Shown here in pieces: positions 1-64,000 of a stretch of 64,000 bases of DNA; position 1 is the first letter of the stretch, and each line of letters begins with the position of its first letter. Both the position numbers and the translations under genes were made by a program. Below the pieces are notes generated by a model. It saw only the letters and a list, made by a program, of their open reading frames with translations. It ran no database searches and was not told the DNA's origin. This DNA is from Takakia lepidozioides (taxonomy: Eukaryota > Plantae > Bryophyta): the NCBI GenBank assembly GCA_030704615.1, contig CM060734.1, positions 55,552,001 to 55,616,000 of the forward strand, in the 5' to 3' direction.

Positions 1-1796
1 TAGTACCCATAGATTTTCCCTAGTTGATCCTTTAGACCAGATCCGAGGCAGAATATTTGTAGGGCCTGCATCGTTGTATCAATGTGGCTTGGGTTGAGTT
101 GTCCAACAACAGGATGTGTGTCATCGGCGTACATAGATAGTTTGACCATCTCCGGCAAAAAATGTAAGGAGATGGAGGCCCACGATGTCATGTCTTGCTT
201 CAAAGAGATGCCCAAGAGAGTCGGCGCAATCAGAAAAAAAAAAAAAAAAAAAACAGGGTGCCAGGGGGCTACCCTTGCCTGACCGACCGAGAGATTGGAA
301 AGGCATGGATATGACACCATTACCATGACCTTACTGGAAGCCGACTGCCAGGCAAATGCTTAACCCAGACAAGAAATGACCATCCAGACTTGTGCTTCCA
401 GAGCAGCTAGGAGCACACTACACAAAAAACCGGTTTTCCAACACCACCCATAGTTCACACCTGGCACTTTGAACAACTCCTCTTACACCCTGTGAGAGGA
501 GGCAAGGTGTGATCTGGACCATTGTAGGAAAACCCACATGGTGTTTACAAAAATTCACACTCGAATGACACCCATATGGTCAAAGGGTGTTGACCAAGAT
601 AATGCATATGGTGGGCAATTGACATGAGTGTGAAATGAGTCATGGAGTGTGAGGTTAGTGTGAGATGACCTACGGAATGTTGGGGCAAACTATATGGCGT
701 GGCACATTGAACATCCAGGTGGAAGATAGATAGATGAAATGACTTCCACCTCTATTCAACATGCCTTGGACGGACATAACACATAAACTTTTGTTTAGAG
801 AATTTAAAAGTTCAAAAATGTTATTAGGGTTAGGGGTCTGCATGTAGAGGGAGTGTGGGACTGTAGTTTTCTTTGCCGGCTCGTTTAGAATCTGAATGCC
901 CACCAGTGTAGGCCATCATTTAAGTTGATGCCAAATGCATTTTCATCCAAACATCAAAGCTCTCAAAATAGACAACCTCAAGTAAAATGAGAAGGAGATC
1001 GGAGAGAACCGAAGGGCATAGAATTTCCTTCATATTGAACACTGCCTGCAACTATTGGCTATAACTTGCCCTCTGTCCTGTCACATATAATCCCTTCGGG
1101 AACCAGCAATCCAAAAAGATGCACTGCTCATGCAGCTGACGACAATATCGTTATGAGAATGTCACACTATAATCAACAATGTACAACAATTGCTTTGAGA
1201 AGCTATAGAATAAAAACTACCTCATGTCGTCTCAGAGATTGGTGAGCGCCAAAAATGTCAATCCCATTTTTGTCCAGTCAACCTTGACACGCAGTTCGGG
1301 ACACGCAGCAGAGAGGGCGTAGGCGCATGTGCACAACAACCCTAGGCCCCTCACAATGAGACAGTCTGAAGCTGAGCTGAGCACGAATTTTCAATCTCTA
1401 CTAGTCCAACCGTACTAGAGAAATATCCAGTGATCCTCAGACAAGGCTTTCTTCACCACCTTACAAAAAATTGTTCCAATGACTACCTCCCTGTCCAAAC
1501 ATGTTGCTTGATGTCGAGAAGCTTGGACAAGTGCCTTGCTCTTTGTGACTGGCTCCCTTTTTGAGACACGCAGGGTTTTTTTTTTGCCGGGTGTACTTCA
1601 CTCACAACCGTCTTTTTTACACTACGTCCGGGATATCAATGATCGCCCAGCCTAAATTTTCCCCACCCTATCAAGCGCCAGTGTTTTTAACTAGTGCTTT
1701 TCAACTCGTCTGCTGAGGGGCCCACTTTCTCCCCTCTACTGGTACATGTCAAAATCACTCCAAGAGCCATAGTGTTGGAAAACTCGCATTTTCGCA

Positions 1797-3472
1797 TCCT
1801 TGATGCTCCCACATTGGCATACATGTCCACGAGGGCACTGTCAGAATCACAATCAGGTAAAATTCCAGCTTGACAATGAAACCATGGACCTGATCTTCCC
1901 TTTCCAGAGCTGGCAAGCTTGCCCTTGATGCTCCCACATTTGGCGTACATGTCCACGAGGGCATTGTTCAGAATCACATCAGGTACAATTCCAGCTTGGA
2001 CATGATGAAACCATGGACCTCTTCCCTTTCCAGATGCTGCCAGGGCTTGCCCTTCATGCTGACACACTTTGGCATACATTCACGAGGGCATATTGTCCAG
2101 AATCACATCAGTATAATCCACCTTTGACAAATGAAACCATGGACCCTCCCTTTTCCAGAGCTGCCAGGCTTGCCCTTGATGCTCCCACATTTGGCATACC
2201 ATGTCCAAGAGGGGATTGTCCAGAATCACAGTCAGGTACAATTCTAGCTTTGACAATGAAACCATGGACCTGATCGGACCTTTCCAGAGCTGGCAGGCTT
2301 GCCATTGATGCTCCCCATGTTTGGCATACATGTCCACGAGGGCATTGTCCAGAAGCACAGTCAGGTACATTCAGATTTGACAATGACGCGATGGACTAAT
2401 CGGAAAATTTTTCCAGAGCTGGCAGGCTTGCCATTGATGCTCCCATGTTTGGCATAATGTCCACGAGGGCATTGTCCAAAATCACCATCACGTACAATGC
2501 AAGCTTTGACAATGAAACCAATAGACCTGATCTTCCTTTCCAGAGCTGGCAGGCTTGCCCTTGATGCCCCACATTTGGCGTACATGTCCACGAGGGCATT
2601 GTCCAGAATCACAATCACGTATAATGCAAGCTTTGAACAATGAAACCATAGACCTGATCTTCCCTTTCCCAGAGCTGGCAGGCTTGCCCTTGCATGCTCC
2701 CACACTTTGGCATACATGTCCACGAGGGGCATTGTCCAGAATCACAATCACCTACAATGCAAGCTTTGACAATGAAACCACAGAACCTGATCTTCCATTT
2801 CCCAGAGCTGGCAGGCTTGCCCTTCATTTGCTCCCACATTTGGCATACATGTCCACAGGGCATTGTCCAGAATCACAATCAGGTTGAAAAATTCCAGCTT
2901 AGACAATGAAAACCAGGACTTGATCTTCCCTTTTCCAGAGCTGGCAGGCTTGCCCTTGATGCTCCACATTTGGTATCCCTAAAGCATGGACCTAATCTTC
3001 CCTTTCCAGAGCTGCCAGGCTTGCCCTTCATGCTAACAACATTTGGCATACATGTCCAACGAGGGCATTGTCCAGAATCACAGCCAGGTACAATTCCAGC
3101 TTTGACAATGAAACCCATGGACCGATCTTCCCTTTTTCCAGAGCTCCCAGTCTTGCCCTTCATGCTGAAACATTTGGAATACATGTCCACGGGGGCGGGC
3201 ATTGTCTCGAATCACATCAGGTATAATTCCAGCTTTTGACAATGAAACCATGGACCTCTTCCTTTTCCAGAGCTGCCAAGCTTGCCCTTGATGCTCGCAC
3301 ATTTGGCATACTTGTTCCACGAGGGCACTGTCCAGAATCACAATCAGGTAACATTCCAGCTTTGACAATGAAACCATGGACCTGATCAGAACCTTTTCCA
3401 GAGCTGGCAGGCTTGCCCTTGATGCTCCCACATTTGCATACATATCCACGAGGGATTGTCAAAAAAATCACA
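1797..3472 (-). repeat. Tandem array of ~14 degenerate ~125-130 bp units derived from a PLS-class PPR coding fragment
   Basis: Recurring unit translating in shifting frames to [40 protein letters not shown], the typical L-to-S motif junction of PLS PPR proteins. The ccagagctg anchor recurs about every 126-134 bp, with one short unit near 2970. Many indels and no continuous ORF. Confidence 0.9.
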
Positions 3473-4106
3473 TAGTAATTCCAAAAATGGGCCCTCTTGG
3501 ATGAATCTGGGCCCAACACTCTATCCTGCTCCTTCAGCTATCCATGCCTCTCACAAATCATGCATACATCTTTGCTCTTGCTTGGTAGCAATTGACAATA
3601 AACAGCCTAATTTGTTCTAGGAAACACCCAACTCAACTTCTCACACAGTTCCTATGCTCAATTGCATCTGCTACTCTCTATAATCCCACATTGCATTCAC
3701 CTTTTTGCCACAATTGGCCCACCATTGACTAGGGTCAGCAAAGTATGCAGGCCACACTCAATGACTGTTTAGGGTTCAATGTCACAAATGAAAGTGTGTT
3801 TTGTCAGAATTTTGCACCCCAACAGCTCAGTCACTCCCACCCATGCAAGGTACCATGCTGTATAAGTTTAAACCCTGGAAAAAATACATGCAATAGCAGG
3901 AAACCAACTCTAGACCATAGCCACAACTGGCCTGGTACCCCATGTGGAGCTTGCCTCCGCCTTCTACCATTTTGCCCTGCCTTGCAAGTGCATTAAAGTT
4001 GGCAATGGCCACAATTCATCTGCCTCACTCAAGGAACACAAACAGCAAGCTCAGTCATGATGTTATAAGGAATTTCAGGAGGCACCATGCCTACATAAGG
4101 TCTCCC

Positions 4107-7100
4107 TCACCCAGTTGCCACTTCTGTATATCGTGAACCACCGTTCGGGATCGAGGGTCCCTTGTGAAGGACCACCTTCCAGTTCCTCGTGAACTTTTTC
4201 ATCCGACGAAAAAAAACTTGCTCCAACCTGACTAGGGAATGCCAGGGCTGCTCCATCCGAGGTAACATGCGACTGAAGTCAACCAAGAGAAAGCCATAAT
4301 CATCTCGTTTCATGGTGGCGATTCCGGCCCACCATGTGTGACCTCAACCCATCTACACAAGAACAGAATTGGGTGAAGAATTCCGTAATCCAGTTGAATT
4401 ATTTCTGTTACAACACCCACATATTCCAATTGGGATAACACTCGTTTGGACATACCTGCTCTATTTTCGCTTTCCTGATGGAATACTTGAGCAACTCCAG
4501 AATCAAATGTCACCCTATCTGTGGCGCCAATCCCATCACGTATTGCTCGAAAGTGATTGCCGTAAGCATACATGGACTTGAAGCCTAAGGACTGTACTGC
4601 TGGTGGTATACATAAATGGCATATGTCCAAATCATAGGACTCACCTGAACTCACCTTGTGTTGGACAGCACCTTCAATCCATTCATGGAATGGAGCCAGT
4701 AAGCGCATATCTGTTGGGTATGGAATTTCTCCATTGTGGTGGTCTTGGTCTTGTCCACAAAGGAATGCTATTCTGAACTCAGTGCCGGATGCTTCTATGA
4801 GTGCCATCTCCTCTTCATAGGCCCTGTCCAAATGAGAATTGCAAATTAGGATTACAGCTTATACCATTGGCAAAAATGAAACACACAGGATATGATAAGC
4901 AACATACTTACTCAAGGAATGGTTTCATGCAATCTGTGTTGTGCAAAATATACTCGTGTGCACTGTCTCGTTCTTGAATGGTGAGGACTCGTACACTTCC
5001 CAATCCTTGAACCACCTCCCCACTAACTGAGTCTTCTTCATTGGAGTCCCACACCCTTCGGCTTGTAGCATGAAATTCAGCCATATACTCAGTTAGAAAC
5101 CCTAGGGCCTCATCCAAAGCATACCCTTCCGCCATGCTCCCTTCAGGTCACCTCATATTCCTTACATAGCCTTTTAATGTCTTCATATACCGTTCCATAG
5201 GATACATCCAACGGCTAGACACGGGACCACACACCTCCAATTCGTCCACAAGGTGTACAAGCAAGTGAGTCATGATATCAAAAAATGACGGAGGGAATTC
5301 TTTCTCCAGCAGACACATAGTGATTGCAACATCTTCTTTTAAGGCCGGTAGCTCAGTTGGATTAATGATCTTTGCACACACTTTTCGGAAGACTCGAGAA
5401 AGCCTCATAATTGCCATCCGTGGACCCTTTCCCAATACCCCTCGAATGCAAAGAGGTAAAATCTGCTGCATCATTACATGGTAGTCATGGGTTTTCATTG
5501 TAGACAGTTTATTGTCAGCCACATGTTTCTGGAATGTGGCAGCATAACCTGTGGGGGCCTTTACTGCAGCCAATGTTTCCAAAAACAACACCTCTTCAGT
5601 AAGAACATATGGGGCCAAAGGCTTCACCAACTTGTTCGGGTGAGAGGGATGGGGTTTCAACCACAAGTGTTCACGAATGACATTGAGTTCCATATCCTTC
5701 CTAGATGTGGTTGTGTCCTTCTCCCCAAGAATGGTTCTCAGCACATTCTCACACAAATTTTTTCACAATGCATCACATCCAGTGTGTATCGCATGAGTAA
5801 GTCTTTCCAGTATGGCAATTGGTTCAAAACAGTGACCCGTTTCATGCCATGTTCCTTTGAAGGGTCATGTTTTCCCCCCTCAGCCCCTCCCATTGCGAGA
5901 TACAACTCTCTGGTTTTAGCCCGGTCAAATTGCTCACTTGCAGTGACCACCATAGGAGCTGCTCTATATTCCACATGTCCATTAAAGTGGGACGAGTTAT
6001 TCCTATAGGGATGAACAGCAGGCAAGTATCTCCTATGACCAAGATACAAAACTTTTTTGCATGCCTTCGAGTACCTGGAATCAACATTAGGGCCGCAAGC
6101 TGGGCAAGCCTTGTATCCCCCGTGTGTGCATCCTGCTAGCAACCCATAAGCTGGAAAGTCGTGGATTGACCACATCAAGATGGCCCTCATGCGAAATGAC
6201 TGTTGCCCCACTAGGCTACTTCCATCCAATGCCTCCACACCAACTTCCCACAACAATTTTAGCTCATCCACAAGGGGCTGCAGATAAACATCTGCATTGT
6301 CATTTCCCATAGATTGTGGTCCAGGAATCAATAAAGCCAACATCGTGAAAAATGGCTTAGTACACAGCCATGGTGGAAGATTATAGTTTACCAACATGAC
6401 AGGCCAAGTTGACCATTTGTTTGATTTATCACTGTAAGGATTGACACCATCCCATGCGAGACCCAATCGCAGATTTCTGGGGTCCGCTGCAAACTCAGGC
6501 CATTTTTGGTCAATGTGGGCCCAAGCCTTGCTGTCTGCTGGGTGCCTAACCAAGCCATCCAGACTTCGATTCTTAAAGTGCCATGACATTAACTCTGAGA
6601 TGGATTTGGCTTTATACATTCGAAGCAGCCTTGGAATGATAGGGAAATGTCGAAGGACCTTACGAGGTACTGGTGTCTTCTTTCCCACCACATAACGACG
6701 TGCCTGACATTTTGGACAAACCTCCAAATTCTGAAGCTCCCTTCTGAACAACACACAGCCTTTCGGACATGCATGTATACTCTCGTAATGAAGCCCGAGT
6801 TCCATTATGAGTTGTTTTGCCTCATAGTGGGACTTTGGCAGGCAATTGTCTGCTGGCAACAGTTGTCTTCCTAACAATGTAAGGAGTTCATCGACAAAGG
6901 TGTTTGACACACCATGGGTTTGACAAGCATTTAACAGCAGTAAGGTAGCAGACAATCGAGAGGAAGAACTCCCTACATATAAAGCCCTGGATGCCTCGTG
7001 CTCAAAACGTAAGGCACTCGCTGCACCACGATCACCATCGCTCTTCAGTCCACCATCAGTCTGCTCTGGCACTCCATCTGTGTCCCATTGGCCCTGTGTT

Positions 7101-7294
7101 CCATCTCCCGGTTCCTCATGTGCATCACCAGTTTGCACCCCATTATCTATAGTTGCGAATGTCTCCCGGAGCATTCTAAGCATGTCAAGATTATGATCCA
7201 AGGTATCAGGACCACCTGCAGGGCTGGTTTCCGTTCTAAACCCCTCATGTTCGTCTCCAGAGTTTTCTTGCTTAGTACATATCAGACGCCACAT
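4107..7294 (-). pseudogene. CACTA (En/Spm) transposase TnpD/Tnp2, frameshifted
   Basis: ORF 5738-7294 has IHACPKGC, LRHFPIIPRL, HPADSKAW, PRNLRLGLAWDGVNPY, YNLPPW, IHDFPAYG, ACPAC and LDVMHCEK. ORF 5148-5756 has MKTHDYHV, PPSFFDIMTHLLVHL and GPVSSRWMYPMERYM. Downstream pieces 4908-5135, 4310-4831 and 4107-4313 carry C-terminal DUF4216-like motifs (YVGVVTEII, LFLCRW, QVFF). Confidence 0.93.
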
Positions 7295-7929
7295 GTCAAT
7301 CCACTATAAGATGGGGAGTTTTTTCATTTGCAATAGTGGATGTGGAACGTGCCATTTGTACAGGCACGTGGCAATAGGAAAACGGACATGTGTAGTGTGA
7401 AAAGAAGGGGCGTGAATCCCCTTCTGGTTAATCCTAAATCTGTACTCCTCCTACTCGTCCCTGTTGAAGTATCAGGGCAAAGGAAAGGAGCGTTCTCTTT
7501 TCTGTCCAACCATCGTCATGAGGCTATATGGGTTTTTCCCTCAGGTTCGTTCGTGATCAGAGTTTGCAGAATCCTCATCCACGCCGCAGCGGAAGAGAAG
7601 ACATGGATGGGAGTCTTTGGTTTGTTCTTGCCCTCGGTTCTACTTCTATGCAACAGCCTGGCCCTATGCTCACTGCGCCAACAGTGTTGGCGTGATCTTT
7701 TCTGTGATGCAAGCAGCCCAATGGCAGCGGTGAATACGACCCTTAATGTGAACCCCCCTTGAGCAGTGACATGTCGGAAATCCCTTTTTGTAATGGTGAC
7801 ACAGATTTAGAGGGAGACAGCTCAGATCTTCATAAACTGCAGGGGCACTGGTTTTCCTTCAGGATTCATGCTTTCTTCATCTCAATCTCCCCAAGTTGGC
7901 CATCCCCCCATCAACCCATTTTGCTGAGC

Positions 7930-7964
<35 letters not shown>

Positions 7965-8131
7965 CCTTTTCTCGTCTGTTTCTCTATCTCTGTCTATGTC
8001 TACAGGCTCCTTACTTCTTCACATACAGCCCATCTATCACGTAATGCTAATGCACACTCCGCCAGGCATCCAGTGCAGCCAACCTTGAAGTCATCCTTGG
8101 TCTCACAAGGCAAAACCATCCCTTTCATCAG

Positions 8132-8162
<31 letters not shown>

Positions 8163-11126
8163 TCTCTCCGTCAATACTCAACCCTTCACACTACCCTTTT
8201 CTTTTAAAAGATCCCATTTCCCAAAACAGCTCTCATCCCTTCTTCAGATTCAACCTGAATACCCCAACATCTCTCTTTTCCTTTCAACAAAAGGGCTTAA
8301 GTCGTTCATATCCTGATACAATGCTGAAATCACACCTTATCCCTTTTGTGTTTTCATACAGTTCCAGCTAACCCTCAATTATCTCTCCAAGCAAACAAGC
8401 TATATGTACATTGGGTCCAGTGTATCACTACCCCCCAGCAGCATTGTGTGCAGGTTTACAACACTGAAACAAGAACAAGAATGAAGACAACAGTGACCAT
8501 TCTGTTTTCTGTGACAACAGTCTCTCTCTCTCTCTCTCTTCACTCATTTTTCTTACTGACACTACGACAGCAGGTGTATCCATTCCTTCCATGTTCTGGT
8601 TTGAAGTCCAGAGTCTCCATTCCATTTCCAAAAACCTTTCCTCTATCACATGTCTCCACCCTTTCCTTTCAACAAAAAGGGCAGTCCTAAATCTACCAAA
8701 AGCGATTTCTAAGTCCGCCAAAAGAAGAAGCCCACAGTCTACCAACTTATCTGTTTTTATCCTCCAGTGAAGCGGTGGGTCAGCCTGCCAAGATGGCACC
8801 TCACCATCGCCTGTCAGCAGCCACCACAACCTTTTCTCCTTGTCTTGATTCCAGAGTTTATCATGCCATGATGTCTCCTCATCATCCTATGGAGCATCCT
8901 GTGGTTTGCCAACTAAATTGCTCTATTCTTCTATGCATGTAGCTCTTTAAGAACTGAAATGGACCTATAGCAAGAAGACAAAAAAAGGCAGCTAGAAGCC
9001 TGATTACAGATAACCTGTGTTGCCATCCAGCCAGCACTCCACATGCCTTATCGCCTCCATTGACTGTGCTCAGATTCTCTTCCTTGTGCTTCTGGCAGGT
9101 GGCCGTTCTCCTTGCTTGCTCATCTGCCCATAACTGTCATCTTCAAGACAGTGGCGGCAGCGGTGGTGCGCCGCTCTCCTTACATGCTCCTATCTCCATG
9201 AATTGATCATCACAACGAGAAAGACGGCACCGCTTCCCTTTACACAGAATACCAAGCAGAGGCACTTAATGCTGCCCTCTAAACCAAGCAAAGTCCCACA
9301 GCGCAGGTACAGCCTCTCAACACAGACTGCCCTGTCAACACCACAGCTCGCGGCAGCTGCTACGAATCACCCGTCATCTTCCTCTTCGTTCTTCTTTCCT
9401 CGCGATTTTTAGGTTGAGCATCAGTGACGAAAACATTCATCGCATGGATGAAAAATGCATGGTCACGAGCCATTTTTATTTTGGCAACGCATGAGTACAG
9501 TATGCCCACAAAATTACCTGTATGGAGGGATATATCCCTCTTGCAGTTGGTATCAGGGCCCTCCCATTATAGTGATGCAGGGTCTTAACGGTGAAGCCAA
9601 AATGTAATGTCACTCCCGTGTATTCACACTACACATGTACAATACTCTACACCTTACAACAATACCGCTACCAGGAATTTGAATTGTTTCTTATAATTTC
9701 AAAGTATGCATCTGCAAAGGGAAGAGAATCCAGAGATATGTACCGGGAGTTCTCGTAAGTTAGGATCTCGCAAGTTCAAAAGTAGATGACGCTTAGCCCG
9801 GCCAATGGTTTGTCAATTCCCACCATGATAGGCATTGCATGGACATAGAATTTTCCGAAGACCCAGTCTTCTTGCTCGCGCTTCCTCTAGTTTCCACAAT
9901 CTGTCATCGTCATGTTCTGCTTGTGTCCGCCTTTGCAATCGATGGGCAGTAGGAGGGATCATCTTGACGAGTGAGTGAGACTCGTCAGGAAATGGAGACC
10001 CAAATAGAGTGTACAGAAGTTACACCAAGGCGCAAGCCTACAGCGAGGGGGGTAGAACGAGCAAAGCGTCAAGCGGAGAACAAGGCATTCTTCGCACGAC
10101 TGAAGATCTACAACATTGCAAAGAGGTCCAAACTTCGGTTTTTTTCATATCCCCTACCTAGCCCTAGCCATGAAACCGCATTAAAAGCTCCAAACCTGCA
10201 GAGAGGATATGTTAGGGTTTTGCAGCTGCTGACTTTGTCTTTCTTCTTCTTTGCAGCGTCGAAGAGAGCTTGAGTCGCCCTAAACGCCTCGTTGAGGAAA
10301 TCCTCAAACATACAGGTCCTCCTCGCCGAAGTCACAGAGTTCAACTCCTGCACTCTGCAATGTCACAAGGGGAGAAAGAGGTAGAGCAAGAGGAGGAAGC
10401 GCAGGTTCAAGCGGAGTCAGACACAGAGGAGGCACGAGAGCAAGAATTGCAGCGAGACCAAGATTATGCCGCACATGAAGACTTCAATGACACCAGCTCG
10501 GAGTCAGAGATGGAAACGATGAAAGAAGCCCCAACAAAGACAAAGCGCGCAAAGCACCCTACAAACTCCCCAACCCATCAGCAGGTTTTGCGATCTGCAC
10601 CAAAGTTCTGTCTCCATATGCATATGAAAAGGCAGTGAGGGTAAGAAACAATTGCAGCAAGGTTGTTGGGCATGAGTCTTGCATATGAATTTGGGTGGGA
10701 AAAGGCTCACTGGAATGTCAACTCTAATTGCCTTTTTTCTGGCTTGGTCTGGATTGTAATGAGGCCAACAGTTGTGGGGGTCATACTTCTTCTTCAACAA
10801 AGCCAGATAGACAATGCAGCACTAGAGGCACTTGAAGTCCTTACCCCTAAACCCTCCAACATCTCTTTGCCAATTCAACTTGTGGACCATGTGCCTTTGT
10901 TTTCAGCAATGTGAGTGTTGGTACTCTTATGGTATGCTTGACTCTCCTTCATGATGGTATATAAATGTTGCCTCTTTTTCCTTTTTCATCTTGAACCCAT
11001 AAACTGAGAATAGTGGTTTTGATTTGGTGATTGTCTCTCACCAATCCATGGACCAAGAAGAAGAACAACATGAACGGTAGTGACAAGCCACTTTGTCTAA
11101 CTTCATTTTCATCAGAGAGAGAGAGA

Positions 11127-12762
11127 TTGTACTCATAAGACGTTGTTTGCCGTAGCCTTGTGGACATTGACCCCGCGCCCAGTTTGAGTGGAACAAAAGG
11201 GACAGAACCTACCTCTGTCAGGGGCTGACGTTGGTAGTAAGACTTACCTTCATATATAGAATTAATTCGGGTTTTCCAGATATCCTCTAGAAATCCTTCT
11301 TGTATAGATTGACAATGACGCCCCTGTCACTAGCGAAAGGGGATCGTTTCAGTCTTCTAGATCAGGTTAAAGAGGAGAAGTAGGGATTGAATTCTGTCTT
11401 GAAGTTGATGGATTGAACCGTCTCTGCCAACGCCTGATTTATGTTGACAGCCTGCATGGGATCGCCACCGTGCTTGATAAGCTCGTTGACAATACCATCA
11501 GGTCCACCAGCTTTATATCCATTTAAATGTTCAATTGCTTCCACAATCTCAGAAGGACTAATGGGAGCGTTATAAGCCATTGAAATATACTCCAGTTCAT
11601 CAGGGCTGTTTTGCATCATAGGAACAGTTTTTCCAACTGTGTCCCTCCATTCAGTAGAAGACCCCTCACTGTTAGACCTAGAAGTTATGCCAAGGATACT
11701 GTAGTGAGTTTCAAAGGTTTTGACAATGTCAACCGATGAAGTCACCACTGCACCTTTAGTAGTCTTCAGCGCTTGTACTTGCTGACCGTTTTTCGGCTTG
11801 TACAAATGTTGAAGGGCCAACCAGAATTTCTTGTCATTACCACCATGGTGGTTTGAGTTTATTTCACTGTATAACTTGTCCTAGTATAATTTCTTCTGAG
11901 ACCTAACAAGCTGTTTGATATCTTTACGGAGCTGGTAGTACCTCGCCCACAATTCTCTGTTGGTTTCCAAATGCAGCACTCTTTATAGAGGGCTCGTCTC
12001 TCAGCTATCTTGAGTTTAATCTCATTGGTCCACCAATTATCAGCTCTACCATAGACAATTAGTTTCATCCCAATGATCTTGTCAACCACGGAGGAAACGA
12101 AACTCTCCCAAGAGTCCCCTGCTCTTTCGACTTCATTTCTTGCGTTATCAGAGCGAGACTGAAGTTCTTGGAGCGATTGGACAAAATGAGGGAGACCCTC
12201 TTGCAAGGGCTGGACATACTCAGCCTTGACCTCCTCATTATGGAGTTTTTCTATGCGCCACTTTCCGAATCGAATGTTTCCAATATCTCTTGGTGTTGGG
12301 AAAACACCTTGATCTCATTCCAAACCAGGAAATGGTCAGAGGTACCAATATCAGTTCTGTCGATCAACACATTGGCACACTGGGGGAACAAATTTTTGTC
12401 CATTATGATATAATCCACAATGGAACGTTCCCCAGTTTGGGATTTCTCACGAGTCCACTGCACTTGGTCACCTCTTGTCCTGTTATTCAAGGTCAAAAGC
12501 TGAAGATCTTCTAGATAGTTAATTAACCGTCTGCCATTAGAATTCAGTTCGTCCTCACCAAAAGGTCCAATGATATCGTCCTGATGGAGCCCTTTGCCCA
12601 CCCGGGCATTGAAGTCACCCAATAGCACCACCTGACCTTGGCAAGGAACGAAGCACAGTCCAGCTTTACATCTTCGAAGGCTTTGTCTGCATCAGCTAGT
12701 GAGCGTCCCCTCTGTGGGCATGTAAACACAACCCACAAAGAGGTCCTTCGTCCTCAAGACTT
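11127..12762 (-). mobile_element. APE-RT LINE copy, 5'-truncated and internally deleted
   Basis: The 3' end matches the other copies (...CTTATGAGTACAA + TC repeat). Endonuclease motifs LLGDFNARVG, IVDYI and SDH are present. Near 11300 the 3' end is joined directly to the pre-RT region, so most of RT is missing. Flanked by tcagagaga on both sides. Confidence 0.9.
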
Positions 12763-12790
12763 TCAGAGAGAGAGAGAGAGAGAGAGAGAG

Positions 12791-14330
12791 AATGCACTCC
12801 TGAGAAGTTGCTTATCATAGCCTTGTGGCCACAGACCTTGCCCGTGCCCAGCAGAACAAGAGGGAACAGACATGAGGGGCTCACTCTAGTAGTAGGACTT
12901 ACCGTGTTATAAACATTAGTTCAGGCTTTCCAGATTCCTTTTAGAAAGCCCTTCACACAAGCATCAATATGTTGTATGTGGGCTACCAAGCAATGAGACC
13001 CCAACAAGGCCACCGCTTTAGACTCAGCCTTGAGATATTGAAAGTTGGTGAACAGAGGTGCGGGGACTATGTTCTTGATGGTCCTGAAGAGGGTCGCTCT
13101 CTGATGAGAATACCCCGGACTTGTATCAGAAAATGGACATTGTCTTCAGGCCACCCACACCAGTGAGCATTGATAATCTCCCTTTCCCCTCTGCATCTGT
13201 TTATTGTTAAAAGGTAGACTCCCCATCCTGAGGTAAAATTTTCAGTCTAGTGCCACGGGTAGGTCTGCCCTTCAGATCATCCTCAAAGTCCTCACCCATG
13301 TCACAAACTGGAAACGAGTTCAGGGAAGTTTATGCCTAACATTGTTTTGTTCGGACATTCTTCATGCTTTTGACATGGCCTTAGACACTTCAGCCTCCAC
13401 GTCAGATTCATCTAGCAGGGTGAGTTCTTCCTTCCTAATATTCAGGTATTTATCATAGGGTCGCTGGTATGAGGCATGCGATTCAGCTGACTGTACCATC
13501 TGACCTTGAACTCATCATGTTGAGAGGTCAAGTTCACAACCTGCATGCGAACACCAAAGCTTGTGTTGTGGTCAATAGCGAGAAGTCTAAGATTTGGGTT
13601 ACAGATGGGTGATGCCGCCATACCAGCACTTATGAAGAGATCAGGCCTTATCAGGCCTTGGAGTACACATCTGCCGTGTGGGTTGGCCAACTCCAATCAT
13701 GCTAAAACTTTAGAATCCATTCAGCTTTTGGTGCTCAAAGAGAGCATGTCAGCGCGTGCACCATAAGATGTCAAGGAAGGAAACCTTTGTAGAAGGAAGG
13801 TGTCGTTCTAGGACAGAGGTTTCCTTAGAGGTTTCTTTCTTTTTTCCTTCCTTGAATAGGCCAGCTCAGGGACATGGTTGACACAGCCCCCAGGAGGCCT
13901 GCCTCACCTTCATGGAAAACACTTCCAGACTCCAAATCAACCTCAAGATGGGTGCTTATTATCCTACAGAACAGCTTGCAAACTGTGGTAAGAAGTGTAA
14001 TGCTACGGTAGTTCCTAGGCTTGTCATCTGTCACCTTCATATTGACACTGACACCCTCTCTCCAGCGAAAGGTATCATTTCAGTCTTCCAAATAAGGTCC
14101 CAGAGGAGTGCAAGGGCATCTACCATATGATCACACCAGGCTTGACAATCGTATCAGACACACAAACTTTATTGCCCTTTAGATGTTCTATTGCTTCAGC
14201 AATCTCAGAAGAACTAATGGGCACGTTGTACCCCTTTGTGATGCACTCCAGTTTTTCAGGGTTGTCTTGGATTGTAGACAGTCATTTCCAACTGTACCCT
14301 TCCATTCTTTAGAAGACTCCTCACTGTTTA
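12791..14330 (-). mobile_element. Older, degenerate relative of the same LINE family
   Basis: Diverged 3' end next to a (GA)n tract. Remnants include DEFKVRWYSQL, NYRSITLLTTVCKLFCRII and EAIEHLKG. Contains an internally inverted piece near 13600-13760. Confidence 0.8.
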
Positions 14331-16324
14331 TAGGTAGGTCTGACTGACAGGGTCTTCTTGCATAGGCCTTTGGGCTTTGCTTACCCACTAGGTTTGCCAT
14401 CCCTAGTAGTATGGTGTATTGTTTCTCATGTTTATGTTGAGCAATGTGTGCAGAGTTCAGTAAAAAAAAAGGAAGGGAATTGCAGGGAAGGATGCGAACG
14501 AGCATAAGTCTCTTACTCCAGCAAAGTGTGCACCAACTATTGCGCCAACTGCTGTGATGAGTGGCGCGGTTGTTCCAACTTACGAAAAACAGGCCCCGCC
14601 CCACTCCACAGACTGACGTTTCCAGCTCCCTCGTATCCACAGTATCGGCTCCTCCCTCGTATCCGCTTATGTACCCGCAGTATCCTGCCATGTCAGGCTA
14701 TTAATCTGGCATGGGCACATGCCGTATCCTCACTATCAACCTCCAAACAATGATCCCTAAGTGCCAGAATTACAATTCTTTTCTCCACCTGCAGGCGCTC
14801 CAATGCATGATCCTAGTCAAGGTGGGTATTCCATTTACCACCATTATGGAATGCATCCCCATAGTATGTATCCTCCTCGGCCTATGTACAACCAACCTAC
14901 TTCCTCCCTCTATCCTACCAGCCCTGCAAGACCACACCAGGGGCAGGTCCAGTATGGTGGCCACCAACCTTCAGGATCCAACTACAATGGAGTACAACAG
15001 CCGGCACCTTCGAGCTTCACTGCACCGCGGCCACCTCTTTATCCAACATCTCCAGGTACACCTAATACCCTGAAAGGGAAAGGCATTCTGAAACAGACCG
15101 AGGATGCATTTGCTCCGCATCATCCTGTGGGGTGGGAGACAACAGTCCAGCCCCAACAGAGTGAAGGTGGTAACATGCAAGGTACTGCTGAAACCTTGCA
15201 GGATTCTAGCCTTACTCCTGGGGGACATCAGGTGTGACTCCTATAGAACGCAAAAATGCTTTAAGGAGGGAAAGAAGGGCACTTGCAAAAGATCTGAGAG
15301 ACCAGGCTGCTCAGAATGTGGCTGTAGGGAGGAGGAAATTTTTCATTTCTTGTGATGAACTTGGAAACCCTGAAGGTCCTGCTCGGAACCAGTGGATGAC
15401 AGCTCTGCGAGGGTAGTGTCAACGTTTGTTGGACTGGTCATTGTATGCTCAGGATCAACCATTACACTTAATTGAAAAGATCATGGAGATCTTGGCTTCA
15501 GATTGGGAATACGGACCTCCTGGTCTTAACATAAAGGCTATTACAAAAACAATTTGCGGGCAGCTCAAGTACCAACGAAATAAGCTGTTCAAAAATTACT
15601 ATAGTGTGGGGCTGCCAAACCCATCATGTGCCAGACAAGACATGGGCACAACTAGTTGTTAGTTGGGGTTCCACTGATTTCAAGAAATTCCAGCAAATGG
15701 TGTCAAGGCGCGGGGATGTGTGAAGAATACATCTCGATCGGGTCGCAGTGGAATCAGCGGTGTTGTAGCACGACTGGTATACTTCTCTTACAACATAGGA
15801 AGTTCCCACATTGTTTTGCATTGACAAACTTTATGTGTTGGGTTTTTTTGGATGGAGCTCATAGTCTATTCCTATATGGATGGAATTAGTACACATTGCT
15901 ACTACTTGGGGGCCTTCTCAGAGTTGGGCGCCAGCAAGAAACTAAGCACTCTTATTGAGGGGGAGTCATTGACGTATCCTAGATAATTCTTTACTGTTGG
16001 CAGTGTGCTATGCTAGTCATTTACACTTGCAAGTTTGTTGCAATCATAGGAGAAGGAGACTGGACGTACACCAAGTTTGCAGGAGATCGCCGGTAGCGCC
16101 AGGAGTGACAAAGGCTACGGGTCGGGGTGTACAGGCAGTGCAGCCACAACGGTATATAAGCTCAGTACCAATTCTGGTGTGAATTACATATTCGTGATTT
16201 CCATGTGTTAGAGGACTGTCTGGGACTTAGACACTTAAACGGGATCTGTAAGGTACCCTTAATTTTTGCACAGACTGAGACCAACAGGAGCCTTAGGGGT
16301 GACAGCAGCGCACTGTAGAGGGGG

Positions 16325-16640
16325 TTACACAGCCCGTCACAGTAGTCACAGCCGACACAGCCAACACAGCCCGTCACAGTCGTCACAGCCGACACAGCCA
16401 ACACAGCCCGTTACAGTGTACGTGAACAGTCACATAGACAGCCCGTAGTCTAAGTCGCAGCACAGCCGACACAAACACAGCCCGTTACAGTCGCCAGCAG
16501 ACACAGCCGACACAGCCGTCACAGTCGTCACAGCCGACACAGCATCAGACACAGCCAACACAGCCCGTTACAGTCGCCACAGCAGCCATAGCCGACACAG
16601 CCAGCCAGTCACAGCCGACACAGCCAAACACAGTCGCACC
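16325..16640 (+). repeat. Degenerate minisatellite built on CACAGCC / GTCACAG 9-mers
   Basis: cacagccgacacagccaacacagcccgtcacagt repeated directly; encodes Thr/Gln/Pro/Ser-rich low-complexity sequence. Confidence 0.9.
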
Positions 16641-17151
16641 TGATGGAAGCCAGCTCCAAGCAGCTTTGGAAGCAGTCCAAGTCCAACTGGACGGTAGCAG
16701 CTGCATTCAACATTGCGCTCGCAGCTAAACTTGACATGAATGTGCCAGATTCACAGCCTACAGGTCCACTGCACCACCTTTGCGCCACATCAACAAATGA
16801 GACTATTTCTCATGTTATGGGCTCACCACTCAACCTGTTCAAGGCAGTTTCTTCACCGCCACCAAAGCCAAACACAATAGGCTCATTGTTTGGGCTTTCA
16901 GAAATGGAGGGGGATGATGACATGGAGGGTGGTCTGAAGGTGAACTCAATCCATCCCCCATATTGTTGAGGCAACTGCAAAGTGTTCATCAGTTTTGTTG
17001 TCCCTACACCAGTAGCACTGCCGGCATATGTACTACCTCTCAATATGCCTGTGAGGTCTCCATGAATTTGTAGAGTGCCCCACAGAAAGGTGTGTCTTTT
17101 GTACATGATAATCATGTACAAGTTGTAGGTCATTGCCCTTCGGCAACTGAG

Positions 17152-17640
17152 AGGCAGAAACACATCCTTATACTTGACTTGAATGGATTGTTATGTGAGA
17201 GCAGACTACGAACAAGGGAATACCTAGAGCCCACACCTCCAGACCTGGGTGTCAGGAGTTTCTGGACCGATGCCTTCAGATTTTTGATGTAGGTGTATGG
17301 TCTTCCATGTCATTGAGTAATGTCCTTCCAGTTGTGAAAGCTTTGTTTCGTGGGAAGCAACCAAAGATGGTGCTTCACCAAGACTATTGTGACCAGCCTG
17401 TGGGAATGGTGGACCCTTTCAATCCTTCTAAAACTGTCATGTACAAGAACTTATGTAAGTTTTGGAAGGACTACAGCCATTACAATCCAACCAATACTTT
17501 GCAAGTGGACGATTCCCCACTCACTTGCTTACCCAACCCTGCAAATAATTGCATCTTCCCGTATCCATGGAAGTTGAGGGATCAGCAAACTGCAAGAGGC
17601 TTATGAAAGAATTACTGCCTTGGTTAGAGGGTGTATCCAA
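17152..17640 (+). pseudogene. NIF / FCP1-SCP-like HAD phosphatase domain, frameshifted
   Basis: KHILILDLNGLL (motif I). After a frameshift: RPGCQEFLDRCLQIFDVGVWSS, then MYKNLCKFW and NTLQVDDSP..C..NP.N.IFP. These are the hallmark NIF-family motifs in the correct order. Confidence 0.85.
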
Positions 17641-19484
17641 GGCTGCACACATCCTGAGTATGTGTCAGGGCACCCATACAGATGGGCAGCCCAACTACTT
17701 GTTCAATACTGCAGCCATGGGTAATGGATCACAACAATCTGCAAAGGCATCCGAACCAGGGCTTCCTACTGCAGAGTTCCAACGACTTTGCCTCCCGATG
17801 CAACAACAAAGCATAATCAAAGAAAGGTGAGAGCAAAAGTTTCAATGCTTGGGCGCGTGGGTGGATTTGTATTGTTAATGCTACTTCACATGTGTGTCAT
17901 TCGTGCTATTCTAATTTTTTGATCGTTGTGTCATTCAATATACAGATGGTGAAACCAATGAAGCGTTCAATGGACAGGGAGAGTACAATATGTGCTATCA
18001 ATCAGACTACAACCACAGTGGATCTAACTGAACCACAGGGTGACCAACAAAATCCGCACAGTGTAAGTACTTCATTTGTGCAATTTTGTTTCCTTGTCTG
18101 ATGCTGGATCAATACACCTCTTATGTATCGCCACATAGCTGCAGGCCCAACAACCTACAAAGGTAGTTTTGTGACATCGTCCTACCACATCCATGTTGAC
18201 CATGCATAACCTGCTACCAACTAGGTATGGCACCGTTCCAGCTTTGATCATGTCAGCATGTAGTATAGAGACAGCAAATGCAATTCGGAATTGGAAGTAC
18301 TACAATAGGTAGGGTTGGGGTGTTTGCTGGAAGAACTTCAATGTCATTTTGCAGGAGTGTCAAGCTGTCAGTCTCTGTTCTCCAGGGTTCATTTCTGATA
18401 TAGGAATCTGGTTTTTGTTGCAGTTTCAGATCGGCGACAAGGTGTTATTGTTTGATCCTTGTGCACCAAAAAGAAGGGCAGGTGTGGGATATATTGCTGG
18501 ATTTCCGAAAGCAAATGTGCAGACAACTATTACCGTATCCATGTGAAATCGGTCATGATTTCAGAGGTTGTGTTGCCGTACCCGGACTACTCTGTTACCC
18601 TAATTATACCACATTGGGTGACACGCAGGGAAGTTCCACCTTATGGTCTGAAAAGTTTCTTAAACACGCGTGATATTGAAGGTGCTACAAGTTTAGTTTA
18701 GTTTTTCTTATGGATTGAGGGTTGCTGAGACAGGTGAACAAAACAGCTCTTCTCACATGAACAGTATTTTTTGAATTGATGCTCTTGCTATTCTCATGTA
18801 TGATCACAAGATCCCCTTGTTCAAGGGCAACTTCATTTTCCCACATCAAGCCAAATTTTTCTTGTGTAGACATGAATGTGGTATTTTGCTGGTTGTTTGC
18901 TATATTTAATATTAATAACATTACTATTGGTCAATGTGGTTAATAATACAATTATTATCCTGTTTTAAATAAGCTTTTGTTTAAATGAAACAAAACAAAT
19001 AATAATTCTAAATAATAATATATTACATATTAAATCAAGCAGCAATGGCTTTTGGGGTGCTATCCCATTTATTATAGAATAATAAGAATAATAAGAATAA
19101 TAATGATATTCATTTTGGCATTTGTCAACAAATAAAAATTATTCACTTTTTCGTCCATAGGAACAAAACAATGGATATGACAGCACCACGACTTGAAACC
19201 TGGTGTTAAATCTGTGTGAGAATCCGTAAGAAGAGCTTAATATCTATTATTTATTTAATAATTCTGATGGACTCTATTACGTGCATTCCTTTGACATACA
19301 TGTGGCAGACATGGTGGCAATGAGGTGTAATAAGTACCGTAAAGAAAAAAAGACCATAAGATTACTTAGTCAAAATAGTCAGTTTGAACTAATCAGTCAA
19401 AACGGCCGTCAAAATATCCGTGTCAAAGGCATTTTCAAAATCAAGCATCAAGAAAGCCAAAGGCTGATTGTGATAGAAGCTCTA

Positions 19485-21136
19485 TGAAGTGCTTCATGAG
19501 CCAATAAAATGTTGTCCAGAATCATGCGGTCTTTTAGGAAACCAGTTTGCTCCTTTATGATAATCCTAGGCACAGAGTTGGATCCTTAAGCCAGAGCCTT
19601 GGCAATGATCTTGTACGTTAAATTTAGCAATGTAATGGGTCTATAGTTAGCCACATTATCTCTCTCACCCTTCTTGGTAAATGAGAGTGATGAAGACCTT
19701 CAAAGATTTGAGAGGGCATTATCTGTTTCTGCAAGATGTCATTAGCCATACTAAGAAAGTCTTCTCCTAGGGTTGACCATAGAGCCTTGAACAATTCTAT
19801 TGGGAGGCCATCAGGGCCTGGACTTTTGAGGGAGGCCAAGGCATGCACCGCCTTACCCAACTCATCTGTAGTAAAAGGTTCATCCATCTTGGCATTATCC
19901 ATTGCAGAAAGGGAGCAGGGAATGTTGCTCAAGTAAAGTGTTTCCTTGCCTCCACCACCATTGTTGTATGGTCTCTTTTCTCAAAAAGCTGCTTGAAAAA
20001 AGCTGCAACAATACTGCTCATCTTCTTTGGCACGGAAGATGGAAGGCCAGAGTGATCACGAAGAATACTTAGACATTTTTTCCCCCTTAAGCGACCAGTT
20101 GATCCCAGCTTTGATTCTCATGAAGTGCTCTCTGGAGTGGACAAGCAGTGACAGGTTTTTCTTAGCCGTGTTATAAGATATCCATGTCTGAGCATCGTCT
20201 CTTACGCTTTGAAGTTGAAACTGACAGACATGAAGGCACTTTGTGAGGGCTTTCTTTTTCTAGAGGTCTTTTCTGCCTTTTTCTTGGACAGTTCCTGACA
20301 TACTTTTATGAGGTTGTGAAGTTTGGACAGAAAAAGAAGAGTGGGGGAGGAGTGAGAGGAGGGGAGGTCAGCAGAGGACCAAACCCTTTGGAGATGAAGA
20401 ATGACCTTTTGGTCTAAGAGTAGGGTCGGGTTTAATTTGAAGAAACCCCTTCCCTTGACCCTTGACCCAGGGGTGTGGAGAGATAGCTGGATTGTGGCAT
20501 GATCAAAGCCAGGGGCTATTGGAACAATAGGGGATCTTATAAACCAGTTGAGCAAGTGGGCTGAGCAGTAGAACCTGTCTAACCGAGCGAGCGAAAGGTT
20601 TGGTGGCTATCTATTGTTTGACCAGGTAAATTGCAGCTCATTAGTTGCTGGTGGGGAGGCATCCAAGAGACCCATTGCCAGACAAAATGAGTCCCAGGAG
20701 TCTCTTTCAACGATCGAGAGACCATGGATGTTGGAGCCAAAACGGTCATTATCAAACTCAACCATATTGAAATCACCGCCTACCAACCAGTCACTACAAC
20801 AAATGACGGGGGGAGGACGCCAGCCGCGCCCCACGTGTTTGAGCCCGCGACGCGCGAGCCCGCGGCGTTTTTTTGCGATGCCCCGACGTCGCAATCCCCC
20901 GCTGACGACACCATTACGACGCCCAGCCGTCGTAAGGTGGCATGAAGAGGGAAAGAGGGCCCTCGCTGTGACGGATTTTTTTTTCTTTGTGCGACGTCGG
21001 AAATCCCAAAAAAAATTATTTATTTATTTATTATTCTTTTTTGGACGTTGCGACGCCTCGGCTTCGCAAAAGCGTCATTAAGGGCGCCCCAACGCCTCTA
21101 CGACGCCGGGCGTCGCAACAGCATCACCACAGTGAA

Positions 21137-21167
<31 letters not shown>

Positions 21168-24100
21168 GGGCTTTTTTCGGCCCTCAACTTCACAAAAGCG
21201 TCGCTAAGGGCGCCCCGCGCTGGACGTCCAACGTTGCGACGCTAGGGGGTCGCAACGGCGTCGCCACAGTGGATCGCAATGGTGTTGTGGTCAGCTTAGA
21301 TCATCACAAGGATGTCATTTGGGGCGCCTGACGGTGGGGAGGTGCAACAACGACAATGACGCTGGGGCTGGGGCTGGGCACCTAGGCTGTAGAGGTTGCA
21401 ACTCCCCGACGTCACAAGAGAGACCCCCTTAGAAGAACTTGAAGGAACTTGAAGAAAATCTTTATATATATATATATATATATATAGATTGCTTTCGTGA
21501 TACATAAATGTAGCGTAGGTGTGTTGGTTAGTTGTTAGTGTCTTAGAAATGTTAAAACGTGGAGGTCTTAGGCTCAAGTATGCATTGCATGATATATGTA
21601 GAACAATGAACATATTGCCATTAGACAGAACCGGAGTCAATGGTCAACGCCGGAGCCAATGGTCAACAAGTTTTTGAAATTCAAATTTTCCCGCCTAAAT
21701 TCAAATGTACTCCCTTAAATTGTGACGTCCGAGCGTCGCACTTTGCGACCCCCGGACGGTGCTAATTATGCATTGTACAGTAGGTTTTTTTTTTTTTTTG
21801 TTGGTTCGACGCCCGGGCGTCGCAAATCGCGTCGGCGTCACAAATTTGCGACGTTTTTTTGGCAACGCCCTTGTGACGCCCGGGCGTCGCAAATTTGGTT
21901 CTTCCCCCTTACCCGTAAAGGGTTGTTTTACGACGCCGCGGCGTCGAAAACCCCCCCTTTTTCCTGTAGTGAGTGCTGAATGTGTACATGCTGCAGAACT
22001 TTCACCCTCATATTGGACTAGAGATCTACCCGCTCTTCTTCATTGTTTGGGGCATAGACATTGAGAACCCCTATATTCCCAATGGCCGGGCCAAGGTTCA
22101 TTATAACAAGCTGTACACGACCCTGGACCCAAATCTCATTTGACAGAATGCTAAGGCCCAAAGAGGGGGAGACCAAAATTGTAGTTCCCCCTCTGGAATC
22201 GGCAACCGTAGGGTTCAAAAAGGCAGATAAAGAGGGCCAAGTAGAAGCACCCAACGAAGCAATTTTAGTTGAATCTAGCTTATGCTCTTGGAGGAAAATA
22301 AGAGAAGAACGGTTAATAAGATTTGAGGTCCAGTGTCTGATTCTTGCCCTTTTCGGGGCAGAGTGATCAGAGCCTATTCCTCGGATGTTCCAGCTAAATA
22401 GGGCGAAGTTCGTGAATAGGCCCGTGGTTTCACCACGATTTGATGGCCAAGAAGGAATGAAGCGTTAATGTGTGAATCCACCTAAACCCAGCTGGGGGGG
22501 GTAGGGCAACAGAAAGATTCCAAACAAAGAACTGCCTAGACCTTTTCCTCTTGTTAGTACCCATTCCATAAATTGGTTCCTGGTATCTGTCAGTACAGAT
22601 AGGTCCTTCAATGACAGCTCCTAGGCTAGTTTGGAAGAAAGAAAACAGACAACTTCATTTGAATGTAGAGGGATGTCAGCATCACACCAGCCATGTAGCA
22701 TTTTGTGATCTCCAAAAGTGTATTGATGCATCAAAATCCAGCCCTTTTTTTATGTTGGATGCATCAAGCACAAAGAACAAGAGAGGAGCGTAAGCATGAG
22801 ATGTTATGTTTCCGTCTCCTCTGGCTGCAGCAGCTCAGTGATTTTTTGCGCCACATTGGAAGACAACAACATGGCAGCCTCTTTGTAAAGCACCATCTCC
22901 TTGATGTTGTTAGGCTCCAATTCCTGATTTTTCTTGTTTTCCTTGTATGTCAGACCCTTGTGCTTCTGCAAACTCTCAAGTTCAGCCACCATTCGCTGCC
23001 CTTCCTCCAGGATGAGGGAGCTGCGGGCCCAAGTAGCAAGGTTGTTTACCCGGTAGAACAAACCAAATCTGTCTACCTACAGCCCCTTGTTCGGTTTGTG
23101 CACATCTTGGAGGTCGTTGGAGTGGAAAATTGGGAGTACATGAATGACTGCTAGATTTACAAGGGCGTCATTGTTTTCCACCATGATGCCTATGTGCTGC
23201 AGATGAGATAGAGAGAGGGAAATGTGAGGAAAGAACTCATTGAGAATCTGATTTGTCAAGAGAAGAGTGATATCCTTCTCTCTTCCAACACCGAAATTCT
23301 TGGAAATGGATTCCTCAACCCAGGCCGAGCGGAAGCCTTCTCCATCATCTTGGATGCAAAAATTTGTGTACTCTTCAGAGAACGTGTAGACAAGAGGAGT
23401 AACACAAATTGCAGCTCTGTCACGAGCATATGCAGATCCAAAGGCCCAACCGGTTAGCGGCCTTCTTGAGAAGGAATGGAGCTCGAGAAAGGAGATTGCG
23501 AGACTAGCACTGCCCCACTGCAGTTCTTCTTCCGAGAAAGGAAATGAAGCCCAAGCATCTTTGACTCTGACAGGGTTAGTGTCGTATGGGCGGTTGGGAT
23601 GAATCCATTTGGCCAAGCCCCCACTTGATTTTTTTCTTTTTTTAGCAGTCTGTCCCCCTTGAATAATCCCCATGTTAGCTCCCCCTGAAGCCTGTGCAGC
23701 GTCGCTCGGTATCCCATTTTTAAAAGATGATTCTGTCTTGTCAAAATGTGGGAGATTACCATTGGTCGCATACAAGATAGAGTTCCTGCCCAGTTTTGGA
23801 CAGCAGGAGCGAACGTGACCCTCACCACCACACTGGAAACATATTGTGGAGATGAGCTCCTCCCTGATTGCAACGACAATGAATGAGTCGTCCTTTGTGG
23901 GGAGTTTGATGGAGGTACCTATTGGCTTAGACTCCGGCATTAGCACTACCAGCTTTGGAACTCCGTTATCCCTATTGAAATCGAAGTGCACAGTTTCCGT
24001 ATCAACGCTTCTTGCACTGGTATCCTGAATTGGCTCAAAAACGTTGAGGGAACCAATGAACGTGCTGAAGCTTGCACCGATTTCTGGGAGAGAAGTTAAG

Positions 24101-24714
24101 TATGTCGCAGGTACAAAGGGAATTGCAATGACCCTTGGTTTCCACATTACTCCTTGCTTGTGGCCCCAGCCATGGGTCTAAGGAAAAAGGAAAACCTTCA
24201 CAGCAGAAGTCTGGGTATTGAACTGTAGCGCCATCTTTGCTTCCACTAGAGAACAAAAAAGAACCAGGTAGAAACCTCTGCCCATGGGCAAACAAAAGTG
24301 ATGAGCAAGTCCTCCTTCAACGCCAAGGTGCAAGGCTATCCATCCGCGAACCGATTTCCTAGACCTGAGTTTGCCCGGGAAATAGAGTAGAATCCCCCTT
24401 TGAGAGAGTTTTTGCGCCTGGGATTTAAGCTTCTCCTTATCCAGGGCCAGTACAGGCTGTCCGGCGACCTCCTGGGGGATGGAGTCTTCCCACAATCCTT
24501 CGTCTGACAATGGGGATTGTATATCGAGCGATGGGCCTGGACCTTTGCCCAAGATGGAGTCTCCCGATCTATTGGAGATGAAGATGTTTTTTATAATCCA
24601 CTTTGATTTCCCTCCATGGACAGCTAGCGCGGAGTGAGAGCGTTGGGCTGCTCCCGAGCGTTGCGCAGAGCTGCCTCTGTTTCCTCTTTTGCTTGTTGTT
24701 CCTCGGGCATTCAT
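19485..24714 (-). mobile_element. L1-like LINE, degenerate and truncated within RT
   Basis: ORF1 pieces 24178-24714 and 23077-24147 have GRGFYLVLF and the zinc knuckle CFQCGGEGHVRSCC. ORF2 from ~22400 has SWNIRG, IFLQEHK, LNVYAPN, LVGGDFN, FDH, KSPGPDGLPIELFK, YRPITLL and QTGF; homology ends near 19485. Confidence 0.88.
20792..21971. mobile_element. Non-autonomous CACTA element (1180 bp) inserted in the L1 endonuclease region
   Basis: Begins CACTACAACAAA and ends TTTCCTGTAGTG. 3-bp TSD AGT at 20789-20791 and 21972-21974. Many GACGCC/GGCGTC subterminal repeats; no coding capacity. Confidence 0.95.
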
Positions 24715-26469
24715 GGTTGTAACTTAGATAAAAGAGGCACCACTGTCAAAGCTTGTATCCAACAGCACCAGCACTATCACATACAAGTCCCACCAATTCT
24801 TAACAAGCGATGTCACGCACTAGACAAGAAGAGAGGGAGCACTATAGAAATGTGTCAATGAAGGAGTTCGGCTAGAAAGGCCTGGGAGCACCAGGTCACA
24901 CCCAGCTTATAGATGGGTGTAACGGGCAATCACAGCGAAGAACGTATGGAGCAGCCTGTATCTTGCAGAATGGAGATGTATGAAGAAGCACTCATTCAAT
25001 AACTGACAGTCATCCTTCGATCGAGAGCTGCAAGCCAAACAAGGATTGAAAGCAGACAAGCCTTTTTTTTGGGGGGGGGGGGGGTAAAGCATGTCATGAA
25101 AGAAGGGGAGGGGGAAGGATCACTCCCCTGCGATAATTAGCCGCCATAGATGGAGCCGCCCAAATGCTTCAAGAGTAATACTGCCTGCGTTGTGTTCATG
25201 AACGCAACAGACTTTCGCTCTACATTATGGGGGCATATTGCCAACCTGAGCTGGAGGAGTGCAAAGGAGCTTAATATCGCCCGCTAAGGATGACTGTTTC
25301 TGTCGGGGGAGAATCTGCTCTTAATGTGATCGCGGGGAATCGCGCCACCAGCTAGGGAAAGATAAAGAAACAAGAAAGGGAGTTCGTGGATGATAGAGGG
25401 AAGGCAGTGAGCCTGAGGGAAAGAGAAGATGGAAGAGAAGAAGAAGGGGGGGGGGGGACGAGGAAGAGTTATGTTAGTTCAACAAAGAATTGAAGGATTA
25501 GGACAAAGCCATAGCGCCAACTTCACAGACTGCATGAGTTACTGAATACTGAGCTTAGTTTCAGTACATTGTCAAGCTATTGATGGGACTTGTGCTGGAT
25601 GCGTTGAGGAAAGCTTGAAAAAAAACTAAGTCCTCAAGCTCTCTCACCGCAAATTGCGGAGCCCCTTTACATTGCAACTTGGGGTTTTCAACTTATAGCA
25701 ATTTGCAGATGTTGTACGGAGATCAACTTTGTTATTTATAAATTCAAATCCATGGCTTTCAATTCGATTCTATGTCGAAAAACTTGAACTCAGCCACCAT
25801 GATCATTTCAACATGGTTGCACATGGTTTCGCTTCCTTGGACTGATCAGCCTTGGTCAGATTTTGAGGCAGGTTGCGTCTAATGACGAGCAAAGAGGGTG
25901 GGTGGATTTCTACTATGTTCACAAATTTTTTACTAGAATATTTGATAGGATTGGGTAGAGATCGGGATCCAGGTGCAAACTTGAAAACCCACGCAGTGGT
26001 TGAGTCCTCATGAAAGTTTAATGGAACACATGTATATTGTGATAAAACTATTTCTTCAATTTAGGTTCTAAACTTTGAATGTGACGCAATGTGACGATTA
26101 TCACTTCATCAAAACTTGAGGCAAATCACGTCAACATTTTCTCATGAAATATCACCACTTGGGTATTTGCTACATTTGGCACTTTTGGCAAACTCTACTA
26201 AACGCACAAGATACAAGACTAGGTCTATGGTTGTAACTTGTTTAATTATTTGGTCTTGGTCTTGGTTATATTTGCAACTCCCACTATTTTGAGGTCTCTT
26301 GACATATTTTAACATACCAAGTTAATATTAAAGAAATTTAGATAAAGTTTTAAAATATAATCTATATATTTATTAACTTTTTCAACTTACTATGTACTAC
26401 TAAAGAAATGGAGTGGCAAGAAGAGTCTCTGTCCCCTATTTCACTTCTGGATGTCTGATGGATCGTTGT

Positions 26470-27263
26470 ATTTGGTGTCATAGTAGCAGTGACATGATGC
26501 GTCGTCGACCATGCAGATCGCTTCTCTTGACGTCTTTCGAACAAACGATTATCGCATGCAATGACTTGGGTGATGAATTCACTCAGTGTGCTCACGTTTA
26601 ACAAATCTTTTACATCATCTTTTAGTCCACATCGAAACTGACTAATGAGGCTCTTCTCATTCCAGTCGAGGTCGCACGCAAGTTGTCGAAATTCGGCAGC
26701 ATAAACGGAAGCAGGACGTGTTCCTTGTCGAAGATTTCGCATCTTTGTTTCTGCAACTCTCTCTCTATCATTCTCTCCAAACGTTGCAGTGAACTCGGAC
26801 ATGAATCCTTCAAAATTATATAGTAAATGCGAATTTTTTCTATTAGCGGTGCAAACCAAGATAAGGCAGTGCCTGATAGAAGGGTGCCCACGAATCCCAC
26901 TTGAATACCTTCATCGGGGTAGCGTTGTGGATGTAGTCGTAGGAACAGTCGTACTTGTTGAACAAAATCGCGAAATCTTGATATTGTCCCATCAAATTTC
27001 TCAATCATGCTGATCTTTGGTACTCTCGTAATCTGTTGAAGATGAACCGTTGCAGTAGGATTTGTTGCAATAGGGACTCGTATGGTTGAAGATCCATTGT
27101 TCGACTCTTTTAACTCTGAAATTTGTTGTTGCAAATTGTGGAGAGCGTTGCCAAGATCTTGAGACTGATCAGTTTGCAATTGGGCGGTAGATGTACGAAG
27201 TTCTTGCATCTAGAGTTGAAGACTCTGCAATGTGGTGACTATTTCCGTAAATGTGCCTTCCAT
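26470..27263 (-). pseudogene. Ty3/Gypsy gag fragment (chromovirus/Tf1-Tcn1-like), pol missing
   Basis: EKFDGT..RFRDFVQQVRLF, GTLLSGTALSWF, LRQGTRPASVYAAEFRQLACDLDWNE..LISQFRCGL. One frameshift; truncated after gag. Confidence 0.88.
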
Positions 27264-27301
27264 CTTAACTAGCTAAAGAACAAATTTTAGTCTCGTCAAA
27301 C

Positions 27302-27879
27302 TGTCAAGGACGAGAATATGACTGAACACAAACAAGAGATAAAACTAGAGGTACAATGCTAGACAAGAAGTCAAGGTCGGCGTGGCCGAATGCACGATGA
27401 GTAAATAGGAATCAAGACAATATTTATAATAATGAACAAGAGTACAAGATATTGGAACATGACTTGAATATTGGAATGCTGGAAACTGGACTGGAGTACT
27501 GGGAACTGGAAACAAGAGTAGCTTGAACTGGTGTTGGTGAGACTGAAGAGTGTCGAGTCTCGTCTCCTATATATACTGGATACTAGGAAACTTCCCCAAG
27601 AAGCTTCTCCTATGGAGGTTTCTTGCTAGAGAAGTTTCCAAGATTAAACAAAGGTTCTTGATGGAGAAGCTTCCTTAAACAAATGAGATATCTTGATGGA
27701 GAAGTTTCCTCCAAAAGAAGCTTCCTGAGTAGTTTTTCAAGTTACTCTTGGTAATTTGGTAAATTCCCGATAACTTGGTAAATAATGATAAATAATGGTA
27801 AATCATGGTAAATCATGATAAGTCATGATAACTTTCGGTAACATGATAACTTGGTAACTTCTGGTATTTACTCCTGATA
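27302..27879 (-). repeat. Putative 5' LTR of the gag fragment
   Basis: TGTCAAGGA at 27302 and TCCTGATA at 27872-27879 form an imperfect terminal inverted repeat. TATATATAG on the minus strand at 27575-27567; internal short tandem motifs. No second LTR in the window to confirm. Confidence 0.6.
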
Positions 27880-29327
27880 AGTTCTTTTGGGCTATGTCCG
27901 TGAAAGTAGGGATGGACCCCTCGTGTCGGATATCCCTCGATAAATGGGCAGTCCCTATGGTGGCTCTACCTTAAATCGAGGAATGCCCGACACGAGGGCC
28001 ATCTACTATCCTTAAAGCCGTATGTCCCATGGCACTTGCGGATGTTGTTAGGGAATATTGATGCCTGGCGGCTAACAGCCGAAAGTGATTGTGGCCGGCT
28101 CATAATAATGAGCCAATGATTATAGAGTGTTAGGAATCCGTAGGTACAGCGCTGTGTCCTATCGCAGATTGAGTTCGAAAGGACTGCCTAGGCGTGTCAC
28201 GTGGGTGGTCACATGGGCGTTTGGGGCGTGGATCAAGGTTTGGCGGCTTCGAATCTATTTTAAGATTTTTGTAAGCATGAGGGTTGCAGAGTCTGACCAA
28301 TGGCGTCATTACAATCATTTCGTTCTTTTTTCATTCGTCTGTCTAAAAACAGCTTTGTGAACGACGGGATAATTTTTCCTGCTCCTACCCCCCACAGAGA
28401 AATGTGGCATGGTATCCTACCTAAGCACTATAAAACTTTCAAGCCAAACAGCCTTTTTTGTCATTAGGGTCCTTTGTGTGTGCTTATGGGGGGGTCAAAA
28501 TTCAAGGTGAGCCAATAGCAAAAATTAACTCCTTTGTAATTAGGCGTTTCACTCAATCCCCGGAGTGAGGATGTGGAATACACTACAATAGTGAGTCTGG
28601 TAAAAACAAACTGTAAGGGCAGCCACGGGCCAAACCAATTATTACTTGCCATCTAGATACATACTCAACTCTACATGGCCCTTATTGCATGCTCCAATTT
28701 CATGACCCCTGGGTTTTTTTTAGAAAATATGCAGGTCACATAATTTTATTAAAATTTGTTACTTCCAATGTGATAGGGTGGGCCATGCTCAGAAAATTAA
28801 TTGCAGTTGGGATCAGTAAAAACTATTAACATCTGCAAAAAGTACATAGGAAAATCTACTTCTTAAAATTCGGTACAGGTCTCAGGGCCTTAATCCTTCA
28901 AGGTTGACCATAGTATCTGCAATTTAGAGAATGGTGCATTTTCGTCTCTGTTATAGATCATTCGAATACAAACAAATTGAAATAAAATAGAGTATTATAG
29001 ATTATATTTTATTCTATTACATTAATCTTAAAATTATATTATCTTTACATATATAATTATATCACAGAAAAGAAAGTTTTGTTTTATTGAAGGACTGGTA
29101 ACCTTATTATTCAAAAGAAATATCAGTTCCGATCTTTTGATCAGAGATTCATTGGACCCACAAGTTTCATTTGCATGCATTTTTAAAGGGTGCTTTGTGG
29201 AATAACTTCACAAAAATGAACAGTGGCAGACACAGAGAGAAGGAAGTGTGGGGGCAGGCTTCCTGTGCAATCAAAATCCTTGGGAATGCCCACCAAACCT
29301 GCACCGAAAGCATATTGAAAACATAAA

Positions 29328-32300
29328 TCAAAAGGACGTTCCAAACTTACCATTATACCGTTTGTGAAACACCTCAAGACGGCAAGACAACATTGATGAC
29401 AGACTACCGATCAGGATACCTCTGGCAGCGACAAACTCAAATCTGGGTTGGATGCGCCTCTCCAGGCTGTAGCTAAGAAATTGAGGGAACGGTACAATTT
29501 CTGTTACATCCCTGTTCATCACATTGACAAGGTAGTCAATTTTGGGCTTGAGTGCTGTCTCCACACTGTGGCCCAAAAGTGCAGGGTGCAATGCCACCAT
29601 CCTGTCAATATACAGGGCTTGTTTAGAACTATGACAATATATTGTACATAACCAAGATGTGACTTACTCTATGAGCTTCTATTTCAGCACATGAGAAAGA
29701 TGAAAGACAAATGCCCTTTCAATACAAGCTACAGATATAATTGCACTTAGTGTGCTGAGATTATCACAGACTCTTTGGCTGATGAAATGAGGTCATTGAT
29801 ACCATAACAAGTTGTAACCATTTGTCTAGCTATTGGGCATTTCCATCCCCCCTTTCATCAAGCTTCCTCCCATCATATGGCAAAATACACATTACCTCCC
29901 AACATCCTGCTTCTCAATACCGAGTGTTAAGAAGTAGTCAATTTTTGGCCGCAGATTGGAGTCCACGCTGTAGGTGAAAATTGAAGGTTGGATGCTAATG
30001 ATCTTGTTGATCTGGGCTGGTAGCAGCAGTAAGTCAGACTGCATAAAAGCAATCATGTCCCGGATCTTACCATCCAAGCTCAGGCTAAGAATCTGCATCC
30101 AACAGTCATAAAATGCCCAAAAGCATTTGTGAGAACGTAACTCCACCTATCTTGCAAACTATAGATGCGAGTAGCATCCAATGTTCAGCCTTCACCATGA
30201 CAAGAAGACTACTAGGTACCTCCCCACCAAACCTTAAAGAGATATTCACAAGCACATGCTCAATGAGTACAGACCAACTTAGTATATGCCGTAATATGGG
30301 CATAAATCTGAGAGTTCTACCAACCTGACCCAACATTACCATTGCAGATCCATGGAGGCAGAGTGAATGTGCTCCTCCCACCAGACCTTGGCTACATAAC
30401 ATTAAGGGCATTGTCCATGCTGGTTACTAACCCTCCTGGAGCCAGCTGTAGACCACCATGCATATGGGACCCAAACCTGTAATAGAGGAAGTGCTCGAAC
30501 ACAGCTGACAACAATACCATCACAGTACATTGAGTGTCTAACGTATGGGCTGGGGGTGACCCTGCCAGTTACACTAATACTAGAGAAGTCCAGAGAGATA
30601 GATTTGGAGTAGTGTGAGGATGTGTGTGTGTGTGTGTGTGCGCGCGCGCGTGAGAGAGAGAGAGATGGAGAATGTACTCGTGAGACTGCCATAGCCTTGT
30701 GGCCATAGACCCCATGCCCAGTTTGGGCAGAACAACAGGGAGCAGACACTACCTTTGTGAGGGGCTCACTCCAGTATTGAGACTTACCTTGGTATAAACA
30801 ATTGGTTTGGGCTTTCCAGATTTCCTCTAGAAATCCTTTCACACAAGCATCAATCTCCTGTGTGTGAGCTGCCTTGTAATTAAACCCCAACAGGGCCAGG
30901 GCTCAGCCTTTTGGGAAGTTGGTGAACAGAGGTGCAGGGACTACGTTCTTGATGGTCCTGAAGAGGGCCGCTCACCGATGACAATACCCCGGACATTGTA
31001 TCAGAAAATAGGTTTGTCTTCAGGCCACCCACACATCGCACATCGGGCATTGATAGTGTCCCTTTCCTCTCTGTATCTGTTTATTGTTCAAAAGTACACT
31101 CCCCGCTCTAAGTTTAGATTTCAGTCAAGTACCAAGGGCAGGTAGTAGAGATTGTACTCATAAGACGTTGTTTGCCGTAGCCTTGTGGCCATTGACCCCG
31201 CGCCCAGTTTGAGCGGGAACAAAAGGGACAGAACCTACCTCTGTCAGGGGCTGACGTTGGTAGTAAGACTTACCTTCATATATAGAATTAATCCGGGTTT
31301 TCCAGATATCCTCTAGAAATCCCTTCACACAAGCATCAATCTGCTGTGTGTGATTTGCCCAAAAACTAGGCCTCAGGAGGGCCTGGGCTTTTGGCTCAGC
31401 CTCGAGACTTGCAAAGTTGGTAAACAGGGGTACAGGCACAATTCCCTTAATAGATTTGAAGAGAGCGTCTCTTTGGTGAGAGAACCCCGGACAGTGTATC
31501 AGAAAATGAATAGAGTCTTCAGATTGCCCACACAACGGGCAATTGCACTCTCCCTTTCCTCTCTGCTTCTGTTTGCTGTTCAAAGGTAGGCTTCCTGCCC
31601 TGAGTTTAAATTTCAGTCTAGTGCCGAGAGTTGGTAGACCCTTGAGGTCATCCAAGATGTCCTCCCCCATGTCACAGACTGGAAACAAGTTCAGGGAAGT
31701 TTTCTGCCTAACTTCATTTTCATCAGACAATCTCATGGCAACAGACATGGCTGAGGACACTACAGCCTCTAAGTCAGATTTATCCAGCAGGGTCAAGACT
31801 TGCGGATCCAGGTCCAGGTCCTTGAGAATCTCTTCTACTCTCTTCTGCCAGGACTTAGCCTGTTTGACAGGGCGGTCCTGTTTCCAAGATATAGAGTCGA
31901 TTAACTTAGGATATCTGGTGTTGGGCATATGTTGCAGCTGACCCCACCATCTGACCTTGAATTCATCTCGTCGGGAGCTTAAGGACGGAATGCCAAACTC
32001 ACCCCGAACAGCCACATTGGCTGTTTTGGAGCATGCTGACATACACTCCTTAAGCACCCCCACTTGAATGGATTCTAGAGACTTAGCCTGGTTGGAGTTA
32101 TCAACCCATATAGCAGATCCGTACTCCAAGGCAGGTCTAATAACACGGCAAAGCATGGTTTTCTTAACCTCAGAGTTGACCCCTCTGCAGTGGAAAAATT
32201 TAGTGAGCCCCAGAGCTTTGCCCTTGCCAGTTTGAACAACTTTCCGGATATGTGCATCCCAATTACAATTGGAGGAAAACTCAAGACAAGTAGTAGGTAA

Positions 32301-34215
32301 GCAGGTAGTAGAGATTGTACTCATAAGATGTTGTTTGCCGTAGCCTTGTGGCCATTGACCCCGCGCCCAGTTTGAGCGGGAACAAAAGGGACAGAACCTA
32401 CCTCTGTCAGGGGCTGACGTTGGTAGCAGGTAGTAGAGAGAAAGAGAGAGAGACCTGAGGGTGTCTGCAGATCATTTTTGCGATCTCCACCACACCTGCA
32501 ATTTTCAAAAACTCGATGGTGCGGTCGATTTTGCTGATGCCAGTGCCAATCACCCCTGGATACTTCATGACCGCTTTTCCTATATCCTCCTTCTGCCAGT
32601 GGGTCCAAATAATATTTATTACGACTCAAAGAGGCCCTCACATCATATCAAAGATGTCAAATTACCTAGCATTGTGAGTATAATCCCTGCAATAGGTGTG
32701 GACTAAACAAACAGCGATATAAAGAGAGGCAACCACTGCTACAGCTTCAGGCACACCTTAAAAATTAGTTCTAGATAAATTTGAGAATATTATGCTGTAA
32801 AGCAACAAATTTATTTAGGCTAGACTACATATGCAAAGCGCATACCTTTAACCCAATCTCCATAAGTTTCCGTTCCATGGGGAGCACTCGTTGCTCCATA
32901 CTATAGGTCAAAATTTGAGGGAAGCGGTCTATTATCTTTGCCACTTGCTCCTTGGTGATTCCCAGAGACTGCAGGTACTCAACCTAACCAGAACATAATC
33001 ACCGGGTATAGTTGGAAAATCTACAAACATTAATTTTCGATGACGGTGAAGTTACGTGAAAAAAGTTCACCAGGCAAAGAACCAATTCAAAAAGAAACTT
33101 CTCACATGCAAATATCGATCAAAGCAGCTCAGTTTGGCTGACTTTGATTTCGAAAAGAACAAATAACAGGCATAGAAGGATATTGGAAGCAACTAATATC
33201 AGCTTGCAGTGTTCTGTCTACTACCAGTGTAGGAAGGGTTGCAGTGTTGGCCTAACGTCATTTTCATCGGACACTCTTCGGGCATCAGACAAGGCTTTGG
33301 GGACAACCCCCTCCAGGCCAGCTTCGTCCAGTAGGGTCAATTCTTCAGGGCTGATATTAAAATACTTGAAGATATCTTCTACCTTTTCCGCCAAGACTTG
33401 GCCTGTTTAAAAAGGCGGTCGTGCTTCCAATAAATAGCTTTGATCATCTTAGGGTAGCTGGTATTCGGCATGCAATTCAACTGACCCCACCATCTGACCT
33501 TGAACTCATCACATCGAAAGCTTAAGGGAGGCATGCCAAACTCACCCCGAACAACCACATTAGCTGTTCTAGAACAATTGAACACTGCGACTGAAAGGAT
33601 TCTAGGGATTTAGCATGGTTGGAATTGCCAACCCACACAGCAACGCGTACTCCAAGGCCGGCCTTGTAACATTGCAAAACATGGTCCATTTAACTTCAGT
33701 ATTAATCCCTCTGCAGCGGAAAAATTTAGTGAGACCCAAAGCTTTGCGTTTAGCTGATTGAATCACTTTCTGTATATGTGCATCCCAGTTAAAGTTGAAA
33801 GAAAACTCAAGACCAAGGTAAGTGTAGGAAGGGAGTACAGGAATCTCTTCGTCACCCCATTTCCATTTGAGATCCCCTCCTCCCTCCCCATGGTCGTTGG
33901 ATGCCACACGGCACATTATTAAATTTTGATGGCATGATTCTATTCTGTAAGACAGACATGTGCCTCGGTGTCAACAGTGAGATATATGTACATACATATA
34001 TATGTGTATATATTGAATTAGCCACCGTTTGTAAATGGGTATTGAATTGCAGGGTTAGGGTTTTGAAACCCTAAATTTAAACCAGCTCGTTGCATCTTTC
34101 ATGCCCCTAAGTCACATGGCCATAGAACAAATTTTTCAGCATGTGCCTACTTGTCAATTGCAGGACATTCATAGGAGATATTAATTCATTCCTCCTGAGA
34201 AATTCTACCCAGGTT

Positions 34216-34274
<59 letters not shown>

Positions 34275-35311
34275 CCTACCTTTGGCCTCAGGCATTCTTC
34301 GATGCTGCTACTGGCCAGAAACACATTCCCCAGCAATGCGTCAGCAACCTTCTGCTTAGGGACCCCTCCTTCTTCCACAAGAAAAGATGCAACCTCGACC
34401 AATTTCTTAGCTGAATTCTTCAGCAATGCGCTCCGCACAGAAGAGGGCAAGTGATTTTGCAATTTAGTGAGGTCCTCATCAGTGAGGCCCCATTTTCGCA
34501 GACACCGTAACTTTTCCTCCAGGTCAGTAACATACGAAAGACTGCCTTGAGCCTCCAGTTCTTCAGAGGCGTCTTCCTCTGGGCTAAGCAGAGCGGGCTC
34601 AGGGCTGTCGGAGGGGAGAAAGTCCTTCAAACTCAGGTCAATGGTCCTGGCTGCCATATCCGGATCCTCAACAACAGCTGTAGTTGTTGCATATTTTGCA
34701 TGCGAAAAATGAGGTTCCATTTGCTTGTTTGCCAGGAACCTGAAGTGCACATCCAATCCCCCTAGAGCTCTGGAAGGCATAACACCTGGTCTCAATCCAC
34801 ATCTCAACCTGTTTCGAAGACTAGCAGTGTCTCTTTGGAGAAAGGGGACCATCATATTTTGCAACGCATGATCTAAGCCCAGTCTTAGAGTACAACGGAA
34901 AGAGACCTGAGGGGCAGAGACAACCAAGATGCTGTTGAAATCGGAGAAGGACAGGCAGGCTCTCCCATGAGATAGACAAGGTTTACCATATCCTGATATC
35001 GAAAGTGGGAGACAATCTTGATGTGTCGCTTGAGAGACAGAAGTAGGAACAACAGTTGAAGGGCACTGAGAGGGGTTCAACATTGAAGATGGGAGTAAGT
35101 ACCTTGTGGAGAACTTTCGGGCAGTGCAGCTAAGGGAAGGAGAAGGGGACATGGAGTCAGGGAGAAAAGTGACGGTGGAAGAATGATATAGGAGTGAACT
35201 ATGTCCATATGATTGCCAAGTCTCCACCAGCCCGGGTATCTTTGCATGAACATCCCCCAGCCGAGAGGTCGTTCTTCCCACTCCTCTTGCTCTCTTCCAC
35301 ACCCTCCTCAT
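29328..35311 (-). CDS. mTERF-family protein, probably organelle-targeted; exons 34280-35311 (alternative ATG 35152), 32846-32983, 32455-32592, 29896-30092, 29328-29601
   Basis: mTERF repeats (LRPKVEYLQSLG, RFPQILTYSME, RHPQILSLSLD, YSVDSNLRPKIDYF, FPQFLSYSLERRIQPR). All four introns are GT-AG with compatible phases (0,0,0,2). Long Ser/Arg-rich N-terminus. Confidence 0.9.
30670..31137 (-). mobile_element. Older LINE 3' fragment in mTERF intron 3
   Basis: Diverged LINE 3' end ([18 protein letters not shown]...GHKAMA) next to (GT)n(GC)n(GA)n microsatellites. Confidence 0.8.
31152..32425 (-). mobile_element. Two tandem 5'-truncated copies of the young LINE (31152-~32290 and 32315-32425) in mTERF intron 3
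   Basis: ORF 31158-32324 covers the post-RT region and the CPLC...HFLIHC zinc finger. GCAGGTAGTAGAGA occurs three times (31138-31151, 32301-32314, 32426-32439) as target-site duplications. Confidence 0.93.
33240..33915 (-). mobile_element. Diverged internal fragment of the same LINE family in mTERF intron 1
   Basis: [14 protein letters not shown]...RPALEYA and [11 protein letters not shown] homology. Confidence 0.85.
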
Positions 35312-35491
35312 CTCTCTCTCTAGGCGTCACCTCACTTTGTCATGATCGCACCATAGCTACAGCACCTGATCCCACAAAATCGCTGAAGCAGATGGCAACT
35401 GCAGGTCTCTGGAAGGTTTGTTGCAAGGGAAAAACCCCCACATTCCCAAACCTTCCTGCCAACCGGAAGAAAACATTTCCATTTTTCTTTG

Positions 35492-37073
35492 CGGCCGCAC
35501 TGGTGGCTAACTAGCCACTGTTAGTTAGCCACTGTTAAGCAGTGGTTAGTTAGCCGCACTTATGGCTAAAAGTTAGCAATGGCTAACGAGGGTTATCCCG
35601 CGAGCTGCCCGCCATGCGCCGCTGGAGCTGCCCGTCGAGGCAGCGAGGACGCCATAGCTCCGAAGCTCGTGCTCATGCACACAGATAGAACGACAGAGTA
35701 CATAAATCTGCGAATACATGGTGACGCCATCTCATTGGCCTTCTACATCTGAGTCCTAATAACCTCCAATGGCTAGGAGAGAACCCGCATCCCACTGAAC
35801 TGGTAGTAGGTCGGCTTGTGGAGAAGCTTGGTAGCCATAGCTAGTTCTTGCTTTGAGGGAGATAGACGTTGATGGAACAAAGTTTCTCTCCGACGTAAGA
35901 GAAGCTCGCCTGATTTATCCCTGCAAGTGAAATCTCTGATATTTCCTCTAGATCAAATCCCTCTTCCAGAATGTTTCCTGAATCAGCACGAACCAGGTCT
36001 TGCTAAAAATAACAGCTCTTTGAAAAACTTGGACTTGGAAAAGCGCTTCTCGGCTTTGATCCACTACTTAACTGGAGCCCAACTGGATCATGAGCTCATT
36101 CGTTTGCCCTTGATTGAAACTGGGCATGGAACTGGGCTTCAGATACATTTGTTTATAATTTAGTGTTAAAATGGGGAATTGGGATAGAGGCTCTTTTAAT
36201 TTGTCATCTGCTCTCTTTGTAAGAACCTTTAATGGGAAGAGTAGGTGCACGTTGTAAGTATTGAATTCCAGATCTATGCATTCCATCATTTAAGCTTAAT
36301 TTCTCTTAGAGCTCTACTGATTCAAGGGACTAGAAAGACGTGGGTGGTTCTAATGACATCGATCTGAAAAACAGGCCTTGTCTTTTCATACATCATGCGA
36401 CGTGTGGCAAGGGCTTAGACTACGTTCAAGAATTTTAGACTATAATGATCGTCTGCTGCAAGCTGCTTGGAGCTGATCATCTAGATTTGATGTCTCTGCC
36501 AGACCACGATGCATTGACAACCGACTAGATGCACAGGAAGAACAAACATACAAAAGCGAGGTTCACTCAAATTAATGGGAATCGCTTAAAATCTGAAGGC
36601 CTTCGGAGGAAGGTTGGCGTAGATTTAGTTCCGAAATTGTCCTGGGAATGTTGTTTAGCTGCTGCAGATGATCTTTCTACTCTGCTGTCGTTGGTGCTAG
36701 GCTAAATTTCCTTGCTCTGAATCTGAAACCTTGTCCCCCTCTGGAGCCTTTTCAGTTTTTGCTCTGATCTGTGCTGTGTTTCCAAGTGCTAATATGTTAG
36801 TAGCTGCTTGGCGTCAATGCTCCAAATTTCTGCGTCAATCCTGCTTGCATCTGGAGTTTGGTGGAGCCCAGCTGGCTACGGTACGCTAGTTGCGAGGCTT
36901 GCGCAGAACGGGGAGCGTTTGAATTTTCCATATGTTGCCCCTGTGGTTAAAGTTAGTACGTGGGGGTGGGTAGGGGTTATCTTGACCGACAAATACTGGG
37001 GGGTAGTTAGCGACGACTAGCGCTGACTAACTGTAACTAACTTTAACAGTGGCTAAATCGTCCAGTGCGGCCG
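35492..37073. mobile_element. Putative non-autonomous TIR DNA element just upstream of the mTERF gene
   Basis: 12-bp perfect inverted termini CGGCCGCACTGG (35492-35503) and CCAGTGCGGCCG (37062-37073). Clusters of GTTAGC/GCTAAC subterminal motifs at both ends. No clear TSD and no recognisable transposase. Confidence 0.5.
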
Positions 37074-37110
37074 GGCTGATATATTTTTCTCTTTGTTCGT
37101 AAGAGCATGT

Positions 37111-37184
37111 CGGCTGGTAGCTCAGCTGGTAAGTGCACAACGTGTCACCCCGGGGAGTCGGAGGTCAAACCTGCTGCCCTGTCC
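37111..37184 (+). pseudogene. tRNA-derived sequence (SINE head or tRNA pseudogene, Asp-GTC-like)
   Basis: A-box TAGCTCAGCTGG (37118-37129) and degenerate B-box GGTCAAACC (37163-37171) at tRNA-like spacing, with TGTCA in the anticodon position. Stems are imperfect. Confidence 0.5.
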
Positions 37185-38928
37185 TATGTGTGGATTGTTC
37201 ATGGTGGTCTGTCTTCGTGCCCACACTCTTTGGAGTAGATGCAAATTTGTTTATGAGTTGGTCAAGTAGCTAGTGCCAAGTGTGGGGAAAGGAGGCGCTT
37301 ACAACTCTTCGCTCCCTTCGAACTCACCAAAGCTATGGATGCTGCCTCTATTCCAGCCTTTCTCAACACAAGCATCCCTTGGACGATCCCCTCCCGGATG
37401 AATGGCAAGTCTTCGGGTGAAACCCGGAGATCAAGTGGCAGCATCAGAAACACCAGCTAATAAAATGTCAAAACCTTTAATATAAAATCTGTGTCTCGTG
37501 TCTATAATCTGGAATTAGAAATATATGTAAGAAAATTATATGTTAATGTATATTTAAAAAATTAATTATCCATGATCAAATAATTCAATACACATCAGTT
37601 GGTAACATGTATATAATGAATTTGGCTATGATGGTTTTTGTTCTACCCCGACATTAATAACTTGGGACGGACAGTCTCACGTTTTTATTCCCACTGACTT
37701 TATTGTTATCGAGTCTCCTCTATCTGAGATTTATGTGCAGTTTGCAGATCGATCCTAGCTAGGTTAAGGAAATTGAAGAGACTGAGGAGAGTGATCATAA
37801 CTCAAGGATTTCGGTTTGTTGATTTAGACAAAGAATGCATTGTCAATTCTGGAGGTCATAGGAAGTCCACCGATGTTGATCGTTGGTCTAGGTGCCGCTT
37901 TGATGTTTGGAGGAAATACATGTATATTCATCATGGGAAATCGATAGAGGATATGCATGAGCGTGATGTGAAAGAGCTTGTGTCATGATGGTGCAAAAGT
38001 ATGATGAAACGTAATATCCTCTTAGACGTAAGTATTCCTTCTTTTGTTTTTGTAATCTCTTTGTGCAGCTCTATTTGTTTATTCTAATCTTAGCTAATGT
38101 TCAATTGCGTAAGCTTGGAGATTTATTCCGTGGAATTGGTTGATTGTTTTGAGCATGATTTGAGGAAGGAGTAGTGGAGACTGGAGAGCCCGGACTCCAG
38201 CTCAACATTCTTCGCCATTCTCGATTCAAACGGGTTTAAGTGTCAATTAACAATGTTGTAAATTGACAAAAAATTGATACAAACGCAAAGAATACGTTTC
38301 ATGGATACTTGTGCTAATTAATATATAACCTTTGCATTGTCTAGTGTATGTCATTCGACTTTGATGTCGACGTCTAGTGAATTTGGAGTCATGCAAAGTC
38401 ATTTGAAAGCCCACAAGGCTACAGCAGATGAGCAAACAATGCCTCATGAATACATTTTCTCTGTATCTGTCAGACCATAAGTTGGCAATTAGGGGCTCAA
38501 CACCTCCATGACAGTCCATTCATCAAATTCAAGAAGCTTAAAACAGTTTAGAAGTAGGCACCATATCGGGCTGGGATAAAGGATCTTGCCCAAACAGATT
38601 ATGAAGATATAGAGACTCTACTCGTCCAAACATGCGCCCAGAATCAAAGATAGTTTTCCGGGTTTAGCCACGTTTGGAAATTCTAACCTAGTTCGATAGC
38701 CAGAGTTTAATCACGTTTAGGGTTTAGCCACGTTTGGTTAGTCTAATCAATTTTGCGTGCTTAGCCAAAGCTTAGCCAGAACTGAGTATCAGTCATCAGC
38801 TGTGTGGAGAAATTTCACATTTTTAGAAATCTCTTAGTAACTGCCTGTTTGATTTCTTGTATTGTGTGGGTGGGGGTGCTATGGGAAGAATAGACATGCA
38901 CATTATGAGTTAGGTCTCACAAACAATT

Positions 38929-39104
38929 TGTCGTGCGCATACATATCGCTACACAACTACATCGCTGTCCAAAACCACACAACACATGTGCACACCACAC
39001 ACTAGTATACCACTAGTCCACCACTAGTCCAACCACTAGGCTACAACTAGTCAGTCACTAGGCTGCCACTATGCTGCCCACTATGGCAGTCACTAGTCCA
39101 CACA
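38929..39104 (-). repeat. Terminal repeat A, outer copy
   Basis: TG...CA-bounded 176 bp; one mismatch against 39433-39608 by eye. Confidence 0.95.
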
Positions 39105-39105
39105 A

Positions 39106-39430
39106 TAATAAAGATGAAGAATACAAGCACAAGCTCATGCGAGCTCACAAAGTTGAAGCATAAACTCATGCATATATAAACTCGTCACTCAAATACAAGT
39201 CAAGCCAAGTGCACCCCACGCCATAGGGAATCTACATTACGGCGCCATAGCTAGGCGCGGTGAGGCTCAACTCGAGAAAGATGAGCCTCCCGCTTGCCGT
39301 GAAGATAACCACTCCAGGGCCTAAATCTGCCTTGACCCCTGGATTGACACTTGGGGCAATCCCAAATGTCAATATGTAAAAGCTAGTTATTTCCTAGCTA
39401 GTTTCACACTAGTGGTAAAATAACTTGACA
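39106..39430 (-). repeat. Terminal repeat B, inner copy
   Basis: Aligns end to end with 49490-49815, with roughly 14 differences by eye. Confidence 0.95.
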
Positions 39431-39432
39431 AC

Positions 39433-39608
39433 TGTCGTGCGCATACATATCGCTACACAACTACATCGCTGTCCAAAACCACACAACACATGTGCACACC
39501 ACATACTAGTATACCACTAGTCCACCACTAGTCCAACCACTAGGCTACAACTAGTCAGTCACTAGGCTGCCACTATGCTGCCCACTATGGCAGTCACTAG
39601 TCCACACA
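39433..39608 (-). repeat. Terminal repeat A, inner copy, following the polypurine tract
   Basis: Near-identical to 38929-39104; preceded on the minus strand by TAGGGGGGCGAT. Confidence 0.95.
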
Positions 39609-39867
39609 ATCGCCCCCCTAGCTGGTGCTTAGGTCCCTCTAAGTCCAGGTAGCCACAAGATGTGATCGTGACCATAGCCTCACTAAGTCCTCCAGCACTG
39701 TCCCTACTACACTCAAACTCGATAGATCAAGAGGCCGGGTGCAAGAGTTGCCCCATCTTAGTCGTCGTCTTGCAACCTGTGAACTTGATCATGAGATCTC
39801 GTGTATTGACTCCTATGAGCTTGGCCTCCCATGTCTTGTTAGCTGCCTCTAGTCATGTCCACTGCCA

Positions 39868-40010
39868 CTATCCCAAGCAGTGTGGACACACCAATCTCCA
39901 TCATGAACCTTCTCAAGAGGTGGTATCAAGCATCCCATGTGCCAACCTCTTGAGCATCGATCACACACCAGCATGGTGGTTGCCCCTTTGGCAGACCCAC
40001 AGAGCATGCA
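39868..40010 (-). pseudogene. PHD finger at the C-terminus of the retrotransposon integrase
   Basis: CMLC-x9-LVCDRCSRGWHMGCLIPPL...GDW; after a 1-nt frameshift, CPHCLG*. This is the C4HC3 pattern. Confidence 0.9.
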
Positions 40011-40099
40011 CCTCAAACCTGCAGGCACCACTACCAAGTTTGGGTCAACTCTGCCATCGTCATTGGGAAGGTGACATGGCGCACAATTACACACATGGT

Positions 40100-41170
40100 C
40101 CTTCCAAGTCATGCCATCCCGACCCTCCAAGATCAGGACCCCTGAGGGCAACACCTCTTGAACCCTCAGAATAACACGCCCTGCAGTGTATGAGCAGTCT
40201 GCTGCAAATAAACATAGTCACCAGGGCTAAACCTCCGAACCCCGGGACGATATCCTCCACCACGTATAGTGGCATACCTCAATGTATCACGGTGTTGTGC
40301 AATGGCAAGGTTTTCAAAAGCCATGGGCATGACTTTCTTGAACAATTCTGCACGCTGATCACATGCACGTACCCACACGTCCGGATCGTCAAGGTTAAGG
40401 ACTTGAGTAGTGTCCCTACGAATGGCTGCAGGAAAATTCGGCTCTTGGCCAAAGAGAAGGAAATACGGTGAGAATGAGGCAAGTGATGCTTGCTTGCTGA
40501 ACCTGTAGCCCATGGCTAACCAAGGCACCTGAAGATCCCAATCTCCTAGGTGTCCCTTCTGCAAGTCATACTTACGCAAACCCCTCTTCACTGTCTGAAC
40601 AACAACTCTCCCTACCAAGCCATCGGCCTCAGGATGATCCCAAGAAGTGGTGCGGTGGTCTATCAAGGCTTTATCACACAAAGCCTGAAACTCCCCCAAG
40701 AACTCTCTCCCTTGGTCCGTGAACACCTCAGCTGGAGCACCGAATCGGCTAAGCACACGATCCAAGAACGCATACGTAGCCCCCTCACTAGCCTTGTCAG
40801 GCAATGGAACCAACTCAATCCACTTGGAGAAGTGCTCCACCATCACCAACACATATCTGTGGTGACGCATAGTCAGTGACAAAGGTCTTGCGAAGTCAAG
40901 ACTCCACCTGTAGCCCAATCCCATGATCAGAAGAGGATGCAACTGGGGTGTAGGGGCGTTGAATGAAGCACCCACCCTGTCACACACCATGTACCTAGCC
41001 ACGAACCGTTGCACCTCTGTGTGCATACCACGCCACCAATACTGCCCCTGCAGTAGACTGTGAGTGCGTCGCACTCCAAAATACCCCAACTCCTCATGGG
41101 CATGCCGCACTAACCGTGTACGCTGTGTTGGGTGAGGCACGATCCTCACCCGACCATCCTCCCACACTCG
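40100..41170 (-). pseudogene. Retrotransposon DDE integrase
   Basis: ORF 40166-41167: degenerate HHCC (HEELGYFG...YWW...YMVC), WSLDF, FSKWIE, FTDQGREF, HPEADGLV, SPYFLLFG, FSPGDYV. Confidence 0.93.
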
Positions 41171-41499
41171 AAGTAGGTGTATCCCCTCCCACTTGAACCT
41201 CTTGGCTCGTTACAGGATCCGATCCCTCTCTCTGGCAGTCACAGTGGCTGTCGTGTCTCCCATGCGGAGGTAGTCCAACACAGCCGAATCCTCATGTATA
41301 TCTTTGGCACCACCTGGCTCATCACTAGCCTCAGGGTCCTTAGACACCCCGTCTACAGTCATCCCTGTTGTAGGTCCAACCTGACCTCCTGATGCCAAGA
41401 TACACAAAAATACAGATGCGTGCCATTCCGGCACCATCTCCTCGTCTGTCTCACCATGCCACCGAGCTCTTGTTTCATCCTGCTGGTTCGTGCATGGAT

Positions 41500-42870
41500 T
41501 GCGACTCAATCCATCCGCATCCCGATTGACCAAACCCAGTCGATGCACAACCTGAAAGTCATACTCTTGGAGTATGAATGCCCACCGTGCAAGCTTCCCC
41601 GTAAGCTTGTCTGATTCCATCAACCACTTGAGTGGCTGGTGATCCGTGACAAGGGTGAAAGATTGTCGTATAGATAGCACCTGAAGTGTGCCACGGCCCA
41701 TACTGCAGCTAAGCACTCTCCCTCATATGAGCTATACTTAGCCTCTACAGCGTTGTTCAAGCGGCTAACATAAGCCACTACGAACTCTCTTCCCTCATCA
41801 TCCACCTGTGTGAGCACCGCTCCAAGCCCCAACATGCTCCAATCCGTATGCAGCTGAAAAGAACGCCCTCTGATAGGTCGTCTCAGGATAGGCGCCGAGG
41901 TCAACCTCGCCTTGAGCTCTTAAAAAGCTCGTTCCTGCTTATCTTCCCACTGCCATTCCTGGTCCTCCTTGATAAGCTTGGTTAGAGCCTTTGCAATGGC
42001 ACTAAATCCCTTGACAAACCGTCTATAATAGTTTGCCAACCCAATGAAAGCTCGAACTCGGCTCACATCCGTGGGGCGTGAAATTTGTGCAATGGCCTCT
42101 ACCTTAGTCTGCCGTACCCCCAATCCTCCAGGATATATCATGTGACCCAAATACTCAATTTGGTTGTGGAAAAACTTGCACTTCCCCGGGTGCAACTTCA
42201 ATCCGTGCGCTCTCAAGCGCTCCAATAGCACCTGAAAGGTGTCTCTCGTGCTCCTCCACCATAGCACTAAAGATGATGATGTCATCTATGTAGCACCGAG
42301 CAAAGTCCACTCCTGCTAGAATCCTATCCATGACTCTCTGAAACTCTGCAGGAGCGTTCTTAAGCCCAAATGGTAAGAACCGCCACTGATATAGGCAATC
42401 ATTTCCGTGCTCATTGATCCCCAAGATTGCCGTCTTCTGCTTGTCCATCTCCTTGATCGGCAACTGGTGATATCCGGATCATAAATCCATCCAAAGTGCT
42501 AAAGACCTTAGCATGCCCAATGGCATCAAAGATCTCATCCGGTGTGGGCATGGCATACTTATCGGACTTGGTCTGACGATTTACAGGCTGGTAATCACCG
42601 CACATACGTCTCTCCGTCCAATTGCCATAGACATCCTTCTTGGCTGGCATCACTGTGGCTGAAGCATACTCTCTACCAGAGAGCTCCACCAAACCAGCCT
42701 CCCAGAGATCTTGAGTCCTCATCTGAATCAAAGACCTCTCCATGTCACTGTATCTATAGGGTCTCCGAAAGATTGGCGTGTCAGTGGCCAACTCAATACG
42801 AATCTCTTGACCCTTCAGTGCTCCCAAGTCCTTCAAACTGAAAGCAAAGCAATTCCTATAAGCCCTCAAG
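41500..42870 (-). pseudogene. Reverse transcriptase and RNase H (Ty3/Gypsy type), frameshifted
   Basis: RRPYRYS, RRMCGDY, FSTLD, LPFGLKNAPAEFQRVMD, YIDDIIIFS, IEYLGH, FIGLANYYRRFVKGFS. RNase H: LHTDWS..GLGAVLTQ, ECLA, TDHQPLKWL, NRDADGLSR. Confidence 0.95.
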
Positions 42871-43289
42871 AACCGCCGTATACGTCGTCTATCTCCTCCG
42901 GTGACAATGGGTCCAATGTCAGGCTCCCAATTGTCCTCCGTAACTGCAACCTTAAGTCCAGTGGGCTTAGAGGTAGAGGACGCGTCCAGTGGTTGCTATG
43001 TTGCAACCTCTTGAGCAGTACTCCCTACCTGCTCAGTCAATGACAAGGCTTCATCCTGCCCCATCATCTCATCTTCGAGGACTTCCTCAACCCGAGAAAA
43101 ATCCCCAACCTCATCCATCACCGCCACCTTGGCTGCCAACTCCCTCTGAACCTCGAGTACCTCCCACGTGTGCCATGGATGCCTGCACCCCGTGGTCTTC
43201 TCATGCTCGCCCCCACTCATTGCCTGTACCGTCTCGGTAGGCAGAGAGACCATCGAGGGAAGTGTACTCCGCACTCTGCGTTGCTCAGC

Positions 43290-44260
43290 CATAGCCAAGC
43301 TGATAATCCAGGTCAAGCAATTGAGATCCATTGTTTGCCCCAACACCTGACGACGTGATGCTTCAGAAAGAGACGACACCGCCGTGGTACCAGTGGTAAA
43401 ACCCATGGCCCGCTCACGCTCGTCAGCATTAGGCTCCACTAACTGCTGCAACTGAGCATCCCACAGGAGGCCAGGTCCACTATCCCGAAAAGCATGCGAT
43501 CCTGGGAAGCTGAGCAGTGTAGGTAATGCTGCTCGTGGTTAACCCACCTTGTTGACCACTACCAAAAACGAACGGTCATCATGTTTCACACGCTGAGACT
43601 GCCTCCCTGTGTCCAAATTGCTACCACTGTGAGGTGTGCTGGCCACTGCACCCCATCAAATGCACGCTTGAGCAGTGCAGGTGGCATCAAGTTAGTCCAC
43701 CATAGCCGTGGACGATGAGCCCGTGACCCTACTATAGCTGCATCTAGCAACACTGCTGATCCAAGCCACGACCGGACTTGATGCACGCTGGCCATCACCC
43801 TGGCACGAGAATCGCCCATCAGTGGCACATTTTCCAAGATGCATGCTGGAGATACAGCTTGATGAAGCTGCAAGTGACGCAAAACCTGCACCATCTCCCA
43901 AAACAGACCCGACCTCGAGTCTCGCAATCCATTGCCATGCCCGGCTGATGAATGCCCTTGGCAGGGCCAACCTGCCACTACCAGATCAATGGAGCCAACC
44001 CGCTCCAAATCATGCGCCCCCAGTAACGAAATATCTGCTGGCAAGGCCTACTGATATCCACGAACTGCAGACACCGACAACAACTCAGGGTACTGCTGCA
44101 CCAACCGAGCAACATGGCGAAGTGAAACGCGTCGTGCAGTGTCATCCCTCTCCACATACAGGTAATGCCGAACTCGTACACCTGCCTGTAACACAACAGC
44201 CAATCCAGTGCTGATCCATTCAAACAAGTCCAGAAGACAAATGCCTTCATCCAGATACTG
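43290..44260 (-). pseudogene. C5 cytosine DNA methyltransferase domain (DNMT3-like motif order) within the polyprotein
   Basis: I LLDLFEWISTG (degenerate FxGxG); II YVERD; III DIS; IV DLVVAGWPCQG (PC at 43961-43966); V SGLF; VI LENV (43826-43834); VII LDAA; VIII HRPRLWWTN; TRD LPTL; IX ERERAMGF; X RRQVLGQTMD. Confidence 0.93.
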
Positions 44261-44659
44261 CCACACAATAGGTGTGGTATCCAATGGTGACAACTAAGGT
44301 GGTCCTGGTGCAATCCCTGCACTCTCCTCCTCTCTTGATGGTACGAAAACCTCCACCCAGGTTTGTTGTACCCGTCGATCAGCAACCCGCTGCAAATCCT
44401 TGCTCGTACCCCACAATGGAGCCTGAGCAACCATGGCAGACAACTCCGCCATACCATACATGTCATCCTGCTCTCCTGGAGGTGTATCATCCTCTGAATG
44501 AGCGTTGCCCTCTAGCAACTCTCTAGGCCAAGTCACTGCAGCTGTGAATGCTGCTAGTGTCGGCATCTTGCCCCGCTGGGCAACCAAAACTCCTCTTATG
44601 AACGTTACAGGGAGCTGCACACGCCGGCCCTCCCCTGACTGCCATCCAAGCCTATAGGA

Positions 44660-44990
44660 AGCTGACTCCTCCAAAAAATCCAGGGTGAAGCCCATGGGGT
44701 ACAACACTGCCCCACCAACCAGGACATCGTACGAGACCGCGTCCGTCACAATGGCCTTGGCTCGCATCACTGAGCCATCTGTAGGGTGATCCGGCCATAG
44801 TCTGATAGCCAACTCACGCCGTGTCATGCCCCGAGCCTGCTCCAATCCTCCCAGAGACGTCTGTATCTGGAAAAGACAAGGCTCCATATCTGCCTCCGCG
44901 AGGCCCAAGTCTGCAATAGCAGCTCTGCCCAGCATCAATGGTTGAGCTCCTGAGTCCAACAAGACCCGTAGTGGCCGGTACCTCTTGCCT
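44660..44990 (-). pseudogene. Retroviral-type aspartic protease
   Basis: RVLLDSGAQ ... IQTSLGG ... YDVLVGGAVL in ORF 44294-45265. Confidence 0.88.
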
Positions 44991-45799
44991 ACCGGTCCAC
45001 TCAAACAGAAAATGTCATCCTGGTTGTCTAACATGACAACTCCAGGTGTCACCATGGCGCGCTCAATGGCTGGCCTAGCTGGCAGCTCCATCAACCTGAC
45101 AACTGTAGCTTGCCATGGCGCCGCCGTGGCAGTCTTGACCCTCAAATCCGAGGATCCCTCCGGCACTACACCTCCCACTATCTCCGCGGAAGATGAAGTA
45201 ACCTCCCCACTCTCACAGAGTGTAGCTGCCAGCCTGAACACCTCAGCTGGTCTTACCCCCGGCAATCATGATAGCTGAGAACAATGGAGTTTGGCACACA
45301 GATGTGGCCGCTCCCAGCAACACACTAGCTGTCGTAGCCTTGGCAACACTAGGTAGTGATGCTACCCGTGTAGCTCTCCCCAATGGCATAGTAATCTCCG
45401 CCTCGGTAGCAGTCGGGCGAGAATTAGGTGCCATGGATGGCGTCGACACTATCTCCACCAATGTGAATGATTGAGGAAGCCTAGCCTTACGGCTTGCCTC
45501 TCCACGCTGTGGATCCAACTCCACCTCTGCACCTCGTGGCTCAGGAGTTCGTGCTGCTCCTCGAGTCACGGCTGCAGCAGACTCCACCTGCACTAGTGGT
45601 AGTGCTGCTCCACACATGAATCCCATGCCTCCCATATCTCCTTCCTCAGGAGCAGGAGGTGGACCATCCGGCCTTGGAGCTGGTACCACCTGAGCTGTAG
45701 CCATGGCAACGAGCCCCTGCTCTAGCTGCTGAAGCCGGTTGGTCATGCCTTGGTCAACACCCTGACCTCCGCGTCCTTGGCCATGTTGAGCTTGCCCTT

Positions 45800-47106
45800 G
45801 GCCTGCACCTCGTGCCTGGCCACCTCGTCCTCTCTGGGCTGCTCCACCTCGCCCCGGCCACCATTGTTCCCTTGGAACTAGCCTGGGCGCAACTCAGGAT
45901 GCAAACCATAACACTGAGCTTCTCCATGCCCGTGCTTGCCACAATGCCCACACTGCAACTGTGCAGGCTGTGCATGTGCCGGCCTTTTGCCTCCCTCTGG
46001 GCAATCCTTCTTGACATGGGGTCCTCCACATGTCCAACACACCACCTCCGCCCGTTGTTGGCCTGCAAATGAAGGGAGAGACCCCTGCATCTGAGGTCCT
46101 CTCTATCCTTCCCTGAGCTTCACTTGAGCCCCCTTGTTGCCTTGAGCACGTTGAGGTAGTGGTTGGCTAGGAGCACCACTACCCTGTGGTATCTCCTTAG
46201 CAAATCCCACCATGGCCACTCGTTCCTCCACCATGTTGAGCTCTATCCGCTCTGCCAGCAAAAACACATTTGTTAAAGTGGGTTGGGCCGCTTGTAGGAG
46301 AATTGCATCTCGCACCCTTCTCCTCAGCTCTTTGTCCAATATCCCATACCAGAATTGGACTGTCCTTTGGGTTACATTTAGTAAGCGCCTCATGCGAGTG
46401 AAAGCCTCCCTCAAGCTCTCAATAGGCTTCCGTTGGAACTCTTGCAAGCTCCGCAACTTCTCTGTCCTCACCCCTTGGTAGTTCCTTCTCAACTCTTCGA
46501 AGAACTTCACAATAGGGTTGAAGGCAGGTACGGGTACTAGTGCTGGTGCGGTAGTGGCTTGGGTGGACGTCGTAGCTATAGTACCACCAGTCCCACTGCT
46601 GCTTGCTGAAGCTGCCAGTGCAGCGACAGATGTAGCCAATGCCCTCGTGGCTCTAGTGCCCCTAGTGATAGAGACATAGTCGGATCGATCTCAACCTTAT
46701 GCCCCCGCCTGAGCTCCTGATAATCATCCATAGGCAGCCCCTCAAGGTGTTGAAACAACCCCTTCCATGCCATGAAAGGCGTAAATAGTTGTGGATTGCG
46801 CATTTGCTGCAAATCACACCAACTATCAAACTCTTGGATAAAATCATCCAACTCGATGGTGCCCACCGCCCCAGAGTATCTTCGTGGCCCCTTGGTAGCT
46901 CCATACATCTCCTCCATTGTGTCCCACAACAATGGCAAAGAAACAACTTGCACCGCCGGTGTGAGTCCTCCTGATTCACAATCCGAGTCAGAACCTTCCG
47001 TATAAGACACAGGAGGTGAAGGTGGCCTAAACCGCACACCTCGTCTCGTGTACCCACTAATATCGCTAGTGCTCGAACCGGCACTGTCCCCAACAACTAG
47101 TGGCAC
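45800..47106 (-). pseudogene. gag with two zinc knuckles
   Basis: Capsid-like RYSG...LDDFIQEFDSW and FQRKPIESLREAFTRM; knuckles CWTCGGPHVKKDC and CGHCGKHGHGEAQC; frameshifted. Confidence 0.85.
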
Positions 47107-47599
47107 CTCCGTGTTGACAAACTGTCACTCAACCGGTCAAGAACATGTCCCTAATCCCCTCTCCACAAGGTAACCGGGTAGAGAACCTGTTGCGGCTTAT
47201 GGTTTGGAATACTAGGTTCCTAACATAGCCTACACCTGCACCTGCATCCACCGCAAACACTCCTATGGTTGGCTGCTCATCACCTCCAACCTCACCACAG
47301 GAGAAACAATGATGGTCTGACTGGTCATCACCCCAGCCTCACCATCGACAGCATGATCTAGAACTGGCTGGTGATCAAATCCGGACCAATCACCTATAAA
47401 AACAAGCGCCCACACAAAATTAACATGACGCACAGTCAAGCATGCAGGTATGGAGGGGATCCAAACACAAGAAATCAGAACGACAACTCCCCTACACCAA
47501 AAACAACTCCATGGTGTTGCTCCAAAATTCGGCCTTCAAGACCACATGCCAGTCCTTAGGCAGTCCACCAGTGCCTCCACGAATCAGCACAGGCCGTCC

Positions 47600-47950
47600 A
47601 CAGGTCAACACGGCCACCACAGGGCCACACAGATCACTGGTCACAGGATCATAGCCCCACAGGCCACAGCCTGTCACAGCCCGTCACAGCCCCAAAGGCC
47701 ACAGGGCACAGTCTGTCGCAGCCTGTCACAGCCCTACACAGGTCACAGGGTCACAGCCCCACAGGCCACAGCCTGTCACAGCCCATCACAACCCCAAAGG
47801 CCACATGTCACAGCCTGTCACAGTCCGTCACAGCCCCACAGGCCACAGGGCAGAGCCCATCACAGCCCGCCACAACCCCTCACAGCCCCACAGGCCACAG
47901 GGCACAGCCTGTCACAGCCCCTCACAACCCATCACAGCCTGTCACAGCCC
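47600..47950 (+). repeat. CACAGCC/GTCACAG minisatellite in the retrotransposon leader
   Basis: Repeated cacagccccacaggccacagcctgtcacagccc units. Confidence 0.9.
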
Positions 47951-48399
47951 CATCCATGGCCACTCATGGCAGTTTAGCCATTTCTCCAAGGGGTTTAGCC
48001 ACGCCAAGCTAGGGTTTGTGTCTCTTGGACTCTAGGCTTCTTTGCACCGAGCTATGGCAGCTGCGAGGAAATCAACAAGGTATTCTTGCTCTTTATGGCC
48101 CCCACACACCACCAATAGTAGCTCTAATTCCAAAGGAAGATGTTTGCAACCGAAACTAAGTGCACAAGCTTCATTTTAACTCACAAAACAGCGTTATTGA
48201 TCCCTATGGCGACTAACCAAACATGGCTGACTTCCAGCCCTTGTAGGCACTCATTCACGTGCTTTTCTTGACCATAGCATGCCCTTCGCACCTAATCTAG
48301 CCCCTGCACCTGCTGCGTTGTGCTCCCTTTAAGCTTGAAGTTGAAACCCCAACTCACATAGGCCCTACAAGTGCTTTTAGTTCACCCCAAGTGGAAACC

Positions 48400-48810
48400 A
48401 GCCCTAGCCCTTCTGTTCTAGCTCTCTAAAACTTGAAAACAAGAGCCTCAATGGGCTGAAGGCATGCTCCACACATGCCCCACTCTCACCATAAGAGAAT
48501 CAGCTCATTTGCTTCATTTCTTGCACCCACAAACCTGAAAATACAAGCTTCAGCGGGCTGAAAGCATGCTCCACACATGCCCTACAGGGAAACCAGCCCC
48601 TTCCTTCTTTTCTTGCACTCCCAAACCTGAAAGTACAAGCCTTCAACAGGTTCAAAGCATGCTCCACACATGCACTGCACTCACATAAGGGAAGTCAGCC
48701 CTTCCCTCTTCTTTGCTTGCCCTCCAAGCTTGAAGATGGAAGCTTCAATGAGCTGAATACATGCTCCACACATGCAACCTCTTCACACAAGAAGTATCAG
48801 CCCCCTATCT
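48400..48810 (+). repeat. About four ~100-bp tandem repeats in the retrotransposon leader
   Basis: catgctccacacatgc recurs near 48463, 48566, 48658 and 48760 with conserved flanks. Confidence 0.85.
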
Positions 48811-49489
48811 TGGCTCCTTGGCTCCTTGATGCTCTCTAAGACAAGACTAAGCACTCCACAGCCTTTGCCAAGCTCCTGAAACCCTAAGGCTTACATTTCC
48901 AGCCACAAGACACTCCTCTTGTGGTGCAAGAGCTCTTCTTCCAAGCTCTGAAACCCTAGGTGCACATTCCATGGCCTTGCCGCACCTCTTAGCTCCTGTT
49001 CCAGCCCTGCTCTTGCCATGACAAGAGCCCTCTCAATGCTGAAGCTCGAGATTGAAACCCAATCTCAACATACTCCACAAAGTGCACTGATTTGCCCCAA
49101 GCCTAATCAGCCCTTTCGCTTGGTCTTGCAATCCTTCACACAATGAAAGTTCGCATTCCCAAGTCCAGTTCTCAGTTTTGCCACCAAACCTACTCTAACC
49201 TGCTCTTGACTGGTCCTCTTCCCAATCGTGCTTGCTCATGCATGTACACAATTTGAAACCATCAAGGTGCTCTGGAATTACCTGCAGCATGGTGCTTTCA
49301 TATCTGAAGCTGAAGATCGAATGCCAAGGTCTACTACCTCGTAACCCACATCGTCTCCGCTTCTAACAACCAAGAGCTCCACGGTGCTCCTTGCATAACA
49401 ACCTGGTTTCTCTTATTCTGAAGCAAAAACCACAAGTGCTACAACAATTCGTATCTGGCACTTACAGATACGAGCTCATCTTTCTCGAG

Positions 49490-49815
49490 TGATAAAGAAG
49501 AAGAATACAAGCACAAGCTCATGTGAGCTCACAAAACTGAAGCATAAACTCATGCATATATAACCTCATCACTCAAATACAAGTCAAGCCAAGTGCATCC
49601 CACGCCATAGGGAATCCACACTACGGCGCCATAGCTAGGCGCGGTGAGGCTCAACTCGAGAAAGATGAGCCTCCCGCGCTTGCCGTGAAGATAACCACTC
49701 CAGGGCCTAAATCTGCCTTGATCCCTGGATTGAACTTGGGCCAATCCCAAATGTCAATATGTAAAAGCTAACTATTTCCTAGCTAGTTTCACACTAGTGG
49801 TAAAATAACTTGACA
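49490..49815 (-). repeat. Terminal repeat B, 5' copy
   Basis: TG...CA-bounded 326 bp matching 39106-39430. Confidence 0.95.
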
Positions 49816-51830
49816 AATTCAAAAAACAGGTGAATTGATGAATTGAAAAATTGGTTCTATTTTAGAAGGATGCTCAGTGCAGCCAACATCTGCTCAACAT
49901 TGATGCCCAAGGCAATGTACCTGCGTATCAACAGGTCAGGAAAATCAAGCAACTTCATCATCAATGATATTATGCTAACAACTAGCTTATCCCTAAATCA
50001 GATGAAGTGACATCCTATCTGGATGGGCACTTGGCTAGAATCTAGGCAGTCGATCAGGGCATGCCAACTTGTTGTGATAAGATCATGGGCATTGGATTAT
50101 TAAAGGGATCAGCGCAAAACCTAAGGCGGCTGGTGTACTTTGAAAGTGTAACTTTCGTGTACGAGAGAGACGGATGTGCATGCGTATGGATGAACTGAGA
50201 ATCTGAGTGTGAAAATTGACGTCCTCTACGAGTGATCCTTCCTTCCTCGCTTGCTTGTTCTGCCGAGTTTACATCCCTCATTTAGCGCAAACCTATAGAG
50301 GAGTGAAATAACCTGGAATAACCTGGGCGTACGCGAATCTTGGTAGAAACGGGTGGCAAGATCTCGTCAATCATTAACTGTGCCAAGTAGAAGTACACTG
50401 ACGGCTTTGCAATGGGGGCGCTTTTCAATTCTCGTTTGTGTTTGTGCTTTTGTTTGCTTCCTGTTGCTGTTGCGTTTTCTCATGTTCCTTTGATCTTCTT
50501 GAGGGTTATTGTAATAAATTGATGCAACCAAATGGGAGTGCGATTCACTGGTCACAAATCTCGTACATGTGATATGACATTGACATTGATGCAATATATA
50601 GCAGGGTGGTGCATAACATCGTCTCTTGCGTATATCCGGCACGGAGGGAGACGTCTCCTAGAAAGCCGTACTCAAAATACAAACAAGAACAAAGAATAAG
50701 CTAAGAAAGTTGAATAAATGCTCAATAATTGTTGATATGTTATTGTCTTGTTCAGATTGTGTTTGTTTCACTCATTGTTCGGTACGACTCATGTGGTTAC
50801 ATCGATTGCTACTACTGACAATGATATTCTTATTTTTGAAGTGGTTTAGGAAGTAAAGATGTTATTGTGACGCAAGAGGTGAAGGTTCCGATTGACCATG
50901 AAGAGGGATTCTATGAAGAGGGATTCTACTGTATGCCTGAGGTTCTTATTTCTGTTAACATTGCAATTGCAAAGATATTGACATGGCTAACATGAGGGTT
51001 GGGCAACACACAAATTTCATTTTACGGTTCGCAATGTTGCAGCTATTCAGAGTTGGGAAAGAAGGCTTCATGATGATTAGAATGTACCGGAGTGTATATT
51101 AGTATTGATTTTTGTTGTATTTTAGCAATTTTATAATCAGCATGTAGTCATTGCATTGATAGTAAGCAATTTATGGAGCGGAATGAAGGGCCAGGCTCTT
51201 GAGGTGCGTATCCCTTGATGGATTTGAAGAAGGCTCTCGTTGGTGGGAGTATCTAGAACAATGAATCAAAAAATGGATATGGTCTTGAGGTTGCCCACAC
51301 ATGGACATTTGCAATCTCCCAATTATCTCTACATGTATGTGTTATTCAAATGTAGGCTTTCCCCCAGGTTTAAATTTTAGTCTATTGCCAAAAGTGGGTA
51401 AAGCCTTGCTCAAGGATCGTTTCACCAAAACAAATAGAAGAAAATAGGGTTAGAGGAAATTTCGTACCCGTTGTTGAATTGAGGTTGTTGACAACCTCAA
51501 TTCCAAAGGCTTTAGATTGGCCATATCAGTTCCTACCTACCTTGCTGCATTATTGTGAATGGAAGCGTTGAGAGGGGAAGGTTGCACCACCTATTAATAT
51601 CCACTTCCTCTTCGAGTTCATAATGTTCATGTTCTCCCAATCTACTACAATCTACCTCTAAAAGTAATCAACCAAGTTAAATCTTTCTCCTTCTCCATAG
51701 TAGGAATTCAAGTTTAGTACAAAATTAGTAGAAGATTAGTAGAAAAAACTGATGTATTTTGAACATGATATGACCGATTTGTTGTATGTGTGTACATGTA
51801 TATTATACTGTTTAATATCTTGTGGGCCTA

Positions 51831-51907
51831 ACTCCCTTTGGACTGCTGATTGTGACTTGGAATGGTCAGGATCCAAGTCCAAGTCATAATCAGGAGTCCA
51901 AGGGAGT
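51831..51907. repeat. Short foldback with CTCCCT/AGGGAG ends (Stowaway-like miniature element)
   Basis: ~30-bp arms actccctttggactgctgattgtgacttgga and tccaagtcataatcaggagtccaagggagt differ at three positions. Confidence 0.55.
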
Positions 51908-54135
51908 AACGGTCAGTAGGAGTATAAATAGGCTAACTAATATGCAATATAAAATACCTCTATAAGAATGACAATAGGCTAATCTTCCCCCTAGGAACAA
52001 TTATATACTCCGGGATGACCCCTAAGGGATCATTCCGCCTTGGAAGCAGGGTCAGGTCGGAAGGCCAAGACACTTCTAACGAGGCAAAATGATATCGACC
52101 CAGGGCGTTAAGGGCGAGTTGATGTAGCTTCACTCTTGAAACGTGGCAAGATACACAAAAACTATAATATGGAGTAGGGTGCACATAATATCAAGTAGGC
52201 AGGGCATAATATGGGCAGGGAGGCATGGAAACGTGAGTAGAAAGGATTTAGTCTTCCAGCTCAATGAAGTAATCTGATTCAACTGACTTTAGAGGTGCCA
52301 TCCCCATGGCTTTGGTCACCTGTCGCCTCACCCATGGGGTGGGCCTGTGAAGGGCACCTCCCCTATTACATGGAAAGCTGTTCAGCTTGCGCAGCTCATA
52401 GGAATATCCGAGTACAAATGTCCCATAAAGTCGTGTTCCCGCATTGGAAATGCTCTCAAACAGAAATTGTATACACCTCCATGTTAAGGCTGGGTGGCTT
52501 CACCCCACCATTCATCCACGTGGACGAATGAAAAAGCACTGCAAGAGTGACTTTGGGCATTTTCCCTCATTATCTTTCATGCAATCCAGTTGATGTCAAG
52601 TTTTCCTTTGGGCATTCAAACAAGACCAATAACAAGTGTGAAGGTCACTCATCAATACTACCCCCTCCGATCATTTCTTACTTAGGTGTCCTGCGTCTTC
52701 CTGTACAGAAGCATCATGCCAACACTCCAAAAGCCCAAAATCAACACATCAATCCATGATTTATGTTTTAGTACTTCAACCAAACACTTGGTTGCCAGTG
52801 GGTACTTCATGGTAATTTCTGATTGGATTTTCAGCCCTGCATAGTAAGATACCGTCACTGCTCAGAGAGGATGCAGTCAAGGGCATGCCAATATTCACAT
52901 TCTCCTTCCTTCAACAATAAATTCCAGCTCCACTGGCAACACTTCACATTCCAGACCATAGGGCCAATAAAGGAACCGAAATGGGGAATTAAAATTCGAT
53001 TGACGACTACTAGCAGGAAGTACTATACATACATGAGATACAGTCTATGATGCATGGCCCAATTCTCCTGGTTCCAGACTGACAAGCAGGAGGAAGATCA
53101 AACAGGAACTTTGACTCTCACTGCAGAGAGGAGCCCTCTGCAGCCCTAAAGAGAAATGATCGACACTCTCAAGTACGTAGGGTACACAGTATCCCACAAA
53201 GTATCAGCAAGATTGGTTTAGCATCAAACAGCCGGTTACAGCACTTACTTGAATTCATCAGTAAACATTGCACCAATTGTAGCACAGTTTTGTAGAGGAG
53301 CCCCTCACCATCAAGCCCGAACAATATAAAGGTTAATTCAACTGTGAACCAACATGGCTTCCCTTCCATTCTGGCTGCTGCAGAGCAAACTCTCCCATGG
53401 CATTGCAGGATCCGAACCAGAGTCTCCCGCATGCTAACCGCCTAGCACAACATGCTGTACTAAACTCTATAGAACCTTATCTTCCTATGCCCAAGAAGAT
53501 ACCGAAATATGCACTCTATCTCTCTCCTGCTTTTGGGGTGCCCTTCAAAGATGGCACCCGTGATTTGTGTTGATTGACAAGGGAGAAAGAACAGGTAGGA
53601 GTCTAGACTGTCTCTTTACACCAACCAATGAAAGCACCCAACCTGAACACACAAATAAATGCAAATCTTACACAACCCTGCCACACCAAGCCCACATCTA
53701 ACTCCTGCTAACGTCTGGGCAAACAGAAGACGTAAAAATTAGGGAAACAGCAAAATAAAAAGACAACAGACAGCTTGGATAGAATATGGCAAACGCATTT
53801 TGCGGGCCTCCTTGTACATACCCTCTCTGCTACCAGTCCCCTCAAAAAAGCCCTACCCATCAACCCCCTTTGTTTTCCAACCTACCAAAGTCGCAGTATA
53901 GATTGCCATTTGCAGTCTGCCATTTCGTCCTGCGTCTGTAGCCACCTATTACAGAGAACAATACACACCTGTCAACCTATTGGTCCTGAGCCAAGCAGAA
54001 TCCCCACAGATTACGAGGGGAGAGGATGTGGAGGGTGAGGGGGGAAGGCTTGAATGTGAAGAAAACGGGCTCCGTTTGACCTCGATTGACAATAACTGGC
54101 ATTGGCACAACGCATGCCTCATTGACTCTGAAACG

Positions 54136-57100
54136 CTAGATCCCAACCACAGCCCTCTGTCCCTGGTGTGGGAGGCCACTCCCCATATTGTTGCTAAATC
54201 CAGGCTGTGTAAGCAACATGCCATCAGATGAAGTAATATAATAGTTATTATTATTATTGCGCGATCCTGCAACAGCTTCAAGACGCTTCCAGGTAGTCTC
54301 ACGCTTCTCTTCAAGCCCCTTGGCCTTGGCCTCATCCTCTTGGAACTTGAGCTGGCATTCCTGAAAGAGCTCTTGGTCCATCTCCAGAAACATTTTGCGC
54401 ACATTGAGTGTCAGTCCATGCACTGCTTGGTTCCAATGGCTACGTGTATTCCTCTCCAGCGATGTGTAGATCAAGGGGAGCACAACCTGCCGATTTTGAG
54501 CCACTAAGTTCACGATGTGGTCATTATTCCACAAAAACAAAGCACGCTCCGACACCTGGGGCACCAAACAGCCCACCCAGTTGGATGAAGAACATGGAAG
54601 AATAACAAATTGAAATTTGATGAGCAGCACACACACACACACACAGAGCACCCATTCCCAAAAGGAAGGTGTCACTAGAGCCAACATCTCAAGGAAGGGG
54701 GCATAGAGGCGTTTGGTTTGCAAAAGTAATCATAGAATCAGAGTAGAGATAGTCCAGTCCATGCAAGTAAGCAAGCCAGTAAGCGCCCATTCCAAAAGGA
54801 AGACCAAATACTCAAGCAAGGGCACATATAGAAGCCCTTGGTTTGCAAAAGTATTGCTAGAATCAGAGTATAGCTTGTCGAGTCCATATAAGTTCCTCAT
54901 AGTGTCAACTCTCTTTGTGTTGTCAACTCTCTTGGTTGGTCAACGGCCACAAGGCTACGGCAAACGTCGTCTTATGAGTACACTCTCTTTGTGTTGCCAT
55001 ACTAAGCAGCCCATCATGGTGTTAAAGGAGTCTGAATGGATACCTTCCTGGTAGCCATAGTGTAGTCAGCTCCTTCAGCCCTTGCCTGCTCCTCTTCTAA
55101 ATGAGAAGAGTCCAGGCTTTCTAACCTTATAGGGCAGCAGCTTGTCAAGACCTAAGGAGAACCCTACTGAGTCATCCTCATGAATCATCCGGTTCTCCAT
55201 TTTCCCGTTCCGATCTAGGAAAATAAATCGGAACAGCATAATCAGGCACTTCTTGATGGTTGTTGACAAAGAACTTAGCATCAAGGAAAGAGAATGTACA
55301 CATAAGACGTTATTTGCCGTAGCCTTGTGGAAATTGACCCGCCCAGTTTGAGCGCAACAATTCAAGGAAGAGATTGTACTCATAAGACGTTGTTTGCCGT
55401 AGCCTTGTGGCCATTGACCCCGCGCCCAGTTTGAGCGGGAACAAAAGGGACAGAACCTACCTCTGTCAGGGGCTGACGTTGGTAGTAACACTTACCTCCA
55501 TATAAATCCGGGTTTTCCAGATATCCTCTAGAAATCCCTTCACACAAGCATCAATCTGCTGTGTGTGATTTGCCCAAAAACTAGGCCTCAGGAGGGCCTG
55601 GGCTTTTGGCTCAGCCTCGAGACTTGCAAAGTTGGTAAACAGGGGTACAGGCACAATTCCCTTAATAGATTTGAAGAGAGCGTCTCTTTGGTGAGAGAAC
55701 CCCGGACAGTGTATCAGAAAATGAATACTGTCTTCAGATTGCCCACACAACGGGCAATTGCACTCTCCCTTTCCTCTCTGCTTCTGTTTGCTGTTCAAAG
55801 GTAGGCTTCCTGCCCTGAGTTTAAATTTCAGTCTAGTGCCGAGAGTGGGTAGACCCTTGAGGTCATCCAAGATGTCCTCCCCCATGTCACAGACTGGAAA
55901 CAAGTTCAGGGAAGTTTTCTGCCTAACTTCATTTTCATCAGACAATCTCATGGCAACAGACATGGCTGAGGACACTACAGCCTCTAAGTCAGATTTATCC
56001 AGCAGGGTCAAGACTTGCGGATCCAGGTCCAGGTCCTTGAGGATCTCTTCTACTCTCTTCTGCCAGGACTTAGCCTGTTTGACAGGGCGGTCCTGTTTCC
56101 AAGATATAGAGTCGATTAATTTAGGATATCTGGTGTTGGGCATATGTTGCAGCTGACCCCACCATCTGACCTTGAATTCATCTCGTCGGGAGCTTAAGGA
56201 CGGAATGCCAAACTCACCCCGAACAGCCACATTGGCTGTTTTGGAGCATGCTGACATACACTCCTTAAGCACCCCCACTTGAATGGATTCTAGAGACTTA
56301 GCCTGGTTGGAGTTATCAACCCATATAGCAGATCCGTACTCCAAGGCAGGTCTAATAACGCGACAAAGCATCGTTTTCTTAACCTCAGAGTTGACCCCTC
56401 TGCAGTGGAAAAATTTAGTGAGCCCCAGAGCTTTGCCCTTGCCAGTTTGAACAACTTTCCGGATATGTGCATCCCAATTACAATTGGAGGAAAACTCAAC
56501 GCCCAGGTAAGTGTAGGAAGGGAGGACCGGGATCTCTTGGCTACCCCACTGCCACTTAAGATCACTTCCTCCCTCTCCTCTGTCGTTGAATGCTACCACT
56601 GCACATTTGCTGACATTAGCCTCTAGCCCCCAAAGATCAAAGTATCTCTTCGCACAATCAATCAACTCCTGGAGATTGGTTGGAGTCTCCCCTATGCCTG
56701 CGAAGTCATCCGCAAACATAAGGGCTGGTATGGTGGTATCACCCACCCTTAACCCAAATCCCTCACTTTCCACATCCTCGAGGAGTTGATTGATGAAAAC
56801 ATTGAAGAGCAGAGGGGAGAGAGTACATCCTTGAGCTACACCTTGGTCTATGTCAAAGAAGTTGGACTTCTGTCCGTTAACAGTGACACAGCTTTTGGTG
56901 TGAGCATACAAGTTGTGGACAACTCTCCACATCTTTCCCTTGATCCCACAAGACCAGAGGCGGAACCATAGGCCATCCCTCCACACTGTGTCATAAGCCT
57001 TTTTGACATTCAGGAAAAAGACATAAATGGGTTTCCCTTCTTTTTTCCTTCCCTGGATAATCTGGCTTAGAGTGAAGATATGATCCACACAGCCCCTGTT

Positions 57101-59004
57101 TCACCGAAAGCCAGCTTGGCCTTTGTGGAAACAACCTCTGGACTCCAGATCAACCTCGAGACGAGTACTTATAACTCTGCAGAATGTCTTGCCAACAGCA
57201 TTGAGGAGCGTGATGCCACGGTAGTTCCCCGGTTCTTCTCTGTCACCCTTCTTGTATAGATTGACAATGACCCCCTGTCGCCAGCGAAAGGGGATCATTT
57301 CAGTCTTCCAGATAAGGTTAAAGAGGAGAACTAGGGCCTCTATCATGGGATCGCCACCGTGCTTGATAAGCTCGTTGACAATACCATCAGGTCCACCAGC
57401 TTTATATCCATTTAAATGTTCAATTGCTTCCACAATCTCAGAAGAACTAATGGGAGCATTATAAGCCATTGAAATATACTCCAGTTCATCAGGGCTGTTT
57501 TGAATCATAGGAACAGTTTTTCCAACTGTGTCCCTCCATTCAGCAGAAGACCCCTCACTGTTAGACCTAGAAGTTCTGCCAAGGATACTGTAGTGAGTTT
57601 CAAAGGTTTTGACAATGTCAACCGATGAAGTCACCACTGCACCTTTAGTAGTCTTCAGCGCTTGTACTTGCTGACCGTTTTTCGGTTTGTACAAACGTTG
57701 AAGGGCCAACCAGAATTTCTTGTCATTACCACCATGGTGGTTTGAGTTTATTTCACTGTATAACTTGTCCCAGTATAATTTCTTCTGAGACCTAACAAGC
57801 TGATTGATATCTTTACGGAGCTGGTAGTACCTCGCCCACAATTCTCTGTTGGTTTCCAAATTGCAGCACTCTTTATAGAGGGCTCGTCTCTCAGCTATCT
57901 TGAGTTTAATCTCATTAGTCCACCAATTAACTGCTCTACCGCAGACAATTAGTTTCCTCCCAATGATCTTGTCAGCCACGGAGGAAACGAAACTCTCCCA
58001 AGAGTCCACTGCTCTTTCGACTTCATTTCTTGCGTTAACAGAGCGTGACTGAAGTTCTTGGAGCGATTGGACAAAATGAGGGAGAGCCTCTTGCAAGGCC
58101 TGGACGTACTCAGCCTTGACCTCCTCATTGTGGAATTTTTCTATGCGCCACTTCCGAATCGAAAGTTTCACAGATCTCTTGGTGGTGGGAAAACACCTTT
58201 TGATCTCAGTCCAAACCAGGAAGTGGTCAGAGGTACCAATATCAGTTCTGTCGATCAACACATTGGCACACTGGGGGAACAAAATTTTGTCCATTATGAT
58301 ATAGTCCACAATGGAACGTTCCCCAGTTTGGTTTCTCACGAGTCCACTGCACTTGGTCACCTCTTGTCCTGTTATTCAAGGAAGAGAGAGAGAAAGAGAG
58401 AGAGATCCTGAAGCCTCTCATTTTCAGGTTTCCGAATTCGACACAAGGCATTGGCTACAGTAGACCAGCCAAGAGAGCAATGTACTGACCGGATCATGAA
58501 GAAGGTGTACACATTTACTCTATTATGCTGCTGCTACAGGGCCTAGCACAAGACATGTATTAGTTCGCCATCAAATGTCCTGTTTGTTCACTAGGAACTG
58601 TCATGGACATACCAGTCTCCTTGCCTTACAAACAGAAATGTACGAGCAGATCAAAAAGCAATTTCTCAACACCACGACAGGATTAAGTAATCCACGAGTG
58701 GGGTTGGCTGCCATATTCAAGGATGGAGAGAGAGCCAGAGGGATCAGGCAGTTCTTGAGTGTTGTTACACTGAACATATCCACATTCGAGGAAAAAGAGA
58801 GAGGGAACGCGCACTCATAAGACGTTTGCCATAGCCTTGTGGCCATTGACCCTGCGCTCAGTTTGAGCGGAACAAAGAGAGAGTTGTACTCATAAGACGT
58901 TGTTTGCCGTAGCCTTGTGGCCATTGACCCCGCGCCCAGTTTGAGCGGAACGTAAAGGGACAGAGCCTACATCAGTCAGGGGCTGACGTCGGTAGTAAGA
59001 CTTA

Positions 59005-59045
<41 letters not shown>

Positions 59046-61004
59046 CTCATAAGACGTCGTTGGGCGTCGCCTTGTGGCCATTGACCCCGCGCCCAGTTCG
59101 AGCGGAAACAAAAGGGACAGAACCTACCTCTGTCAGGGGCTGATGTTGGTAGTAAGACTTACCTTCATATATAGAATTAATCCGGGTTTTCCAGATATCC
59201 TCTAGAAATCCCTTCACACAAGCCTCAGGAGGGCCTGGGCTTTTGGCTCAGCCTCGAGACTTTCAAAGTTGGTAAACAGAGGTACAGGCACAATTCCCTT
59301 GATAGATTTGAAGAGAGCGTCTCTTTGGTGAGAGAACCCCGGACAGTGTATCAGAAAATGAATACTGTCTTCAGGTTGCCCACACAACGGGCAATTGCAC
59401 TCTCCCTTTCCTCTCTGCTTCTGTTTGCTGTTCAAAGGTAGGCTTCCTGCCCTGAGTTTAAATTTCAGTCTAGTGCCGAGAGTGGGTAGACCCTTGAGGT
59501 CATCCAAGATGTCCTCCCCCATGTCACTGACTGGAAACAAGTTCAGGGAAGTTTTCTGCCTAACTTCATTTTCATCAGACAATCTCATGGCAACAGACAT
59601 GGCTGAGGACACTACAGCCTCTAAGTCAGATTTATCCAGCAGGGTCAAGACTTGCGGTTCCAGGTCCAGGTCCTTGAGAATCTCTTCTACTCTCTTCTGC
59701 CAGGACTTAGCCTGTTTGACAGGGCGGTCCTGTTTCCAAGATATAGAGTCGATTAACTTAGGATATCTGGTGTTGGACATATGTAGCAGCTGACCCCACC
59801 ATCTGACCTTGAATTCATCTCGTCGGGAGCTTAAGGACAGAATGCCAAACTCACCCCGAACAGCCACATTGGCTGTTTTGGAGCATGCTGACATACACTC
59901 CTTAAGCACCCCCACTTGAATGGATTCTAGAGACTTAACCTGGTTGGAGTTATCAACCCATATTGCAGATCCGTACTCCAAGGCGTACTAATAACGCGAC
60001 AAAGCATGGTTTTCATAACCTCGGAGTTGACCCCTCTGCAGTGGAAAAATTTAGTGAGCCCCAGAGCTTTGCCCTTGCCAGTTTGAACAACTTTCCGGAT
60101 ATGTGCATCCCAATTACAATTGGAGGAAAACTCAACGCCCAGGTAAGTGTAGGAAGGGAGGACCGGGATCTCTTGGCTACCCCACTGCCACTTAAGATCA
60201 CTTCCTCCCTCTCCTCTGTCGTTGAATGCTACCACTGCACATTTGCTGACATTAGCCTCTAGCCCCAAAGATCAAAGTATCTCTTCGCGCAATCAATCAA
60301 CTCCTGGAGATTGGTTGGAGTCTCCCCTATGCCTGCGAAGTCATCCGCAAACATAAGGGCTGGTATGGTGGTATCACCCACCCTTAACCCAAATCCCTCA
60401 CTTTCCACATCCTCAAGGAGTTGATTGATGAAAACATTGAAGAGCAGAGGGTAGAGAGTACATCCTTGGGCTACACCTTGGTCTATGTCAAAGAAGTTGG
60501 ACTTCTGTCCGTTAACAGTGACACAGCTTTTGGTGTGAGCATACAAGTTGTGGACAACTCTCCACATCTTTCCCTTGATCCCCCACAAGACCAGAGGCGG
60601 AACCATAGGCCATCTCTCCACACTGTGTCATAAGCCTTTTTGACATCCAGGAAAAAAACATAAGTGGGTTTCCCTTCTTTTTTCCTTCCCTGGATAATCT
60701 GGCTTAGAGTGAAGATATGATCCACACAACCCCTGTTTCGCCGAAAGCCAGATTGGCCTTCGTGGAAACAACCTCTAGACTCCAGATCAACCTCGAGACG
60801 AGTACTTATAACTCTGCAGAATGTCTTGCCAACAGCATTGAGGAGCGTGATGCCACGGTAGTTCCCCGGTAGAGAGAATGTACTCATAAGACATTGTTTG
60901 CCGTAGCCTTGTGGCCATTGACCCCGCGCCCAGTTTGAAAACCAAAGGGACAGAACCTACCTCTGTCAGGGGCTGACATTGGTAGTAAGACTTACCTCCC
61001 CGGT

Positions 61005-61035
<31 letters not shown>

Positions 61036-63478
61036 TGGCCCACCCGAGGTTGGAGTCCCTTGGCATGCCAAAGTTGCATTAGGGCTTTTTGGTCAAACTT
61101 TGATTTTGGATGTTTCCTCATCCACCCACAAAGGAGAAGAGATGCACTTTAGTTGGCATCACCTTGTGACCATAGGCTCTGCACCCATGTTGGGCACAGC
61201 AGGAAAGTGGGGCAAGGTCAAGAGTAGACTAAAAGCCACTACAAGAGCTGAAGGACCTACACCTTATACAGAAGATTTTGTTTCTGGCCTCCAAGTTTCC
61301 TGAGAACCTCTTTATCACAGAATCCACCTGACTAAACAAGAACTCACAATAAAGACTCAAGCAGGGCTGACTTGCAAGTGTATGACACTGAGCGAAAAAA
61401 GGGGTAGAGACCAACATTTGAACATCACTGTAATTTAAAGCACAATGTAAGTTGGAAAAGCTTCAGGCCAGTGTGCAATACATTTTTGAGTCCCACTTGT
61501 TTACCACAAGCTGAGAGACAGATTCAAGTTGGTTTGAGCCAAGCTTCAGCTCAGTTACTTTAGAGCAGCATGTTTGTGTGACTCTTTGTGACCGCACATA
61601 TATTCAGTCTGCACTCCATGTGTGACAATACAGGTCCAGATGCACTCATTGGCCACTCCCTATGCAGGATAAAAGATGTCTAAATGGGTTTGAAATGTGC
61701 AAGCCCAGCTGATGTTTTCACATACACGGCATCGAGTGTTGATTTAAGGTCTCACATTCAAATCACGGTGATAACAATACCACTACTGCAGCACTTACAT
61801 GTGCTGTGCCATCACACTGCCAGTGAAATTCTACATAGGAACATTGATATCAATTATGTATGGGCCAATACACAGCAAGAGCGGTACACAAGGAGAGCAG
61901 ACTGGAAGCCTCATAATTGCAGAAAGTCGGCTCAAGTGGTGCAAGTTACCCAGAGAGAGAGATAGAGAGAGAGATTCCTAGCTATACTTTCTCAACTCCT
62001 TTGGGCCAGTTTCGCTGGGATGTCTTACATTACTTCTATACTCCAACATCAACACAGGAGGGTACTCTCCAAAAGGAATTTAATTTGACAAAGCCCAGAA
62101 AAGACTGCATATGTCTCCTTGAAAAAGTAACACAGTCTAAAGACAACCACTGATTACTTTTGGTGAATAGAGGAAGAATCCTCACTCGTAGGCAAATGGA
62201 TCTCAGATTCCCAAATGTGAGCAGCAATGGGCAAGGACGCACCTGGAAATGCGAGCTATTGAGACAGCGGCCAATTTGCCGGAACAAAGGAACCATACAG
62301 CGCTGAAACTCGGCAGCCTGGGTGGCCTCCAACACTTCCTCAAGCTCTCCAATAAACAGAACCTCCTTCTGGCTATTTGTGACGGGCCAATACTTGAGCA
62401 GGCCCCTGATTACAGTGTCTGCCAGCTTGAAATCCTTCTCCACGAACTGAATTATACAATACGATAGCTGCTGATGGTACATTGACACACATTTTGGTTT
62501 GTGCAAAGGAATCAATGCACGCACAAGGAACAATTTGTGCTCTTCTTTCAGAGGAAGAGCAAACCCATTGATGATGCTACCCAGAATCTCCAACAGCTCG
62601 GCAATGCCATTGTGTTTTTCAGTCTCAAAAATAAACCTGTAGAAGATGTTGTTGATGGCCTTCCGAATGAAGGGCCGGTGAACCATGAACTTGCCATAAA
62701 TACGGTGCAGTATAGTTTTTAAGTATTCCCTCTCTCTTGGATCCTCGGAATCAAAAAGATCTAGTAATCTGAGCACAAACGAATGGTCAATATATCTCTT
62801 CGCCAGCTTTGCATCCGTTTCAGATGAAACAACATAGCGCAACAGAAACTCATACACAATTTGCAGATGTGGCCACGCTGGCTCCATGGTTGGCTCTTCT
62901 TCTTCGGGATCAAAGTTTTCAGAACCTGTGTTTTCATGCGAGGAGGGGGGAAGTGTGCGGAAGAGGTTAGCCACGAGCATTTTCGTGATGTCTTCATAGA
63001 CTGCTTCAGTGAACTTGCCAGTACCTGCTGTCACATAGTCCACCAATTCCAGCAGGGTTAACCTCTTGGTTTCTTTCTCTTTCACATTCTTTGCGGGGTC
63101 TGCAAAGTCGAATGTGTAGGAGCACAAATTCAGTTTTTTAAGGAAAAGATTCTGCCTATCTGAGCTCGGGACATCTCTAAACGATGGCAACGGCTCAAAA
63201 CTGCCATTTGGAATCTTTTCCTTCGATGGCCCGGGGCGCTGTGCTGAGACAGCTGCGGCCGCTGGCGCACTGGTTCGAACAACAGGCGCCACCGCTGCTC
63301 GTGCCCCCCCTGCGTTCGTGCTGGGTTTGGAGGCCGGCTGTGGAGCAGACGTAGCCGAGGCTGATGATGATGAAGCCCCAGACCCTGAAGAGGCATTCCA
63401 GGAGGGATCATTGTTGTTATTTTCAGCCTTGCTCGTACCCTTGCTGCTGCGGATCACTTTCCTCAGATTAAACACCAT
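54136..63478 (-). CDS. PPP2R5: Protein phosphatase 2A regulatory subunit B' (B56 family); exons 62243-63478 and 54136-54555, ~551 aa
   Basis: B56 motifs [75 protein letters not shown]|VSERAL is joined across a phase-0 GT-AG intron (54556-62242). Confidence 0.96.
54938..54981 (+). mobile_element. Very short LINE 3'-end insertion in the opposite orientation
   Basis: ggtcaacggccacaaggctacggcaaacgtcgtcttatgagtac, with ACTCTCTTTGTGTTG duplicated at 54908-54922 and 54982-54996. Confidence 0.85.
55374..58373 (-). mobile_element. Longest young LINE copy (3.0 kb, 5'-truncated): partial APE, RT and C-terminal CCHC finger; RTE/RTEX-like
   Basis: ORFs 57101-58360 and 55466-57088 are in frame, split by one TGA (CGA in the sister copy). 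Motifs [70 protein letters not shown] at 55360-55373 and 58374-58387. Confidence 0.95.
58810..59005 (-). repeat. Two stacked short LINE 3'-end copies separated by GA tracts
   Basis: ctcataagacgtt...tagccttgtggccattgacc...gtttgagcggaac at ~58814 and ~58889. Confidence 0.9.
59041..60870 (-). mobile_element. Young LINE copy (1.8 kb, 5'-truncated, frameshifted)
   Basis: Near-identical to 55374-57230; ORF pieces 60483-60887, 60259-60621, 59927-60268 and 59214-59981. Confidence 0.93.
60878..60996 (-). mobile_element. Short LINE 3'-end copy with 15-bp TSD
   Basis: TCCCCGGTAGAGAGA at 60863-60877 and 60997-61011. Confidence 0.9.
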
Positions 63479-64000
63479 GCCTAGCTACCTATCCTGTTCC
63501 CCTCTCTTCACCTGCCTGTGTATGTTCTAAACACTTGCATGCGCAAGCCCTACGAGAATACCCCCTTAAGGTGATGTCCTGGTGACCACCACTGCATTTG
63601 CAAGATGCTGTTTTAGAGCACGCGTCCACATCTACCGGGTCTGCACTTTTCCGGCATCCCACACAGTGCTCAGCCTTGCCAGTATGCCATCGGAGCTATC
63701 CAATCCACCGTCGCACTGCTTTCAGTACTTGCAGACATGTCCTCTGCCTGACAATCTGGCACAGAGGAAAATTAGTGCAGACGGCAAAGGTGATGGTTAA
63801 CAGCAGCCTCAAGACCGTTCTTGCACGCTACAAATCCAAGTCCCAAGCATCTCATCAGACCCTACAGCGATCGCCATGCCGGGGCCACCACTCACCTTCT
63901 CCCCACAAAGTCCACATCCATCAAGCGGACTCCCAATGCACAAACATCGAGCAGGTACCAGCGCCTAGCCAGCTACGGCCGGAACCTCCAGCAAGCGAAC

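Follow-up and report, generated by a model that had tools for sequence, protein, structure and literature searches.

Introduction

The closest described system is KnitGypsy-Dnmt3 of Klebsormidium nitens, a Gypsy retroelement with a captured Dnmt3 domain (de Mendoza et al. 2018, PMC5890265), where the capture is regarded as confined to the K. nitens lineage. In yeast the Klebsormidium domain gave no activity, an outcome described as inconclusive by its authors, and SymbioDIRS-Dnmt3 acts there as a de novo CG methyltransferase (PMC5890265). The purpose of retroelement methyltransferases was left open in that 2018 paper. A search of the open-licence literature returned no land-plant member, no readthrough of the kind described below and no account of split-LTR Gypsy priming.

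Plants silence transposons by DNA methylation, yet the family described here has been strongly amplified in the present host and carries its own DNMT3-type writer, from algae to mosses and liverworts. Marchantia, a genetic model, has members of the family, so the question of purpose becomes testable in a plant.

Results

The window, the whole 64-kb stretch of DNA that was analysed, contains a Gypsy-DNMT3 element of 10,887 bp (38929..49815), which like every feature given below lies on the minus strand. It has the ends TGTCA...CGACA and is flanked by an AATT target-site duplication (left copy 49816..49819, right copy 38925..38928); sister-copy depth in contigs from a read run begins and ends at the same boundaries. 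The domain order gag-PR-RT-RH-IN with a DDE integrase is that of Ty3/Gypsy, as are the TG...CA ends and short target-site duplication of its LTR elements, and a methyltransferase is placed between PR and RT. DIRS/PAT elements use a tyrosine recombinase and leave no target duplication; membership of that group was ruled out by the rve integrase and the 4-bp duplication.

Gag with zinc knuckles (45243..46917), broken by stops and frameshifts, was located by tblastn with the Marchantia protein P0009 (Pfam weak, E 0.08-0.1), as was the aspartic protease region with its linker (44294..45265; LLDSG at 44962; Pfam weak, E=0.02). These are followed by the DNMT3-like C5 cytosine methyltransferase (43290..44250), identified by Pfam, tblastn, profile and fold, and by an in-frame TAG with CAA CCA behind it (42990..42998). 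Reverse transcriptase and RNase H (41210..42995; Pfam and tblastn) carry frameshifts and one stop, and the integrase (40166..41209; Pfam) has an H2C2 zinc finger and an rve core. The open reading frames and shared frames of the initial annotation were reproduced, but it had overlooked a PHD finger at the integrase C-terminus (39849..40217; PF00628, E=2.6e-7), which is predicted, with fair confidence, to bind H3 tails unmethylated at K4.

The repeat layout, A-internal-B-A-B, had also been overlooked and was found by sequence comparison. Repeat A1 (49492..49815, 324 bp) is 95% identical to A2 (39108..39430), and B1 (39433..39610, 178 bp, ending CGACA) is 99.4% identical to B2 (38929..39106). This unequal divergence of the two pairs has no explanation in the replication model given below. 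At the internal B1|A2 junction, CGACA-GT-TGTCA (39426..39437), the element ends stand head to head across a 2-bp spacer. A G-rich polypurine tract (39611..39620) immediately precedes B1, and the long 5' leader holds two tandem-repeat arrays with periods of ~102 bp (47635..48775). Among eight complete elements, seven have A-internal-B-A-B and one has A-internal-B; the two identical terminal LTRs of an ordinary Ty3/Gypsy element were not found in any of the eight. The 4-bp target duplication is exact in six, has one mismatch in another and is absent in L075. The B|A spacer is exactly 2 bp in 12/12 cases, and the A|B joint is irregular in 6/13, a remnant of the primer site being left there in L026 and in L029.

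A complete C5 methyltransferase between protease and RT had been proposed, which is borne out by a PF00145 match (43586-44047, E=9.8e-13) scoring 48.6 bits, where the cut-off is 22 bits. Motifs I (LDLFEW, 44233-44216), II (44158), IV (GWPCQG, 43972-43955), VI (ENVP, 43834), VIII (HRPRLWWTN, 43717), IX (ERERAMGF, 43421) and X (LGQTMDLN, 43343) run in the unpermuted order that had been described, and the DRM permutation is absent from the window copy. The domain is intronless, again as described: tblastn with P0009 spans all of it in two frames, with identities of 71% and 73%, and no intron-sized gap appears. Its stated resemblance to DNMT3 was upheld by both family profile and predicted fold. 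The profile ranks human DNMT3A (1e-25) and DNMT3B above DRM2 (5e-11), DNMT2 (2e-9) and M.HhaI (3e-8), and the structure modelled for an intact relative (pLDDT 87) matches the DNMT3A/B fold (TM 0.64-0.69 by query length, E ~1e-17). The DRM class is not matched, given the I-X order and an alignment of DRM2 to profile positions 63-189 only. Matches in a viral sequence collection were all distant (27-48%, over short segments), and the clusters returned by an Atlas look-up were all generic C5-methylases (one streptophyte, two viral) that said nothing on origin.

Across 80 metagenome loci, the catalytic Cys is kept in 79/79 scored, the ENV Glu in 73/79 and the second Arg of motif VIII in 66/75. From these motifs, live copies are likely to be catalytically active. 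The domain could instead be retained as a non-catalytic DNA-binding or structural component of the particle, which would fit the inactivity of the Klebsormidium domain in yeast (PMC5890265) and a variant of motif IV in which E replaces Pro (WEC), found in 10 of the 80 loci and in 60 of the scored representatives. We regard this as improbable, given that SAM-binding and catalytic residues are kept over very distant families and that the model shows the full fold.

The window element belongs to a Ty3/Gypsy family that has been highly amplified, and is itself a decayed copy. It had been called dead on account of its stops, frameshifts and changed motif I (44218-20), and this stands; within the domain, where one stop had been counted, we found two (44048-50 and 43539-41) plus one frameshift near 43620. 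More than 98% of sister-copy depth reads differently from the window copy at each of the two stops and at motif I, thus indicating that the lesions are private (909 differences between window and sister copies, 40 of them listed). In one run containing this DNA, the summed contig depth of the element is ~10^4 times that of its flanks, which is a sign of high abundance only and not a copy number, and depth over the DNMT is as high as over RT. Two runs guessed to be RNA also have contigs on the element; those runs may be DNA and are no guide to expression. CpG depletion was considered as a sign of self-methylation and rejected, since the element and a host exon have similar observed/expected ratios (0.52 and 0.62, respectively). 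Among the private changes, 20 are of the deamination type (CG 5, CHG 4, CHH 11; available sites 60, 104 and 246), which is too few to read.

The same domain order occurs in the 80 metagenome loci and in named proteins of Marchantia, Calypogeia, Sphagnum, Riccia, Klebsormidium and Closterium; many loci are the same insertion in different samples, so locus counts in effect represent about six families. The initial annotation had named three findings that would speak against its reading, namely no PF00145 match, sister copies all lacking the domain and a DNMT evolving neutrally beside a selected RT. None of them was obtained: PF00145 is matched, and the domain is family-wide, present in sister copies and relatives, and is under purifying selection between families (dN/dS 0.07-0.23, with dS of distant pairs near saturation). 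For L058-L060, at dS 0.26, dN/dS is 0.12 for DNMT, 0.04 for RT and 0.31 for protease, and values among close dead copies are high, with medians of 0.57 (458 pairs) and 0.71 (34 pairs) for DNMT versus 0.42 and 0.46 for RT. Eight stop-clade rows form one group in both the DNMT tree (SH-aLRT 95) and the RT tree (SH-aLRT 99). Under a midpoint root only, a branch sets 14 PR-DNMT-RT rows apart from the rest (SH-aLRT 95 for DNMT, 78 for RT), and Klebsormidium P0071 falls inside that group in both trees, in keeping with common descent. The trees exclude P0264, P0076 and P0312, which have a short RT, and no weight was placed on the RT distances of L018, which are apparently inflated by misalignment.

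A broken, intronless domain in the window could be accounted for if a host DNMT3 retrocopy had been passively inserted once, into a single element, but this is refuted, and practically without residual probability, by the same position in many species and families, purifying selection, an RT-congruent tree and equal depth in sister copies. On the same evidence, the DNMT is an integral, DNMT3-like and selected part of the element that descended together with RT.

The domain had been described as an integral pol domain, which holds for its integration but not for a single frame with RT, since a conserved stop closes the Gag-protease-DNMT frame. The TAG at 42996-8, taken as a decay lesion that splits DNMT from RT, is conserved across the clade: TAG or TAA followed by CAR-YY stands at the same place in 41/44 loci from six families, counted over the stop subclade with the sister copies of the window host outside it. 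The background frequency of TAG-CARYYA is 35/9533. Exact CAR-YYA is found in the window, L040, L058, L059 and L060, and CAR-YYC in the other 36; the largest family (34/41) has CAA CCC rather than CAR YYA, with an ATG directly behind. L060 consists of exactly two open frames, of 1369 and 1047 aa, separated by one TAG, and only PF00145 and protease are recognised in its first frame, which has no targeting domain. In the sister family L068-L079, where the frame seems to change from gag to pol, and in P0071, a single open frame runs through DNMT, RT and RNase H. L071 and L079 have a stop ahead of the DNMT that was assigned to decay and not counted as a conserved feature, since seven sisters carry Trp there.

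In tobamoviruses, UAG-CAR-YYA serves as the motif for type I readthrough (PMC3542737). We predict from the sequence context, with considerable confidence, that the UAG is a programmed site read through at low frequency to yield RT-RNase H-integrase-PHD. As the DNMT ends the Gag-protease-DNMT frame, its production is predicted at Gag level and that of RT-integrase-PHD via readthrough. The 70 nt behind the stop, folded and compared by eye without a shuffle control, gave no shared structure.

With a genuine stop, RT-integrase could also be made through splicing, from an internal transcript or after re-initiation, the DNMT still being at Gag level. Such routes have precedents in Ogre elements, in which an intron divides GAG-PROT from RT-RH-INT (PMC6317226), and in Tca2, whose pol expression is largely independent of gag translation (PMC2194720); the ATG right behind the stop makes re-initiation possible in the largest family. 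We nevertheless consider them unlikely, because the frames are always in phase, one codon apart, and CAR-YY is kept across families whose adjacent sequence has diverged. Moreover, the window and L060 lack a nearby ATG, their first Met after the stop lying 85 and 117 codons in, respectively, both inside RT; L058 and L059 have a Met within 14 codons.

The primer-binding site (49474..49490) adjoins A1 and is complementary to a 17-nt stretch within A1 (49654..49670), the predicted transcript start and self-primer; no tRNA genes were found within the window. The primer complement is at the same place in 7/8 elements, being absent in L028, and its complementarity is better than all 300 shuffles in 4/8 elements only. 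Tf1-like self-priming is predicted as very likely. A replication model is proposed where the true LTR is B-NN-A. With a self-primer behind A and a purine tract before B, ordinary reverse transcription would give [B-NN-A]-internal-[B-NN-A], both cDNA ends would be joined at A|B (the A2|B2 joint of the window), and integrase would cut the CA-NN-TG palindrome inside the upstream LTR, at the B1|A2 junction, leaving A-internal-B-NN-A-B as observed. Integrase probably cuts inside the LTR; the model as a whole is only marginally favoured. A symmetric two-LTR circle is also expected to give A-B-A-internal-B, which was seen at 0/23 5' ends, and the cut must therefore be one-sided, a point that counts against the model. 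A CpG adjoins the cut site in three families, and it is speculative that methylation of this CpG by the element's own enzyme chooses between the two identical junctions.

Discussion

We propose that frame 1, Gag-protease-DNMT closed by UAG, would have the methyltransferase made and packaged in Gag-like amounts, and that the packaged enzyme may methylate the element's own new cDNA. The conserved stop thus predicts an abundant particle protein and not a rare pol product. That cDNA is the main substrate is predicted with a slight preference.

An active methyltransferase could act mainly on chromatin once it reaches the nucleus, whether at the insertion site, on parent copies or on host DNA, and thereby limit or camouflage the family instead of marking cDNA in the particle. 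Gag-level enzyme would exceed the need of one cDNA per particle, the integrase bears a chromatin-reading PHD finger, host DNMT3b of a moss methylates heterochromatic transposons (PMC6453930), and de Mendoza et al. raise host benefit and epigenome effects (PMC5890265). The first frame of L060, however, shows the domain without targeting domains of its own, a DNMT carried within the Gag precursor would enter particles at assembly, and the Klebsormidium methylome is ordinary (PMC5890265). We judge a chromatin target to be rather unlikely.

A decayed copy of an amplified family, whose DNMT is made at Gag level by way of the stop and likely methylates its own cDNA, is the combined reading that we hold to be reasonably probable. 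A wider reading is tentative and on balance doubtful: an ancient green-lineage Gypsy clade would have survived into mosses and liverworts, with its recoding site moved behind DNMT3 and a methyltransferase at capsid stoichiometry, and would deliver pre-methylated DNA that integrates via an LTR-internal palindrome rather than the cDNA ends. If this is true, very high copy number could have shaped the host methylome. From the repeat anatomy follows a replication route that can be tested for split-LTR Gypsy elements; tools that require two terminal LTRs likely miss or mis-cut these elements, and many bryophyte 'DNA methyltransferase' gene models are transposon frames.

Several known systems share single features with the element. 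Retroelement-encoded C5 methyltransferases are also found in SymbioDIRS-Dnmt3 and SymbioLINE-Dnmt, which belong to the tyrosine-recombinase DIRS and LINE classes, respectively (PMC5890265), and in EpiLTRs, where a DNMT4-related domain is paired with a DAM domain (bioRxiv 10.64898/2026.05.21.726589). An in-frame UAG with CAR-YYA sets the ratio of two products in tobamoviruses (PMC3542737), and stop-separated frames occur in Tca2, SIRE1 and MuLV (PMC2194720); in contrast to all of these, the stop here follows protease and DNMT and precedes RT, which puts the enzyme on the predicted abundant product. In Tf1/Sushi and Tcn1, too, the primer-binding site is complementary to part of the upstream repeat (PMC7175516, PMC6317226), a likeness of the priming site, but they carry two ordinary terminal LTRs and a chromodomain instead of split repeats and a PHD finger. 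Foamy-virus integrase, also of DDE type, cuts a palindromic head-to-head 2-LTR end junction that is formed from the cDNA ends (PMC1180852), whereas the palindrome here is fixed inside the LTR. The Chlamydomonas element Gypsy-7a_cRei is likewise a Gypsy of the green lineage whose Gag-Pol includes a PHD finger, although it has paired LTRs and no methyltransferase among its listed domains (bioRxiv 10.1101/2022.06.16.496473).

KnitGypsy-Dnmt3 shares by far the most: the Gypsy domain set, an intronless unpermuted Dnmt3-type domain with its catalytic residues, DIRS-like split repeats and purifying selection (PMC5890265). Its host is an alga and the present host a land plant, probably a moss, and the available portion of its description mentions no PHD ('PHD' has 0 occurrences), readthrough, self-priming or target duplication. 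We infer that K. nitens KFL_009030040 (P0071) is an element of this type. It has the same order, protease-DNMT-RT-RH-IN, and belongs to the same group in both trees, but its DNMT and RT lie in one open frame where the present clade has UAG-CAR-YY between them. As the Klebsormidium element has the same capture, repeat layout and clade, the kind is already known, and as the conserved stop replaces the shared DNMT-RT frame, the element described here is a clade member that represents a variant of the KnitGypsy type.

Results and Discussion

The element (49815–38929, minus strand) contains a C5 cytosine methyltransferase (DNMT) domain that matches PF00145 (E=9.8e-13), together with Pfam matches on the same strand to RT, RNase H, integrase H2C2 and rve and a weak match to an aspartyl protease. 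A PHD finger (39849–40217, minus strand; Pfam) had been overlooked in the initial annotation, whose reading frames were all found in the window and whose unpermuted methyltransferase motifs were recovered in the order I–X from 44233 to 43320. A Marchantia protein aligns across the whole domain (tblastn, 71–73% identity) with a single frame change near 43620 and no intron, in agreement with the intronless domain and the one frameshift originally described, although the internal stops number two rather than one. The proposed resemblance to DNMT3 was borne out: a profile of 37 relatives searched against solved structures ranked DNMT3A (1e-25) and DNMT3B first, followed by DRM2 (5e-11) and then by DNMT2 and bacterial enzymes, and an AlphaFold model of the domain of L040, an intact metagenome relative (24-row alignment, pLDDT 87), matched DNMT3A/B/C chains throughout, among the matches listed. 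By rank of sequence and modelled fold, the domain is DNMT3-like.

A search with a 153-aa core of the domain matched 109 proteins, with named matches in Marchantia, Calypogeia, Sphagnum and Riccia (51–76% identity) and one in Klebsormidium (48%). Of 302 stretches confirmed in a metagenome scan, the best 80 were analysed, and every locus among them with neighbouring domains present has the order gag-protease-DNMT-RT-RH-IN(-PHD); the catalytic Cys is kept in 79 of 79 loci. Two Closterium proteins are of the protease-DNMT or DNMT-RT form. A profile search (E<=1e-30) returned 519 representatives, many of which place the DNMT between RNase H and integrase with the PHD finger behind; WEC is the commonest form of motif IV among representatives (60). 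The order RT-RH-DNMT-IN-PHD, found in 30 of 148 representatives, characterizes a large clade of Gypsy polyproteins (e.g. P0235, P0259, P0274 and P0290), and a Scenedesmus pol is one member with this placement. The domain has shifted position within the element at least once. In separate 44-row trees, the protease-DNMT-RT type occupies one side of a branch for both DNMT and RT (SH-aLRT 95 and 78, respectively), as does the window's subclade of eight rows (95 and 99). Between families, dN/dS is 0.07–0.23 for the DNMT and lower for RT (0.03–0.15 where estimable), versus 0.57–0.71 and 0.42–0.46 for close dead copies. The order shared by many relatives, the low dN/dS between families and the two trees uphold the earlier view of an integral domain rather than a passive insertion, and membership of the element in a Gypsy-DNMT3 family is near certain.

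In one DNA run containing the stretch, summed contig depth, which does not equal copy number, was 1.5e5 to 1.1e6 for the element versus about 70 for flanking contigs. The edges of this depth coincide with the element ends and there is no dip over the DNMT, which argues against sister copies lacking the domain, a possibility raised initially. More than 98% of the depth carries a different base at both domain stops and at motif I, and contigs with one extra base exist at the frameshift site; these lesions are thus private to the window copy, which had rightly been called dead. Compared with its sisters, this copy shows differences at 29 of 771 places, and 20 of those differences are of deamination type.

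The surrounding DNA includes a PP2A B' (B56) gene (exons 54136–54729 and 62036–63484, minus strand), whose nearest proteins are from bryophytes and which groups with mosses (81/89), outside Sphagnum and outside Ceratodon/Physcomitrium. This placement makes a moss host likely, with moderate support. The intron between the exons holds LINE copies. A young LINE family (11100–13300, 30600–33950 and 55000–61000; copies 98–99% identical over 300 bp) contains a 68-nt unit with 11 occurrences, often beside (AG)n runs, as though this microsatellite formed its tail or its target. About 13 indel-broken tandem units of 127–131 bp (1798–3460, minus strand) translate to LVDMYAKCGS, presumably a PPR-like motif, with no Pfam match; the usual PPR unit is shorter, at 105 bp. 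CACTA/En-Spm transposase remains (4310–7303, minus strand; Transposase_21, DUF4218), an NIF phosphatase-like frame amid repeats (17199–17606, plus strand; PF03031, E=7e-12) and a gag fragment of a second Gypsy (26362–27209, minus strand; Retrotrans_gag) were also found. A CACAGCC-rich tandem array (16327–16625) resembles in motif the leader array of the element (47635–47950), but its setting differs. We take 20200–24720 to be a decayed L1-like element and 34205–35326 a frame with an mTERF-like end (both minus strand); neither gave a Pfam match at 1e-3.

The initial annotation regarded the DNMT as a pol domain, with its C-terminal part in frame with RT and one TAG between them; in the light of the relatives, this TAG is no decay lesion. 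In the metagenome locus L060, a single TAG separates two open frames in phase, of 1369 aa (gag-protease-DNMT) and 1047 aa (RT-RH-IN-PHD), and the stop is at the same position in L040 and L059. The RT start is visible in 53 sequences, 44 of them from the window's subclade, and 41 of these 44 retain a stop (TAG in 29, TAA in 12) followed by CAR-YY, 15–22 codons ahead of the anchor, although many counted rows are one insertion repeated and about six families underlie the count. Two of the other three have a double stop at the site and one is frameshifted. The context is CAACCC in 34, CAACTC in two and CARYYA in five (the window, L040, L058, L059 and L060); the background rate of TAG-CARYYA is 35/9533, and UAG-CAR-YYA is reported as the tobamovirus readthrough consensus (PMC3542737). 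Nine Marchantia gene models comprise gag-protease-DNMT without RT, as would be expected. DNMT and RT share one frame in the Klebsormidium protein and in a sister family (L068–L079; nine rows counted), and the stop site is therefore a derived trait. This sister family has GWECQ in place of GWPCQ as motif IV, the same split repeats as the window element and a gag-to-pol frame change, apparently -1. Judging from these sequences, the TAG or TAA that separates DNMT from RT is probably a programmed stop, such that the DNMT would be produced together with Gag and RT-IN would arise by readthrough only. Expression of RT-IN by splicing, re-initiation or a gag-independent route, for which an ATG behind the stop in the largest family and the precedents of Ogre (splicing; PMC6317226) and Tca2 (pol expression independent of gag; PMC2194720) speak, appears unlikely. 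The full mechanism of readthrough, an active enzyme and a cDNA substrate seems more likely than not.

The element has the layout A1-internal-B1-A2-B2, flanked by an AATT target duplication. Of eight complete elements, seven are built this way and the eighth is A-internal-B; six of the eight have an exact 4-bp duplication. At the B1|A2 junction both element ends meet head to head as CA-NN-TG, with a spacer (NN) of exactly 2 bp in 12 of 12 cases and TG replaced by TA in three. A G-rich tract lies just before B1 (9/9 examined), and a 17-nt stretch directly behind A1 is the complement of a stretch within A. Seven of eight elements, from three families, show this pairing at the corresponding position but with other letters, and in four elements it is better than in any of 300 shuffles. 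This predicted primer site fits self-priming of the Tf1 type, the matching scheme (PMC7175516), and its position behind A, together with the purine tract before B, implies that the replicated LTR would be B-NN-A. Of 13 A2|B2 joints, 6 are irregular; the joint in L026 and L029, which probably represent a single insertion at a rearranged locus, retains 9 nt of the primer site, as expected of joined cDNA ends. A route is proposed where the cDNA ends are joined and integrase then cuts at the internal palindrome, and foamy-virus integrase is reported to cleave palindromic junctions of this type (PMC1180852). The mirror form A-B-A-internal-B was absent from all 23 5' ends examined, and a symmetric circle thus fails to explain the one-sided layout. 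An alternative route would be additional strand transfers of the kind put forward for DIRS-like elements.

The B pair is more alike than the A pair in all five elements compared (window, L067, L071, L075 and L076; 99.4% vs 95% identity in the window), possibly through gene conversion between near copies.

The intact PHD finger of L060 is nearest to those of CHD4, PHF12, PHF21A, KAT6A, ATXR5, KDM5A, DPF3 and UHRF1, most of which read H3 tails unmethylated at K4. By this kinship, the PHD finger may direct integration towards chromatin of that kind.

The Klebsormidium retrotransposon cited in the initial annotation is in print as KnitGypsy-Dnmt3, in which Dnmt3 sits in the Pol frame, with DIRS-like repeats and purifying selection; its domain had no activity in yeast, which was judged inconclusive, and cDNA methylation was put forward as a hypothesis (de Mendoza et al. 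2018, PMC5890265). Neither 'Marchantia' nor 'Sphagnum' appears in three supplementary files of that paper, and two later papers of the group mention such elements in 'streptophytes'. The text of the REXdb survey, in which detection depended on two LTRs, lacks the words 'PHD', 'Marchantia' and 'Klebsormidium' (PMC6317226). Within the open-licence literature we found no description of land-plant members, in line with the initial annotation, or of the readthrough site, priming and ends of such elements. The capture of a DNMT by Gypsy is already published; what the present family adds is its range in land plants, its high abundance and two mechanisms that can be tested.
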